Source: Leptolyngbyaceae cyanobacterium (GTDB lineage Bacteria > Cyanobacteriota > Cyanobacteriia > Phormidesmidales > Phormidesmidaceae). From it: DNA of 64,000 bases. The stretch spans positions 320,001 to 384,000 of the forward strand of contig CBDHHL010000056.1 in the NCBI GenBank assembly GCA_965263355.1, read 5' to 3'. Made by a program: the position numbers and the translations under genes. How positions within the stretch are numbered: position 1 is the first letter of the stretch; each line of letters opens with the position of its first letter. Of the stretch, positions 1-64,000 are shown one piece after another. Below the pieces are notes generated by a model. It ran no database searches. It saw nothing but the letters and a program-made list of their open reading frames with translations, and was not told the DNA's origin.

Positions 1-1589
1 TGTAGGAGATAACTGACTTCCATATTGGCATAGCGATCTTTCGAGTCATTGACATCGCTACGTTTACCAAATAAAGCATCGGCTTCGTCAAACAGTAGAA
101 TGACGCCTCCCCCTTCAGCTGCGTCAAAAATACGTCGCAGATTCTTCTCAGTTTCGCCGATGTATTTACTCACCACCGTACTTAAATCAATGCGATACAG
201 ATCCAGATTGAGGTCTTGGGAAATAACTTCAGCCGCCGTTGTCTTACCTGTGCCGCTAGCGCCAGAAAAGAGGGCGCTGATACCTAATCCGCGACTACTT
301 CTACCCCCAAACCCCCAATCTTCGTAAACCTGTGCACGGTAGGCGACATGGCTAGACAATTCTTGAATAATCTGTTGTTCTTTGTCGGGTAATACCAGAC
401 TATCCCACGTAGCACGGGCTTCAATGCGTTGGGCCAATTCGTCCAAACGGGGGCGGGCCTGGGTTCGACAAAGATGCCAGAGGGGGGCAGGGGTATCGAG
501 TGTCTGCCCCTGTAGACAAACTGTATGGATAGCGCTGGGGCTCAGGTTAAACTGAGACACCAGCGCGTTGATAGATGGCTGCCAAGTCTGGGCCCTATGG
601 CCTAAGCCCGACTGCCAAAGTTGACGCTGTTCTGATGATGTCGGATGATTTACTTCCAGGGTGACAAGGGGACGCTGGCGCTGACGACGACGGTCTCGGC
701 TAGTGATAATTATAGGCAGGGGAGTGGTGTCGATAAAGGTAGCGATCGCACTTCGTCGTTCCTTATTTTCAGCCTCTGAATCGTCACAATTTAACAACAC
801 CGCCATCCGACTCAAGCGATATTCACGTTCACATAGCGTTTGTACTGTTTTTAGCTGTTGCCAGTCGGTGGGTAATGCCTCAGCAGACAGCTCCTGCAGT
901 TCCAGACCTAGATGCTGGCAGGTTTCAGCTGCCACTGTTCTCAGACTGGTGCCATCAACACCGATGAGTTGAATAGCTGGTAGGAGACTACCCGACAACG
1001 CCTGAGTCCAGGCCTGTTTAATCTGGTCAATTAAATGGTGATAAGACGGTACCAACAGACCTGGTGAAGCCACCGTACGCATCAGTGCTTGTAAGCGCTG
1101 GTCCAGATACTGAACGCCTGTCAGATAGTGTAAAATTCGTTCGTTAATCCGTAGAGGGCTGGTCACTAAAGCATTCCCTCCGCCAACATCGAGCAGTTGA
1201 TAATGGCGAAGGACGGCACTGGGCGTTAAGGCTTCCCAACTGACGTCCTCAAACAGGCTTAAGGCTAATCCAAACGTAGGATAGGCACTACCGCTTGCCG
1301 TTTGGCACAGTTTGGGCCACTGCCCATCCAGCTCCATCCCTAGACATAGCAGGAGAATATTCTTCTCAAAGTGGGTGAGCCCAAAACAGCGGGTTAAGAG
1401 TTCTAGGGCAAATGGCTGACCGTTATAGTTGTTTTCTAACGTAGTTGGGGTAGACAGGATTGGAGAAGATTCAGTGCCGCTCTGTTTTTCTAATTTCTGA
1501 TGGATCTGAGCCAATGCGTGACTAAGATATTGTTGATTGGCACTGTGCCAATTCTGACTAGAGTTAGAAGGTGCCAGTGCAGCCGTCAT
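1..1589 (-). CDS. CIS-associated AAA+ ATPase (Afp15/Pvc15-like), 3' end runs off the window
   Basis: Absent from the ORF track. Manual translation of both ends gives a consistent frame from ATG at 1589 (MTAALAPSNSSQNWHSANQQYL...) to ...LFSGASGTGKTTAAEVIS...VVSKYIGETEKNLRRIFDAAEGGGVILLFDEADALFGKRSDVNDSKDRYANMEVSYLL. Walker A/B motifs are typical of eCIS ATPases. Confidence 0.92.
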   Translation of the reverse strand, partial: MTAALAPSNSSQNWHSANQQYLSHALAQIHQKLEKQSGTESSPILSTPTTLENNYNGQPFALELLTRCFGLTHFEKNILLLCLGMELDGQWPKLCQTASGSAYPTFGLALSLFEDVSWEALTPSAVLRHYQLLDVGGGNALVTSPLRINERILHYLTGVQYLDQRLQALMRTVASPGLLVPSYHHLIDQIKQAWTQALSGSLLPAIQLIGVDGTSLRTVAAETCQHLGLELQELSAEALPTDWQQLKTVQTLCEREYRLSRMAVLLNCDDSEAENKERRSAIATFIDTTPLPIIITSRDRRRQRQRPLVTLEVNHPTSSEQRQLWQSGLGHRAQTWQPSINALVSQFNLSPSAIHTVCLQGQTLDTPAPLWHLCRTQARPRLDELAQRIEARATWDSLVLPDKEQQIIQELSSHVAYRAQVYEDWGFGGRSSRGLGISALFSGASGTGKTTAAEVISQDLNLDLYRIDLSTVVSKYIGETEKNLRRIFDAAEGGGVILLFDEADALFGKRSDVNDSKDRYANMEVSYLL

Positions 1590-1593
1590 GATG

Positions 1594-1857
1594 TTAATCT
1601 CCAGCTTGTAGCAAGTCTTGCAAATATTGAATTGCTTCAGTCGGAGATAATAGTACAAATTCTCCATCGCGGAGTAATTCATACTGTCCACCCCGATAGC
1701 CGTGGGCGGCAATTAACTTTTTCTCAACCGCTTGTGTGGCTAAGTTATGGAGTTGGTTAACGCTAATCGCTTCGAGTTCTAAATTCATTTTATGCTTTAA
1801 AGTCTCAAAATCAGGTTCGGCTGGTTGGTTACCATTAGGTTCGGAAATGTCACTCAT
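1594..1857 (-). CDS. small hypothetical protein in CIS cap-ATPase operon
   Basis: 87 aa ORF packed tightly (4-6 bp gaps) between the DUF4255 and ATPase genes. Confidence 0.7.
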   Translation of the reverse strand: MSDISEPNGNQPAEPDFETLKHKMNLELEAISVNQLHNLATQAVEKKLIAAHGYRGGQYELLRDGEFVLLSPTEAIQYLQDLLQAGD

Positions 1858-1863
1858 GACAAT

Positions 1864-3141
1864 TTACTTAATTACGACTTTGGGGCTATTAAACCAGTTA
1901 AAGGTGCTGCTGTTTGAATCAGTATCAACACCCAGTAGGCTATCAGCCCCATCAACCTGTAGACGAACAAGATAATCGCCAGGTTTCACGTCGTTAATGG
2001 GAATTGTCAGGTTGTCAGTATCCGCTTCGCGGGGCAGTGGTTTAAATAGATAGGTGGCTGGTGTGGTTGTGGACCATTCATTGAGGGCAAGAATTATATG
2101 CTGCTGAGCCCCCACGGGTAAATAGGTAGAGATATATAGATTACCTGTGCGTGGATCATCGTCAATTCCATCTAAATCACCGACCTTGATTGATGTTAAG
2201 GTGGGCCGCAGCACAAAAGGGAGAGCATTAGAACTTATAAGTACAGATTGATTAGTAGACGTTGCAGACTGTTGCAATTGTTGTTTAGTGCCATAGTGAA
2301 TCACCTGTACGGATTGAATGCCTGCCCGCAGGGCCGACCGTGGAGCATCCACAAGCGATAGACTAATTTCAGTATCCGTGATTGATTGGGGCGTAATTGC
2401 AGTATTGCCGACTTTAACCTGGGTATGTTGCCCCCGTAACAACCTGCCTAAAATTCGCAGAGATGTTTTTTCATCAATGGGGGACAGGGGCCCTGATTGG
2501 GCAGTTACTTTCTCAATCACTGGCTGATGGAGAAATGGAACCATGTCACCAAAGTGTCGTTCTCTCACGGGTAGGGCCTTCTGCGCTGAAATTTCACCAT
2601 CAATCACAATGGCCATTACCTTATAAACCAGGGATAACGAATACGGAGCCTGAAAAAATGTGGACCAGATTTTAGATAGCTCATCCGTATCCATGGTCAC
2701 TGGATTAATGGTAATTTGTTGCGTTTGAGTTGTTAAATCTGAGTTACCTAAAAAAGTTGCATCGACAATGGCTGCCTCAATCATATCGGCGGTGAGAACA
2801 GTTTTGTCACTCAAGGTACGGACTACACTACCCAATAATCGCTGAGGTTCTAGTTCTGTATCGTTGCCATAGGCACTTAACATATAATAAAGGTCCAGGG
2901 AAGAGTGTCGTCGAATCGAGCCTTTTTTAGAGCGAAATGTGGCCGTATCGCCATTGCGCAGCGCATTATTGTGGGCGACCTGATACAGGAATAGATTAAT
3001 CCCCGCCTCCGGCGTGCTGCTGCCAATGCTGTTGGGCTTTAGAGTCGTGACTCGAGCCCCCTCCACATCATACTGAATCGCTCCCTGAAGCAGCCGCTGT
3101 AAGGTGGCGGTGACGGTTGCGATCGCAAGATGATTACTCAT
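1864..3141 (-). CDS. DUF4255/Pvc16-like CIS cap (tail terminator) protein with C-terminal Ig/IPT-like extension
   Basis: MSNHLAIATVTATLQRLL, INLFLYQV..N, LDLYYMLSAYG and IWSTFFQAPYSLSLVY are typical DUF4255 segments; sits next to the ATPase. Confidence 0.85.
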   Translation of the reverse strand: MSNHLAIATVTATLQRLLQGAIQYDVEGARVTTLKPNSIGSSTPEAGINLFLYQVAHNNALRNGDTATFRSKKGSIRRHSSLDLYYMLSAYGNDTELEPQRLLGSVVRTLSDKTVLTADMIEAAIVDATFLGNSDLTTQTQQITINPVTMDTDELSKIWSTFFQAPYSLSLVYKVMAIVIDGEISAQKALPVRERHFGDMVPFLHQPVIEKVTAQSGPLSPIDEKTSLRILGRLLRGQHTQVKVGNTAITPQSITDTEISLSLVDAPRSALRAGIQSVQVIHYGTKQQLQQSATSTNQSVLISSNALPFVLRPTLTSIKVGDLDGIDDDPRTGNLYISTYLPVGAQQHIILALNEWSTTTPATYLFKPLPREADTDNLTIPINDVKPGDYLVRLQVDGADSLLGVDTDSNSSTFNWFNSPKVVIK

Positions 3142-3236
3142 TCAGCCAGTTTATGAAACAACACTTCTGCTCTAGAGGTACCCACTTTATGCGTTGAATT
3201 CAACATAGTTTGATAAATCATCAGACAGCAGCGGTA

Positions 3237-3272
3237 TTCTTAAATAGATGACAGCGATGTTCTTAAATAGAT
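3237..3272. promoter_or_regulatory. direct repeat TTCTTAAATAGAT x2 in the divergent CIS promoter region
   Basis: Identical 13-mers at 3237-3249 and 3260-3272 (23 bp period). Confidence 0.4.
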
Positions 3273-3741
3273 AACGGGTATCAGCACAAAGCGAGACGAT
3301 TTCCCAAGGGAAAAATTCGGAATTCAGTCTTAGTTTGGATTTCCCGGCTTAAGTTAGATAACCTATCAACCCATCAGTAATTTCTGAGAATCCTCAACGT
3401 AATAATAAAAACCAATATACGTAATTTGAATTTTATTGATATTACATAATGATTCTGGGGAAAACAAGATTTCAGGAGGAGTCAATCCACTCACCATGTT
3501 GTTGCTGATTAAATCTTTTCATGCCTACAACTGTAGTCTTTCCGTAGAGGAGGCAACCGGTTAAACTTTGGGCATGGTTCGGAAAATGAATTTGTCTGTT
3601 ATGACTGCTATCAGAGCTTAACAGCCTACATCTTAATCGGTAACACTCATATGTTTATTATTCTGTTAACTGTGAAGATAATCTTCTCTCCGCAGCACAG
3701 AACACGATACTACAGCTTAAACTGGATGGAGAATAACTAGT

Positions 3742-5454
3742 ATGGCCTTAGACTACTTTGCGCCAGGGGTCTACGTCGAAGAGGTAGACCGAGGTAGTCG
3801 CCCAATTGAGGGCGTCAGCATGAGCGTTGCCGGATTTATCGGTTTCACCGAAGACGTACGAGGAGATGCTGAACTATTTGAACCCATGATGATTACTAAT
3901 TGGGCTCAATACTTAGAGTTTTTTGGCAAATCAGGCTCCGATGGATTTACCGATTTTGGGGCCTATCTCCCCTTTGCTGTGCAAGGTTGGTTTTTAAATG
4001 GTGGTGGTCGCTGTTGGGTAGTCAGTGTTGGCACTAAGCTACCGGGTTCGCCCAAACCTGCTGCTTCTGAAAATGCCACCAAACTGATTACCTCCAGTGG
4101 AAAACCTTCTCTTTCCTTCTATCTAAAGGCATCTGAATCTGAAGAAGAGGGCACCTTAGCGCTGCCATCCAGTGCTGGCCGATTAACGGTCAGTGTTATT
4201 GATGGAGCACCAAAGCCGTTGCCAGAGGATGCCGATGAGGATGCGGAAACCCCCATCAATAACGGTGAATATTTCACAGTGGTGGTCAGAAATGGAGATG
4301 AGGTTCTAGAACAGTATGATCACCTAACCATGAATCCAGAGGTGTTGTCTGAGGTAGCAGACTACGCCGTCACAATGTTAGAAGCCTCTGAATATGTGGT
4401 AATTGAAAATATCTCACAGTCTGGTCAGGCCCTCTCTCGTCGTCCTGCAAACGGTTCCTATGAGATTGCACCACCTCCCTATGTTGGTGAACCCGATCGA
4501 TTTAACCGCGATCTCCAAGGCAACCGCGACGATCGGACAGGCATTCAAGGTCTCTACGAGATTGACGAAGTGTCTATGATCGCCTGCCCAGACCTGTTAT
4601 TGGCCTATGAGAAAGGTCTAATCGATCTCGATCAGGTCCATGGTGTCATGGAAATGATGCTTAGCATGTGTGAGAATTCATTCCCCGGACCGGCGTATCG
4701 GATGGCAATTCTCGATCCACCGCCGGTAAAACCCGGTAAAAGCATGGACCCCGTGGAACCCAGTCGTCAGCGTCCAGCCGATGCTGCCAAATGGTTAACC
4801 ACGTTTAATCGTCGCTCTATGTTTGGGGCTACTTATTATCCTTGGATCAAAGTTGCTGACCCTCGCAACGGCGGTCGTCCCAAACTCGTTCCCCCGTCTG
4901 GCCACATGATGGGGATCTGGTGCCGTACTGATGAGTCTCGCGGTGTGTTTAAGGCCCCTGCCAACGAAACCCCTCGGGGTGTCATCGGCCTAGCGTACGA
5001 GACGAATATGCGTGAGCAAGAGTTGCTTAACCCCCTAGGCGTAAACTGTATCCGTAACTTCTCTAGCTACAACCGTGGCTTGAAGGTTTGGGGCGCTCGT
5101 ACCCTGGTTGAGCCCGACAATGTGCAGTGGCGTTACATTAGTGTACGACGACTACTGAGCTATATTGAGAAGTCCATTGAAATTGGTACTCAGTGGGTTG
5201 TCTTTGAGCCCAATGATCCTGATCTTTGGGCCAGAGTTAGCCGCACCGTCAGTAATTTTCTGGAGCGACTATGGCGGGATGGAGCCTTGTTTGGTACATC
5301 ACCTTCAGAAGCTTTCTACGTAAAATGTGATGGCGAACTAAATACCCACGACACCATTATGTTAGGTCGCTTGTATGTTGAAGTAGGTGTTTGTCCTGTA
5401 CGTCCGGCAGAATTTGTTATCTTCCGTATCAGTCAGTGGGCACCTAATCAGTAG
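3742..5454 (+). CDS. contractile tail sheath protein (Afp2/3/4-like)
   Basis: YFAPGVYVEEVDRGSRPIEGV, YYPWIKV, VPPSGH, RGVFKAPANE, LNPLGVNCIR, VWGARTL, WRYISVRR, WVVFEPN, PVRPAEFVIFRISQ. Confidence 0.97.
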   Translation: MALDYFAPGVYVEEVDRGSRPIEGVSMSVAGFIGFTEDVRGDAELFEPMMITNWAQYLEFFGKSGSDGFTDFGAYLPFAVQGWFLNGGGRCWVVSVGTKLPGSPKPAASENATKLITSSGKPSLSFYLKASESEEEGTLALPSSAGRLTVSVIDGAPKPLPEDADEDAETPINNGEYFTVVVRNGDEVLEQYDHLTMNPEVLSEVADYAVTMLEASEYVVIENISQSGQALSRRPANGSYEIAPPPYVGEPDRFNRDLQGNRDDRTGIQGLYEIDEVSMIACPDLLLAYEKGLIDLDQVHGVMEMMLSMCENSFPGPAYRMAILDPPPVKPGKSMDPVEPSRQRPADAAKWLTTFNRRSMFGATYYPWIKVADPRNGGRPKLVPPSGHMMGIWCRTDESRGVFKAPANETPRGVIGLAYETNMREQELLNPLGVNCIRNFSSYNRGLKVWGARTLVEPDNVQWRYISVRRLLSYIEKSIEIGTQWVVFEPNDPDLWARVSRTVSNFLERLWRDGALFGTSPSEAFYVKCDGELNTHDTIMLGRLYVEVGVCPVRPAEFVIFRISQWAPNQ

Positions 5455-5478
5455 AGGCGTTCTGTGGAACGCCTCTAC
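5451..5478. repeat. GTAG-type REP-like perfect hairpin overlapping the sheath stop codon
   Basis: GTAGAGGCGTTC-TGTG-GAACGCCTCTAC, 12-bp perfect stem. Confidence 0.75.
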
Positions 5479-5481
5479 GTA

Positions 5482-5574
5482 ATCCCCTCCTCGGAGGGGT
5501 GCCTGAAAGGCGGGGTGGGCTCGACTGCTAGCGCTAACGGCTAACCCACCCCGGAGCCCCTCCCAGGAGGGGAT
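5482..5574. repeat. cyanobacterial CCCCTCC..GGAGGGG palindromic dispersed repeat
   Basis: ATCCCCTCCTCGGAGGGG...CGGGGTGGG...CCCACCCCG...CCCCTCCCAGGAGGGGAT, nested inverted repeats. Confidence 0.7.
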
Positions 5575-5658
5575 GAGTTTTGGTCTACGTTTCTGGAATT
5601 CCTCTCAAGAGGAGAAGATTTTTGGTCTACGTTTTTAGAATTTTAAGGAGATGACGCG

Positions 5659-6156
5659 ATGGCTGATCTAATTAAGCCTATTGCCCCGAGTAGTTTTTAC
5701 CTGGAATTTGCCGGCGTGTGTGAAGGAGAACAGTCTGTTTTTAAAAGTGTTAATATTCCTGATTATGCGCCTAAAGTTCAGGGTGGACAACAGGCTATTG
5801 GCACCACCAAGGGTGGCAAAACTATGTGGCAAGTAAACTCAGCCGGTTTTGAAGGCCTGTTTAGCTTTGACTGTATCTGCATTGCTAGTGGCGATGGTGA
5901 CAGTACTAGCAAAAAACTCTATGAATGGTTTGAAAATTGTTTGCCAGCTTCAAATGGTGGCAAAAGCAGCTGGGGTGACAACAAAAAAGAAGGTAGCATC
6001 ACAGCCTACGACACCGATGGCAATGAGATTGCCAAGTGGCAATTTGTTGAAGCCTGGCCGTCCAAGTATAAGTGTGCCGACCTCGATGTAACAGCAGATG
6101 CTTACATTGAAGAGACATACACCATTACCTGCGAAAAGTTTAATCGCACCATGTAG
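5659..6156 (+). CDS. tail tube protein (T4 gp19/Afp1-like), paralogue 1
   Basis: FYLEF..., LYEWF, KKEGSITAYDTDGNEIAKWQFVEAWPSKY, EETYTITCEKFNR; RBS AAGGAG; immediately follows the sheath. Confidence 0.88.
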   Translation: MADLIKPIAPSSFYLEFAGVCEGEQSVFKSVNIPDYAPKVQGGQQAIGTTKGGKTMWQVNSAGFEGLFSFDCICIASGDGDSTSKKLYEWFENCLPASNGGKSSWGDNKKEGSITAYDTDGNEIAKWQFVEAWPSKYKCADLDVTADAYIEETYTITCEKFNRTM

Positions 6157-6201
6157 TTTAACCCTTAGTTCAGTTAAGAGAACAATCAAGAGAACATAGC
6201 C

Positions 6202-6684
6202 ATGGTTCAATATTTAACCAATTCAAAATTCTACTTCGAAATTGATGGAGTGACAGGGCTATCCGTCAAAACCTGCACTGGTCCTGAGATTGAGCTAGAG
6301 GTGGCTGGTGGAGATGCAGCCATTGGTGTGACTAAAAATGCCATTACTCAAACCCAATCAACCATTGGTGGCGTGAAATATAACAGCACCATTACCCTTA
6401 CCTATGTGGCTGGTAATGAATCTGATCACCAAAAGTTGTCAGAATGGTATAACGATTGTCATCCAGACACCTTTTCAGGTGGTGGTTCTAAGGCAATGGA
6501 TAGCCGCAAAACGGGTTCCTTAGTGATCTATAATCCCAATGGTAGTGAGGCCATGCGCTATAACTTTATTGACCTGTTTCCAGGGACTAAAAAACAGATT
6601 GGTAGCTTGGCCGTTGACAGTGGTGGCAACCTTGCTGAAGATACGCTAGAGCTGTTTTTCACCCAGGTTGTGCGAGCAACCTAA
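6202..6684 (+). CDS. tail tube protein (gp19-like), paralogue 2
   Basis: LTNSKFYFEIDG, RKTGSLVIYNPNGSEAMRYNF. Confidence 0.85.
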   Translation: MVQYLTNSKFYFEIDGVTGLSVKTCTGPEIELEVAGGDAAIGVTKNAITQTQSTIGGVKYNSTITLTYVAGNESDHQKLSEWYNDCHPDTFSGGGSKAMDSRKTGSLVIYNPNGSEAMRYNFIDLFPGTKKQIGSLAVDSGGNLAEDTLELFFTQVVRAT

Positions 6685-6692
6685 CCTAAGCC

Positions 6693-7220
6693 ATGATATT
6701 TCCTGAGATTTTAACCAAGGCTCGGTTTTATCTGGAACTCAGGTTGGATGGCAGTATTGATCTGATCGATGGTTACTTCATGGAGTGCTCTGGCTTCCAG
6801 CGATCGCAAGAGGTGATTGAGGTCTGTGAAGTAACCCCCCAGGTTTGGGGGCAGCAGGGACGTAGCCACGGCCACATTATCCGTTCTAAGATTCCGGGCA
6901 ACAGCTCTTTTACCAACATTACCCTCAAGCGAGGGTTAACGGTCTCCACGGCCTTTTGGGATTGGATGGATACCATTGGTGAAGGTAACTGGGCTGATCA
7001 GCGACGTAATGGCGCTCTGTGTATTTATGGACAATCGGGATTAGAACAGTTTCGATTTGAGTTCGCTGGAGCTTGGCCCGTTAGCTATAAGATTTCTGAT
7101 CTAGATGTGAAAGGGGCTGAGCATAATGTGGAAGAAGTTGAGATTGCAGTGGAATCTCTGAAGCGGGTTTCTGACAGCTGGATGCTTGGGGCGGCAGCGC
7201 TGGGCATGGCAATGAGTTAG
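6693..7220 (+). CDS. tail tube protein (gp19-like), paralogue 3
   Basis: FMECSG, NITLKRGL, FWDW, RRNG, FEFAGAWPVSY, VEEVEIAVE. Confidence 0.9.
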   Translation: MIFPEILTKARFYLELRLDGSIDLIDGYFMECSGFQRSQEVIEVCEVTPQVWGQQGRSHGHIIRSKIPGNSSFTNITLKRGLTVSTAFWDWMDTIGEGNWADQRRNGALCIYGQSGLEQFRFEFAGAWPVSYKISDLDVKGAEHNVEEVEIAVESLKRVSDSWMLGAAALGMAMS

Positions 7221-7242
7221 TTGCTTTTTGATAAATAGAACA

Positions 7243-7677
7243 ATGACGGCTATTCAACTCAGTAATAATCTAGGCTTAGCACCGCCAAAAGTGACGCCTT
7301 CTATTCAACCCATCGATCCATCTTTGCCTAAATCTGTTGCAGATGTGGGTCCCCGCTTTGACCAGCAGGTTAATGCACCGTCTAGCCTGCAAACTCAGTT
7401 TGTTTTTGAGTTGCCGATAGGCTATCTAGACAATGCTGGGCAGCTCCATCGTCGAGGTGTGATGAGACTTGCACGCACCGCTGATGAGATTGAGCCGATG
7501 TCAGATATTCGGGTGCAGGCAAATGTTGCTTATGCCACAGTCATTATTCTGTCTCGGGTGATCTTGTCCCTAGGGAAGCTGCCTGATGTGAGTCCCATTG
7601 TGATTGAAGGGCTGTTTGCGGGGGACCTAAACTATCTACAAAACTTTTACAGAAAGATTAATGGTTTGACGGAGTAG
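7243..7677 (+). CDS. phage-tail assembly chaperone-like protein
   Basis: FELPIGYLDNAGQLHRRGVMRLA..DEI, ILSRVI..LG, IEGLFAGDLNYLQNFYRKIN; family common in eCIS loci; ATG 7243 preferred over TTG 7228. Confidence 0.8.
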   Translation: MTAIQLSNNLGLAPPKVTPSIQPIDPSLPKSVADVGPRFDQQVNAPSSLQTQFVFELPIGYLDNAGQLHRRGVMRLARTADEIEPMSDIRVQANVAYATVIILSRVILSLGKLPDVSPIVIEGLFAGDLNYLQNFYRKINGLTE

Positions 7678-7683
7678 ACACTT

Positions 7684-7947
7684 ATGACACAGTTGGATCC
7701 GTTAGCTGGGGCTGAGCAGGCGACGTTTTTGCCGCCCAGTGGAGTTGTTTCGAATCCAGCAGGATTTGTTGCTCCTGCAATTATGCAGAGTAATCATACG
7801 TTGGAGGTCAAGAAAATGATGGCTCAGATGGCTATGAAACTAGCCCATAATCCAACGGCAATGCAGCAGTTTTGCGATCGCATCCACCAACTGCTCCGTG
7901 ACGATATTCAAGCACGGCAAGAGCGTTCTTGGGGGAGACGTCACTAG
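7684..7947 (+). CDS. small CIS-locus hypothetical protein
   Basis: In operon; stop overlaps the next start (TAGTG); C-terminal helix resembles the C-terminus of the giant protein. Confidence 0.7.
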   Translation: MTQLDPLAGAEQATFLPPSGVVSNPAGFVAPAIMQSNHTLEVKKMMAQMAMKLAHNPTAMQQFCDRIHQLLRDDIQARQERSWGRRH

Positions 7948-8543
7948 TGTTTAGTGAACTATTAGCGGCTAATCAGCTAGCCACATCTGTTGGCGGCGAT
8001 CTATTTGGTGACAGTCGGTCGGCAGCATCCAATGCGGCTGACTATGTCACCAGTAACCGGTTTTATGTTGAGATTGAGAGTCAAATCACCGCCTGCTTTA
8101 CTGAATGTGGTGGGTTAGGGGTAACCATCAAAAAAGAAACCGTGCCAGAGGGTGGTCTCAACGACCAGCAACGGATTTTATTAGGAACACCTGAATTTTC
8201 TGACGTTACCCTTAAACGGGGTATTAGCGGTAATCAAGTGTTTTGGGATTGGCTAAATGCGTTGTTTCAACCGCGCACATCAGGCACTGGTCTCAAACAA
8301 CATCGCCGCAACATTAACATTTTAATTTTCAACCAGGCTGGGCAAACCCAACAGTGTTGGACGTTGATTGGAGCTGTTCCCGTAGGGTGGCAGGCCCCTT
8401 CTCTACAGGCAGACGGTAATGCAGTTGCCATTGAAGAACTAACATTGGCTTACGAAGGCTTAAATGTGACCTTTGGCAGTGGCGGCGGTGGTGCCACCAT
8501 GCTGACAGGGCGTTCTGATACTGGCTACTTTGAGAGTAAGTAA
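7947..8543 (+). CDS. tail tube/tube-initiator protein (gp19/Afp5-like), paralogue 4
   Basis: NRFYVEIE, FTECGGL, EGGLND, VTLKRGI, RRNINILIFNQAG, WTLIGAVPVGW, AVAIEELTLAYEGL; likely GTG start at 7947. Confidence 0.9.
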   Translation: MFSELLAANQLATSVGGDLFGDSRSAASNAADYVTSNRFYVEIESQITACFTECGGLGVTIKKETVPEGGLNDQQRILLGTPEFSDVTLKRGISGNQVFWDWLNALFQPRTSGTGLKQHRRNINILIFNQAGQTQQCWTLIGAVPVGWQAPSLQADGNAVAIEELTLAYEGLNVTFGSGGGGATMLTGRSDTGYFESK

Positions 8544-8546
8544 CTG

Positions 8547-11500
8547 ATGACAAAACAGCTGGGGCATACGTCTCCATTAGGGGCAGTTCACAACCTGGGC
8601 CATGGGGTACAGCACCGGTCGTTGGGGCCGTCATCATTAGCGATCTTAGATCTCAAAACGTTTTATCCCCATGGGTTTCCTAACGTTGCCTCTGAAAGCA
8701 CAAGTGCTTCAGAGAGTACAGTCGCTCGTAGTATAGATACGTCAGCCTCTTCTCAACAAGCTTCAACACCCAGCGTTAAGGAGTCTAAGTCTGCAACTGG
8801 TTCTGCAGGTCTAGGCTCATTTTTTCGTCGCAGTCTGCAGCGTTACTTTTCGCCAGGGTCAAGAGACCGTTCTGATGCTATCTCCCCTGCCTCCACTCAT
8901 CAGCCTGTTTCACAACAAGCCTCTCCAAACACAACATCCATACCAAACTTACAAGCAACTCCTGAAATAACGGTAACTACTAGTGACTCAATAGTAACTC
9001 CCACATCAGCAAGTGTTTCAACAGATAGTAATTCCTCTCATCAAGAGGTAAAACCCCCAACATCAGCTCAGCAACCGCCTACTGGGCTAAATTCAATCGA
9101 TATTAACCAATCTATTCAGAGTCTGCAAGAACAGTCTCCGATTCAACGAACTTCGGATAACTCAACCGGCTTAGGGTCCCATGACTCCAGTCAAACTGAT
9201 ATAGCGCAACAGTCTGCACGTAATCTGGCAGCCCCCCCCTTAAATACTCCCAATGCTATTCCGTCTACCTCTAATCAGGCTGACCTAATTCAAAGAAGAA
9301 TTGAGCCATCTCAATTATCAGACTCAAACTCTGCTGCAAGCTTAGGGAAGCCTACAGAAAGTATTCAGATATCGGCTAATAAAAGTCTTTCTGACACTGG
9401 ATCTATACAACATTCGAGCGATATTCAATCAGTTGTCAATTCGACTGCAGCAGTGCAACGGACAACTGATTCACTTCAGTCTCTTGAATCGTTGGCTGAA
9501 TCACCTCAAGTAGATCTCGTTCAGACTAACACGAATGAGCCGACAAACAATATTCATCCCGTTCCCAGCTCAGAAGAATCAGTTCAACGGGCAGCAGACT
9601 CTACTGATTTAACTTCATCAGTTCCCCATGAATCACATCAGATAAACACGGCTCAAGCTAATCAATTTAGTCAAAAAAATAGACCTCAGCCATCGGCGGA
9701 TTCTCTTTCTGAAACCGAGGGCATTCAACAATCGAGTAATAGTCAAACCGCTTTTAACTCAGGAGATATCGTTCAAAGAGCAGCTGAGTTACCCCAATCA
9801 ACAAGCTTATCTAGTGACGTAGGCCAACCACAAACACCTCAGTCTGTTGAACTTGATCAAACACATAGAGCACCGACTTCTAATAGAGAAAACGTCGTTC
9901 AAAGGACGGCTGAGTTAACCCAACCAACCAACACATCTAATAAGGTAGGCCAAACCGAAACGCCTCAGTCTGTTGAATTTTCTCAAATAGATACAATTCA
10001 GGTATCGACTAATCCCTTTTCTGACACTGAGACGCCTCAAAATTTGGGCAATGTTCAACCAATTACTTACTCAGTAGACACGGTTCAACGAGTTTCTGAT
10101 GATATATCTGAAAGAATTGAGGCAAATAGCCCATCCTACCCTGACACGACATCAACAACGAATACTCACGGCACCCTTCAACGAGTAACAAATGTCACAG
10201 ATGACTCACAAATCATCGAACCTGATAATGCGCCGTCTGTTCAACAATTACCCTCTGAACTAGCGACAACCGATATTATCGATACTGATGTCTCAGGCCC
10301 GAGTCAATCTCCGTTTAGCCCGCCTGAGTCCATTCAACGGGTAACCGAGGTCCCTCAGCGAGCAAACTCAGGTTCTGACGAAGTTAGGTCAGCCAATACA
10401 GCTCAACTATTACCTGATGGTTCTAACGCGAATAAGCCTACAAACAATATCCACCCCATTCCCAGCTCAGGAGAAGCAGTTCAACGGGCAGCAGACTTTA
10501 CTGATTTAACCCCGTCAATTTCCCATGAAGCACATCAGATAGGCACGACTCAGAGCAATCAATTTAGTCAAACAAATAGACCTCAGCCATCAGCCAATTC
10601 TTTTTCTGAAACTGAGGGTATTCAACAATCGAGTGAGGGTGAAACTGCTTTTAACTCAGAAAATATTGTTCAAAGAACAGCTGAGGTACCCCAATCAACA
10701 AACAGGTCTAATCAAGTAAGCGAAACAGAAACACCTCAGGCTATTGAATTTACTCAAAAAAACACACCTCAACAATCCGCCAATTCCCTTGCTAAAACTG
10801 AGGGCATTCAAAAGTCAAGTGAGGTTCAAACTGCCTTTGACCCAGGCAAAATTATTCAGAGGACAGCTGAGGTACCCCAGTCAACGAGTATATCTAATAA
10901 AGTAGGCCAGCCAGAAACACCTCAGGCTGTTGACTTTGCTCAAACAGATATGCCTCAGGTATCGACTAATCCGTTTTTTGAAAGTGAGATTCTTCAAAAA
11001 TCGAACAATGATCAACCGATTACTCACTCAGTAGACGCGGTTCAACGAGTTGCTGATATATCTGGAAAAATTGAGGCCAATAGCACATCTTCCCCTGACA
11101 CGACATCAACAACAAATACTCAAAGCACTCTTCAACGAGTAACAGATGTCATAGGCAGTTCACAAATCATCACCCCTGATAATGCGTCGTCAGTTCAACA
11201 ATTCCCCTCCGAATTAGCCACAACCGATATTCCCCGTACTGATATCTCAGCCCCAAGTCAATCTTCATTTAGCCCGGCTGAGTCCATTCAACGGGTAACC
11301 GAAGTCTCGCAGCTATCAAACTCAGGTTCTGACGAATCCAGGGCAGCTAATACAGCTCAATTATTACCTGATTTTTCTACCGCGAATGAGCCTACAACCA
11401 ATCTTCAACCCATTTCCAGCTCAGAAGAATCAGTTCAACGGACAACTTACTTTACTGACTTAACGTCATCAGTGCCCTATGGAGCATATCAGATAGACAC

Positions 11501-14500
11501 AGCTCAGGCTAGTCAATTTAGTCAAACAAATATACCTCAGTCATCAGCAAATTCTTTTTCTGAACCTGAGGATATTCAACAACCGAGTGATGGTCAAACC
11601 GTTTTTAACTCAGGAGAAATTATTCAAAGGACGGCTGAATCAACTCAGTCAACACCTGAGGATATTCAACAATCGAGTGATGGTCAAACCGTTTTCAACT
11701 CAGGAGAAATTATTCAAAGGACGGCTGAATTAACCCAGTCAACAAGTACGTCTAATGAAATAGGCCAAACAGACACACCTCAGGCTAATCAATTTGCTCA
11801 AACAAATACAGCTCAGCGATCCGCTAACTCCCGTGCCAAAACTGAAGGTATTCAACAATCGCGTGATGGTCAAACAACGTCTAACGTAGAAAACGTCGTT
11901 CAAAGGACAGCTGAGTTAACCCAGCTAACAAACACGTCTAATGAAATAGGCCACACAGACACACCTCAATTATCGACTAATCCTTTTTCTGAAAGTAAGC
12001 CCCTTCAAAATCCTAACAATGTTCAGCCGATTACTCACTCAATAGACGCGGTTCAACGAGTACCCGATACTCACAGCACTCTCCAACGAGTAACGGATGT
12101 CACAGATAATCCAAAAATTATTGAACCTGATAATGCGCCGTCAGTTCAACAATTATCGTCCGAATTAGCTACAACCGATATTACCCATACTGATGTCTTA
12201 GCCCCGAGTCAATTTAGTCAAACAACTATACCTCAGCCATCAGCAAATTCTCTTTCCAAAACTGAGGAAATTCAAAAGTCAAGCGATGGTCAAACCGATT
12301 TTAACTCAGGAGATATCGTTCAAAGGACGGTTGAATTAACCCAATCAACAAGCACGTTTAATGAAGTAAACCAACCAGAACTACTTCAAGCTAGTCAATT
12401 TGCTCAAACAAATATAGTTCAGCAATCCGCCAACTCTCTTGCTAAAACTGAGAATATTCAAAAATCGAGTGGGGTTCAAACGACGTCTAACGTAGAAAAC
12501 GCCGTTCAAAGGATAGCTGAGTTACCCCAGCCAACAAACACGTCTAACGCAGTAGATAAAACTGAAACGCCTCAGTCTGTTGAATTTGATCTCACACACA
12601 CAGCTCAATCATTAACTAATTCTGTTTCTGAAAGTGGACCTCTTCAAAAATCGAACAATGTTCAACCGATTACTCACTCAGTAAACACGGTTCAACGAGT
12701 TGCTAATGTGTCTGAAGTAATTGAAGCTGATAGTCCCTCCTACGCTGACGCGACATCAACAACGAATACTCATAGTCCGCTTCAACGAGTAACGGATGTC
12801 ACAGATAATCCACAACCCATAGAATCCGATAATGCTCTGTCAGCTCAACAATTATCCTCCGACTTAACCACAACTGATATTCCCCACACTCAAACTGATA
12901 CGCTAATCTCCCGCACTTCGAATCAACCAATCATTACTCATCCGTCCCATGATAATGTCTTAAACGCTTCGTTAACCGATGTCTCATTTCCGAGTCAGTC
13001 TCCGTTTAACCTATCTGAGTCAATTCAACGTGACGTCGACGCCTCTCAGCTATCAAACTCAGGTTCTGACGAATCTAGGGCAGCTAAGACAGTTCAACCA
13101 TTATCTGATTTTTCTACCGCGAATGAGCCCACAACCGATATTCAATCCGTTTTTAGCTCAGGGGAATCAGTTCAACGGGCAACAGACTTTACTGATTTAA
13201 CTCCGTCAATTTCTCATGAGTCTTATCAGATAGGCACGACTCAGACTAATCAATTTAGTCAAACAACTATACCTCAGCCATCAGAAAATTCTCTTTCTGG
13301 AACTAAGAGCATTCAAAAGTCGATTGACGATCAAACCGCTTTTAACTCAGGAGATATCGTTCAAAGGATAGCTGAGTTACCCCAATCAACGAGCACATCT
13401 AATAAAGTAAGCCAAATAGACGCACCTCAGTCTGTTGACTTTACTCAAACAAATACAACTCCGCTCCCCGTTAGCTCCCCTGCTAAAACTAAGAAAATTC
13501 AGAAGTCAAGTGAGGTTCAAACTGCCCCTGACTCAGGTGAAATCATTCAGAGGACAGCTGAGTTACCCCAGCCAACGAGCACATCTAATAGAGTAGGTCA
13601 ACCAGAAACGCCTCAGTCTGCTGAATTTACTCAAACACACATACCTCAGTTATCGACTAATCCTGTTTCTGAGAGTGAAACTCTTCAAAGTTCGAACAAT
13701 GTTCAACCGATTACTCACTCAAGAGACAGGGTTCAACGAGTCACTGATGTGTCTGGAGCCGTTAAGGCGGATAGCCCATCTTACACTGACACGACATCAA
13801 CAACGAATACTCATAGCACGCTTCAACGAGTAACAGATGTCACAGATAATCCACAAATTATTGAATCCGATAACGCTCCGCCAGAACAACAATTACCTTC
13901 TAACTCAGCCACAAACGATATTCCCCGTACTGATGTCTTAGTCCCGAATCAAACGCCATTTAAACCACCTGAGTCAATTCAACGGGTAACTGCAACCTCT
14001 CAGCTATCAAACTCAGGTTCTGACGAATTTGGGGCAGCTAATGCCGCTCAACTATCGCCTGATGGTCCTACCGAAGAAGCAGTGCAACGGGTAGCAAACT
14101 TAACTGACTTAGTTTCACCAGTTTCCTATGAGTCTTATCAAATAGGCACGACTCAGGCTAATCAATTTACTCAAACAAACATACCTCAGCCATCAGCGAA
14201 TTCTCTTTCTAAAGCTGAGGATATTCAAAAGTCGAGTCAAGGGCAAGTTTCCTCTACCTCAGGAGAAATCGTGCAAAGGATGGCTGAGTCCATCCAGTCA
14301 ACAAATACGTCTGATGAATTAGACCAAACAGAACTACCTCAGATTCCTGAATCGATACAAACACACACAACTCAGTTATCGACTAACTCTGTTTCTGAAA
14401 GTTATCTTCAATCAGCCACTCACTCAGTAGAGATCGTTCAAAAGACAGCTGAGTTAACCCAATCAACGAATATACCCAATAAAGTAAGCCAACCAGAAAC

Positions 14501-16037
14501 GTCTCAGTCTGTTGAATTTTCCCAAACAGATATCGCAGATGAGCCACAAATCATTGAACCTGATAACCACATTCCGTCAGCTCAGCAATTACCCTCCAAA
14601 TTAGCCACAACCGATGTTCCTTATAACGATGTCTTAGTCCCAATTCAATCTCAGTTTAGCCCGACCGAGTCCATTCAATGGGTAACCGAAGCCTCTCAGC
14701 TATCGAATTCAGGTTCTGATCAATTTGGGGCAGCTAATGCCCCTCAACTATTACCTGATGGTTCTAACGCGAATGAGTCTACAAACAACATTCACCCCAT
14801 TCCCAGCGCAGACGAATCAGTTCAACGGGCAGCAGACTTTACTGATTTAACTCCGTCAATTTCTCATGAGTCCTATCAGATAGATACAACTCAGGCTAAT
14901 CAATTTAGTCAAACAAATATACCTCAGCCATCAGCGAATTCTTTTTCTGAAACTAAGATTATTCAAACATCGAGTGAGGTTCAATCCACCTTTAACCCAG
15001 TAGACATTGTTCAAAATGCTTCTAACTCAGCTGAGCTAGTTCAATCGACAGCCGAGTCAACAACATCAATCTCAATTGAGACCGATCAGCCAACTACATT
15101 AGTTTCCAACCAGCCAGATATCGTTCGGCTTAACAATGTGGCTGAGAGCGAGGCTATACAAAAATTAAGTGATAGCCAATCTGTTTCTGGCCCAACACAC
15201 TTAGCAAGACCAGTACAACGTTCATCGGATTCAACTCATACGGACATATTAGGCCTTTCCATCAGCAAACCGCTGCCGAGGGTACTCAGATCGCTAAGTG
15301 TGTTGAAACCATTACCCTCATTGCAGGGCAAGGGCTTAAAACTCGGTGAGCAAGTAGCTTCAGAATCCACCCCCTCACAACCAACCATTCAACGTCAAGA
15401 ATCCGACCACATTCCAAAAGCATGGTCTAATCTAGAATCATTAGTTGCAGGTCTAACGGGTAGCAACTCACAGAGCGTATCGACGTCTGAGAAATCCACA
15501 AGCATTGATTCAGATACTGTTACACCACCGTCAGATACCAGTTCGGTCAACATTCAACGCCAGCCTTCTGACGTTAATAATGACTCTGCACGGTTGTCAA
15601 ACAGTTCTAGCTCGACCACCCAGTCTAATTTAGAAGACTTAACTACCCATTTGCCAAACAATTCATTCGAGCATGACTCTACAACGTCACAACCGGCTCC
15701 AGAGTCCAATCATTCTCAGCAATCCACTCAACGCTCCCCTGTCTCGAAGGCACCGCCAACTCCCCAGCAAGCATCTCACACTGTCAAAGTTGCTAAACCA
15801 GCTACAGTCACAGTTCAACGCCAGGTAGCAAGCTCAGTATCCACAACAAAACCAACGATCATTCAAGCTTGTAAAGACACCTCACCTAGCACTGATTCTG
15901 CTGAGGCTGATGAACAAACAGATGACAATCATAACTATAGTCAGTATCTAGAGCTATTAGCCCAGGAAGTCTATAGCCTCTTACGACAGCGACTCTCTCT
16001 GGAACAAGAACGACGAGGGTCTAAATACCCTAGATAG
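8547..16037 (+). CDS. giant low-complexity S/T/Q/P-rich repeat protein of the CIS operon ([VIL]QR repeats)
   Basis: 2496-aa uninterrupted ORF with about 40 [VIL]QR motifs, nested internal repeats and a C-terminal helix YLELLAQEVYSLLRQRLSLEQERRG. Confidence 0.85.
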   Translation: MTKQLGHTSPLGAVHNLGHGVQHRSLGPSSLAILDLKTFYPHGFPNVASESTSASESTVARSIDTSASSQQASTPSVKESKSATGSAGLGSFFRRSLQRYFSPGSRDRSDAISPASTHQPVSQQASPNTTSIPNLQATPEITVTTSDSIVTPTSASVSTDSNSSHQEVKPPTSAQQPPTGLNSIDINQSIQSLQEQSPIQRTSDNSTGLGSHDSSQTDIAQQSARNLAAPPLNTPNAIPSTSNQADLIQRRIEPSQLSDSNSAASLGKPTESIQISANKSLSDTGSIQHSSDIQSVVNSTAAVQRTTDSLQSLESLAESPQVDLVQTNTNEPTNNIHPVPSSEESVQRAADSTDLTSSVPHESHQINTAQANQFSQKNRPQPSADSLSETEGIQQSSNSQTAFNSGDIVQRAAELPQSTSLSSDVGQPQTPQSVELDQTHRAPTSNRENVVQRTAELTQPTNTSNKVGQTETPQSVEFSQIDTIQVSTNPFSDTETPQNLGNVQPITYSVDTVQRVSDDISERIEANSPSYPDTTSTTNTHGTLQRVTNVTDDSQIIEPDNAPSVQQLPSELATTDIIDTDVSGPSQSPFSPPESIQRVTEVPQRANSGSDEVRSANTAQLLPDGSNANKPTNNIHPIPSSGEAVQRAADFTDLTPSISHEAHQIGTTQSNQFSQTNRPQPSANSFSETEGIQQSSEGETAFNSENIVQRTAEVPQSTNRSNQVSETETPQAIEFTQKNTPQQSANSLAKTEGIQKSSEVQTAFDPGKIIQRTAEVPQSTSISNKVGQPETPQAVDFAQTDMPQVSTNPFFESEILQKSNNDQPITHSVDAVQRVADISGKIEANSTSSPDTTSTTNTQSTLQRVTDVIGSSQIITPDNASSVQQFPSELATTDIPRTDISAPSQSSFSPAESIQRVTEVSQLSNSGSDESRAANTAQLLPDFSTANEPTTNLQPISSSEESVQRTTYFTDLTSSVPYGAYQIDTAQASQFSQTNIPQSSANSFSEPEDIQQPSDGQTVFNSGEIIQRTAESTQSTPEDIQQSSDGQTVFNSGEIIQRTAELTQSTSTSNEIGQTDTPQANQFAQTNTAQRSANSRAKTEGIQQSRDGQTTSNVENVVQRTAELTQLTNTSNEIGHTDTPQLSTNPFSESKPLQNPNNVQPITHSIDAVQRVPDTHSTLQRVTDVTDNPKIIEPDNAPSVQQLSSELATTDITHTDVLAPSQFSQTTIPQPSANSLSKTEEIQKSSDGQTDFNSGDIVQRTVELTQSTSTFNEVNQPELLQASQFAQTNIVQQSANSLAKTENIQKSSGVQTTSNVENAVQRIAELPQPTNTSNAVDKTETPQSVEFDLTHTAQSLTNSVSESGPLQKSNNVQPITHSVNTVQRVANVSEVIEADSPSYADATSTTNTHSPLQRVTDVTDNPQPIESDNALSAQQLSSDLTTTDIPHTQTDTLISRTSNQPIITHPSHDNVLNASLTDVSFPSQSPFNLSESIQRDVDASQLSNSGSDESRAAKTVQPLSDFSTANEPTTDIQSVFSSGESVQRATDFTDLTPSISHESYQIGTTQTNQFSQTTIPQPSENSLSGTKSIQKSIDDQTAFNSGDIVQRIAELPQSTSTSNKVSQIDAPQSVDFTQTNTTPLPVSSPAKTKKIQKSSEVQTAPDSGEIIQRTAELPQPTSTSNRVGQPETPQSAEFTQTHIPQLSTNPVSESETLQSSNNVQPITHSRDRVQRVTDVSGAVKADSPSYTDTTSTTNTHSTLQRVTDVTDNPQIIESDNAPPEQQLPSNSATNDIPRTDVLVPNQTPFKPPESIQRVTATSQLSNSGSDEFGAANAAQLSPDGPTEEAVQRVANLTDLVSPVSYESYQIGTTQANQFTQTNIPQPSANSLSKAEDIQKSSQGQVSSTSGEIVQRMAESIQSTNTSDELDQTELPQIPESIQTHTTQLSTNSVSESYLQSATHSVEIVQKTAELTQSTNIPNKVSQPETSQSVEFSQTDIADEPQIIEPDNHIPSAQQLPSKLATTDVPYNDVLVPIQSQFSPTESIQWVTEASQLSNSGSDQFGAANAPQLLPDGSNANESTNNIHPIPSADESVQRAADFTDLTPSISHESYQIDTTQANQFSQTNIPQPSANSFSETKIIQTSSEVQSTFNPVDIVQNASNSAELVQSTAESTTSISIETDQPTTLVSNQPDIVRLNNVAESEAIQKLSDSQSVSGPTHLARPVQRSSDSTHTDILGLSISKPLPRVLRSLSVLKPLPSLQGKGLKLGEQVASESTPSQPTIQRQESDHIPKAWSNLESLVAGLTGSNSQSVSTSEKSTSIDSDTVTPPSDTSSVNIQRQPSDVNNDSARLSNSSSSTTQSNLEDLTTHLPNNSFEHDSTTSQPAPESNHSQQSTQRSPVSKAPPTPQQASHTVKVAKPATVTVQRQVASSVSTTKPTIIQACKDTSPSTDSAEADEQTDDNHNYSQYLELLAQEVYSLLRQRLSLEQERRGSKYPR
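9530..15010 (+). repeat. nested intragenic repeat array (about 0.7-1.04 kb super-units built from shorter modules)
   Basis: Marker GAC(A/G)CGACATCAACAAC at 10143, 11097, 12747 and 13788; near-identical 90-bp tandem duplication at 11564 and 11654. Confidence 0.85.
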
Positions 16038-16090
16038 CCTTAATTAAATTCTAAAAAAACTGTCAGTCCAACGAATTATCCAATAGATCC

Positions 16091-16576
16091 ATGAGCACAT
16101 TTGTTAAAGCTAAACTTATTGCCCAAGGAGGCGGTAGCAACATCGAGTTTATGTTTAACCCAACTGAGTTGAGTTTTAGTCGAAAGATGAATCTCAACTC
16201 CTGTGGTGGAGCCCGAACAGATGATGGTGTTCCAAAGGTTAGCTTTGGGTCACCAGAACCTTACAGTATCACCGTTGGTGGCTTGGTTTTTGACACGTAC
16301 GAAACGGGCGAGAATGTTCTCGATAAGCATATCGAATATTTTCGACAGGCCGTCGAGTTTTTAGATAGCCAAGAACGTCCACCCATGTATATCTTTACCT
16401 GGGGCAAGCAAGAATACTTACGGTGCTTTGTACAGTCACTTTCCTATAAGCTCACCATGTTTTTGCCGGATGGTACACCTGTGCGAGCAACGGTAGATAT
16501 CACCTTGCAAGAAATCGGTGAGACCAGCGGTTCGGGTAATACAGGGACGCCCAGTCGAGGAAGTAGTAGTCGATAG
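16091..16576 (+). CDS. CIS baseplate hub/tube-initiator (Afp7-like), no LysM domain
   Basis: IEFMFNPTEL, FDTYE, RPP..IFTWG, LTMFLPDGTPVRATVDITLQE. Confidence 0.88.
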   Translation: MSTFVKAKLIAQGGGSNIEFMFNPTELSFSRKMNLNSCGGARTDDGVPKVSFGSPEPYSITVGGLVFDTYETGENVLDKHIEYFRQAVEFLDSQERPPMYIFTWGKQEYLRCFVQSLSYKLTMFLPDGTPVRATVDITLQEIGETSGSGNTGTPSRGSSSR

Positions 16577-16742
16577 CTAGAAGAGTAGGAGCTGGCCTTG
16601 TATTTACACCATAATTTGGGTGTAAACATGGCGTAAAAATACGGAAAAGTAATTTTTCTAATTTCCATAACCTGGTAATTACCGCCATGTTTTCAAACAC
16701 CATACTGATTAAAATCAAGTTTGATTTGTAAGAAGTTTCTTT

Positions 16743-18752
16743 ATGGCTGCCACCAAGTTTGTCGCGACGCCTACCCTGAAGATCGACGGCAAAGCTGCCT
16801 CTAGTGAATTAATAGAGGATATTTTACAGATAGTGGTGGAAGAAAGCTTACATCTGCCAGGCATGTTTACTCTAGTAATTCAAAATGATTACTATGCTGG
16901 CGAAGAGAATCATCAAGTTTGGAAGCACGAGAAGCTATTTGAGATTGGTAAATCGATAGAAATTGGCTTCGCAGCCAGTACAACTGAGTCAGATGAGTTT
17001 GATGAAGAAAATAAAGGTAATGTGATTAAGGGTGATATCACAGCGATTGAAACTCATTTTACCAGTGAAGCCCAGGCTCCAATTATCATTCGCGGTTATG
17101 ATGCCTCCCATCGATTACACCGAGGCCGTCATAGTCGCTCATTTCAAAATAAAACTGATGCCGATATTGTTAAATCTATTGCCTCAGAGGTGGGTATTTC
17201 CATCGGTAAAGTAGATTCGACCGGTGGCCCCTATGGTTATGGAGATATTGGGGGGTCTAGTGGTTATGTGTTTCAACAAAACCAGACCAATATGGAGTTT
17301 TTGCGAGAACGAGCTGCTCGCCATGGCTTTGAACTCTTTGTTCAAGATGGCAAGCTTAACTTTCGTCAACCAACCAAAGACAGCACCCTGTCTCTAGAGT
17401 GGCTACAGGATATCCACAGCTTTCGGGTGCGGGTGAGTAGTGCCGATCAGGTGAAAAGTGTAGAGGTGCGTGGCTGGGACTATAGTCGCAAAGAGGTTAT
17501 TGCCGAAACAATTAGCAAAGCGAAACAAGTTCTGACCGATACGGATAATGGCGATGGCAGTAAGACCGTCAGTGTTTTTGACGGTAAGCCAAAAACACCG
17601 ACCCTGGTGATGGTGGACCAACCAATTTCCCAGGCGAAAGAGGCCCAAGCCATGGCACAGGCTCTTTATGACGAAGTGGGTGGCGAGTTTGTTCAAGCAG
17701 ACGCCCGCAGTGAGGGAGACCCGTCTATCCGTCCGGGACGGGTGGTGAAGCTAACGGGTATGGGTAGCTATAGCGGCAGCTACTATGTCACTGAAACTCG
17801 CCATGTATTGCATGAGCGCATCTATAGAACTGAATTTTCGGTGCGGGGACTGCGCGGGGGCGATTTACTGCAAACATTAGAGAGTAAGAATACTTTGCAG
17901 CCAGGACAAACCCTAATGGTAGGGATTGTTGCTGATAATCAAGATCCGAAAGGTTGGGGGCGGGTGCGGGTAAAACTGCCCACCTTAACGGAAGAGCACA
18001 TGAGTAATTGGGCACGGGTAGTATCCGTAGGGGCAGGACCAACCCGAGGTGTGGACTGGCTGCCTGAAATTAATGATGAAGTACTGGTGGCCTTTGAACA
18101 TGGAGATATTCATCGGCCTTATATTTTAGGTGGGGTATGGAATGGTAAGGATGCTCCACCGGAAAAAATAGAGGAGACAATCGTCAATGGCAAGGTGCGT
18201 TTGAGAACATTGAAGACTCGGTTGGGCCATACGCTGCAATTTGTGGAAGAAGACAAGGGGGATAGTAAGAAGGGGGTTTATTTAACAACCGTCGATAAGC
18301 ATCAGCTGCATCTGAATGATACTGAAAAGTATGCGGAGCTAAAGACTAAGGATGGTCATCAACTGATGTTGGATGACAAAAATAAGAAGATTGATCTAAA
18401 AACTAAGGGTGGTCATCAGATCTCGATGGATGACAGTGGGAAAAAGGTGGATATTATTTCTACTGGCAGTTTGAATGCGAAATCAGGGAAAAGCGGCAAA
18501 AGCGAGAAAATTAATATTAATGGTGGTGAGATCACGCTGACAGGGACAACAAAAATTACGCTGAAAGTGGGCAGTAGCCAAATTGTTTTGAGTAATGCCG
18601 GCGTGAATATTTCGGGAACACAGGTGAATGTGAAGGCCAATGCCACGGCAAAAATGGAAGGCGCAATGGTGGATGTAAAGGGACAGGCGACGGTAAATGT
18701 GCAGTGTTCGGGGATGACAAAAGTAGCGGGAAGCTTGTTAAAGCTAAATTAA
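16743..18752 (+). CDS. vgrG: VgrG-like spike (Afp8; gp27-gp5)
   Basis: VEESLHLPGMF, RGYDASHRLHRGR, QQNQTNMEFL, DPKGWGRVRVKLP, WARV, LPEINDEVLVAFEHGD; C-terminal beta-helix repeats. Confidence 0.93.
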   Translation: MAATKFVATPTLKIDGKAASSELIEDILQIVVEESLHLPGMFTLVIQNDYYAGEENHQVWKHEKLFEIGKSIEIGFAASTTESDEFDEENKGNVIKGDITAIETHFTSEAQAPIIIRGYDASHRLHRGRHSRSFQNKTDADIVKSIASEVGISIGKVDSTGGPYGYGDIGGSSGYVFQQNQTNMEFLRERAARHGFELFVQDGKLNFRQPTKDSTLSLEWLQDIHSFRVRVSSADQVKSVEVRGWDYSRKEVIAETISKAKQVLTDTDNGDGSKTVSVFDGKPKTPTLVMVDQPISQAKEAQAMAQALYDEVGGEFVQADARSEGDPSIRPGRVVKLTGMGSYSGSYYVTETRHVLHERIYRTEFSVRGLRGGDLLQTLESKNTLQPGQTLMVGIVADNQDPKGWGRVRVKLPTLTEEHMSNWARVVSVGAGPTRGVDWLPEINDEVLVAFEHGDIHRPYILGGVWNGKDAPPEKIEETIVNGKVRLRTLKTRLGHTLQFVEEDKGDSKKGVYLTTVDKHQLHLNDTEKYAELKTKDGHQLMLDDKNKKIDLKTKGGHQISMDDSGKKVDIISTGSLNAKSGKSGKSEKININGGEITLTGTTKITLKVGSSQIVLSNAGVNISGTQVNVKANATAKMEGAMVDVKGQATVNVQCSGMTKVAGSLLKLN

Positions 18753-18764
18753 CGGAGATAAATC

Positions 18765-19157
18765 ATGGGAATGCAAGTTGTCGCTGGGGCCATGCTTAAA
18801 TGTCCTTTTGGTGTTGCCCCCAGTGTCTTAAACGTTTTACCAAAAGGCCCACCCGTTATGGCATCTGGTCCCCTAGCTGCCACCATTATGGACTATGCGC
18901 CCGTCGTCAATATTCCGCCGTTTGGCATGTGTAGTTCTTTAGCAAATCCCACCGTTGCCAGTGCTACGGCGGCGGCCTTAGGGGTACTTACCCCCATGCC
19001 CTGTTTACCGGTTATTCCAGCCCCCTGGGCACCCGGTTCACCCACTGTACACATTAACAACTTTCCAGCGCTTAATAACAGTTCAAAATGTATGTGTACT
19101 TGGGGCGGTGTGATCACAATTGTTAACCCTGGTCAGTTTACGGTTCAGATTCCATAA
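18765..19157 (+). CDS. DUF4280 PAAR-like spike tip
   Basis: VVAGAMLKCPFG, NIPPFGMCSSLANP, PMPCLP..PW.PG, SKCMCTWGGVITI. Confidence 0.92.
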   Translation: MGMQVVAGAMLKCPFGVAPSVLNVLPKGPPVMASGPLAATIMDYAPVVNIPPFGMCSSLANPTVASATAAALGVLTPMPCLPVIPAPWAPGSPTVHINNFPALNNSSKCMCTWGGVITIVNPGQFTVQIP

Positions 19158-19235
19158 CTAATTTTCCTGCTAATACCCATCACTAACGGGGCACTCTCAA
19201 TGAGTAACAACTCTCGTTAATCTTATGGGTCCATA

Positions 19236-20039
19236 ATGACCAATGCTTTCCCAAACACTCCTCAGAAACAACTCAAGCTTCCAGGCATTTTGGGGGGATT
19301 AGGCCCTTTGGCCCATATTGAGTTTGAACAACGCTTGCTACACCATAGCTCGCGTCGGGGTGCACAGTGCGATCAGGATCATCCTAATTGGATAGTTCTC
19401 AGTGCTGCGTCAACCCCAGATCGAACTCAAAGTTTACTGAGAGAAGGACCAGACTGTGTCCCCAACTTGATACGTGGTGCGTGCCAGCTAGAGGCCATGG
19501 GAGCTGACTTCTTGATAGTGCCTTGTAACACTGCCCACGGGTTTTACCATACGGTACAGACCCAACTAGGCATTCCCTGGCTGCATATGATGGATACAAC
19601 AGCAGCTTATATTGCCCGTTATTTTCCCAATGTGCGGCAGTTGGGAGTGTTGGCAACGGATGGAACGTTGCGATCGCAACTCTACACCCCCAGTCTCGCC
19701 CAATATGGCATCTCTCCGATTTCACCCCCCTTGAAATCGCCTATTCAGCATCGCGTTATGCAAGCCATTTACTCGCCAGACTGGGGCATTAAAGCCACGG
19801 GTGCCTGGGTTTCAGACATTGCCCTGATTGAACTTATCGTCGCGTCTCGCTGGTTAGCCGCCCAAGGCGCAGAGCTGATCATCGCCGGATGTACCGAAAT
19901 ATCCATCGGGTTAACCAAACTTAGTCAGCTACCCATTAACTGGGTCGACCCCCTTGATGTCATGGCCAATCTTACCCTTGACCTTGTTTACGGTATTACT
20001 CCAGTTCAACCTGTTGTGTCAGCCAAACGCTTCCCATGA
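19236..20039 (+). CDS. aspartate/glutamate (amino acid) racemase family
   Basis: GILGGLGPLA, PDRT, catalytic VPCNTAH and AGCTEI, VLATDGT. Confidence 0.9.
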   Translation: MTNAFPNTPQKQLKLPGILGGLGPLAHIEFEQRLLHHSSRRGAQCDQDHPNWIVLSAASTPDRTQSLLREGPDCVPNLIRGACQLEAMGADFLIVPCNTAHGFYHTVQTQLGIPWLHMMDTTAAYIARYFPNVRQLGVLATDGTLRSQLYTPSLAQYGISPISPPLKSPIQHRVMQAIYSPDWGIKATGAWVSDIALIELIVASRWLAAQGAELIIAGCTEISIGLTKLSQLPINWVDPLDVMANLTLDLVYGITPVQPVVSAKRFP

Positions 20040-21139
20040 TTGATATATCATCCCGACGACGACTTCAATGGATGTCGCGCTTTGTTATTTTAAGCCTTTT
20101 GGTTGGCCTGTTTCAGCTGACTGTTGCAGTTACCCCGACCCTGGCTAGTACATTGAGTACCCTGCAATTAGGCAGTGAGGGAGAGGCGGTTGAACAGCTA
20201 CAAACACAGTTACAAACGCTGGGATACTTGGACTCAGAGATTAATGGGGTTTATAACCACTCTACCCAACTCGCTGTTCAAGCCTTTCAAAGGGACCGTA
20301 ATATGTTGTGGGCCGATGGCATAGCTGGTGAGGAAACTCAGCGTCAGCTTGCGGGTCAAGGAGAGGATTTATACATTTCCCGTACAGAAATGTCCGCTGA
20401 TATTGAGCGTATTCTCAATCGAGGTAAATTAATTGTTGCTTTACTGGGGGCTGACAATGCTCCCTTCTTTATGGGAGATAATCCACCAGCGGGATTAGAC
20501 ATCAAAATTTCACAGGGATTGGCTGATGCCTTGGGGGTGGATTTAGAATTTAACCGTTCGGCAGATACGTTTAATGATGTCGTTGACCAAGTATACCAGC
20601 TGAAGGCCGATATTGCCATTTCTAAACTAAGTCGCACCCTAAGCCGAGCAAAACGAGTACAATTCTCTCGGCCTTATGTCACCATGCGTCAGGGGTTGTT
20701 GGTAAATCGGGTGCAGTTAGCTGAACAAACTGAAGGAAATCAGGTGATTGAAGCCATTCGTAACTTTAGCGGCAACGTCGGTGTGATTCAAGGCTCATCC
20801 TACGTTGGTTTTATCAAACAAAAATTTCCTAAAGCGACCATTAAAGAATATCCTACCTGGGATGACATTGTAGACGCTGTTATTAACGGTGATATTCAGG
20901 CAGCCTACCGCGATGAACTCGAAGTTAAAAAGATTATTTATAAAAATCCTGACGCTGCCCTCAGGTTACAAACAATCGCCTTAAATGACACCCAAGATCA
21001 AATTGCGATGGCTCTACCCTGGGATAGTCGTCATTTACGAGACTTTGTTAATCAGTATTTAGAAACCTTTAGTTTCGACTATACAGCTGATGCAGTTCTA
21101 GAAGAATATGCCGATTATTTGCAGCTGAAAAAAGAATAA
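20036..21139 (+). CDS. peptidoglycan-binding domain fused to amino-acid substrate-binding (family 3) domain
   Basis: Signal peptide; LQLGSEGEAVEQLQTQLQTLGY...AVQAFQRD..ADGIAG (PG_binding_1); IERILNRGKLIVA, GLDIKISQGLADALGV, FSRPY. Confidence 0.85.
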   Translation: MIDISSRRRLQWMSRFVILSLLVGLFQLTVAVTPTLASTLSTLQLGSEGEAVEQLQTQLQTLGYLDSEINGVYNHSTQLAVQAFQRDRNMLWADGIAGEETQRQLAGQGEDLYISRTEMSADIERILNRGKLIVALLGADNAPFFMGDNPPAGLDIKISQGLADALGVDLEFNRSADTFNDVVDQVYQLKADIAISKLSRTLSRAKRVQFSRPYVTMRQGLLVNRVQLAEQTEGNQVIEAIRNFSGNVGVIQGSSYVGFIKQKFPKATIKEYPTWDDIVDAVINGDIQAAYRDELEVKKIIYKNPDAALRLQTIALNDTQDQIAMALPWDSRHLRDFVNQYLETFSFDYTADAVLEEYADYLQLKKE

Positions 21140-21210
21140 CCACACGCCTTTTTAGGGGGCACGGCAGTGCGCGCCTAGGATTTCATTACTTATATTCCTC
21201 TAAAGTCGTT

Positions 21211-22539
21211 ATGACAATTAATTCAGCAACCAAACAACAGCAGCTTTGGTCAAATACTCTCTCCCTTAAATGGTTACGCAGTCCCTGGGCAATTCTAATT
21301 AGTGTTGCTCTGGCTATTTATATAGGCACAGTTCATCAAGAGTTTGCCATTCTATTAGCACCCCTAGGAAACTTTTATTTAGGGTTGCTCAAGATGTGTG
21401 TGCTGCCCATCCTGTTAGCCGCTATTACCACCAGCATTGGTCGATTGATGCAGAGCAGTAATGCCGCCCAGTATATCAAACGTATCCTGGTGATTTTTCC
21501 CCTAGGGCTGTTAGCGGCCAGTGGCTTGACCGTTATGCTTGCAGCTATTTTGGGGCCTGGACGTAATTTATCCACAAAAACATTAGAGTCTTTAGGGGTG
21601 CTGGTTAATGACTCTGGCATTGATTTAGAAATGTCTTTGACAGGGCCGATTCCTGAAGAATCCTCCAAGGGTATGGCATCTTTTCTGATTAATCTAGTCC
21701 CCGAAAATATTTTTAGTGCCCTGAGTCAAGGAGAAACCTTAAAGGTACTCATTTTTTCCATTATTGTGGGCATGTCGCTGGGGTTGATTCGCGATCGCGT
21801 CACCGAACCTTGCTTTGATATTTTAGAAGCAGTTTATAAAACATTTAATCAATTGATCAACTGGCTGACCATGGTCCTACCGATTGGCCTCTTTAGTCTT
21901 TTGGCGTATCAACTTTCCCAACAGGGACTGGATGTGATGCTATCGATGATTAATTTTGTCATCGCCGCCCTAATTACCTTTGTAGTGATATATGTGCTAA
22001 GCCTGTTGGTCGTCTGGCAACAATCCAAAATGCCGTTTATTAAGGTTCTGGCAGCTCTACGCGAACCAACCATCTTAGCGTTAGCTACATCCAGTAGTCT
22101 GGCTTGTCTCCCATCCGCCATTAGCCAGTTAACTGAAGCCCTAAATTTTAGTCGTCAAACGGCAAATCTGGTTACACCGCTTGCAATTACCCTTTGTCGA
22201 TTTGGCTCAGTGATTTACTTTGCCCTAGGTTCAGTATTTGTGATGCAGCTATATGACAAGCCCATTGATTTAGGTAACGTCATGATTGTAATTATTGGGG
22301 CCATTTTTGCTGGGATGGCGTCAGCAGGTGTGACCGGCATTCTCACCCTAACTATGCTCGGTATTGTATTGGAACCATTGCAGCTACCGCTAGAGGCCGT
22401 CTTGGTGCTATTTGTCGCCATTGACCCAATTATGGATCCGTTTCGTACCCTGGGGATTGTCCATACTGGCATTGCAGCAACTGCTATAATCGCTGATAAA
22501 TCCAGCGGAAACAGTATTATAACCGGTCTTGATGCCTAA
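21211..22539 (+). CDS. dicarboxylate/amino acid:cation symporter (DAACS, GltP-like)
   Basis: Multi-TM; LLKMCVLP, VPENIFSAL, ATSSSLACLP, IDPIMDPFRT. Confidence 0.9.
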   Translation: MTINSATKQQQLWSNTLSLKWLRSPWAILISVALAIYIGTVHQEFAILLAPLGNFYLGLLKMCVLPILLAAITTSIGRLMQSSNAAQYIKRILVIFPLGLLAASGLTVMLAAILGPGRNLSTKTLESLGVLVNDSGIDLEMSLTGPIPEESSKGMASFLINLVPENIFSALSQGETLKVLIFSIIVGMSLGLIRDRVTEPCFDILEAVYKTFNQLINWLTMVLPIGLFSLLAYQLSQQGLDVMLSMINFVIAALITFVVIYVLSLLVVWQQSKMPFIKVLAALREPTILALATSSSLACLPSAISQLTEALNFSRQTANLVTPLAITLCRFGSVIYFALGSVFVMQLYDKPIDLGNVMIVIIGAIFAGMASAGVTGILTLTMLGIVLEPLQLPLEAVLVLFVAIDPIMDPFRTLGIVHTGIAATAIIADKSSGNSIITGLDA

Positions 22540-23978
22540 CGACTCCTATAGGTATGACGTACTTGCTTAGCATGTCTCAACAACATTTCTAGTTTTTGAC
22601 GATCGCCACCGGTACTCTCACCATTTTGATCAATTTCTGTCTTTAATAATTTTACTTGCTCAGACAAGCTCTGTTGGCGACTCATGACCACAATGGCCAT
22701 GGCATTAAACAATTTAGCCAGTTTGCTAAACTCATCCGGTCGCGCAATCACATGGGCTAATGTGCGAGGATCAAACCGATTATGTTTGATCTCATCAGCT
22801 GCTTGATTAAGCTTATTGATCGGACGAATAATATGCAGAGCTGCCGCCAAAGCTAATAACGAAGCAATTGCAGTGATACCAACACCAATAATCAGAGTAT
22901 GTCGGGCTGTTTCCCGAATTTTTGCCATATAGTCATTTTGAGGAATCGTCAAACCAACTATCCAATCAAGCCCTAAATCGTTTATATGGCGAATATAAAC
23001 ATGTTGTTTCTCGCCATCTAGCTCAAACTTAAACGAGTAATGCTCCTCCATCTGGCTAAGATCGTCAATATTTTCTAGCAGATGATTAACGGTTTCTCGT
23101 ATTAATTTATTTTGGCTGTTGGTTGCTGCTAGCCGCAGTTTCTCGTCCCCCTGTACAATAAACGGTTTTTCATTAGCAGAAACTGCAATCACATCTCCAG
23201 AGGTCTCAATGATAAATGCTTTACCATTGGGACTCACAAACAAATCTTTGAGAAAGTCACTGAGTTCAAAGAGATAAACATCTATGCCAAATACGCCTTG
23301 CAAGTTACCAGAACGATCAAAAATAGGGGTGGCACGAGTCAATGTTAGATCAGCTCTAGACTTAGCAATATAAACCTGACTCCAAACAGGGACTCTGTTG
23401 AACGCGGCTTCTTTATACCAAGTCCTAATGCGAGGGTCATAGTCAGTTACCTTGAGCTGCTTAGTTAGCTGAGTTCCATTTTTCACTTCATAGGCAATGC
23501 GCTGAAAGTTCGTGGCTTTATCCACAAAGTCCATACGGTTCACATTATTGAAATGTTCGCTATAGACAAATTCTCCTAACTCGTTTCCGTAGTAAAGGTT
23601 ATTTGTTAAATTCTCTGACTGGGTAAATGTCCATAGGGTTTGACCCAATTCACGAATATCTTCAATGTTCAAGTTACCACTGGCAACTTCTGCCTCAATT
23701 ACAGACGAAATTAAAGATGGTTTGGTCAAATAACTGTCGACCTGTTTTTCAATATTAGCCGCAACCTCTGCACTGATTTTGCCCACTAGCTCATCAACAG
23801 CTTTCTGCCCATTGCGAAAGGCTAACCAACTGGTCAAAAGAATACCGGACACTAAGGGTGTAACTACACACAGGGGTAAACTCCAGCGAATAGAGACTAG
23901 CTGTTTAGTTGTGTTTAATCCAGTCGTTATGCCAGTGGATAAAGAACTCTTAAATCGTGATATCATCAGCGTTCTCAA
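22536..23978 (-). CDS. membrane sensor: TM-Cache-TM-HAMP with no recognisable output domain
   Basis: YDPRIRTWYKEA, WSQVY, GVFGID (dCache); IIRPINKLNQAADEI..RPDEFSKLAKLFNAM (HAMP); only about 50 aa follow. Confidence 0.8.
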   Translation of the reverse strand: MRTLMISRFKSSLSTGITTGLNTTKQLVSIRWSLPLCVVTPLVSGILLTSWLAFRNGQKAVDELVGKISAEVAANIEKQVDSYLTKPSLISSVIEAEVASGNLNIEDIRELGQTLWTFTQSENLTNNLYYGNELGEFVYSEHFNNVNRMDFVDKATNFQRIAYEVKNGTQLTKQLKVTDYDPRIRTWYKEAAFNRVPVWSQVYIAKSRADLTLTRATPIFDRSGNLQGVFGIDVYLFELSDFLKDLFVSPNGKAFIIETSGDVIAVSANEKPFIVQGDEKLRLAATNSQNKLIRETVNHLLENIDDLSQMEEHYSFKFELDGEKQHVYIRHINDLGLDWIVGLTIPQNDYMAKIRETARHTLIIGVGITAIASLLALAAALHIIRPINKLNQAADEIKHNRFDPRTLAHVIARPDEFSKLAKLFNAMAIVVMSRQQSLSEQVKLLKTEIDQNGESTGGDRQKLEMLLRHAKQVRHTYRSR

Positions 23979-24069
23979 TAGAGGTTCAGGCTAAATCGAA
24001 AATCCCCTATTAAGATGCCCGTAAGCCTCCTCAAATCAACATAATTTGCTGACGTACTTAATGGAGTGC

Positions 24070-24789
24070 CTACTTCTCAAGGGAGAGAGAGTAGCAAAAA
24101 CGATCGGCTCGCGAAATTGTTTCTCCGTGTAAGATGGGTGCCCGACCACTCGTGTATGCAGTATATCGATACACAATTAGAGGCTGACCAAGGGGAGCTT
24201 CTAAATAACCACTCATTTCATAATCAGCATGGGTACATTCAATCACCGCATCAATCTGCTCAATTACTACACCATTTGCTTCAAGGGTAGGAAACGTCAT
24301 TTGCTGTTTCAACTGAGTACTAAATTGCTGTCCAAGTTCTGACACAATATAGCTGATATCAACTGCTCCAATGACACCATCCATCTGTAACAGTTTCTTT
24401 TGCAAATAAACTGTTGATTTGTTGGGCAGCTGTAAGAACGTCTGAACAGTGTTAGGAGGACGAATTTTTCTAAAAGTAAGATTTTCGAACGTAAACTGGA
24501 TCCCTTTACGGGTTAGATCTTGTTCTAAAAAAACTAGTGGACTAACCAATGAGTAGGCTACCTTTTGCCTTGGCGTAACAAAAACTCCTCGCCCCTGCTG
24601 CGCTTTTACTAGCCCCTGATTAACCAAATTAGCAATGGCTCGCCTGACGGTAATACGACTGACATTAAAGGACTCCATTAGCTGGTGCTCACTCGGTAAC
24701 TTTTCACCAGGCAAATAGCTACCTGCCTCAATCTGCTGACGAAGCTTTTCTGAAATAGTGATGTGTAGGGGAATCGATGTCGATGACAT
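24070..24789 (-). CDS. GntR family (HutC/UTRA) transcriptional regulator
   Basis: PGEKLPSEHQLMESFNVSRITVRRAIANLVNQGLV..QQGRGVFV plus UTRA-like C-terminus. Confidence 0.93.
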   Translation of the reverse strand: MSSTSIPLHITISEKLRQQIEAGSYLPGEKLPSEHQLMESFNVSRITVRRAIANLVNQGLVKAQQGRGVFVTPRQKVAYSLVSPLVFLEQDLTRKGIQFTFENLTFRKIRPPNTVQTFLQLPNKSTVYLQKKLLQMDGVIGAVDISYIVSELGQQFSTQLKQQMTFPTLEANGVVIEQIDAVIECTHADYEMSGYLEAPLGQPLIVYRYTAYTSGRAPILHGETISRADRFCYSLSLEK

Positions 24790-24830
24790 GTGGGACTAAC
24801 TATGTCAGGATTTGCTGAAATAGCACCTAG

Positions 24831-24879
24831 GCTTGTTATACCAGCTATGGTGTGCTAATTTTTACTTGTTATGACAAGT
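24831..24879. promoter_or_regulatory. candidate GntR operators
   Basis: Palindrome ACTTGT-TATG-ACAAGT at 24864-24879 and degenerate GCTTGTTATACCAGC at 24831-24845, in the divergent intergenic region. Confidence 0.6.
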
Positions 24880-24938
24880 GCTGCAATAGGTCCGAAACTT
24901 CAGACCTTGCAGACGCTGGATCCATTAGGGTTTAAAAG

Positions 24939-25868
24939 ATGTTAACTGACTCGGTTCAATCCCCTAAAGCATCGGTATCAGAACCTCATAAAATCTTAGC
25001 TATTTGTGAGCTTAAGGCATTAAATACACGTACTAATCTAAACGGTTACATTAGATTAGGCTTGCATGTGGCTGTGCTTGGGGTTAGTGGCTACCTGTGG
25101 GGCAGCCTATCTGGCTGGCTAAAGGTACCCACCCTGCTTATTTATGGGATTGGCCTAGCCTTGATGTTTTGCCCAACCCACGAATGTGTTCACCGCACTG
25201 CATTTGCTGATTCTAAGGTTAATGATGGCGTAGGTTGGTTTACTGGTTTGCTATCGTTTTATAACAGTACGTTTTATCGGTACTACCACAAATGGCACCA
25301 TCGCTACACACAGATTGCGGGTAAAGATCCTGAATTAGATGATCCCAGGCCAGAAAGTTTAGGACAGTATCTGTGGCTATTGAGCGGTATTCCCTGGTGG
25401 CGAGGCAAGTTTAAAGGTCATCTAAAGGTCGCTTTTGGACACCTAGAAGACTGTTACTTTTTGCCACAAAGTTCCCATGCAGACATTATACAATCCACTC
25501 GTTTGCAGTTGGGGACATATGTTGTCATGGGTATGATTTCATCAGCCCTAGGCCATCCCTGGTTTATTGTTATCTATTGGTTGTTACCGCTAGCAATAGG
25601 GCAACCCTTTCTCAGGTTTGTTCTCATTGCAGAGCATACAGGTTGTACGGAGGATGATAATCCTTTGACGAATACGCGGACAACATTAACCCTGTGGCCG
25701 CTACGTCTACTGATGTGGAATATGCCGTACCATGCTGAACACCATCTTTATCCGTCGATTCCCTTTCATGCCTTGCCGGAGGCTCACCAGAGTCTGAAAG
25801 ACTATTTTTCTTGGGTTGATGCAGGGTATGTGCAGGTAAATCGTGATATTGTTGCGAGACTTGGATAA
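24939..25868 (+). CDS. fatty acid desaturase-superfamily di-iron membrane enzyme (MocD-like)
   Basis: His boxes HECVH, HKWHH, EH and YHAEHHLYP. Confidence 0.85.
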   Translation: MLTDSVQSPKASVSEPHKILAICELKALNTRTNLNGYIRLGLHVAVLGVSGYLWGSLSGWLKVPTLLIYGIGLALMFCPTHECVHRTAFADSKVNDGVGWFTGLLSFYNSTFYRYYHKWHHRYTQIAGKDPELDDPRPESLGQYLWLLSGIPWWRGKFKGHLKVAFGHLEDCYFLPQSSHADIIQSTRLQLGTYVVMGMISSALGHPWFIVIYWLLPLAIGQPFLRFVLIAEHTGCTEDDNPLTNTRTTLTLWPLRLLMWNMPYHAEHHLYPSIPFHALPEAHQSLKDYFSWVDAGYVQVNRDIVARLG

Positions 25869-25892
25869 CTCATCTTTCTGTAGGTAACAACA

Positions 25893-26897
25893 ATGTCATC
25901 CCCTAAGAGTTTTGTTTTGAAGAATTTTTCTCTGCAGTGTGGTGTGATGTTGCCCGAGGCAACGGTTGTGTATCAGACCTACGGAGAACTCAATTCTGAG
26001 CGTAATAATGGGGTGCTGTATCCTACGTCTTACGGAGCGCAGCACTCGGATGTGGACTGGTTAGTGCGCCTGGGTGGAATTTTAGATCCAACAGATTGGT
26101 TTGTGATTATGCCAAATATGTTTGGCAATGGGCTTTCCACATCGCCAAGTAACTGTGAGGCGGTTAAGGAAGCAGGCGTTTACTTCACCCATTACGACAA
26201 TGTTCGGGCGCAGGCAGCGTTGTTGGACTGTTTGGGTATTGAGCAGTTGGCTTTGGTGTACGGCTGGTCCATGGGAGCACAGCAAGGATATCACTGGGGA
26301 GTGCTTTATCCTGAACGGGTACAGCGGATTGCGGCATTGTGTGGTACAGCTAAGACAACTGACCATAATCGGGTTTTTCTATATAGTTTAAGGGCGGCAT
26401 TACAGGGTGATCCGGCCTGGAATGGTGAGCGGTTTGAGGGTATACCAGAAACGGGCTTTCATACGTTTACGCAGATTTATGCGAGTTGGGCGGCATCACA
26501 GCCGTATTATCGAGCTAAGCCTTATTTGGCGTGGGGATATGATTCTTTAGAAGATTATTTGCTGCGTAGCTGGGAGGCGGGGTATCGGCGGCGGGATCCC
26601 CATAATTTGCTGGCGATGATTGAGACGTGGCTGCACTGTGATGTGGGGAATAATCCGGTCTACACAGGTGATTATGTTAAGGCGATGGGGGCGATCTCAG
26701 CGAAGACATTGGTGATGCCTGCTAGTACAGATCTGTACTTTACGCCGGAGGACTGTGAGGTTGAGGCAAAGTTGATTCCTCATAGCACATATACCGTGAT
26801 TCCTTCAATTTGGGGCCATCGAGCGGGTAATCCTTACCAGAATCCTGAGGACGAGGCATTTATTAAGCAGGCAGTTGCGCAGTTGCTGAATAGTTAG
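25893..26897 (+). CDS. alpha/beta hydrolase, homoserine acetyltransferase-like
   Basis: YQTYGELN, GNGLSTSPSN, GWSMGA nucleophile elbow, DLYF, SIWGH. Confidence 0.85.
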   Translation: MSSPKSFVLKNFSLQCGVMLPEATVVYQTYGELNSERNNGVLYPTSYGAQHSDVDWLVRLGGILDPTDWFVIMPNMFGNGLSTSPSNCEAVKEAGVYFTHYDNVRAQAALLDCLGIEQLALVYGWSMGAQQGYHWGVLYPERVQRIAALCGTAKTTDHNRVFLYSLRAALQGDPAWNGERFEGIPETGFHTFTQIYASWAASQPYYRAKPYLAWGYDSLEDYLLRSWEAGYRRRDPHNLLAMIETWLHCDVGNNPVYTGDYVKAMGAISAKTLVMPASTDLYFTPEDCEVEAKLIPHSTYTVIPSIWGHRAGNPYQNPEDEAFIKQAVAQLLNS

Positions 26898-27204
26898 ATG
26901 GATGTTCGACTTAAGTTTTTCTAGCTGGTTTAGGTGCTGAGGTTTGAAAACTATGCCATGGTGGTTTTCTCAAGATTTAGTCACTGTTAGCAACAGCAAT
27001 AGAAGAACTCAGTTTAAATTTTTGTTGCATTGCTGCTGCGATGCCAAATGTTAACCGATATCACAGTGAATCAATAGGTCAAGTGTTGTACGATACAAAA
27101 ATCAAGTCAGTAGTAGCATCTGTAGGATTTTGATTGCATTTTGAATAAGTTCTCAAACTCTAGCGCTATTTAACGGTAATTGATGCCCCATCAGGAGATG
27201 TATT

Positions 27205-27366
27205 ATGCTACCTGCTTTACCGATTTTAGTGTTTGGTACATTATTTATCATGTGGAGTCGTACTAGTCTGGCTCCTGTGAAAGAATTGCCGCCAAAAGAT
27301 AACAGTGCTGATGGCAATGATAATAAAATTATTGTCAAAGTTGTTGCTGCTGACGAAGCTGCATAA
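27205..27366 (+). CDS. small single-TM protein (53 aa), not in ORF track
   Basis: AGGAG RBS then MLPALPILVFGTLFIMWSRTSLAPVKELPPKDNSADGNDNKIIVKVVAADEAA*. Confidence 0.6.
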   Translation: MLPALPILVFGTLFIMWSRTSLAPVKELPPKDNSADGNDNKIIVKVVAADEAA

Positions 27367-27412
27367 ATGATGAAGCAACGGTAAGAAAAGTCTGTAGATG
27401 ATGTGCCTGTTG

Positions 27413-27439
27413 GTAGGGGCTGCACCTTGTGTCTGCCCC
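27413..27439. repeat. degenerate GTAG-type REP-like element
   Basis: GTAGGGGCTGCACCTTGTGTCTGCCCC imperfect hairpin. Confidence 0.5.
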
Positions 27440-27566
27440 AATATCAACTGAGGGATTGAATATGGTGGTGTTTGGGTAAAAGAGCATTGAGAAAGTCTAC
27501 CAGCAATGATTTGTTGGCTTTGCTGCCAAATACTTGAACGAACAAAAACCATGTCTCCTGACGGGT

Positions 27567-28694
27567 TTAGTTTGAAGGTTCAAACCTAAAGGGAGGCAGA
27601 ATCAACGTTTCTCCATTGGGTGAACTAATTGCTACTGTAAACTGTTCATCTAAGGTGCCAAATGCTTGGGTATACAAATAGGTAGTCATTGCATCATGGC
27701 TAACATCGCGTCTGGACAATACAGTATTCTCATCACTCACCTGCAGTTCTGTACCCACCGGCAACCGTTGATCATCCACTGGCCCCAACAACATAAATAA
27801 GCTCCATTCCTTCGTATCAGGCAATGCCCAAACCAGGCTATACACCTGACAGGTCATGTCACCCACTGTTACAGGCCCATAAGCTCCAGTTGCGTCGGTA
27901 GGAATCTCCACACCTCGATTGTTTAGCCCTTCAACAATTTTAGACAGTTTCTCGATGGGGGTATCAGTCTTTCCCATAGTCCGAAACCCATAACTTGGAC
28001 TCAACACCGGAACCAATTGCCAGGTCAGCTCATCCGCCACCGCATCCAACTGTCCCTGCAGCCATTTGCCTGTATTAATCACACGCGCCGCTGCTGATTT
28101 AATTGAGCTAGCAATAGTTTTTCCATCCTCCACTACAGTTGGTATAATCGCCTCTGGCTGTAAACAGCTCAGATATAACAACAACTTTTCAGGAGATACC
28201 GTAAACTGACTAACCGGCACTCCATAATTCTTAGCTTCCGGCTGTAAGTTTTGTTCAATATATTTTTTTAGCTGATCATGGCGTAGCCCTGCCGCCACAA
28301 GCACCTGATCGACTTCCTCATGGACCTCCACCAACACATACAAGTGAGCTTTATCCTGACCCTGCACCGCCGTTGCCGGAATCATCATCGGGTCATCTTG
28401 AAGTACCCCCATGGGCAAAATGCATAGTCGGAAATCTCCCACCTGGAGATTAGCATTGATGCCCGGTGCAATATCCTGAGCATAGGTAATTGGCAACTGA
28501 TTATTACTTTGGTTTAACCATTGTTCAAAACCAGCAATGGCTAAGGCCCTTAAAAAACTATGCCATTGTTCATCTGTGTCGGTGATATCGCGACAAACGC
28601 TCTGAGCCCATTGGGTAGACCTATCAGTTAACATAATCGTTTCTGTTGCTACAGGGATAAAGTCGTCGAAAGGCTGTGACAGTGGAGTAATCAT
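27567..28694 (-). CDS. DUF1822 family protein
   Basis: QWHSFLRALAIAGFEQWL, LQVGDFRLCI, AHLYVLVEVHEE, INTGKWLQGQLD, YLYTQAFG...LPPF; likely start ATG 28694 rather than 28802. Confidence 0.8.
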   Translation of the reverse strand: MITPLSQPFDDFIPVATETIMLTDRSTQWAQSVCRDITDTDEQWHSFLRALAIAGFEQWLNQSNNQLPITYAQDIAPGINANLQVGDFRLCILPMGVLQDDPMMIPATAVQGQDKAHLYVLVEVHEEVDQVLVAAGLRHDQLKKYIEQNLQPEAKNYGVPVSQFTVSPEKLLLYLSCLQPEAIIPTVVEDGKTIASSIKSAAARVINTGKWLQGQLDAVADELTWQLVPVLSPSYGFRTMGKTDTPIEKLSKIVEGLNNRGVEIPTDATGAYGPVTVGDMTCQVYSLVWALPDTKEWSLFMLLGPVDDQRLPVGTELQVSDENTVLSRRDVSHDAMTTYLYTQAFGTLDEQFTVAISSPNGETLILPPFRFEPSN

Positions 28695-28743
28695 GATGTA
28701 AAACTTAGCCGAAACAATACAGAGATAGGAGCATGGGTCGCGC

Positions 28744-30084
28744 CTAATCAGGTGGCATGGGCATGGGGGGCACAACTGCACAGAGTCGGCGGGCAAAAAC
28801 ACTATTTGCTGTGCGATTTCTCGGTATCTTTGCTTCTGACTCGGCTTCTTCCATCACCGTTTCCGTTTCTGCCCTCAAAATCTTACCTAACTCGCTCGCA
28901 ATGGCCTCTAGTTCATTAGCTGTGAGATGTTCCAGAGCTTTATCTTCTACCTTTTTCTTTAATTGATTTAACCAGTAGATACATATCTCAGTGCGAAACA
29001 TTTTAAGCTTTAGCAAACGGGTCACCTTAACCTGTCCCCCTTTCAAATTAAGGATTTTAGCAATCTCTCCCATGGAATGTCCCTCACAGTGAAACAATTC
29101 CAGTGCCTGACGGTAGACCCGCCCCTGGGCCAGTTTGCGCGTTTGGTATTGGGCCGTGTAATTCTCGACTGTCGCTTGAATCGCCTCACTAAGAGTATCG
29201 AGAAAATCCTGACGGTACTTTACTAAGAATGCGCTTTGGGTTTCTTCCATATCATCGGGTATGGGGGCTACTGGCTCAGTATATTCATTGGCATCTATCG
29301 ATTGACTAGGGGGCGGGCCGCCCCGCGCAGCAATACGGGACTGACGCAGCTTTTCTGCCAAATCATAGAGCTGGGAGAGAACCACATTAGGAGGCTGACT
29401 GGGGGCAATGCGCTGCAATTGCTCATCGGTGGGAGTGGTGCAACGCTGCCCTCGGCTGGCTTGCTGATTAATGCGGTCCATTCGATAGACCCGATGATAG
29501 GCCTTGAGTAACCGTTCAGCAATAGCCAATTCTGACTGGCTTAGATGAGGTAAAAACCTGGGCAGCTGATACAGCTTTGTATCATTCAAAATGGCCCAAG
29601 CTGTAACCCGATAAAGCCCATGCTCAAGCAAAAATTGATTAAGGTCCGGATGGGTTTTGGACAGACGCCCCGCCCAGGTAGTGAGGGCAGAACGCTTTGG
29701 ATCGTAGCTGGCCAAAATTTCCATGGCAAATGACTGATAGGTAGCGGGTAATGCACCATCATCGTTAAGTACCATTGGCCACAGCTCAGATGCCTGGAAG
29801 CCATAGCTAGTGCCAAAGCTTTGGGCCAGCTGGGTACAGGTGTAGATAATGCAATGGGACAGCCAACAGCGTAAACATAGCTGAGCCATGGGAGCATTGT
29901 CCGGATCTGTTTGGTAAATGCGCCATAGACTATCTTGACAGGTACGATCTGATATCTTGTTAGCTGCAATATCATCCTCAAAGTGAGCTTTAAACCACTG
30001 TTGAGCCTGGGGGTAATTTTGATGCCGTAATTGGCCCGCTGCAGTCAGGACAATCATTTGCCAATAGCGAGAGGGGGTTGCCAT
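28744..30084 (-). CDS. sigma-70-like/HetZ-like DNA-binding protein (typical DUF1822 partner)
   Basis: AQLCLRCWLSH, ILASYDPKRSALTTWA (region-2-like), ALELFHCEGHSMGEIAKILNLKGGQVKVTRLL (region-4-like HTH). Confidence 0.6.
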   Translation of the reverse strand: MATPSRYWQMIVLTAAGQLRHQNYPQAQQWFKAHFEDDIAANKISDRTCQDSLWRIYQTDPDNAPMAQLCLRCWLSHCIIYTCTQLAQSFGTSYGFQASELWPMVLNDDGALPATYQSFAMEILASYDPKRSALTTWAGRLSKTHPDLNQFLLEHGLYRVTAWAILNDTKLYQLPRFLPHLSQSELAIAERLLKAYHRVYRMDRINQQASRGQRCTTPTDEQLQRIAPSQPPNVVLSQLYDLAEKLRQSRIAARGGPPPSQSIDANEYTEPVAPIPDDMEETQSAFLVKYRQDFLDTLSEAIQATVENYTAQYQTRKLAQGRVYRQALELFHCEGHSMGEIAKILNLKGGQVKVTRLLKLKMFRTEICIYWLNQLKKKVEDKALEHLTANELEAIASELGKILRAETETVMEEAESEAKIPRNRTANSVFARRLCAVVPPMPMPPD

Positions 30085-30259
30085 GATGGTTGGATGCGAA
30101 CAGTGCCCTGGGGGATAGTCTAGGAAATAATATCCTCATAGGCTAGGGGCCTTAACCTGTCATCAATGGGTAGCACTGAACTATGGAGACTTATTCACTC
30201 TAAAGATCGCTAATCTTCTATCAAAATGAATATATTTCAATATCACAGGTAGAGAATAT

Positions 30260-30288
30260 AAAAAAACCCTGCCTGAAGAGCAAGGGCT
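30260..30288 (-). terminator. intrinsic terminator after the PEP-CTERM gene
   Basis: Minus strand AGCCCTTGCTCTTCAGGCAGGG followed by a T-run. Confidence 0.6.
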
Positions 30289-30358
30289 AACATACCTGAA
30301 TTGTGTATGGCTCAACTGTCGAAATAACTTTGATGAAATAATTCCGATGCAGATATGA

Positions 30359-31111
30359 TTAACTTTCCGAAGAGGAACTTATGACGGGAAGTTGAGCGCA
30401 AGATGACAAACCTAATAACCCAAGCACTATTACGCCTACTATGATGGATGGCTCAGGAACACTGGGGATAGCATTAGGAGCAGATGCAATACTAACGTTG
30501 TCAATGCCAGCATTAAAAAAGAACTGATTATCGACTTGCCGGAATGCTAACCGCACAGATTCACCAGCCCAAGGCGTTAGGTCAAACGTTAAACTGTTCC
30601 AGTCTGTCGCTGGGGCGGCGTCAGCGACAGGGGGTAAAATGTTGGCCAATACACCTGTAGATGAATCAAGGCCAAACCAATCGTCAAAACCGGTCGAGAC
30701 CAAGTCCACTCTCAAATGCTGGTTAGGAGCACCCGTATAGCTTAAATTGCCTGCATCAAAAAAGGTAGCGGCCCAGTCTTGGGCATACCAATCAAATGAC
30801 AACAAATGTGTTGCACCGGCTTCTAACGAAATATCTTGAAACAGTACCTGGGATGTGGGATCGTTTTGAGTAGTGTGGGCATAGCCTGAACCTTCACTGG
30901 GAGCTAAAATTGGCTGCCCGCCGATGGCGGCAGTTCCTCCATTTGTGTGCAACCAATTGCCACTGGCTCCTGGCTGATTGATAACGGTCCATCCGTCTAG
31001 GTCTGTATTAAAGCCACCATTGGTAATAGTGGCAGCTGTGGCTTTAAGAGTCAGCCCTAAGCTGCTTAAGAAAGCCACAGAGCCTAATACGGTCGCGAAT
31101 AAACGGGGCAT
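30359..31111 (-). CDS. PEP-CTERM exosortase-sorted surface protein
   Basis: Signal peptide ending ATAA, ITNGGF beta-sandwich domain, VPEPSIIVGVIVLGLLGL; likely start 31111 (GAGG RBS). Confidence 0.85.
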   Translation of the reverse strand: MPRLFATVLGSVAFLSSLGLTLKATAATITNGGFNTDLDGWTVINQPGASGNWLHTNGGTAAIGGQPILAPSEGSGYAHTTQNDPTSQVLFQDISLEAGATHLLSFDWYAQDWAATFFDAGNLSYTGAPNQHLRVDLVSTGFDDWFGLDSSTGVLANILPPVADAAPATDWNSLTFDLTPWAGESVRLAFRQVDNQFFFNAGIDNVSIASAPNAIPSVPEPSIIVGVIVLGLLGLSSCAQLPVISSSSES

Positions 31112-31278
31112 AAATTTATCCTCATAGAGGGTTGTTGTTACGGGTATTTCTCGATACATATAGCTTATTCAGAAGATCATAGGCATCAGAGACTCTATTC
31201 AAAATTCTGACTTCTGTAGGCTCAATTACTCAAGATTATTTGACTTAACTATTACCTCACTGCTGGCTGAAACAACTT

Positions 31279-33591
31279 TCAATTTACGATTTCAATTGCG
31301 GTTGAAAATGCTGCTAACACACCTGTATCCCAAGCGCTTCGATCCCTACTGGTTGCTGTACTAACCGTTTGAATGGTGGCATCGTCCCCCCGTGATAGAC
31401 TATCCAAATCTCCCAGCAAATCATCTAACACCTCCAGAGCTTCATCACCGCGTGTACCAAATAAACCCCGGTTGTTTCCACCCAGCCCACGGCTTCGGGC
31501 AATGGATTGTAATCCCTTCAAAGTATTTCTCAATGGCTGTGTGCTCACCATTGTCAAAATTTCTAAAAAGCCTGTACCACTTACCTTAAATTTAATCCCA
31601 TCTTCCGGTCGAGGTACTATTAATGAGCTATTTTCATTAATCCGTGCCGCATCTTCTGGTAAGTCCCAATCACCAGGATAAAGGATAATTAAATTTCCTT
31701 GGCTATCGATGGCGACACAGCTCAGGTATAAGGCGCGGTTAGGATCGTGATTATCTATCCGAATTAAGATGCTTTCGTTGGTCTTAAATGCAGGGATATC
31801 TACTGATACCCGATTAAAGTCAGCGATCGCTGTGGCTGTTGTAATTGGGACCTTAACCTCTGGTTGTTCTGATGTAAAGATTTCACCAGAAATCTCTAAC
31901 CGAGAAGGTCCAGATGCTAACCCGCGTAAGATTTTTTCAGCCAGGAACAACTTGAGTTTTGATTGTAACCGTTCCACTGCCGCAGTCACAGACTCATTGA
32001 CAAAACCAAACGTATTCGTAACAGGAATCTCTTGTGGAGTAAATAACCCAAGGCTCCCCAACGGAGGTAATTTATCTGGCACAAGTACAGAACTCACGTC
32101 GCTCAACTTGGTTTGTTTGTTTGAGGTAAATTGCCCAAAGATATAATCCTTAGGTTTTACATCCGTCAGCAGATTTACCTCTAGCCGATTTATCCCTGTT
32201 TCAGTTGATAGTAGGACTGTTTCTAATGCGGCCTTTGCATCAGTAGACTGATCACCCAAGGCCGTATCCACGTGAACCTTCAGGGTCGGATTTGGCGGTA
32301 GTCCTAACACTTGTTCCCGTAATAAAATACCGGGCCCAATATCTCCAAGGTTACCTGCAATCAGGTTGCCATAGCCATATAGTCCATTACGACTAATCTT
32401 TTTCAATACCATGGGGTTTTCTGCATCGGCCATGAGAACTTGCCCATCTGGACGTACCAGCGTATATAAAGTCTCATCAGCCTCCATATTTTGGACAGAG
32501 GTACCGCCTAACCAAAATTCTATCTGCTCACCTGTGATATTGGTGATGACGGCTTCCGCAAAGGCGGGTAGAGGCTCTGAAAAATATAGGCCTGCGGTTT
32601 TATAGGTCTCCTTGGCATATTCAAAGACTGGTACCTGGGGGAGACCATGTTGACTGGCTGCAATTCGAGTGCTCCGTTGAAGGTTTATTTCTGTTCTGGT
32701 AACTACCTCACTAGCCGTTAGCTGCCATAAGTAGCGGGTGAGGAGATAAGTAAATGCGCCAGCATTGAAGCCTGGAAAGGCTCTATCTAAGGCTTCTTGT
32801 TCTCGACTGGCTGATCCCAGGGCAACGCCTTTGGCAATCCCTTGTTGCCGTTGTTTATGAAACTCTTCTTCAGATATCTTGAGATCAATGAGCAATGAAC
32901 GCTGCAACTCAAACTCTGCTTCACTGGCAAATAGGTTTACGCCCCAACGTCTCAAGCGTGATGTATCGGCTCGAACAGCTGAGCCACCCCGAGTGCTCGC
33001 ACCGGCATAACAGCTATCTAATACCATTGTGAGATTATCAGTATTAATAGACTTTGTTAATAAGAATAGACTTTGCCCCATAATGTCAGGCACAACAATG
33101 CCGTTATCTTGTTCTGCCAATGGTGTAGCATCCATAGGCACCAGGGTACCGTTGTAGCGAAAGCTCTCCCCTGGCTGAATTGGGTTTGGATCGATGACTT
33201 GAGACCCATGGCCAGAATAGTGAAAAACTACTACATCATCAGGCTTAGCTTTAGCAATTAAATGAGTCTGAAATGCTTGTAGAATATTTGCACGGGTAGG
33301 CTTTATCTCTGTATTATTGGTTAGCACCATGATGTCATTAGGATTAAAGCCAAAGCGATGGATTAAAAGCTCACGCTGTAGATACACATCATTGATGCAA
33401 CCTTGGAGGGACGTCAAAGGGGATGGGTAGCTATTAATGCCGATTAGCAAGGCCAGCTTACGGGGGGTACTTTGGGCTAGCGCTTTGCCGTAGCGATCGC
33501 ACTGGCTTAAAAAGTCCGTTTGGCTCAGACCAATAGATGCCAGTGTGGACCCAGCAAGTTGCAAAAAATGACGACGCTTAAACTGAGACAT
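31279..33591 (-). CDS. caspase-like peptidase C14 (ortho/metacaspase) with Tat signal and C-terminal DUF4384-like domain
   Basis: KRRHFL Tat motif; KLALLIGIN.Y, LQGCINDV, FHYSGHGS and LDSCYAG (His-Cys dyad intact). Confidence 0.9.
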   Translation of the reverse strand: MSQFKRRHFLQLAGSTLASIGLSQTDFLSQCDRYGKALAQSTPRKLALLIGINSYPSPLTSLQGCINDVYLQRELLIHRFGFNPNDIMVLTNNTEIKPTRANILQAFQTHLIAKAKPDDVVVFHYSGHGSQVIDPNPIQPGESFRYNGTLVPMDATPLAEQDNGIVVPDIMGQSLFLLTKSINTDNLTMVLDSCYAGASTRGGSAVRADTSRLRRWGVNLFASEAEFELQRSLLIDLKISEEEFHKQRQQGIAKGVALGSASREQEALDRAFPGFNAGAFTYLLTRYLWQLTASEVVTRTEINLQRSTRIAASQHGLPQVPVFEYAKETYKTAGLYFSEPLPAFAEAVITNITGEQIEFWLGGTSVQNMEADETLYTLVRPDGQVLMADAENPMVLKKISRNGLYGYGNLIAGNLGDIGPGILLREQVLGLPPNPTLKVHVDTALGDQSTDAKAALETVLLSTETGINRLEVNLLTDVKPKDYIFGQFTSNKQTKLSDVSSVLVPDKLPPLGSLGLFTPQEIPVTNTFGFVNESVTAAVERLQSKLKLFLAEKILRGLASGPSRLEISGEIFTSEQPEVKVPITTATAIADFNRVSVDIPAFKTNESILIRIDNHDPNRALYLSCVAIDSQGNLIILYPGDWDLPEDAARINENSSLIVPRPEDGIKFKVSGTGFLEILTMVSTQPLRNTLKGLQSIARSRGLGGNNRGLFGTRGDEALEVLDDLLGDLDSLSRGDDATIQTVSTATSRDRSAWDTGVLAAFSTAIEIVN

Positions 33592-33766
33592 ATAGGGGGC
33601 ACTTCAACGCTTTATACATCCTCGCTATTCCTGAATCATTTAGACTGATTCATTCAAATATTTTAAGAAATAGGCGAGCATTAATGCCTGGTCACTGCAT
33701 CGGCTAATGAATAAGCTAGCGTTGCCAGTGAGAAATAGTGGAGGAACCCTTTGGAGTTGCGAAGCA

Positions 33767-34192
33767 ATGAAAACGAATACGTTAAATACCTGGTTTCTTC
33801 CCCCTGTAACGACTAAGGCTGAAGCAAGAAGTGCCGCTTATCAAGGCTTTTGGGCAGCTGTTATTGTTACTGCTATTACAGTTTTATTTGTCATTATTAT
33901 GCTGGCTGCTGGTCCTATTGAGGATGTACCCATTGATGCCTGGGCATTTATCGATGCTGGAATTTTTGCGGCCATTGCAATTTACATTCGTAAATTGTCA
34001 CGAATAGCTGCAGTCTGTGGCTTGGTCATGTATTGGCTAGAGCGGATTTATATGTGGTCCGTTACTGGTTTTGGCCCCAATGAGGTAAGCAGTATATGGA
34101 TGATTGTGTTGTTAACCGTGGCCTTTATTAACGGTGTTCGTGGCACATTTGCCTACCATCGATTGGCCAAACGTTTGGAAGTGGATAATTAA
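33767..34192 (+). CDS. small multi-pass membrane protein
   Basis: Four hydrophobic segments; likely start ATG 33767. Confidence 0.7.
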   Translation: MKTNTLNTWFLPPVTTKAEARSAAYQGFWAAVIVTAITVLFVIIMLAAGPIEDVPIDAWAFIDAGIFAAIAIYIRKLSRIAAVCGLVMYWLERIYMWSVTGFGPNEVSSIWMIVLLTVAFINGVRGTFAYHRLAKRLEVDN

Positions 34193-34300
34193 TGTCAGAA
34201 CACATCACCATGCTTGGCAATGCTATAGCATTGCACTACAGTACTTGATTGGAGCGCATTACACAGTGTTCCTCTCGGCAGCGTATAGTGTAGAGAAGTA

Positions 34301-37000
34301 ATGCTGCTGTATGCCATGACTGTACGTGTATTGGCGTTAACTGTCCTACTAACGGTATTGCCGCCGCTAAATGTGTTGCCAAGCTGGTTAAACGGCCCGT
34401 CTGCTGTCTGGCTAGCAGAGGTATCGACCGCTGGCGAAGCTGAGGCCAATCGTCTACGAGATCGCGGTGTTAGCTCATTTCAGACAGGACAATGGCAGGC
34501 AGCCATTGATGATTGGCAAGAGGCTTTAACGCTATACCAGCAATTGGGAAATGAGAGTAGTGCCTCTAAGCTATTGATCAATATCGGTTTGGCCTACCGC
34601 AGACAAGATAACTATTCTGAGGCCCTGTATTATTTTGAACAGGCCCTGGAGCTAAAGCAATCTCTCAATGACCAAGATGGTCAAGCCGCTGCGTTGACCC
34701 ATATTGGTGTGGTGTATGACCTGTTAAGCCAATATAGTTTGGCATTGCAGTTTCATCAGCAGGGATTAGACATTGCCCGACGCATTGGTAGTCCTATGCG
34801 AGAGTTTAGGGCGTTAGGAAATCTAGGGATAGTCTACAAAAAACTGGGGAACTACGAGGCTGCCCTTGATGCCTATGGGCAAAGTCTGTTGCTGGCCCGT
34901 GAGTTTGGTGATTTGCCTAATGAGGCCAGAGTGTTAAACAACATTGGCCAGGTGCAACGTCAGTTAGGCAGTTACGATCAGGCCCTGACAAATTTTGAAC
35001 AGAGTTTAGGACTGAAGCAGCGTTTAGAGGATCAGCAAGGAGAAGCCACGACCCTGGTCAATATAGGCATTGTCTATGCGCTACAGGGACACTCTCAACA
35101 AGCCCTGGACTACTATCAAAAAAGTCTCGATTTATCGCAGCAAATTAACTTTTCTGTGGGTAAACTGAGGGCACTCAACAACCTGGGTGAACTGTATCAA
35201 CAGCAGGGCAACTATGATACAGCATTGGCTTATTATCAACGTAGCTTTGCGATCGCAACCCAGCTAAACAATCGTCCAGCCCAGGCAACGATCCTCAGTA
35301 ATCTTGGTTGGTTATATCAGGCTCACCAACAGCCCGCTATGGCTATTCTCTTTTTTAAGCAGGCCGTTAACCAATACGAGGCGATTCGCACCGACAATCA
35401 GTCCCTAACCTCAGAGCTACAGATATCCTATGTTCGCACGATTGCCGATACCTATCGACAACTGGCGGATTTACTCCTACGACAAAATCGGGTACTTGAA
35501 GCACAGCGAGTTTTGGATCTGCTAAAGGTGCAGGAGGTCCAAGACTACCTGAAAAATGTACGCGGTAATGCGAATACCGCCAGTGGGATTGAGTTTTACC
35601 AGGCTGAACAAGAAATTCTCAAGCAGTATGAACAGCTTCAACAGTCAGCCATTGCCATCGGTCAAGAGATTAGCCAGCTAGAAGAAAAAGACTTTGCCGG
35701 ACAAGCAACAGCGGCAGACCAACAGCGATTAAATCAGCTAGTTGACATTCAAGACCAGTTATTTACCCAGTTTAATACGTTTACCCGCAGTGACGAGGTT
35801 AAAACGCTGCTACAGCAGATCGCCCTGGATGAGGGTACCTTCTCGATTACGGAAATTACTAGCCTGAGTAATAATCTAGAGCAGCTGGATGCTGTTTTAA
35901 TCTATCCATTAGTACTAGATGATCGGATTGAACTGATTATTATGACCGCCGATTCAGCCCCCTTACGACGTACGGTCGAAAATGTGGGTCGAGTTGAGTT
36001 AAATGATGCGATCGCATCATTTCGAACTGCGTTACAACAGCCGACACGGGATGCAAAAGAGCCTGCCTATCAGCTGTATCGCTGGCTGATTGAGCCCTTA
36101 GAAAAGGATTTACTCACGGCGAATGTGCAAACTATCCTTTATGCCCCAGATGGCCCCCTGCGGTATGTGCCGTTAGCCGCACTATACGATTCAGCCAACG
36201 CTGACGATGGCCAATGGTTAGCAGAACGCTTTCAGATTAACAATATTACCGCCACATCATTACAAGACCTGAATTCCCAACCATCGGCTGAACCTCGAAT
36301 TTTGGCAGCGGCCTTTGCCGATGAAACCATTACCCATACAGTTCCTGTGGGGGACACAACCTTTAAATTCTCCGGCTTACCCTTTGCTGGCATAGAAGTC
36401 TCTATATTGGCCCGTACCCTGACCAATATTCAAACCTATATCGATAGCGAATTTAGTCTCGCGTCACTTCGGTCCAGGCTAAACACCTTTAATATTCTGC
36501 ACTTTGCCACCCATGCATCCTTAGTGCCCAAGGACGCAGGCGAATCGTTTATTCTATTTGGTAATGGTGATCGTCCGACTATTCGAGATATTGAAAACTG
36601 GAAGCTATCGAGAGTTGAGCTGGTCGTGCTAAGTGCCTGTGAGACTGGCTTGGGTGGATTTGACAACAATGGAGAACAGGTACTGGGTTTGGGCTATCAA
36701 TTTCAACAACAAGGAGCCCGCTCGGTTGTCGCCTCACTTTGGCAGGTAGATGATGGCGGCACTCAGGCCTTGATGAATGCGTTTTACTTGGCCCTTAATG
36801 AAGGCTATTCTAAAACAGAAGCCCTGCAAAAAGCACAGCTGGCACTGATTAAAGATGACCTATCTATCATTACAGGAGACCCTAGATCTGCCACTATCGA
36901 TTTTGTTGACACGATTACGGGTAACCCCATTAGACTGCAGGCGAGCCCTGATCACCCATACTACTGGGCACCGTTTATTTTGATTGGCAATGGTCTTTAA
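34301..37000 (+). CDS. TPR-CHAT protease
   Basis: About 8 TPRs (ALNNLG..Y...G.Y..AL); CHAT motifs PDGPLRYVPLAAL, ILHFATH, LVVLSACETG, VVASLWQVDD, HPYYWAPFILIGN. Confidence 0.95.
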   Translation: MLLYAMTVRVLALTVLLTVLPPLNVLPSWLNGPSAVWLAEVSTAGEAEANRLRDRGVSSFQTGQWQAAIDDWQEALTLYQQLGNESSASKLLINIGLAYRRQDNYSEALYYFEQALELKQSLNDQDGQAAALTHIGVVYDLLSQYSLALQFHQQGLDIARRIGSPMREFRALGNLGIVYKKLGNYEAALDAYGQSLLLAREFGDLPNEARVLNNIGQVQRQLGSYDQALTNFEQSLGLKQRLEDQQGEATTLVNIGIVYALQGHSQQALDYYQKSLDLSQQINFSVGKLRALNNLGELYQQQGNYDTALAYYQRSFAIATQLNNRPAQATILSNLGWLYQAHQQPAMAILFFKQAVNQYEAIRTDNQSLTSELQISYVRTIADTYRQLADLLLRQNRVLEAQRVLDLLKVQEVQDYLKNVRGNANTASGIEFYQAEQEILKQYEQLQQSAIAIGQEISQLEEKDFAGQATAADQQRLNQLVDIQDQLFTQFNTFTRSDEVKTLLQQIALDEGTFSITEITSLSNNLEQLDAVLIYPLVLDDRIELIIMTADSAPLRRTVENVGRVELNDAIASFRTALQQPTRDAKEPAYQLYRWLIEPLEKDLLTANVQTILYAPDGPLRYVPLAALYDSANADDGQWLAERFQINNITATSLQDLNSQPSAEPRILAAAFADETITHTVPVGDTTFKFSGLPFAGIEVSILARTLTNIQTYIDSEFSLASLRSRLNTFNILHFATHASLVPKDAGESFILFGNGDRPTIRDIENWKLSRVELVVLSACETGLGGFDNNGEQVLGLGYQFQQQGARSVVASLWQVDDGGTQALMNAFYLALNEGYSKTEALQKAQLALIKDDLSIITGDPRSATIDFVDTITGNPIRLQASPDHPYYWAPFILIGNGL

Positions 37001-37158
37001 GGAAAGAATACTCTGGTAAGTGTCTTATCTAAGGGCTCTCTAAAAATTAAGCCCATGGTTTTAGTTAGGTAATTATAGTCAAAGAGACTGGTTAGGAAAC
37101 GTAGCGTAGAATGTTGGTGGGATGTTTCAAAACTATAAGCTCACCCAAATACATCTTG

Positions 37159-38294
37159 ATGATCAACTGCTTTGCGACCGTAGCCCGTGGCCTGGAAGAA
37201 TTGGCCGCTCAAGAACTCCAACAGCTTGGCGCAGAAGGCGTAGAGCCGGGATTCTGTGGAGTAGGTTTTCGGTGCGATCGCACCCATCTCTACAAAATCA
37301 ACCTCTGGGCCAGACTCCCCTTTCGCATCCTGGTCACCATGGCCCATGTACCCTGTCGCGACGGCGACACCCTTTATCGCGGCATTCAAAGCCTCGACTG
37401 GGACCCCTACCTATCCCCAGACCACACCCTGGCGGTTAAAGCCACCGGTAAAAATCAGCACCTCAACCACAGTCACTTTACCGCTCTGCAGGTCAAAAAC
37501 GCCATCGTTGACCAACAGCAAGATCGCCATGGCGAACGCTCCGACATCGATACGGAACGGCCCGATGTGCAAGTCAATGTGCATATTAAAGATAACAACG
37601 CTACCGTTAGTTTAGACAGTTCGGGCAGTAGTCTACACCGCCGTGGATACCGTCCTGCCATGGGTACAGCCCCATTGAAAGAATCTCTTGCTGCCGCCCT
37701 GGTACAGCTCACAGACTGGTCTGGCGAGGTGGCATTTCTCGATCCCATGTGTGGTTCAGGCACATTACCGATTGAGGCGACATTACAGGCGTTAAATATT
37801 GCCCCTGGTTTATTTCGAGACGAAACAAGTCAGGGGTTTGGCTTTCAAACCTGGCCTGACTATGATGCTAACCTCTGGCAACAGTTAGTAGACGAGGCCC
37901 AAAAACAGCAGACATCTGAGCTAATGGTACCGGTGTGGGGTGCGATCTCGACCTGGACATTCTCACCGATGCCCGCACCAATGCAGACTACAGTGGCGTC
38001 GCAGAGCATATCGACTTTAACTACACCGATTTTGCCAACATCGAGCCCCCTGCCGACAGTGGCATTCTCATCTGTAACCCACCCTATGGGGAACGCCTTG
38101 GCCATACAGAAAACCTGGCCCCGTTTTATAAACAGATGGGCGACATTCTAAAACAGCGCTTTAAAGGCTGGACTGCCTATATTCTCAGTGGCAACAAAGC
38201 TCTAACTAAATCCATTGGCCTGCGCACCGCCAGAAAAATACCTGTCTATAATGGGTCGATTCCCTGTCAGTTTTTGAAATATGAGATGTACTAA
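37159..38294 (+). pseudogene. rlmL: THUMP-domain 23S rRNA m2G methyltransferase (RlmL-like), split by a 1-bp frameshift
   Basis: N-part has SLHRRGYR, APLKESLAAA, DPMCGSGT; C-part (GCDLD, NPPYGERL, YNGSIPC) is in another frame; junction at GGGG 37937-37940. Confidence 0.8.
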
Positions 38295-38381
38295 TCGTGA
38301 TGCGACTGCTACGGATGTTCGACGATGCCATAAGCCAGGGCAAAAGGACACGATAGGGACATGTTATGTTTCAACACCACT

Positions 38382-39374
38382 TTAGCCAGAGAGCTTGATT
38401 ATCAAAGGCAGGTGATCAGAACCAACGTAGGGACCAGTCCAACGCGTTTGCGTAATTAAATCGGGGCTATGTAAACAATGATCAATGGCAATTTGCAAAA
38501 AAGTAGGCATATTTCCGGGCCAGGTTGTCTGCCAAATCCAACCCTGTTGAGAATTTTTGAGACCACTGCGGTTCACCATGTTTCGAACACGCTGAGACCA
38601 GGGTGTAGAGTTAAAATCTCCAATGATAATCACCGACTTATCTGCCGCCAGTTGTCGACGACTCCAATCCGCAACCGCTTCTAATTCAGTCGCCTGAAAC
38701 GCAGACATGCCAGATGTTCCAGGACGGGTAATATGCACACTCATCAAGCTGAGGATACCCTGACCAAACTGAACATCAACGGTTAACAACGGTCGTTGAG
38801 AATAGTTGGGCACCTGGATAATATTTTTTTGAATAATCCCTAGGGAAGACTCTAGTGGCACAAACATGGCGCTACCGTGGGAGTTGGTTTTTGGCTCAGC
38901 CGCCACTAACCGATAGTTAGTGAGCTGCTTCACAATGAGTGGCAGCGTAGTCGGTGTAATCTCCTGGAGAAAAACAATATCTGCAACCTGGCGATTAACA
39001 TACTCAATTGCTTGGATAGGTCGAGGATTTTTATGATCGATATTGGCATGGAGAATGGTCAGACTCGGTGCTTCAGTCAGGGTCTCAGTAGTGGGTTGTA
39101 AAAAAGATGCTTTTAAAGACGCTCTTGATGGCCAGGCTAATGACAAGATTAGGGTACCGTTGACCATCAAGGGAATTAGCCAGACTATGCCCCACTGCTG
39201 CCGTTGCCGTAAACTTACCAGCAGGGGAAATAATAAAAGCCAACAGTACTGCCACCGAAAATGGTCCAGTAATTCAAACCGCCACCATAGGTTACCAACT
39301 AAACCACAAACTGTTGCCAGGGTAATGATAAGACCTAGAAAAATACTAAAACGACTTAAAGCAATGCGGCCCAT
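38382..39374 (-). CDS. endonuclease/exonuclease/phosphatase family membrane protein
   Basis: N-terminal TMs; LHANI, DIVFLQE, IIGDFNSTPWS, IDHCL, GSDHLP. Confidence 0.88.
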   Translation of the reverse strand: MGRIALSRFSIFLGLIITLATVCGLVGNLWWRFELLDHFRWQYCWLLLFPLLVSLRQRQQWGIVWLIPLMVNGTLILSLAWPSRASLKASFLQPTTETLTEAPSLTILHANIDHKNPRPIQAIEYVNRQVADIVFLQEITPTTLPLIVKQLTNYRLVAAEPKTNSHGSAMFVPLESSLGIIQKNIIQVPNYSQRPLLTVDVQFGQGILSLMSVHITRPGTSGMSAFQATELEAVADWSRRQLAADKSVIIIGDFNSTPWSQRVRNMVNRSGLKNSQQGWIWQTTWPGNMPTFLQIAIDHCLHSPDLITQTRWTGPYVGSDHLPLIIKLSG

Positions 39375-39598
39375 ACCCCTAACAAGTCTCCATACCCATC
39401 CAGCAGTCCTTCACCATCTAATTGACGCATTTTCTTAAATTTTGTCAGGACATCAGAAAAATTTAGGTGATCACTCATAATCAAGGTATCCTTGAGCACC
39501 CGTATAACAGATTTTTTCAGCTGAAAATATACCTGAACCTGAAAGACCCGCTCAAGATTTGGCACAATAGCGGAGAGCGAGCAAAAAGGCCAGAAATC

Positions 39599-40546
39599 AT
39601 GGATTCAAAAACGTTATCGTTCAGTATTGTGATTACCACCTACAACCGCTTAGAACTGTTGAAACGTGCGATCGCAACCGCCCTCAGCCAGACCATCCCC
39701 TGTCAGGTAATCGTCGTGGACAACGCTTCCACTGACGGTACCCAGGACTATGTTAAAAGTCTGGGTGATCAGGTGCTTTACCAGCGTAACCCCACCAATA
39801 CTAACCACTCTGGAGCGGTAAATGCAGGCGTGGAACTAGCCACAGGTAGCTGGATCAAACTCGTGGACGATGACGACTATCTGGCTCCCACCTGTATTGA
39901 AGAAATTGCTAAAGCCATTGAGCAACGCCCTGAAGCCGTGATTTGCTCCTGTCAGGCTGCCCAGGTAAATGACGCGGGGCAAGAGCTAAGTCGCACCCCC
40001 GTCACCGGTCCTGGCGAAGCGTTTTATATTCCCCAGGCCGATATTCATTACGGCATGTTCCTGGAAGTTGTTCCCTTTGGTACCCCAATTCAGGTGGCCG
40101 TCCGTCGCGATGCCTTTCTCAAGTCAGGCGGTTGGGACCTAACCATGACTGGTTTTGACGATATTGACTCCTGGATTCGTGTGGCCGACCATGGCGATGC
40201 CATATTTATCAATAAATGCCTCACTTATCGTACCGTTTGGCCCGGTGGCTACGATCAGAAAATCACCCTCCAGCGTCGCCTCGATACCAATATTTTGATC
40301 AAAGAACGTATCTATCAACACGTTAGCCCCAAACATCGAGACAAACTACCCACCTTAAAGACAATTCGCCAATACCTCAGTCTCCACTGGATGCTTGTTG
40401 CCCTTAAACAAAAACAATTCCCTAGTGCCCTCAGCTTTGGCATCCCTGCCATCTTCTCCCCCAAGGCTTGGCAGTTGTTACAGCAAGCCGTTAATTTCCG
40501 TAAGCAAAAGGCCACACCTCCCATTGCTAAGCTAGCCCTTGAATAG
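39599..40546 (+). CDS. glycosyltransferase family 2
   Basis: FSIVITTYNR, VIVVDNASTDGT, LVDDDD; likely start ATG 39599. Confidence 0.9.
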   Translation: MDSKTLSFSIVITTYNRLELLKRAIATALSQTIPCQVIVVDNASTDGTQDYVKSLGDQVLYQRNPTNTNHSGAVNAGVELATGSWIKLVDDDDYLAPTCIEEIAKAIEQRPEAVICSCQAAQVNDAGQELSRTPVTGPGEAFYIPQADIHYGMFLEVVPFGTPIQVAVRRDAFLKSGGWDLTMTGFDDIDSWIRVADHGDAIFINKCLTYRTVWPGGYDQKITLQRRLDTNILIKERIYQHVSPKHRDKLPTLKTIRQYLSLHWMLVALKQKQFPSALSFGIPAIFSPKAWQLLQQAVNFRKQKATPPIAKLALE

Positions 40547-40582
40547 TTTTGAATTAAGAGTTTTAATTTTGAGTTTTGAGTT
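40547..40582. repeat. short degenerate heptamer repeats (TTTTGAR), cyanobacterial STRR-like
   Basis: TTTTGAA..TTTTAA TTTTGAG TTTTGAG. Confidence 0.45.
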
Positions 40583-40594
40583 CTAAGCCCCCCC

Positions 40595-43500
40595 ATGACT
40601 GCGACAACCACCCCATCACTCTATCAAGTCGGCGGCAGTCTCCATGCCCAGGCCCCCACCTACATCAAGCGCCAGGCCGATGATCACCTCTACGAAAGCC
40701 TGGAGCAAGGAGAGTTTTGCTATGTATTTAATACTCGGCAAATTGGTAAATCCAGCCTCCGGGTAAGAACCAAATACCGGCTTGAACAAAATGATGTCCG
40801 CTGTGCTGCCATTGACTTGACTAACTTAGGCAGCGACAACATCACCGCCGAAAATTGGTATATGGGCATTGCAGCAGAGCTGTGGCGTAGCTTTCAGCTA
40901 GTTGGAAATTTTCAACAATGGTGGCAGCAAGGAGATAGCCTTTCGGTTGTTCAACGTCTAGAGCATTTTATTAAAGATGTGATTTTGCAACAGCTTGAGA
41001 CTGAACGCATTGTTATTTTTATCGATGAAATCGATAGCGTATTGGGACTTCCCTTCGCCGCTGATGACTTGTTCGCCCTGATTCGCTACTGCTATAACCA
41101 ACGGGTAGATAGTCCAGAGTATCGGCGTCTGACCTTTGCCCTGTTTGGTGTGGCCACCCCCACGGATCTCTGTCAAAATCCAAATCGTACCCCGTTTAAT
41201 ATTGGTACAGCGATTGAGCTAAAAGGGTTTACGGCCAAAGAAGCCATGCCGTTAAGTTACTGGTTAAAACCAACGGTCGCCAATGCCACTGAAACGTTAG
41301 AACATATTTTGGCTTGGACCAATGGACAACCCTTTTTAACCCAAAAGCTCTGTCAACTAGTCGTTGCCAAACTGTCTCCCCGGACAGCCATCTATGTAGA
41401 ACAGATTTGGATCGATGGGGTGGTGCGATCTCAACTGATCAAAAACTGGGAGTCCCAGGATCAGCCCCCCCATCTGCGTATTATTCAAGATCGTTTACTC
41501 TCCCGCCCCCAGTTGATCAGTCGTTTATTGGGACGCTATAAAAAACTGTTGTTAGGTAAAACCCTATCTCTAAAGGACAATCACCTCCAAGAAGAACTGT
41601 TACTCTCAGGGTTGGTTATTAAGCAAGCTGGTCAACTTGTTGTGCAAAATCAGCTCTATCGAGAAGTGTTTAATACCCATTGGGTAGATTATCATCTAGT
41701 CCGGTTACGTCCCTATTCCCAGGCATTTGAAGCCTGGGTGAATTCTGAGCAAAAAGACCGTTCACGATTGTTGCGAGGACAGTCCTTATTGGAAGCTCAG
41801 GCCTGGGCCAAAGATCAAGAACTTAGCGACCTAGACTACAAATTTTTATCAGACAGCGTCGACGTCGATCGTCAAGAAGTACAGCAGGCTCTAGAATCTG
41901 AACGACTCAAAGAACTGGAAGCTCGACTAGAAGCCCAACAGCGCAATGTCACACTGCAGCGTTTTTTACTTGTGGGTATGGGTATGGCATTTCTAAGCAT
42001 TACCAGTATTGCCATGCTCGCCTATCGTCAGTCTCGTCAAACCATGCTGACGCAACAAGATAACCAAAACAACCAGGCACTGTCTATCAGTTACTACTCT
42101 GACGCCCTTTTTAACCAAAATCATCGGCTCCAATCATTGCTGGAAGCCGTGAGAGCAGCCCAGCAACTACAGCGATTACCCGTGCCTCAGCCCAGCGTTA
42201 AACAACAGGTAGAACAAACCCTTCGACGCACACTACAGAGCATTACCGAAGCCAACCAGCTGAGAGGTCACGGTGCCCCTGTCTATGGCGTCAACTTTAG
42301 TCCAGATGGCCAGTATTTAGCCTCCGCCAGTTGGGACAACACCCTCAAGCTTTGGCATGCCAGTGGACAATTAATTACCACCCTCAGTGGCCATACCAAT
42401 GCTGTTTGGGATGTCGCCTTTAGTCCTGACAGTGAATATCTTGTATCCGCGAGTGCCGACGCCACAGCCAAAATCTGGCCCATTAACTATGACAACACTA
42501 TTCCCACTGTGGTCGCACCGCCCATCACCCTTAAGGGACATGAAGGTCGAGTCAATGCCGTAGATATTTCTTTAGATAGTCAAACCTTAGTCACTGGCGG
42601 TGAAGATGGCCATCTAAAATTTTGGGATAGAACTGGAAAACTATTGCTCAATATTCCAGCCCACAAGGCCAGCGTCAGTCAGGTCGCCATTAGCCCTGAT
42701 GGTTTGATTTTAGCAACTGCCAGTGAAGACCATACCATTAGACTTTGGGAAGCAACCAGCGGTCGTTTATTGAACGAACTTAAGGAGCATCAAGCCCCAG
42801 TTTATGGCCTTGCATTTAATCCCAATGGACGACTATTAGCGTCTGCCAGTGATGATAAAACTATTAAACTTTGGCGACTGAACCCAGATGGGAGCATCGA
42901 TCAAGATACCGAAACGGACCCTAGAGAAAGCCAAACGATTACGTTGGAAGGCCATCAGGATCAAGTTTGGCGGGTAACGTTTAGCCCTGATGGACGTCAG
43001 CTAGCTTCCACCAGTTTGGATAATACCATCAACCTATGGACTAGTAGCGGGATCCTGGTAACCACCTTGAAGGGGCATGATGCCGGGACCTGGAGCGTAG
43101 ATTTTAGCCCTGATGGAGAAGTTTTAGCCTCTAGCAGTGATGACGCCACGGTAAGGCTTTGGCGACTGGATAAAGTTCCCCAAACGCTCCATGGGTACCA
43201 GGGCCCTGCGACTAATCTGGCCCTCAATCAACGAATTATAGCCGCAGGTAGCTGGGACAAAACCATTCAGCTTTGGAACTGGCGAGGAAATCTAATGTCT
43301 GTACTAAAGGGCCACACTGACCGGGTCTGGCAAGTAGCCATTAGCCCCGATGGCCAAACGTTAGCCTCCGCCAGTTGGGATCAAACGGTAAAGCTTTGGC
43401 ATCCTGACGGAGAGCTTCTGGACACCTTGCAGGGGCACCGAGACCGAGTGGGGGGAGTTGCTTTTAGTCCTGAGGGCAACGAAATTGCCTCCGCTAGTTG

Positions 43501-44140
43501 GGATCAAACCATTAAAATTTGGCAACCAAACGGGGAACTACTACACACGCTACGGGGGCATCGAGATCGGGTTTATGGGGTTGCTTATAGTCCTGACGGG
43601 CAGCATTTGGTATCCGCAGGATGGGACCACACCATTAAAATTTGGAATCGTCAAGGAAAGCTACAGAAAAGTATTCATGGCCATCGTGCTCCCATTTGGC
43701 ATGTTGCCGTTAGTCCAGACAGCCAGCTTATTGCCTCTGCCAGTGCCGATCACTCCATTAAGCTTTGGTCAATTACAGGCCGTCTAATTGCTACTCTACA
43801 AGGCCATCGAGCACGGGTTCACGCAGTGGCCTTTAGCCCGGACGGCAAATTGCTAGCATCGACCAGCTATGACCGCACTGTACGTATCTGGCAACAAGAT
43901 GGCACCTTGGTAACTACCTTGTATGGCCACAATGGATCTACTTGGGGAGTTGCCTTTAGTCCTGATGGTCAAACGTTAATTTCTAGCGGTCATGACCGTA
44001 GAATCATACTATGGGATTGGCAGGATACTCGCAGCTTTGAACAATTACTAGATGACGGCTGTCGATGGTTAGACAACTACCTCGCCTATGGAGACAACTT
44101 ATCCGATGCGGATCGCCAGTTATGTAGTGGGGGTATTTAA
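40595..44140 (+). CDS. AAA-like (AAA_35) NTPase - TM - WD40 repeat protein
   Basis: [48 protein letters not shown]; one TM; about 14 GH..V..VAFSPDG..LASAS.D.T.KLW repeats. Confidence 0.93.
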
Positions 44141-44458
44141 GAAGACCGTTAGAATATTCCTTTAAATTACTTTTTTCACCTTACAAATCTTCCGTGTTTT
44201 CCCTTAAATTGCTTTCATAGCGAGTTAGTTCATTTAGATACCTTTTGACTTGCAGGTTAGTTGCATTAGGGCCTGTAGTCGATAGGAGCAATAGAGAGAT
44301 TGTCATCGTCACTGAGCAAAGGTTTTTGGAAGAGCTTTTGCTTGACGATTGTCTTTTTTGTTTTTTGCCCCCTTGTTCAAAAAACTTTCTGTTTGCGTTC
44401 CAAAAGCTGTATTGATATTGCTATCAGTACGATTTACAGGATCATAGGAGATAAGAGT

Positions 44459-44842
44459 ATGAAAGCTATTGCCATTGTTGGAAGCACTAATCAGTCTCAG
44501 CCATTGCTGGCTGATTTGTTGCACTGGCATGGGCTGTCCATTTTTCAGGTAGACAGCAACGACGCTTTATTACCCTTGCTCAGCTTTATTTCTCCTGAGT
44601 TAATTATTATTGAGTCTTCTGGCAAAATCTCTGCTGAAGCGATATGCGATCGCATCAGGCACAGTTCTGTCCTGGGTCATCTTCCTATCATTATCTGTAC
44701 AAGCTGGAGAAGTAATGACGGTAATGCCGATGCCTACATTTATGAGCCCTACACGGCGGAAGAGATATTTGCAAACATTCAAGCCCTGCGGCCTTTGGAC
44801 AATCAACTATCGAACAGTATAGTCGCCCAAATCGACTTCTAG
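44459..44842 (+). CDS. atypical single receiver (CheY-like) domain protein
   Basis: PELIIIE, ICDRIRHSSVLGHLPIIICT, ADAYIYEPY..EEI; likely start 44459. Confidence 0.65.
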   Translation: MKAIAIVGSTNQSQPLLADLLHWHGLSIFQVDSNDALLPLLSFISPELIIIESSGKISAEAICDRIRHSSVLGHLPIIICTSWRSNDGNADAYIYEPYTAEEIFANIQALRPLDNQLSNSIVAQIDF

Positions 44843-44909
44843 ACCACGTCCAAATTGAAACCTGTCGGTTTTTCATCGGAAAAACGACTGTTCTGGGCGT
44901 GGACGTGGC

Positions 44910-46232
44910 TTAGGTATCCAAGTCCAAGCGACCGCCAAAATACTGCCTGTACAGATTACAGCTAGCAGTTGCTGTGTTGCCTAGCAAAGTCACTAGTCCC
45001 ATACTTTCTAAGCGGTAAGCAGTCATCGGCTCAAGTTCCGTAGCCGTTTCATGCTCAATCACCTGATAAAATGTTCGGGCTAAATTAGGTTCCGATTCAA
45101 AGATAGCCAGGTAGCTACGCAGATGATCGCTGTAAATTCCACTTTGTTGAGGGGCTTCATCAATCAACTGCTGCAGATCCATTTTGTGCACACTCAGGTT
45201 GTAAAGGGCCAAATGGATCAAGTAGGGGTGACCTTCTACCAGCGTGTGGAGTGAAATCAAACCGTCGTCCCAGGCCACATTATACCGCTGAGCCAACTGC
45301 TGGGTTTGGGCCAGCGTAAAGGCCGGTAAGCGCAAAGGTAACCCAACATTGAACGGTGATTGATGTATCTGCAATGGAATATATGCTTCCGTTGCATAGG
45401 CCACCAGCAACCGTAAATATCCCCATTCTGCCAGGTTTTTAGCTTCTTCATGCCATACTCGCAACATCGGTAAAAATTCCTGGGCCATGGCGGGGTGTTC
45501 AAAGACCGCCTGGAGATCATCAATTACCAGTAGCAACGGCTGTTGTAACGGATTGAGTACACTGCTTTGCATGTAGTTTGTGCAGCTCACCTTGCTACCT
45601 AAATCCTGATTCCAAACATCGTCTAGTTGGGCCGTCAGCTTTAGCTGCTGGGCAATGTTGGCACAAAACCAACGCAAAAATTTATCAAATTTGGCCAATA
45701 CCCCACCATCTGCTTGCCGAAAGTTAAGCCGTACAACCTTAAAATTAAGTGTTTGAGCCTGGGCAACTAACCGATTAACTAGGGACGTTTTACCCCAACG
45801 TTCCGGGGCACGAATCCTTAGCAAAGCCCCTGGTTTTAACAATTCACCCATGGCCTGGTTTTCCACCGGAGGCCGCTCGATGTAAAGGGGAGACCCTAAG
45901 GGAAGAGGGCTACCTGGAAATGTGGTATCGGATTGGTCCATCCCAGGCCACCATGAACCTGGCGCACTGGGCTGATGAAGCTGGTAAGCTTGCTGCCGTA
46001 AGACGGCATGAATATTTTTTTTCGTCACTCGCTCTCCCAAAACTTGGGATATCTTTTGCCAAAGACGGGAGCCCGTAACGCGAACATAGTCAGCATCGTA
46101 GCCCTCAGTAGCTGCGATTTGCGCGTAGGTTGAACCTTGCCAGCATCGCCTAAAAACGACCTCTTGAATAGCCGTTAACCGATACGGTGAAAGGAGTTTA
46201 TCAACTAGCGTGATGGCATCTTCAGGAGACAT
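44910..46232 (-). CDS. HTH + AAA-like (AAA_35) NTPase
   Basis: N-terminal LTAIQEVVF..CWQGSTYAQIA..GY...GSRLWQKISQVLGERVTKKN; YIERPPVE, RAPERWGKTSL, SPFNVG, GHPYL. Confidence 0.88.
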   Translation of the reverse strand: MSPEDAITLVDKLLSPYRLTAIQEVVFRRCWQGSTYAQIAATEGYDADYVRVTGSRLWQKISQVLGERVTKKNIHAVLRQQAYQLHQPSAPGSWWPGMDQSDTTFPGSPLPLGSPLYIERPPVENQAMGELLKPGALLRIRAPERWGKTSLVNRLVAQAQTLNFKVVRLNFRQADGGVLAKFDKFLRWFCANIAQQLKLTAQLDDVWNQDLGSKVSCTNYMQSSVLNPLQQPLLLVIDDLQAVFEHPAMAQEFLPMLRVWHEEAKNLAEWGYLRLLVAYATEAYIPLQIHQSPFNVGLPLRLPAFTLAQTQQLAQRYNVAWDDGLISLHTLVEGHPYLIHLALYNLSVHKMDLQQLIDEAPQQSGIYSDHLRSYLAIFESEPNLARTFYQVIEHETATELEPMTAYRLESMGLVTLLGNTATASCNLYRQYFGGRLDLDT

Positions 46233-46467
46233 AGGCCACCATCATCAATTAGGTGTATTCAAAATCACTGTCAGTAGACGTTTCTCCTCTTAACCGCTAG
46301 ACCTAAGGAAGCCATTAATATATCAGGCCAATTGCGTTCTATTTTGTAATCTAATGTTTAGTTTTAATACAGTGCTTTATCTAAACGCATACTGGGCAAG
46401 CATCAGCGGCCTATTTCCTAGCCATAGGTCTAAGTTTATCTGCAAAACCTATCGTAATATTCAGACC

Positions 46468-46576
46468 CTAGTGCTCTGTCAAGACTAAAAATTAGGGTAG
46501 GCGATCTCTGAAAGTCTTACACAGGAGCATTTTCAAAAGGGGTTTACCCTAAAATTAAGCTTTGACGCTGCACTAG
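46468..46576. mobile_element. MITE-like element 1 bounded by CTAG
   Basis: Left end CTAGTGCTCTGTCAAGACTAAAAATTAGGGTA; reverse complement of right end CTAGTGCAGCGTCAAAGCTTAATTTTAGGGTA. Confidence 0.75.
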
Positions 46577-46734
46577 TAGTCTGTCAAGCCTAAGGTCTAG
46601 GATGAGGCTAGTAAGGAATGAAGAATCAACGGGGTGACGCGTGACGCTTTACCCTATAGCCCTGGGGGCATGGCTGACGCTAGTACGCTGCATCAATACA
46701 GCATCCTAATTTTTTAGCGTTGACGCAGTACTAG
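46573..46734. mobile_element. MITE-like element 2, sharing CTAG with element 1
   Basis: Left end CTAGTAGTCTGTCAAGCCTAAGGTCTAGGATG; reverse complement of right end CTAGTACTGCGTCAACGCTAAAAAATTAGGATG. Confidence 0.7.
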
Positions 46735-46786
46735 CCTAGTACGGACGACTACTAGGAGGGTGACAAGCTGAATCATCAGCCCAAGA

Positions 46787-48829
46787 ATGGGGAAATCTGA
46801 TAGTGGGCTGAATTTGTTTGATAACGAAAAATTGCAGTCCGAACGATACCATTCTGTAGGGATGCAACATCTTTTAATTATCGAAGATGACAACGGCAAA
46901 CGCGCCGTGAGTTTAACGGCTGATTCTAGTTCCATCGGTCGTGATTCTAGCAACTCAATTGTTTTACATTCGAAAGAAGTCTCACGCCAACATGCAATTT
47001 TGTTAAGGGTTACCCACCCTGGTTCAGAAGACTATGGGTTTCGCATCGTTGATGGCAATTTGCAAGGCAAACCTAGCACAAATGGTTTGTTTATCAATGG
47101 TCAACGCAGTAGTTACCGTAATCTGCGCCACGGTGATGAAATTATCTTTGGTGGAAATATCAAGGCACGCTATCACACAGCTATTGAGGATGAGAATATC
47201 CAATGGCTACTGTCGGGTGGCAAGGACGCTGAAAAATATATGGCTACCTTAATTGAAGCTCCTGTAGATCCGTCTGTTATACCCAATTTGGACAAACTTG
47301 AAGATGCTGCAATAGCTCGACTTGCCTCTTTTCCTGAACTTTTTTCCCATCCAATTATTGAGATATCTCTCACAGGTGAATTAACGTATCTCAATCCTGC
47401 AGCAGTCAACCAGTTTCCCAACATTAACTTAGCTAAATTAGCTCATCCTATCCTGACTGGAGTTATTGATACGGTTCAGGCACAGGAAAAAAAACGATTT
47501 GTTCGCAACATTACGGTAGACAATCAAATTTTTGAGCAAGCATTTCACTATATCCCCCAAAGTGACTTGATCCGTTGTTATTTAGTAGATATTACCGATC
47601 GAAAACGAGTCGAATCAGAACTTCAGGCTCTCCACGATGATCTAGAAGCTCAGGTAAAAGAACGAACCAGTCAAGTCCTAGCCACAACAGAACAATTAAA
47701 ACAAGAACAAATAGCTCTTCAGTCCAGCTATGCCACCAACCGAGCTTTGCTCAATGCCATTCCAGATCCCCTATTTCGTATTAGTAGTACTGGAGAATTT
47801 GTCAACTTTAGTGAACCCAAACAACATACGTTGCCATTTTCCCCTGCCAGCTGTCTTCATCAACAGTTGGCTGATATACTGCCAGTCTCTATAGCAGTAG
47901 AAATGCAGCAATGTATTGATCGAGCTCTGACAACAGCAGAAATTGAGGTACTCGAATTTCTGCTCTCCGTCGACCATGGAATTCGCCATTTTGAAGCCCG
48001 AATCGTTAAAAGTTCTGCTCAGGAAGTAATGGTCATTATTCGCGATATCACCAAACGGAAACAAAGCGAGGCTGAGATCCGTAACACCCTTGAACGGGAA
48101 CGAGAACTAAATGATATGAAAACTCGATTTGTATCGATGACATCCCACGAATTTCGTACACCACTCACGACAATACTCTCATCAGCAGAATTACTAGAAT
48201 ACTATAGTGAGAGATGGGATAAAACTAAGCAGCATCAGTATTTGCACAAAATTCAAACAGCCGCTACTCATATGACAGAACTGCTCAATGACGTACTGTT
48301 AATCAATAAAGTAGAAGCTGGTCGGGTTGAATTTAATCCGCAGCCACTAGTACTCAATGAGTTTTGCCAGGAGATTATTGAAGAGTTACAAATTACGACC
48401 ACCCAGCATAACTTAGAGCTGAGATCGCAACTCCCCAATATCCATCATCAAATTGACCGTAAGCTCATGCGCCATATTTTAACTAATCTATTGTCCAATG
48501 CCATTAACTATTCTCCTAACGGTGGCGACATTGTAGTGGGCTTAGACTCCACAACCACCCAGTTACAACTATGGGTTCAGGATCAGGGTATTGGCATCCC
48601 TGAAGATGCTCGATCCACACTGTTTGACTCATTTGTACGTGGTCCCAATGTTGGCACCATTTCAGGCACTGGTCTAGGACTAGCCATCATCCAGAAAGCC
48701 GTAAATCTGCATCAGGGTCAAATCACCTTTGATAGTAAGGTTGGTGAAGGTACTACCTTTACCGTTACCCTGCCAATACATCTCCTTGAGAAACTAGCAT
48801 CTTTCTCGGGCAACCTAGTGAATGCCTAG
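46787..48829 (+). CDS. FHA-PAS-PAS sensor histidine kinase
   Basis: FHA (SIGRD, VSRQHA, STNGLFING); PAS; H-box SHEFRTPLT, NLLSNAINYS, DQGIGI, GTGLGL; alternative start 46862. Confidence 0.93.
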   Translation: MGKSDSGLNLFDNEKLQSERYHSVGMQHLLIIEDDNGKRAVSLTADSSSIGRDSSNSIVLHSKEVSRQHAILLRVTHPGSEDYGFRIVDGNLQGKPSTNGLFINGQRSSYRNLRHGDEIIFGGNIKARYHTAIEDENIQWLLSGGKDAEKYMATLIEAPVDPSVIPNLDKLEDAAIARLASFPELFSHPIIEISLTGELTYLNPAAVNQFPNINLAKLAHPILTGVIDTVQAQEKKRFVRNITVDNQIFEQAFHYIPQSDLIRCYLVDITDRKRVESELQALHDDLEAQVKERTSQVLATTEQLKQEQIALQSSYATNRALLNAIPDPLFRISSTGEFVNFSEPKQHTLPFSPASCLHQQLADILPVSIAVEMQQCIDRALTTAEIEVLEFLLSVDHGIRHFEARIVKSSAQEVMVIIRDITKRKQSEAEIRNTLERERELNDMKTRFVSMTSHEFRTPLTTILSSAELLEYYSERWDKTKQHQYLHKIQTAATHMTELLNDVLLINKVEAGRVEFNPQPLVLNEFCQEIIEELQITTTQHNLELRSQLPNIHHQIDRKLMRHILTNLLSNAINYSPNGGDIVVGLDSTTTQLQLWVQDQGIGIPEDARSTLFDSFVRGPNVGTISGTGLGLAIIQKAVNLHQGQITFDSKVGEGTTFTVTLPIHLLEKLASFSGNLVNA

Positions 48830-48888
48830 GGTTTTGCATCTGACTATGCATCGATCAATCTAAAATATTAGGTGTTTCGGGAAAAATC

Positions 48889-49533
48889 ATGGTTAAAATT
48901 TTAGTTATTGAGGACGAATTAGAAATTCGTTCGAACCTTCTAGAACTTCTGGAACTGGAAGGATACGATGTCATTAGTGCAGACAATGGTATGACTGGAT
49001 TACTAGGAGCCATTGAGCATGCCCCAGATTTAATCATCTGTGATGTCATGATGCCTGAACTTGATGGACATGATGTGTTGCGAGCCCTACGACAAGAATC
49101 TAAAACTGTAGGAATTCCCTTTATTTTCCTAACAGCCTTGGCCAACAAAGAAGATATTCGTAAGGGTATGGTGTTAGGTGCTGACGACTATCTAACCAAA
49201 CCCTTTACCCGTTCAGAAGTGCTTACTGCTGTTGAAAGCCGTCTACAAAAACAAGCTGCTTCACAATCTCAAATATCTATTTTTCAACAAGAGATTCAAC
49301 AATTTCATGTAGGTTTAAACAATGAGCAGACCGCTCTACTCAGAGATATGCGACAGCATCTAAAAGATGGTGCCGTTAAATTAGAAATTGTTACTAATAT
49401 TCTGAAAACATTGCCTCCTAGTGAACAACGAGAGCGCAGTATTGCCATCGTGCAGAATGTCTGCGCTACTGAGATAAAGATGTTGGCACGAGTGCCTAAT
49501 TTTGAATATTTGCTAGAAACAACAGTAGTGTAG
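48889..49533 (+). CDS. response regulator (receiver plus short helical tail)
   Basis: ILVIEDE, PDLIICDVMMPELDG, FIFLTA, GADDYLTKPF. Confidence 0.93.
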   Translation: MVKILVIEDELEIRSNLLELLELEGYDVISADNGMTGLLGAIEHAPDLIICDVMMPELDGHDVLRALRQESKTVGIPFIFLTALANKEDIRKGMVLGADDYLTKPFTRSEVLTAVESRLQKQAASQSQISIFQQEIQQFHVGLNNEQTALLRDMRQHLKDGAVKLEIVTNILKTLPPSEQRERSIAIVQNVCATEIKMLARVPNFEYLLETTVV

Positions 49534-49546
49534 CCCCTTAGAAAAC

Positions 49547-49580
49547 AGGTTTAGAAGGATAAGGCTACCCTTCTAAACCT
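49547..49580. terminator. hairpin between convergent genes
   Basis: AGGTTTAGAAGG...CCTTCTAAACCT, 12-bp perfect stem. Confidence 0.65.
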
Positions 49581-49597
49581 ATTCTGAGTTTCAATTG

Positions 49598-49681
49598 TTA
49601 ACTAAACTTAGAGCTTAAAACCGCTACAACGATAACCACAATTAGTAATGCACCTATCATTAATAGTACAGTTGAATACAT
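49598..49681 (-). CDS. candidate 27-aa hydrophobic micropeptide
   Basis: MYSTVLLMIGALLIVVIVVAVLSSKFS*, ending just before the hairpin. Confidence 0.4.
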   Translation of the reverse strand: MYSTVLLMIGALLIVVIVVAVLSSKFS

Positions 49682-49862
49682 AGTTTAATAAGTTTTATTT
49701 TCTGTATCAGGGTATACGGTCTAAAGATATCATCATTCTGATCGACTGTCAGCCTCTTACTAGATGAATTCGCAACCTGAAAGCACTTTGGTAAATTGTG
49801 TGAACATCTTGACCTGCAAAAACATCTTAATGTGAGCTACTGGCTATCCACTATTAGCTAAT

Positions 49863-52610
49863 CTATTGTTCATGATTTTTATTTAGAGAAGCAAAGTGCT
49901 CCATCAACAATCGATGAACAAACATATATCCTCCACCAACCTTTTGTAGAAAAATACTAGTGACTGCATAGTCCAGAAATTTGCTGTAGTTCCAGGGAAT
50001 CATTCCATTCAGGGTAAGTATTACCCTTAAGAGGACATGTTTAATTAGAGCCTCGCCCCCCCCTGCAGCGAACCCAAAGGCCAGCCCTGTTGCTGCCCAG
50101 AATGAGGCTTTGGTATTGCCGAGAAGAACCCCAGGAACATAAAGGGTCACCATAGATACTAGGGCAAATAGGGTAGAATTGCGGGCCGACTGCCAAATTC
50201 CGGCATTTGGGCGACTAGTATTACCCACTCGTTTACCACTGAGACCGCGAATTAAACCAAAGGTCAACCCAAGCGTCGCACCAAAGGAGAGTCCAATGAG
50301 ACTATGATTGGCGAGACAACTACCATTGCTTAGGCAATTCCTATCGCCAAACATAAGCCCAAACCCGACCTTTAAACACCAGCCGACAAGTGGGCCTAGG
50401 GTAAGGCCTAACAGTAGATTATTGCGGGCCTGTCGCCACGACCAGCGTAGTGTTTCAGCTGGCGTAATTTGACTAACACCAAAAATACGACTACAAATCA
50501 AGCCACCCAATACGACAGCTAAGATTAGCCTATCAGGGGCAAGTACCTGAGCGCCAAGGAGAGTTGCGATCGCAAAGAAAACACACCATAACCCAGCTAC
50601 ATAGAGTCGTCTTGGGCCTGTTTCCAACCAGTCCGGCTGCATCCGCTCAATTAAAAAAACAGTCTGGGAGGTGGTTACCAATTGCTGTGCCAGGGATGTT
50701 AGCCAGCCCTTGAGTTGCATCCCACTGTAAGGAGTACTATGGACACGACGCTCCAACATCCGTTGGATATAAGCATCAAACAGCTGGTGTTGATAATCAA
50801 AATGGTCTTTAGCTCGCCCCAACTGCAAGATCTCGTCAGAAGAAACGCCCTGGTAGGTCAACACCATAATATTTAAAATTAGTGGTGAACGAGCCAGGGA
50901 CCGGAGAGACGTGGTCGAATCTTGGATCGCAGCATCTCGCTCTAAAAGAGACTTTAAGCCCGTCAGCCCCTGTTCAGGTCGATTCAAATAGGTCAAAATT
51001 TGGGCGTCGGTAAGGGGACGTAAATATAAAGCGGCCTGAAACCGAAGCTTTTTGGGCAGTACTTCATAGTCACGCCTGCGACAACAAACTACCATTTCAG
51101 GACCATAGTCTTGATGAAACTGATTCAGGGCAGCCACACAAGCTACCCGACGGTCTAGAGCCACTTCGTCCAGGCCATCCAGCAACAGCAACAGTTGTTG
51201 TTCATCCACCCAACGACGACCAATGGTCGTAGGCACCTGATATTTGCTATTGAGTTCTTTTACTAACCACTGTTCTATTGGTCCTTTTAACCATGACGAG
51301 AGATTAAAAATTACTGGCAACCGTTGGTGGTTAATCGCCGGAGCCAATCCTTGAGCCTCCGCTCGCTCTAATAATTGACGAGCCAAACTGAGTAAGGTAA
51401 TCGTTTTGCCCGCCCCTGGCTCACCCAAGATCAATAGGGTGCATCCTTCACCAATCGCGTCAAAGACATGGCTGACCTGAGCACCATTTGGGAGGGGCTG
51501 AGGCGACTGACCAGGGGTGGCATAGGTAATTTGCCAAGGGGGCGCGATCTCATCGGGGCGTTCTTCTAACCCCAGGGTTAGCAATACCTGACCATGGAGG
51601 GAACGCTCAAGTACCCCCTCAATCCAAAAGCGACGCACCTTGTTGAGCAGCGCCTGACGATTACGATAGGTTTGCTGAGAATAAGGGGCAGGGGAAGAGG
51701 GGGAGAGTGGGGAAGGGGGAAGAACCGTAGGTTGGGTTGATCCTGGTAAACCCAACTCCTTCAGCTCCGGCCAAGGCACCGTCGGCAACACCGTCGACCC
51801 AAAAACCTCCGTCGATTCATCCATGCCACCAAATAATTGCCGAAATACCTGAAACGCCTCACCCGCAGTGCCATAGCGCTCTCGGTGGTCCAAATGCACA
51901 AGCCGATCAATAAACCCCGCCAGCTTCTCCGGAACGCTGACCCCTACGCGAGCACAGGTAGCTGGCGTTTCAAAGCTCATCGGGTGACGACCTGACAAAG
52001 CCTGGAGCATCACCATGCCCAAACTATACAAATCACTGCCAAAACAAGGACGAGCAACCTGCTGTTCAGGGGCCATATAGCCCAAGGAACCAATGGCCAC
52101 AGTTAGATCCTGACTGGGCGAGGCCTGCAGAGCTTTTACCGCACCAAAATCGATTAATACTAACTGGCCCGATCCCTGCCGCCGCAAAATATTGCTAGGT
52201 TTAATATCCCGATGGATCACATTTTGGTTATGGACAGCAGTCAATACCGTCAGTAGATCCTGTAAACCCTCGATCACTAGCTCTACAGCCATAGGGCCAG
52301 CTGCAAATTCATCGGCCAGGGACCGCCCCGGAATATATTCCTGCACCAAATACAGCTCACCATTTGCTTCGATATGGGCCAGTAGTCTTGGTATTTGCGG
52401 ATGTTCCCCCAACCGATATAGGGTTTTAGCCTCTAAGTTAAAGAGTCGTTTAGCCGCATCAAAGGCATCCGTATGGATCGGATTGAGCTGCTTGACCACA
52501 CAAAGAGGACTGCCCGGTAATTGAGCATCATGGGCCAAGAAGACTTTACCAAAGCCACCTTGCCCTATTAGTTTTGCAATATGATAGCGATGCGCTAGGC
52601 ACTGCACCAT
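49863..52610 (-). CDS. Ser/Thr kinase - NACHT NTPase - multi-TM protein
   Basis: GQGGFG, VVKQL, HRDIKPSN, DFG, APE; GEPGAGKT, LLLDGLDEV, PLILNIM; Gly-rich TMs; FLQKVGGGYMFVHRLLMEHFA. Confidence 0.92.
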   Translation of the reverse strand: MVQCLAHRYHIAKLIGQGGFGKVFLAHDAQLPGSPLCVVKQLNPIHTDAFDAAKRLFNLEAKTLYRLGEHPQIPRLLAHIEANGELYLVQEYIPGRSLADEFAAGPMAVELVIEGLQDLLTVLTAVHNQNVIHRDIKPSNILRRQGSGQLVLIDFGAVKALQASPSQDLTVAIGSLGYMAPEQQVARPCFGSDLYSLGMVMLQALSGRHPMSFETPATCARVGVSVPEKLAGFIDRLVHLDHRERYGTAGEAFQVFRQLFGGMDESTEVFGSTVLPTVPWPELKELGLPGSTQPTVLPPSPLSPSSPAPYSQQTYRNRQALLNKVRRFWIEGVLERSLHGQVLLTLGLEERPDEIAPPWQITYATPGQSPQPLPNGAQVSHVFDAIGEGCTLLILGEPGAGKTITLLSLARQLLERAEAQGLAPAINHQRLPVIFNLSSWLKGPIEQWLVKELNSKYQVPTTIGRRWVDEQQLLLLLDGLDEVALDRRVACVAALNQFHQDYGPEMVVCCRRRDYEVLPKKLRFQAALYLRPLTDAQILTYLNRPEQGLTGLKSLLERDAAIQDSTTSLRSLARSPLILNIMVLTYQGVSSDEILQLGRAKDHFDYQHQLFDAYIQRMLERRVHSTPYSGMQLKGWLTSLAQQLVTTSQTVFLIERMQPDWLETGPRRLYVAGLWCVFFAIATLLGAQVLAPDRLILAVVLGGLICSRIFGVSQITPAETLRWSWRQARNNLLLGLTLGPLVGWCLKVGFGLMFGDRNCLSNGSCLANHSLIGLSFGATLGLTFGLIRGLSGKRVGNTSRPNAGIWQSARNSTLFALVSMVTLYVPGVLLGNTKASFWAATGLAFGFAAGGGEALIKHVLLRVILTLNGMIPWNYSKFLDYAVTSIFLQKVGGGYMFVHRLLMEHFASLNKNHEQ

Positions 52611-52654
52611 GACAATACTCGAGTTGCTGCCCCGCTGGTTGCTAACCTTCTTAT

Positions 52655-53599
52655 CTATACCCCACGTAGGGACTCATAATGCAACTGGAACCAAGCATAG
52701 GTTTTAGCAATACCCTCTTTAAGGGAGGTTTTGGCTTGCCAACCAAGTTCGGTTAACTTGGAGGGATCCATCAGCTTACGGGGGGTCCCGTCGGGCTTAC
52801 TACTATCAAAGACAATTTCACCGTCATAACCAACCACCGCTTTAATGGTTAGGGCCAGTTCCTTGATAGAGACCTCTTTGCTGCTGCCGATGTTGACAAA
52901 CTCTACGCCCTTATAGTTATCCATCAGAAATAGCAAGCCATCGGCCAGGTCATCCACGTAGAGAAACTCTCGCAAAGGACTACCGCTACCCCACACGTCT
53001 ACCGTCAGTTGATTAGCTAGCTTTGCCTCGTGAAACTTGCGCATCAGAGCAGGCAGCACGTGAGAATTGGCCAAGTCAAAATTATCGTTTATGCCATATA
53101 GATTAGTCGGCATGGCAGAGATAAAGTTGACACCATACTGGCGACAATAGTTTTCGCATAGCTTGAGACCGGCAATTTTTGCGATCGCATAAGGCTCATT
53201 GGTGGGTTCTAGGGCACCGGTCAGCAAATGCTCTTCTCGCATAGGTTGCGGAGCCAGCTTAGGATAAATACAGGATGACCCCAGAAACAATAGCTTTTTA
53301 ACACCCACCCTATAGGCACTGTGGATGACATTAGCCTCAATCATCAGGTTGTCATAGATAAAAGAAGCACGATAGGTATTATTAGCATGAATACCACCGA
53401 CTTTGGCTGCAGCCAGGAAAACATAGTCAGGTTTAGTCGCTTCAAAAAAAGCTTCAACATCAGCCTGACGGCAAAGATCAAGTTCCTTGCTACTTTTAAG
53501 CATTAAATTTGTATAGCCCCGGTCTTTAAGGGCCCGAACAATCGCACTGCCAACAAGGCCATTATGGCCAGCGACATAGATCTTGGCATTAGTTTCCAT
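52655..53599 (-). CDS. fcl: GDP-L-fucose synthase
   Basis: [60 protein letters not shown]. Confidence 0.96.
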
Positions 53600-53914
53600 A
53601 ATGGTAATACGTACAAAAAATAAATATGATTACCTATAATCTTAAGTCTACCCTCAGCTAACGAAACCGCTTTCTCTCAAACTAAGAAAAAGCATCCAAC
53701 TAGCTTTATTCAAGCTTCACTCTCAAAGAGGAACTTCAGAACACTTTTTGAGAAAGACTAAATCCCTACCTAACTAGACTCAACCTCTAGAAGCAGTCAT
53801 TTTTATACCCTAGCCTTCATTTTTGATTACTGAGAGGCCCAGGTAGAAATAATACTTTCACCTACCTATACCAAATCCTAATGCCCTGAACTCGATTCAA
53901 AATAGATAATCTCG

Positions 53915-54027
53915 TAGACGCTACACCTTGTGCATTAGCTTGAGCAGTTCGGCTGAACTCACCATCGAAGCCCTACACCGAAGGCCAGTCTCAGGATACC
54001 GTGGGTTAGCAGACAGGGGTCCGTATT
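53915..54027 (-). ncRNA. probable wcaG-motif-like structured RNA upstream of fcl
   Basis: Minus strand CGGACCCCTGTCTGCTAACCCACGGTATCCTGAGAC...GCTAATGCACAAGGTGTAGCGTC; GC-rich island in an AT-rich spacer; resemblance to the wcaG RNA is from memory; position upstream of a wcaG/fcl gene fits. Confidence 0.55.
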
Positions 54028-54043
54028 AGGTAATAATTGCTGC

Positions 54044-54089
54044 AACTAACGGAAATTAGCTACAACAACTTGGCTAATTTCCATTAGTT
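54044..54089. other. long hairpin upstream of the putative RNA
   Basis: AACTAACGGAAATTAGC...GCTAATTTCCATTAGTT. Confidence 0.55.
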
Positions 54090-54145
54090 CTGTTGTCATC
54101 CAAAAATTAATTGCTTTGCGATACCTGCTCGTAGCAGAACAACAT

Positions 54146-54195
54146 TGAAAAAGCCCGCTTAATCTCGTAAATTCACAAGATCAAGTGGGCTTTCA
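54146..54195 (-). terminator. intrinsic terminator of metK-ahcY
   Basis: Minus strand AAAGCCCACTTGATCTTGT-loop-ACGAGATTAAGCGGGCTTTTT. Confidence 0.7.
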
Positions 54196-54297
54196 CCAGT
54201 TAACAACTGCTCAATAGGGAAGGTGTTCAACCCTCGTCCGAGATAAAACCACTCGCATTTTTCAAAAAAACACTAAAGTTTTAAATTCAGACAAGAT

Positions 54298-55683
54298 TTA
54301 GTACTTGTAACTATCTGTCTTAAAGGGACCTTCCACAGCTACGTTGATATAATCAGCCTGAGTTGGCGTAAGCTGAGTCATAATGCCACCAAAGCCTTCA
54401 ACCATATAGCGGGCAACTTCTTCATCAAGCTTCTTAGGCAAAACCTCTACAGTAATGGAATTAGCCTTTTCCACATCTGACAAGTCAGCGAACTTACGTT
54501 CAAACAGGAACATTTGAGCTAAAACCTGGTTAGCAAAGGAACCATCCATAATTCGAGAAGGGTGACCTGTTGCATTACCTAGGTTTACCAAGCGACCTTC
54601 AGCCAACAAGATTAAGAAGTCTTGAGGATCATCGCTACGATAAACCTTATGTACCTGGGGCTTAACTTCTTCCCATTGCCAAGTCTTACGCATGTAGGCA
54701 GTATCAATCTCATTGTCAAAGTGACCAATATTGCAAACTACCGCACCGGGCTTTAAGGCCGCCAACATACTGGCATCACATACATTGAAGTTACCAGTGG
54801 CAGTTACCAACAAATCAGTCGTTGCCAATAGCTCCTTATTGAGACTAGCAACGGTACCATCATTAACACCGTTGATATAGGGTGAAACTACCTCAAAACC
54901 ATCCATACAAGCCTGCATGGCACAGATGGGGTCAACCTCACTGACCTTAACGATCATGCCCTCCTGACGAAGAGATGCGACCGAGCCTTTACCCACATCA
55001 CCATAGCCAATCACTAGAGCCTTTTTGCCCGCCATCAGGTGGTCAGTACCCCGTTTGATCGCGTCATTTAGACTGTGGCGGCAACCATACTTATTATCAT
55101 TTTTGGCCTTAGTTACCGAGTCATTAACATTAACAGCTGGAATTTTGAGTTCGCCCTTCTCCAACATTTCATACAAGCGATGAACACCTGTAGTTGTTTC
55201 TTCAGTAACACCATGAATACTGGTAAGCATTTCGGGATAGGTCTCATGGATGTAACCAGTAAGGTCACCGCCATCATCCAAAATCATATTGGCATCCCAC
55301 AGTTTGCCTTCAGGCGTACGGCAAGTTTGCTCAATGCACCACATGTATTCATCTTCAGTTTCACCTTTCCAGGCAAAAACAGGAACGCCAGCTTCAGCGA
55401 TGGCAGCAGCAGCATGATCCTGGGTAGAAAAAATATTACAAGATGACCAACGCACCTCAGCCCCCAATTCAATCAAGGTTTCAATGAGGACAGCGGTTTG
55501 AATCGTCATATGGATACAGCCAATGATCTTGGCACCTGCCAGGGGCTTACTATTGCTATATTTCTTGCGAATAGTCATCAGAGCTGGCATTTCGCCCTCA
55601 GCAATAGCAATTTCTTTACGGCCCCAAGTGGCCAAATTAATATCAGCTACCTTGTAGTCTCTGGTAAGTGTTTGTGCGCTCAT
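54298..55683 (-). CDS. ahcY: adenosylhomocysteinase
   Basis: [82 protein letters not shown] favours start 55683. Confidence 0.97.
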
Positions 55684-55832
55684 GGGCTCCTTACTTATTG
55701 GTGACAAATTGATTAAACAACCTATTCATTATGACGTTAGACGACTTTCTCTGCATTCGCCTTCCCCAATAACCGGTCAAGTTATCAAGGAAGGAAATAC
55801 AGAGTATCGATAAATTCTTTGTCACTATGTCT

Positions 55833-56987
55833 TTAAAGCGCTGCTTTTAAGGCATCGGCTTTGTCTGTTTTTTCCCAAGAAAAATCAGGTAGTTCTCGAC
55901 CAAAGTGACCATAGGCAGCTGTTGGTCCATAGATAGGACGACGTAAATCAAGCATATCGATCAAACCTTGGGGGCGTAAATCAAAATGTTCACGCACAAG
56001 CAGAGCAATCTTATCGTCTTCCAGCTTGCCAGTACCAAAAGTGTTGATCGAGATGGATGTGGGCTCAGCCACACCGATAGCATAGGAAACTTGAATTTCA
56101 CAAAGGTCCGCTAAACCAGCAGCCACAATATTTTTGGCAACATAGCGCCCTGCATAGGCAGCCGATCGATCCACCTTAGACGGATCTTTCCCAGAAAATG
56201 CACCACCACCATGACGGGCCATACCACCATAGGTATCTACAATGATTTTACGACCGGTCAAACCACAGTCACCCACAGGGCCACCAATAATAAACTGTCC
56301 AGTGGGGTTGATATGGTATTGGGTTTCCGCATGTAGCCATTGGTTAGGCAGCACGGGTTTGATAATTTCTTCCATGACCGCTTCACGGATGTCGCCCAGG
56401 ACAATATCTGGATCATGCTGCGTAGAAAGGACAACGGCGTCAATGGCAATGGGCTTACCATTTTCGTAGCGCAGGGTAACCTGGCTCTTAGCATCTGGAC
56501 GTAACCAAGGAAGCACCCTATTTTTACGCAAGTAGGCCTGGCGCTCTACTAGTCGATGGGAGTAGTAAATCGGAGCAGGCATTAGTACATCAGTTTCGTT
56601 AGTGGCATAACCAAACATCAGACCTTGGTCACCTGCACCCAAATCTTTATTTTCGCCTTCATCCACACCCATGGCGATATCAGCTGATTGCTTGCCAATA
56701 GCATTGACAACGGCACAGGAAGCACCATCAAACCCAACATCTGAACTGTTGTAGCCAATGTCTAGGATGACGTCTCGCACAATGTCTTCAAGGTCAACAT
56801 AGGTGCTAGTGCGAACTTCCCCTGCAACGATAGCCATTCCAGTTTTGACCATGGTTTCCACGGCTACACGAGAATGGATATCGTCTTTTAAGAGGGAATC
56901 GAGAATAGCATCAGAAATCTGATCAGCCATTTTATCAGGATGGCCCTCTGATACGGATTCTGAAGTAAAGGTGCTGTATAAACTCAT
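55833..56987 (-). CDS. metK: S-adenosylmethionine synthetase
   Basis: [57 protein letters not shown]. Confidence 0.98.
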
Positions 56988-57140
56988 GGCAAGTAGGAAT
57001 TACAGATGACAGAACCGCCTGGACAAGCGATTAAGATAACGGCTAACCTATATTAGTTGATATAGCTGCGATCATGAACGCATCGTAAGTTCTGATAGCA
57101 GTCGTCTAAGCAATACCGGGAGAGGATACTGATAGCTCGT

Positions 57141-57731
57141 TTAAAAAGATTTAACTGGAGGGGTCGGATCCAAGCTCGATCCAGTACGACCAGTTAACAA
57201 CCACAACCAGCTACGCACGACGTCTCGCCAGATTTTATGGAGTGGCTCCGACGATTGCTTAGAAAATACTGGAACTGGTGTGTAGGCAATACCATGACTT
57301 CCTAAAACCCAAAACGCAATGGCCTTTGAGCGTCGCATATGAAAATCGGATGTAACTAGATATACATGTTGAATACCCTGTGTTTTGAGCACAGTAACTA
57401 ACGTTGTGAAGTTAGTCACTGTGTCAGTAGCCTTGTAGTCGAGATTCAGCCGATTTAGAGAGACATCTTCTGCCAAAAAGATTTTGTTAGCCTGTGATGG
57501 TGAAACACCATTAGATATCCAAATCTGAAGGTTGGGCTGCCGTGCAGCAAGTTGTGCAGCTATCGGTTCTCGATCACGACCTCCCCCAAGCACTAGAATT
57601 GCTTGGGGATAAGGAAATCGGTAATTTACTATAGCAAGTCTAGCTTGCACTAATAAAAAAAACGTCGTAACAATGATGGCGACTACAACAAAACTGTAAA
57701 CAACCAATCGCTTTAACAATTTACCCATCAC
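57141..57731 (-). CDS. YdcF/ElyC (DUF218) family protein
   Basis: N-terminal TM, AILVLGGG, ATDTVTNF, LVTSDFHMRR. Confidence 0.88.
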   Translation of the reverse strand: MMGKLLKRLVVYSFVVVAIIVTTFFLLVQARLAIVNYRFPYPQAILVLGGGRDREPIAAQLAARQPNLQIWISNGVSPSQANKIFLAEDVSLNRLNLDYKATDTVTNFTTLVTVLKTQGIQHVYLVTSDFHMRRSKAIAFWVLGSHGIAYTPVPVFSKQSSEPLHKIWRDVVRSWLWLLTGRTGSSLDPTPPVKSF

Positions 57732-57869
57732 TAATTCCTATTGGGCTAATCCCCATTGCTTTGACAGCAATCGTTTATGCGGGTTTCTTCTCTTTATATT
57801 TATTACTAATAAATATCATAAATTTTTAGAATAACAAAAGTCTCCAATGATTCCTTTAGTGACGTTTAG

Positions 57870-58730
57870 CTACCAGTGATAACCAAGATCATTTAATGTT
57901 TTTTCCAAGTAAGGACGAATCTGTTGTAAAGTGTCGGGGCTAATTTCATCTATCCATGAGCGCTGCCGATTTGGATCTACAGTACTCATAAAATACTCAA
58001 TAAATGGCTGGCTATGGGCTAATTCTGAGAATTCTACAACAGCTTTTATGGTAGCCTCGGGGTTGTTGATTAAATGCTCATACTTGAAACGAAAATATTG
58101 AGAAGACGGTAGTTTATCGCCATCTGCAACAGCTTTGCTGGCGGTTGCAGCCCATTGTTTAGCTAAAATTACTGCTTTTGGGTGGCTACCAAGCCAATTT
58201 CGCCATCCTTCGGGGCGTGGTCCCCAAAAGGGTAAAGGCTTACCTAATAATTTACTAACTAAAGTCTCTTGGACTCTTGGCCAATAAGCTGGCCACTCCA
58301 CTATTGGAGTTTCTCGTAACATTTCTCTAAAGCGACTTTTAAGCTTATCAGGCCGATAATAACCGGTCTCTAATATGTCACTAGCTGAACTAAAGACAGA
58401 TCGTCCATCACGAATAATGTGAATGATTTTAGCTTCAGGAAAAACTTGATAAACAAAGGGTAACCTCAAACAATTGCTAGGTGTTTTTTCAAATAGACGG
58501 ACTTTACCTTGTTGTTGAACAAATTGTTGGAAGCGTCGACGGATATGTTGAACAATTTGCGGCGTTGCATCAATGGCCCCCAGCACATCATCGGGGCGAT
58601 AGTTATTGCCCCATGACCATACATAACGGGGCTCCATCCAACAGGCGAGATCTGGATGCTTCGAAAAAACCCGTGTGAGCCAGGACGTACCAGAGCGATG
58701 GGTACCAACCAAGATGATTGGAGGTTGCAT
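57870..58730 (-). CDS. sulfotransferase
   Basis: IILVGTHRSGTS (PAPS loop), EKTP.N, IHIIRDGR, KYEHL. Confidence 0.9.
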   Translation of the reverse strand: MQPPIILVGTHRSGTSWLTRVFSKHPDLACWMEPRYVWSWGNNYRPDDVLGAIDATPQIVQHIRRRFQQFVQQQGKVRLFEKTPSNCLRLPFVYQVFPEAKIIHIIRDGRSVFSSASDILETGYYRPDKLKSRFREMLRETPIVEWPAYWPRVQETLVSKLLGKPLPFWGPRPEGWRNWLGSHPKAVILAKQWAATASKAVADGDKLPSSQYFRFKYEHLINNPEATIKAVVEFSELAHSQPFIEYFMSTVDPNRQRSWIDEISPDTLQQIRPYLEKTLNDLGYHW

Positions 58731-59935
58731 TATGATTCAGTAATAGGCCTACGGTAATTGTAAATTAAGTCTTGAGGTTGCTTTAAGATATCTCCGTAAA
58801 CGTTCTTTAAACGTTTGGCAATACTATTCCAGTCATAATGGTCAAAGATAAATTGCTGAGCTTTTTGCCCCATCATTTGAGCCTGATGTGGTTGTTGTAA
58901 ACACTTTATCAGGGCATTTGCGATCGCATCCCCATCAATGGCTACCTCATAGGCAACATTAGCCTGGGCAGCCTCAGAAAAATTGCACCCTGTGGTAAAC
59001 ACACAGGGTAAAGCCGAAGCCATTCCTTCTAAAATCGACATACTAAAGCCTTCTGAATAGGAAGGCGCAACATAAATCTGAGCAGCAGCTAACGCGGCAA
59101 ACTTAAGTTTGCCGTTCAACATTCCTGTAAAGGTAAATCGATTTCCACAGCCCGCTTGCTCAAAGTATCCCCGAGCCATTGGTAAAAAGTTAATACTGTC
59201 TGGTCCAGCAATGACCAAATGTGTATTGGGATAGACTGTCGCCACTTGAGCATAGGCCTGGGCAAGCAAATCCAACCCTTTTTTAGGATCAATCCGTCCT
59301 AAAAACAAAATCAGCGATTTGCCCTGTAGATGGGGAAAAGCATCGTACAGCAGTTGAGGTGAGGGTAGTTGCTCAAACTGTTGACGATGAATACCATTGG
59401 GTATAAGTACCGGACTCTCTAAACCCAAATCCCGAAGTTGGTCAACTTCTGTCAAGGTAAGGGCATGAATAGCAGCAGCGCTTCTTAACGCGCCCTGTTC
59501 AACTAAACGATAATACCCTTTTTTTTTCCAAGCTTTATAAGCCAATGCCCACGGCTCTAGCATACCATGGGGGGTCATTACATAGGGCAGATTTCGCCAC
59601 TGACAAATACGATGCACTAATGCATTCAACGGTGAAAACAACGTATGACTGTGCAGCAAATCATAGTCACTACTGTGTTGCCATAACCACCCCAGCAGTG
59701 AACGACTAAAAATTAGATCGTTACGGAACCAGCAATCAAAATAGCGTACACGGTAGTTATCCTGATCTACCCATACGTTAAGGGGCACCTCCAAATACCC
59801 AGAGTCATTGGCATTGGTAGTTATTAAATCCACCCATACGTGCTGTTTTCCTAAATCGTCTACTAATTCCCCTACTACCTTGGAGATCCCTCCATACACA
59901 GGAGCAATGTAGGGAGTCATCATTAAAATTTTCAT
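58730..59935 (-). CDS. glycosyltransferase family 4
   Basis: YGGIS, TPHGML, FLGRIDPKKG, PSYSEGFSMSILEGMA. Confidence 0.92.
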   Translation of the reverse strand: MKILMMTPYIAPVYGGISKVVGELVDDLGKQHVWVDLITTNANDSGYLEVPLNVWVDQDNYRVRYFDCWFRNDLIFSRSLLGWLWQHSSDYDLLHSHTLFSPLNALVHRICQWRNLPYVMTPHGMLEPWALAYKAWKKKGYYRLVEQGALRSAAAIHALTLTEVDQLRDLGLESPVLIPNGIHRQQFEQLPSPQLLYDAFPHLQGKSLILFLGRIDPKKGLDLLAQAYAQVATVYPNTHLVIAGPDSINFLPMARGYFEQAGCGNRFTFTGMLNGKLKFAALAAAQIYVAPSYSEGFSMSILEGMASALPCVFTTGCNFSEAAQANVAYEVAIDGDAIANALIKCLQQPHQAQMMGQKAQQFIFDHYDWNSIAKRLKNVYGDILKQPQDLIYNYRRPITES

Positions 59936-60858
59936 GACATCGACATAGAAGTAACATGCTGGGCAAACTGATATTTTTGTTGATAGTGATTAAACGCTTG
60001 GGTCATTACTCCAGGCAATTCCAATGATTTAGTGGCCTGGGTAGTTTGTGGTCGAATAGCTTGAGTCGCTGCCATTAGCCAGGGTTCCAAAATTTCTAGC
60101 TCCAGAAATTCGCACAGTGTAATTAAAATTTTCCTGGGATTGATAATTAACTGTTCATAAACAATTTCTAGAAGATTTTCATCTAAAATACCTCGCCAAC
60201 GTTCAATCTCTTCAAGACTTGTCAACCACTCGTATGCTCCTCGCTGAACCTGCGTTTGCAAATGAGGTATAGACTCAGGCCAATACCCTGTTTGAGCACC
60301 TTCTCGCTGTAATGACTCCCATTTACAGCCAGCAACACCCCACCACTGATTCAGGTCTGGTTTACCAGCGATCTTATAGGGGCTTCCTGTGGCAATTCGC
60401 CCAATGGAGTGGGCAACATTTATACCATCTCGCACAATATGTATAAATTTAGCGTTGGGCATTAGGGCGCGTAGATAACCAATGCGAAATGCATTTAGCG
60501 GTGTCTTTTCTATCAAAATCTGATTTGCAGCAGCTTTAAATAACCTGGGAAACATCAACTTTAGTTGATCTGTTACTAGGGATGAATCCATCATTAGCTG
60601 AGTCTCCCCTTGATGAAACAGATTGAGCACATCAGTACGCGAGTCTAGCGCAGCCCAGAGATGGTAAGGTTCAAATCGATAGCTGACCTGTGGATGGTTC
60701 GCCAAAACCTTGCCGAGAATGGTAGTTCCAGAACGACCACAGCCCACTATAAATGTCATCGACTGCCTATCCTCAAGACATGGTTTTAACATTTGTCTTT
60801 GGGCCCGATAATACAGCCAGTTATATTTGAGCGCTCGCAATGTGGGTTTTATATTCAT
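59932..60858 (-). CDS. sulfotransferase
   Basis: FIVGCGRSGTT, EKTPLN, FIHIVRDG, YEQL; start at 60858 or 60870. Confidence 0.9.
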   Translation of the reverse strand: MNIKPTLRALKYNWLYYRAQRQMLKPCLEDRQSMTFIVGCGRSGTTILGKVLANHPQVSYRFEPYHLWAALDSRTDVLNLFHQGETQLMMDSSLVTDQLKLMFPRLFKAAANQILIEKTPLNAFRIGYLRALMPNAKFIHIVRDGINVAHSIGRIATGSPYKIAGKPDLNQWWGVAGCKWESLQREGAQTGYWPESIPHLQTQVQRGAYEWLTSLEEIERWRGILDENLLEIVYEQLIINPRKILITLCEFLELEILEPWLMAATQAIRPQTTQATKSLELPGVMTQAFNHYQQKYQFAQHVTSMSMS

Positions 60859-62080
60859 ATTCCAATGCATTCACAATTTTTTGTGTTGTTTCTGCCCAGG
60901 TTGGTTGCTGCAATGCTAGAACTCGGGCTGCAGCTGAGTAAACGCAACGTTTAGTTGCATCTTCAAGTAGCTCACAGACTGCATCTGCAAAATCTTTAGC
61001 TGTGTCAGCTGCGATCGCATGTCGCCCTGACTGACATCCTGCCACAGTCGCAAGCACTGCTGATGTCGCCACCAAAGGGACTCCAGCCGTTAGTGCATCA
61101 AGCACCCGATTAATTAACCCAGTACTATTCACTACAGGTACAACGGCTAAGCTAATGGACTCATACAGTTTTCCTAGATCATTGACATAGCCTAAAACCT
61201 CAGCTTCTGGAGGTAAGCTAAGGGCATATCTACTATTAGCCTTAGGTGGAGTTCCTGCCAGCAGCAGCTTCGCTGCTGGATGTTTTTGTACAATGCGAGG
61301 CCATACTTTAGTCAGAAACCAGCGCGATTCACATGCTCGTCCACCTGACAAATGCGTCATAAATAGAATTCTTAGGGGACCATCGGCACAGTAATTAACA
61401 TGCTCCAAGTCTGTTTTGCGACCATTTTGGGCGTGAATGGTAGTAGGCGTTTTAGGTGCCCTCATCAATACCTCCCCTGCTCGCCTAGCCTCCAAAGGTG
61501 TCTGAACATGCAACAAATTTACTGATTGCAAATAGTGACGCTCATGAAACCAAATCCAAGGAACCCTTAACCCCTGAAAAATCCGTCGCCAATTTATCCC
61601 TAAATGACCACTTAAAACCTCATGCAATGAATCAATATAAGTTGTAGTAACAACGTCGTTACAGCCTAAGGCAATAACCGAGGCAATTTTTAATCCCATA
61701 TTCTCACAAGCTTTGACCAAGCCTAGGCCTCCTACAGGAGAAACCCAGACTACATCATAGGTTGTCTTCAAAAACAAAGCATTTAATGCCTCTGGCGTAT
61801 ACCCTTCAATAAAGTATGCCGGACGTCTTAAAGTCAGCTCTTGAAAAAGCTTTCGGACATTAGAGGCCTCATAGCTACGTAATTGCAGGAGATTTTTGAT
61901 AGTTGGCGGTAAGTTTGCACGCCGCCGAGTGAGCAGTATTTCATCACGCTCAGAACGAGTAATAACCAATAGATCTAATTCAAAAACCTTAGATAATGCC
62001 TCTGCGATATGGGCATTTGGCAGCTCAATCCCCTGCCGAGGAGGAAATGGAATTGAAGTTGTTACAAATAGAACCTTCAT
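60821..62080 (-). CDS. glycosyltransferase family 4-like
   Basis: MKVLFVT..PFPP, WF..KVWP.I, LGYVNDL, VVPV..GLINRVLDAL.AGVPLV. Confidence 0.85.
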   Translation of the reverse strand: MKVLFVTTSIPFPPRQGIELPNAHIAEALSKVFELDLLVITRSERDEILLTRRRANLPPTIKNLLQLRSYEASNVRKLFQELTLRRPAYFIEGYTPEALNALFLKTTYDVVWVSPVGGLGLVKACENMGLKIASVIALGCNDVVTTTYIDSLHEVLSGHLGINWRRIFQGLRVPWIWFHERHYLQSVNLLHVQTPLEARRAGEVLMRAPKTPTTIHAQNGRKTDLEHVNYCADGPLRILFMTHLSGGRACESRWFLTKVWPRIVQKHPAAKLLLAGTPPKANSRYALSLPPEAEVLGYVNDLGKLYESISLAVVPVVNSTGLINRVLDALTAGVPLVATSAVLATVAGCQSGRHAIAADTAKDFADAVCELLEDATKRCVYSAAARVLALQQPTWAETTQKIVNALEYEYKTHIASAQI

Positions 62081-62089
62081 AAACAACTT

Positions 62090-63247
62090 TTATTGCAAAA
62101 CATCTAAAAAGTGAAAGTTTTTACGAGCCTGTCGCCTTGCCTGCTGTAATGCTAACTGCACTTTAGGCATGCAATTTCTCTCAATAGCAGCCGTAAGCTT
62201 CTGTGTTAAATCATCTGCTCGCACATCTTTAATTGGCATAATCCAGTGTTTATCTAAACCAACTGCCTTAGCAAAGTCGACACATTTTTGGTGATAAGCT
62301 AACACACCAAATGGAGTACCCACAGCATAGGAAATTACAGCTGCATGCAAACGACTTGCTAGTACCAAAGAACATGCAGACAATCGTTGATACATGTCTT
62401 CAGGGCAAGGCGTATAAGCATAAAATTTAACACGCTCTGAAAACTTCAAACGCTTTTGTAACCGAACCGAGATGGATTCATCTACATTACTAAAATTGAG
62501 CAATTCAATCACAACCGTCTTATTAGCAGCTTGAATACTATTCAAACTAGTTACCAATGCTTCTATTAGATGGGTTGGCGTATATCCTTGACGTAAAGCA
62601 ACTCCAATTGATGGAAATGACTTTTTTGAAGAACTTAAATTAGATAATAGCTCTGGTAACAATAGAGCCATGTCAACAGCATTTACTGCCGGGGTTTTCA
62701 AGTTAAAATTCTGCAATACGTCCCAAGAACGCTGGTCGCGTACAGCGACAAAATCAAGTTGCTGTAAAACTTGATTACAGGCATGCTTCTCAGCTTGATT
62801 TTTAAAGGGGCCTAAAGAAATTCCTAAGGCACCCACTAAAGTTTGTGGATGGGAACGTCGTGTAGCAGCGACCACTTTACTCAATCTTCGTGAGCGTGGG
62901 ACAGAATGTAAAATAGAGCCACCACCAATCAATAAAATGGGTGAAGCGACAGCTAGATAGTTATCAAATAAGAGCGGATTAAGCCAACGTCGTACATAAG
63001 GGATCCTCTGGAAAAGATTATAGCCAGCAAAGCCGTTTATTTCATTTTCACATCCCGTGTACTGAGCAAGATGAGCCTTATCGGCAAGCAGCCAGAACCT
63101 TGCTTTTGGTTGTATTTTTTGAATAACATAGTTGATGATAACTGCAGTCATCGCATCATCACCAACATTGCAGTTACCATTCCAGCCAATTAGGCTAATT
63201 TCTCTAAAGTCAAGCGCCTTTGACATATTTCCTAAGGGAAAACTCAA
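62090..63247 (-). CDS. polysaccharide pyruvyl transferase family
   Basis: GWNGNCNVGDDAM, IGGGSIL, GISLGP, VAVRD..S, D.AL, SRLHA. Confidence 0.88.
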   Translation of the reverse strand: MSFPLGNMSKALDFREISLIGWNGNCNVGDDAMTAVIINYVIQKIQPKARFWLLADKAHLAQYTGCENEINGFAGYNLFQRIPYVRRWLNPLLFDNYLAVASPILLIGGGSILHSVPRSRRLSKVVAATRRSHPQTLVGALGISLGPFKNQAEKHACNQVLQQLDFVAVRDQRSWDVLQNFNLKTPAVNAVDMALLLPELLSNLSSSKKSFPSIGVALRQGYTPTHLIEALVTSLNSIQAANKTVVIELLNFSNVDESISVRLQKRLKFSERVKFYAYTPCPEDMYQRLSACSLVLASRLHAAVISYAVGTPFGVLAYHQKCVDFAKAVGLDKHWIMPIKDVRADDLTQKLTAAIERNCMPKVQLALQQARRQARKNFHFLDVLQ

Positions 63248-64000
63248 AACTTTAAAACCGAGCTGACTCTTCTACCTTTCAAAAAGACAAGCTCAAAGAT
63301 AAAGAGATAAAATTTCAGCTGGACAATTCGAATAATAAACCAAGATACTGTATTATCAAGGTTTCCAGACATGACTGTTTCTGTTATCATCAAGACAACC
63401 AGCATTTCTGACAAAAATGAAACATCAGGATCTTTGATTCGCTGAAATCTAGTTAAAAGGTATGCCCATATTCCGCCAAGACAAAAAGCAGCTAGCTGGC
63501 TATATTGGCCTGCCATTAATTGCATAGTTCCCCAGAGACCAACTGCTCCTGAAAAAGACTTATCTTCTGAAAATCCAAAGTACTCTATGCCTACAACTTT
63601 CCCCGAACTAATAATAGGAATACCACCATCAAAAGGGACCAGCTTAGCGACTATTCTCCTAATTGTATTTGTAAAGCTAAAGGCCTCTTTTAGAAGATCT
63701 GATTGATATATTTCTGTAGCTAATAAGCCATCAAAGCCATTAAATCGAGTAGTAACTAGATCGGCAAAGTGAAGAATATTAGACGGATCAAAAACCTCCA
63801 AAAACCCACTAAACATAACACTCAATAGAGTAAAATTAAATTCCCTCCCATGTACTAAAAACTCATATTTTATCTGGTTAGCTATTGAGAAACTTAGAAA
63901 TAGAAAAAATATAGATACTATAGCTACAAAAAATACTTTAGAGAAATTTAGTTTAAAGTTTCCTTTCCTATGGAGGAAATAGAATACTAGTAGAATAGCT
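63244..64000 (-). CDS. membrane protein, probable polysaccharide polymerase (Wzy-like); 5' end outside the window
   Basis: Manual translation shows the frame stays open from 63825 to the window end; hydrophobic and AT-rich; lies in the EPS cluster. Confidence 0.55.
   Translation of the reverse strand, partial: AILLVFYFLHRKGNFKLNFSKVFFVAIVSIFFLFLSFSIANQIKYEFLVHGREFNFTLLSVMFSGFLEVFDPSNILHFADLVTTRFNGFDGLLATEIYQSDLLKEAFSFTNTIRRIVAKLVPFDGGIPIISSGKVVGIEYFGFSEDKSFSGAVGLWGTMQLMAGQYSQLAAFCLGGIWAYLLTRFQRIKDPDVSFLSEMLVVLMITETVMSGNLDNTVSWFIIRIVQLKFYLFIFELVFLKGRRVSSVLKF

Follow-up and report, generated by a model that had tools for sequence, protein, structure and literature searches.

The gene examined here occupies positions 8547–16037 on the plus strand of a 64,000-nucleotide stretch of a Leptolyngbyaceae cyanobacterium contig (the window), and an ORF check of the window revealed a 2,496-aa reading frame that is stop-free throughout. 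Upstream lie a divergent gene for a Pvc16_N cap/terminator (Cis16; 1864–3141, minus strand) and, on the plus strand, the sheath (Cis2; 3742–5454), three gp19-like tube genes (5659–7220, comprising 5659–6156, 6202–6684, and 6693–7220), a tail assembly chaperone homologue (7228–7677), and a tube protein in the position of Cis5, the first tube ring (7929–8543). An earlier note on this DNA had placed the long gene between the last tube gene and the hub, which needs one correction: the next gene downstream encodes the CIS_tube initiator Cis7 (16091–16576, plus strand), and the VgrG-like hub and spike (Cis8; 16743–18752, plus strand) comes after Cis7, with a DUF4280 PAAR-like tip (18765–19157, plus strand) beyond it. 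The chaperone gene matches PHROG 508 (E 9e-4), as do five of five homologues (6e-3 to 7e-8). Of the genes expected in a CIS-Sc-like (subtype IId) cluster, the window harbors CIS_tube, Pvc16_N, and sheath; no CIS ATPase, DUF4157, or baseplate wedge gene was found among its 51 scanned ORFs. Among solved chains, the spike matches 9GTR most closely (E 3e-51), ahead of Anabaena 7B5H (E 3e-25). Equating the system with the Anabaena tCIS type was considered and rejected, as the spike is nearer 9GTR and DUF5908 was not found in a close relative (G004); DUF5908 was matched in 3 of 201 cyanobacterial genomes.

The encoded protein is rich in serine (16.2%), threonine (11.7%), glutamine (10.6%), and proline (7.4%) and contains just two tryptophans and one cysteine, as the earlier note had described. 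Its estimate of about 40 hydrophobic-Gln-Arg motifs, plus variants, was also accurate. There are 40 [VIL]QR tripeptides (xQR), whereas 2,000 shuffled sequences average 1.4 and never exceed 6, together with 10 [VIL]QK and 9 [VIL]QQ variants, and glutamine precedes 44 of the 78 arginines. Charge-hydropathy analysis places the protein on the disordered side of the boundary (0.417 vs. 0.435) and 22 of 98 FoldIndex windows are positive, slightly so (maximum 0.16); these are simple proxies rather than a dedicated disorder predictor. No membrane-like stretch was detected (maximum 19-residue hydropathy 0.88), and a Pfam and NCBIfam scan of the whole protein returned zero families at E ≤ 0.1. The earlier note, which saw no recognizable folded domain, overlooked a conserved C-terminal helix. 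Taken together, these features describe a long low-complexity xQR protein that is a candidate disordered ruler with a putative baseplate-anchoring end helix.

Repeat body and selection on the xQR motif

Residues ~330–2156 (9534–15014, plus strand) form a repeat body composed of rearranged copies of a six-unit, ~318-aa super-repeat with one xQR per unit; residues 645–962 (10479–11432, plus strand) provide the reference copy. The six QR units are 63, 62, 62, 30, 52, and 49 aa long, and the copies are ~60–90% identical in amino acid and 74–96% identical in nucleotide sequence over matched segments. The repeats were resolved by k-mer diagonals; self-BLAST yielded the trivial self match alone. Among super-repeat copies the QR codons show a dN/dS of ~0.03, compared with 0.58 for the spacers, and their changes comprise 35 synonymous versus 6 nonsynonymous. 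In four of five Streptomyces orthologue pairs, pN is 0.02–0.03 versus a pS of 0.11–0.48. The QR codons are under purifying selection. Hence the earlier description of drifting spacers and preserved QR was correct in that QR is far better preserved, but the spacers are themselves recognizable copies of the super-repeat. The proposal that QR serves as a recurrent short linear motif gains from these data, as the motif is selected within the protein and in Streptomyces pairs and also punctuates the A/P/G-rich background of relatives in another phylum. Spacing between xQR motifs is ~61–62 residues in cyanobacteria as well as in Streptomyces, and QR count tracks protein length (Spearman 0.91, n = 23), although this correlation is given no weight because its points are phylogenetically nonindependent.

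A degenerate, selectively idle expansion, with function confined to the termini and a body of junk repeats, would accommodate the wide overall length range and the spacers of five close relatives, which align at only ~30% where the first ~45 residues (8547–8681, plus strand) are 69–80% identical. The excess of synonymous QR changes, the low pN of the Streptomyces pairs, and the retention of length within clades make such an expansion very improbable.

The emphasis that the earlier note placed on QR does not extend to the family at large. Among 72 long, mostly Nostoc, members, 67 carry zero or one xQR, and of 71 long representatives selected by the helix, only 28 have three or more. Nor is the motif special to this protein: it was found in 29 of 29 DUF4157 (eCIS_core, PF13699) cargo-type proteins examined. 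In 24 DUF4157 proteins there are 84 xQR versus 11.7 expected; the motif lies N-terminal to the peptidase motif in 24/24, and in 13 it also lies within 60 residues after the peptidase motif, at the start of the variable C-terminal domain. Because all 29 DUF4157 proteins carry xQR and the Nostoc members nearly lack it, xQR is a motif common to CIS and not the core of the family. That it is dispensable in Nostoc members counts against the anchored-ruler reading proposed below. Loading of eCIS cargo needs a disordered N-terminal region, which has been presented with no common motif (10.64898/2026.05.27.728243); the disordered NTD serves as the loading sequence in AlgoCIS, where DUF4157 is dispensable for loading. 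For this gap xQR provides a concrete candidate motif, and we lean toward a docking or loading motif that the long protein has in common with cargo over a cleavage site.

The cut-site view has its own form, in which the long protein is a self-loading cargo or polyprotein that an AAA+ ATPase threads into the tube via xQR, and the HExxH peptidase of DUF4157 either cleaves this protein at the motif to yield many peptides or takes the protein as a decoy substrate. The flanking of DUF4157 by xQR fits, as does the proposed role of this HExxH-containing domain in loading or maturation (PMC8213781). In addition, one locus (L089) encodes a DUF4157-xQR-helix protein in the same slot, the sole slot protein with DUF4157, and Tme and Sle1 are tape-measure-related cargoes. 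However, the spacers are near-neutral and not common to relatives, and therefore released peptides would hold no conserved information. An effector domain is absent, the Nostoc members do without xQR, full-length Tme is visible on blots, and DUF4157 is not needed for AlgoCIS loading. We regard a self-loading cargo as unlikely.

The C-terminal helix and the spike hub

The last 35 residues are 89–100% identical in 11 of 11 pairs, and the predicted amphipathic C-terminal helix (residues 2464–2491; 15936–16019, plus strand), with a weakly predicted seat on the spike hub, is under selection. Upstream of it, a sub-terminal WSNLE-type motif (residues 2289–2303; 15411–15455, plus strand) recurs in 33 of the 41 C-terminal regions compared, and every one of these is cyanobacterial. 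The helix is the invariant part of, and defines, an unannotated family of 2,254 clusters at 50% identity, whose genes occur in Streptomyces-type CIS clusters alongside a gene for a tail-assembly-chaperone homologue. In the window, the helix has a plug-sized, 87-aa paralogue without xQR (7684–7947, plus strand; hhalign 93.6%, score 33 vs. a shuffled maximum of 12), and this small protein may itself be the true plug. When the C terminus, the 87-aa ORF, and two helix profiles were searched against PDB sequences, they returned chance helices only, and the ESM Atlas yielded nothing beyond cyanobacterial and Chloroflexi clusters without names. One close-range query of viral contigs gave zero helix relatives, and a PHROG scan of the two termini of the protein matched no tape-measure families.

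Structure prediction with three helices and two hub chains gave an ipSAE of 0.51, compared with 0.00 for the best of three controls, with run agreement of at least 58% of contacts and a partner pLDDT of at least 55. Of 157 solved pairs, 116 attained the mark for a pass, as did 2 of 215 mismatched pairs; because scores that reach the mark yet stay at or below 0.60 include only 18 solved pairs and both mismatches, the pass is a weak one. The score may also reflect likeness to solved plug–spike complexes. Thus, the model gives a weak indication that the helix sits on the hub.

A seat on the hub would suit a giant plug or tether, in which the helix plugs or nucleates the baseplate like Cis6, the spike plug (PMC8894136), and the xQR tail fills the lumen or tethers cargo, with tail length following tube capacity instead of setting tube length. 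In favor of such a plug, the gene occupies the exact Cis6 slot, between cis5 and cis7, in cyanobacteria and Chloroflexi, the helix register resembles that of plug helices by eye, members of 141–479 aa exist, and known plugs have a flexible loop that extends into the lumen. It leaves unexplained the retained tail-assembly-chaperone gene, the constancy of length within clades under full sequence turnover, and the uniform length of CIS-Sc. Homology to DUF5908 was nonsignificant: comparison of the helix with the DUF5908 plug profile gave scores of 9–12 (shuffles mean ~8, reversed 10–11), helix profiles found zero matches to solved plugs where a control alignment (A2) found the 7B5H and 7AEF plugs, and a DUF5908 (PF19265) search of the window protein found no match. 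A by-eye likeness of the helix to the Pvc6 helix failed these profile controls and was set aside. On balance, a giant plug appears rather unlikely. The absence of a plug from the CIS-Sc baseplate model, the mostly empty lumens, and the nonsignificant DUF5908 comparison also count against the anchored-ruler reading given below, as does the plug-sized paralogue.

Gene slot, protein length, and CIS-Sc

In phages, the genes follow the order tube, chaperone, tape measure, initiator, hub. Of 151 genomes, 73 gave a helix match, and the 20 Streptomyces loci picked from these all run sheath, tube, chaperone, long xQR gene, cis5, cis7, vgrG. The long xQR gene of Streptomyces thus occupies the phage tape-measure slot. 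In cyanobacteria and Chloroflexi, the long gene instead lies in the Cis6 plug slot, a placement observed in 51 of 80 cis7-selected loci by pattern and in 57 of 80 by a profile built partly from these loci; in the window it is therefore displaced one gene downstream of the tape-measure position, past cis5. Two of the 80 loci (L061 and L062) have cis5 abutting cis7, with no long gene between. Tail assembly chaperones coat tape measures (10.64898/2026.05.27.728243).

Length is held within clades while sequence turns over. Streptomyces members fall into ~610-aa and ~1,200-aa clades, Nostoc members lie near 1,070 aa (CV 0.11 for 29 Nostoc-type full-length copies), and Leptolyngbyaceae members lie near 2,100 aa. 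Eleven of 13 close cyanobacterial copies are 1,900–2,520 aa, even as they have at most 25 of 1,858 six-mers in common with the window protein and differ in repeat period; one close relative (L009), from a low-coverage assembly, is 1,166 aa. Short members comprise 141 aa (L047), 287–333 aa (L080 and L079), 407 aa (L036), and 479 aa (L069).

CIS-Sc particles are uniform in length (268 nm in the model, 233 nm in situ; PMC12237407), and CIS-Sc is reported without a tape-measure gene (PMC12237407, PMC10066040, PMC10286715). Locus L156, the Cis5 of which is identical at 138 of 139 residues to PDB 9GTP chain a from CIS-Sc, holds in the long-gene slot ~1,400 codons with 22 xQR and the helix, split by five frame breaks, and at the break sites the length differs in four of four close runs. 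Frameshifts that are absent from these four runs thus hide a ~1,400-codon copy of the long gene in L156. Seventeen complete copies near CIS-Sc span 1,015–1,469 aa. Setting ~1,400 codons against the 233–295 nm of CIS-Sc gives 0.17–0.21 nm per residue, a single indirect pairing because the identity of L156 with S. coelicolor is not established; helical eCIS rulers have 0.2156–0.229 nm per residue. One SCO4249 peptide is listed for purified extended CIS-Sc, but it cannot be assigned to the long gene, as SCO4249 is described as divergent from sco4248 and antisense ORFs in this region differ among nine of nine related loci. The long gene is also covered by contigs assembled from RNA libraries of two related Streptomyces runs, but contigs of this kind cannot prove transcription.

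The published CIS-Sc baseplate model lists Cis1b/7/8/9/11/12, with the plug absent from the list, and its lumens look mostly empty without Sco4256-58. A model lacking such a protein and an effector mutant with a mostly empty lumen would agree with an external scaffold, the helix of which binds the baseplate during assembly while a multivalent disordered tail outside gathers tube, chaperone, or cargo subunits or tethers particles in the cell; the regular ~61–62-residue spacing of the motifs in both phyla would provide the multivalency. The tape-measure slot, the chaperone gene, and the constancy of length argue against this arrangement, as does the opening of the spike cavity into the tube lumen, and we consider it quite improbable.

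A candidate ruler and its relation to known systems

The long protein is probably a baseplate-anchored assembly component, and a baseplate-anchored disordered ruler is the best, if tentative, reading of it. Whether it also sets particle length is close to an even call, leaning slightly to the negative. Chaperone-gene synteny, clade-wise length, and the rough CIS-Sc length fit lend the ruler or tether partial support. In the proposed mechanism, the C-terminal helix would anchor the protein in the spike hub of a Streptomyces-type CIS, perhaps as three copies per particle, the chaperone would coat the chain, and the tube would polymerize along it, with the disordered chain serving as a length ruler inside the growing tube from which length is then read out. 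The xQR motifs would be repeated grips for machinery that also handles DUF4157 cargo. At 0.17–0.21 nm per residue, particles of roughly 420–520 nm are predicted for the window organism. Several observations count against a ruler: a coil has a fixed length only if templated, known eCIS rulers are α-helical, short members exist, L061 and L062 lack the gene, and particles that go with Tme truncated at 2,006 measure ~200 nm.

The full combination, a disordered ruler with a spike-plugging helix across Actinobacteria, Chloroflexi, and Cyanobacteria and xQR gripping ruler and DUF4157 cargo alike, is doubtful as a whole. The same doubt attaches to its corollary that the model Streptomyces copy of this ruler was overlooked through frameshift errors and antisense annotation. 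Were the combined reading true, xQR would be a sequence code hidden in a disordered loading signal, and the particles of the window organism would be about half a micrometer long. Machines derived from phage tails would thereby gain a novel type of ruler, disordered and punctuated by motifs, and engineered particles a simple length handle. The gap in CIS-Sc now has a candidate from this family, correctly placed and encoded in a genetically tractable host. Should the ruler idea fail, the xQR motif still stands, as does a core-gene family of ~2,250 clusters that had no annotation.

Among known systems, DUF4157 cargo proteins are likewise disordered and rich in xQR, but they carry 1–11 motifs around a peptidase-like domain and a C-terminal domain, whereas the window protein combines 40 motifs with a conserved end helix and lacks DUF4157. 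The Cis6/Alg6/Pvc6 plugs (DUF5908, PF19265) resemble it in gene position, between cis5 and cis7 in the window (the Streptomyces gene precedes cis5), in an amphipathic helix at the C terminus that closes with an ER dipeptide, and perhaps in a seat on the hub, which is weakly predicted here; they differ in being 50–59 aa long with an N-terminal strand, the window protein being 40–50 times longer. The tape-measure-related CIS effectors Tme of S. davawensis and Sle1/Sle2 of S. lividans are likewise large, are disordered in part, and have links to baseplate or tube-initiator proteins. The Tme gene lies directly upstream of baseplate genes, and Tme (>2,000 aa, in a similar slot) truncated at 2,006 accompanies ~200-nm particles. 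In contrast to the window protein, Tme and Sle carry DUF4157, coiled-coil, membrane, or enzymatic domains, and the Sle1/2 genes lie beyond the sheath gene, outside the long-gene slot.

The FliK and YscP rulers of flagella and type III needles, which are disordered, offer a precedent for a largely flexible protein that measures a tube, although in an unrelated machine, with secretion during measurement and a folded switch domain. The Afp14/Alg14/Cis14 tape measures have an α-helical middle, where the window protein is S/T/Q/P-rich and its relatives are A/P/G-rich, and Pfam and NCBIfam tape-measure families match none of the whole proteins; the window protein lacks a helical or membrane body and has xQR repeats and a single end helix. 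Like these tape measures, however, it is encoded by the largest gene of its block and its length clusters by clade, and in Streptomyces the long gene follows tube and chaperone and precedes the initiator and hub.

The long gene and its neighborhood

The long gene, at 8547–16037 (+) of the window, is a single uninterrupted reading frame of 2,496 codons within a contractile injection system (CIS) block ordered as divergent cap gene, sheath, three tube genes, genes of 149 and 87 aa, fourth tube, long gene, CIS_tube (cis7), VgrG-like spike (cis8) and DUF4280. Its composition is as the earlier note had described: [VIL]QR (hereafter xQR) occurs 40 times versus 1.4 in shuffled sequences (maximum 6, 2,000 shuffles), the whole protein contains 2 Trp and 1 Cys, and a Pfam and NCBIfam scan matched no family. 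Simple sequence indices place the protein on the disordered side. The 149-aa gene, likewise 5/5 homologues, matches tail assembly chaperone PHROG 508, and close relatives of the neighboring Cis7 (92–95% identity) are from Leptolyngbyaceae-type cyanobacteria. The three tube genes preceding the chaperone are gp19-like and differ from one another, and the block (3742–19157) stops at a PAAR-like gene. No wedge, gp25 or ATPase gene was found among the scanned window ORFs, and thus the cluster is likely split. Beyond the PAAR-like gene, 19236–26897 encodes an Asp/Glu racemase, a PG-binding solute-binding protein, a dicarboxylate symporter, a Cache-HAMP protein, GntR, a desaturase and a hydrolase, with no hint of connection to the CIS. 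At 27567–37000, DUF1822, sigma-like, caspase-DUF4384 and TPR-CHAT genes are grouped; protease-signalling modules of this sort are typical of cyanobacteria that grow as filaments.

Residues ~330–2156 consist of rearranged copies of a ~318-aa super-repeat, each comprising six units with one xQR per unit. When the copies are aligned without anchoring on xQR, the Q is retained in 49/50 and the R in 45/50, compared with 58% at other positions. Counted against one reference copy, such that comparisons are non-independent and some sites are doubled at tile edges, synonymous and nonsynonymous changes number 35 and 6 in QR codons (dN/dS ~0.03) and 325 and 977 in spacer codons (dN/dS 0.58). The claim that QR is kept while spacers drift holds for the rates, with the correction that the spacers lie within recognizable super-repeat copies. 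In alignments of relatives, identity is only ~30% over the body, 69–80% over the first 45 residues and 89–94% over the last 35, and a WSNLE-type motif is present in 33/41 C-terminal regions, 100–300 aa before the end.

A family across phyla and the reach of xQR

Among 80 loci chosen through Cis7, an ORF ending in the conserved amphipathic helix (residues 2464–2491 of the window protein) lies directly upstream of cis7 in 51 by pattern and 57 by profile. Seven others contain an ORF of low complexity whose end is degenerate (L043 partial), two (L061 and L062) have the tube gene cis5 adjoining cis7 with no long gene between, and the remainder are mostly clusters that are split or cut by a contig edge. 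Complete copies, 23 in all, range from 407 to 2,520 aa. At E<=0.001, the cross-phylum helix profile reached 2,254 clusters (clustered at 50% identity). In the actinomycete sample (17 CIS_tube loci out of 20 matches), five loci harbor a long xQR-helix gene and one a DUF4157-xQR-helix gene in the cis5–cis7 slot, the remaining loci being broken or of other types. The helix is matched in 73/151 Streptomyces genomes, and all 20 Streptomyces loci fetched from helix matches have the order sheath, tube, chaperone, long gene, cis5, cis7, vgrG; the canonical phage order is tube-chaperone-tape measure-initiator-hub. In these 20 loci the long gene encodes 608–1,237 aa, is A/P/G-rich, and its QR and helix codons are also under selection (QR clearly in 4/5 pairs). 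The median xQR spacing is 61–62 residues in cyanobacteria and Streptomyces alike. The long protein is a genuine, selected member of a wide unannotated family. Neither the family nor xQR was described in the searched literature (texts, with figures outside the search and few subscription papers), where "QR motif" and "glutamine-arginine" were absent alongside CIS terms (two-letter terms being unsearchable). PMC11297309, on N-terminal signals, may bear on the novelty of both, as may published gene maps and supplements.

Length varies within single genomes. A second Streptomyces CIS clade carries a ~550–650-aa version (L137:7828–9693; L138:8041–9867), which in genomes G224 and G270 coexists with the ~1,070–1,110-aa clade, a natural two-length test within one strain. 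The cyanobacterium G005 has three CIS clusters (L104, L004, L014) with versions of 1,288, 1,903 and 2,520 aa. A ~800-aa gene lies immediately 3' of the chaperone gene in cyanobacterial loci L034, L038, L042, L052, L057, L060 and L069.

The motif is not the core of the family. Among 72 long helix-family members, mostly Nostoc, 67 have 0–1 xQR and other repeats instead, and three or more xQR occur in only 28/71 helix-selected representatives of at least 500 aa (total 184 versus 29 expected). The conservation of QR expected of homologues is seen in Streptomyces (7–23 per protein versus 0.2–0.5 expected) and not in these members. Nor is xQR confined to the family. It occurs in 24/24 proteins of the fetched loci with DUF4157, the peptidase-like domain of CIS cargo (84 copies versus 11.7 expected, some near-duplicates), in all 24 with a copy N-terminal to the peptidase motif and in 13/24 with one no more than 60 residues after it. 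In a second set (7 loci, 2 of them outside the search pattern) all five DUF4157 proteins found contain xQR, three of them from two genomes that encode a small DUF5908 plug but gave no match to the long-protein helix. As background, 29 other proteins of the window together have 14 copies versus 9.9 expected. In AlgoCIS, the disordered NTD of the DUF4157 cargo is the loading sequence and the ATPase is required; xQR would thus most simply be a grip common to lumen-bound proteins, by which both the long protein and DUF4157 cargo would be handled. That the long protein is itself cleaved cargo appears improbable, with xQR as cut site still compatible with the DUF4157 data. In genome G666 (L162, L165), the N-terminal region of the DUF4157 proteins contains 4–5 tandem 20-aa acidic repeats with xQR at each start, a compact model for motif mutagenesis. 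The 659-aa protein encoded in the cis5–cis7 slot of L089 (3356–5335), which combines a weak DUF4157, 3 xQR and a helix-like end, may tie the family to effectors of the type of Tme, the large S. davawensis CIS effector.

The C-terminal helix and plug proteins

The last 50 residues of the long protein are predicted by AlphaFold as one helix (pLDDT 81), and the 87-aa gene (7684–7947) encodes a paralogue of it (hhalign 93.6%, reached by 0/40 shuffles). Such plug-sized copies (46–97 aa) lie upstream of cis5 in cyanobacterial and Chloroflexi clusters, namely the window, L006, L007, L018, L031, L035, L036, L052, L057, L067, L069, L073, L075, L076 and L078; they could be the true plug or a partner of the long protein in a mixed trimer. 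Many helix-family proteins (P0265–P0404) have two matching stretches, one often ~100 residues from the end, which suggests tandem helices.

The window long gene occupies the Cis6 slot, the position of plug genes. In tCIS, AlgoCIS and PVC, a 50–59-aa Cis6 trimer seals the spike cavity (Cis6 as plug: PMC8894136) and Cis6 is required for assembly wherever tested. A predicted complex of two hub chains and three helices scored, weakly, 0.51, while the best-scoring of 3 controls gave 0.00; this weak pass may reflect likeness to solved plug complexes. The helix may work plug-like. A giant plug or tether is placed second among the readings and is considered unlikely. The long protein was not assigned to DUF5908, the small Cis6 spike plugs: against 120 DUF5908 sequences, three helix-profile scores were reached by 1, 10 and 4 of 60 shuffles, and reversed profiles scored like true ones. 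Profile searches with the helix matched no solved plug.

CIS-Sc and the ruler reading

The nearest solved spike to that of the window is from the S. coelicolor CIS, CIS-Sc (9GTR), whose particles are uniform, 268 nm, and are reported to lack a tape-measure gene (PMC12237407; also PMC10066040, PMC10286715). Among the 20 loci closest by Cis5, 17 contain a complete 1,015–1,469-aa gene, one runs off a contig end, one is unparsed, and L156, whose Cis5 matches 9GTP chain a at 138/139 positions, is broken. Here 3584–7784 (genome G318) holds ~1,400 codons with 22 xQR and the helix, split by five frame breaks (near 3828, 5835, 6175, 6325 and 7242). Contigs from 4/4 close runs differ in length at these sites, so the breaks are likely assembly errors; strain-specific lesions are possible. 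An off-frame ~1,400-codon ORF in L156 ends in the correct helix and would mislead annotation. The S. coelicolor annotation includes at the corresponding interval sco4249, described as divergent from sco4248, which may mean that the proteome searched did not include the sense long gene. From gene order, we take SCO4251 to be the chaperone-like gene. Strain CIS-N5 was complemented by sco4253-51 only, and possible polarity of its deletion on the long gene bears on the ruler claim.

The best reading, a tentative one, is that the long protein is a baseplate-anchored disordered ruler: one end would anchor the chain and the disordered body would set CIS length. Its length is steady within clades despite sequence turnover, and by calculation three chains would fit the 4.5-nm lumen, filling ~63 nm of tube if compact. 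Against a ruler, short family members exist and a coil has no fixed length. The CIS-Sc model has no plug (PMC12237407), and the mostly empty lumens of a CIS-Sc effector mutant and the Tme case also count against it. An external scaffold ranks below cleaved cargo in probability. Among known rulers, those of the FliK/YscP type are disordered; a residue in helix spans 0.15 nm. With L156 paired with CIS-Sc, the 233–295 nm given for CIS-Sc particles, over 1,400 residues, corresponds to 0.17–0.21 nm per residue, close to the value for helical eCIS rulers (10.64898/2026.05.27.728243).
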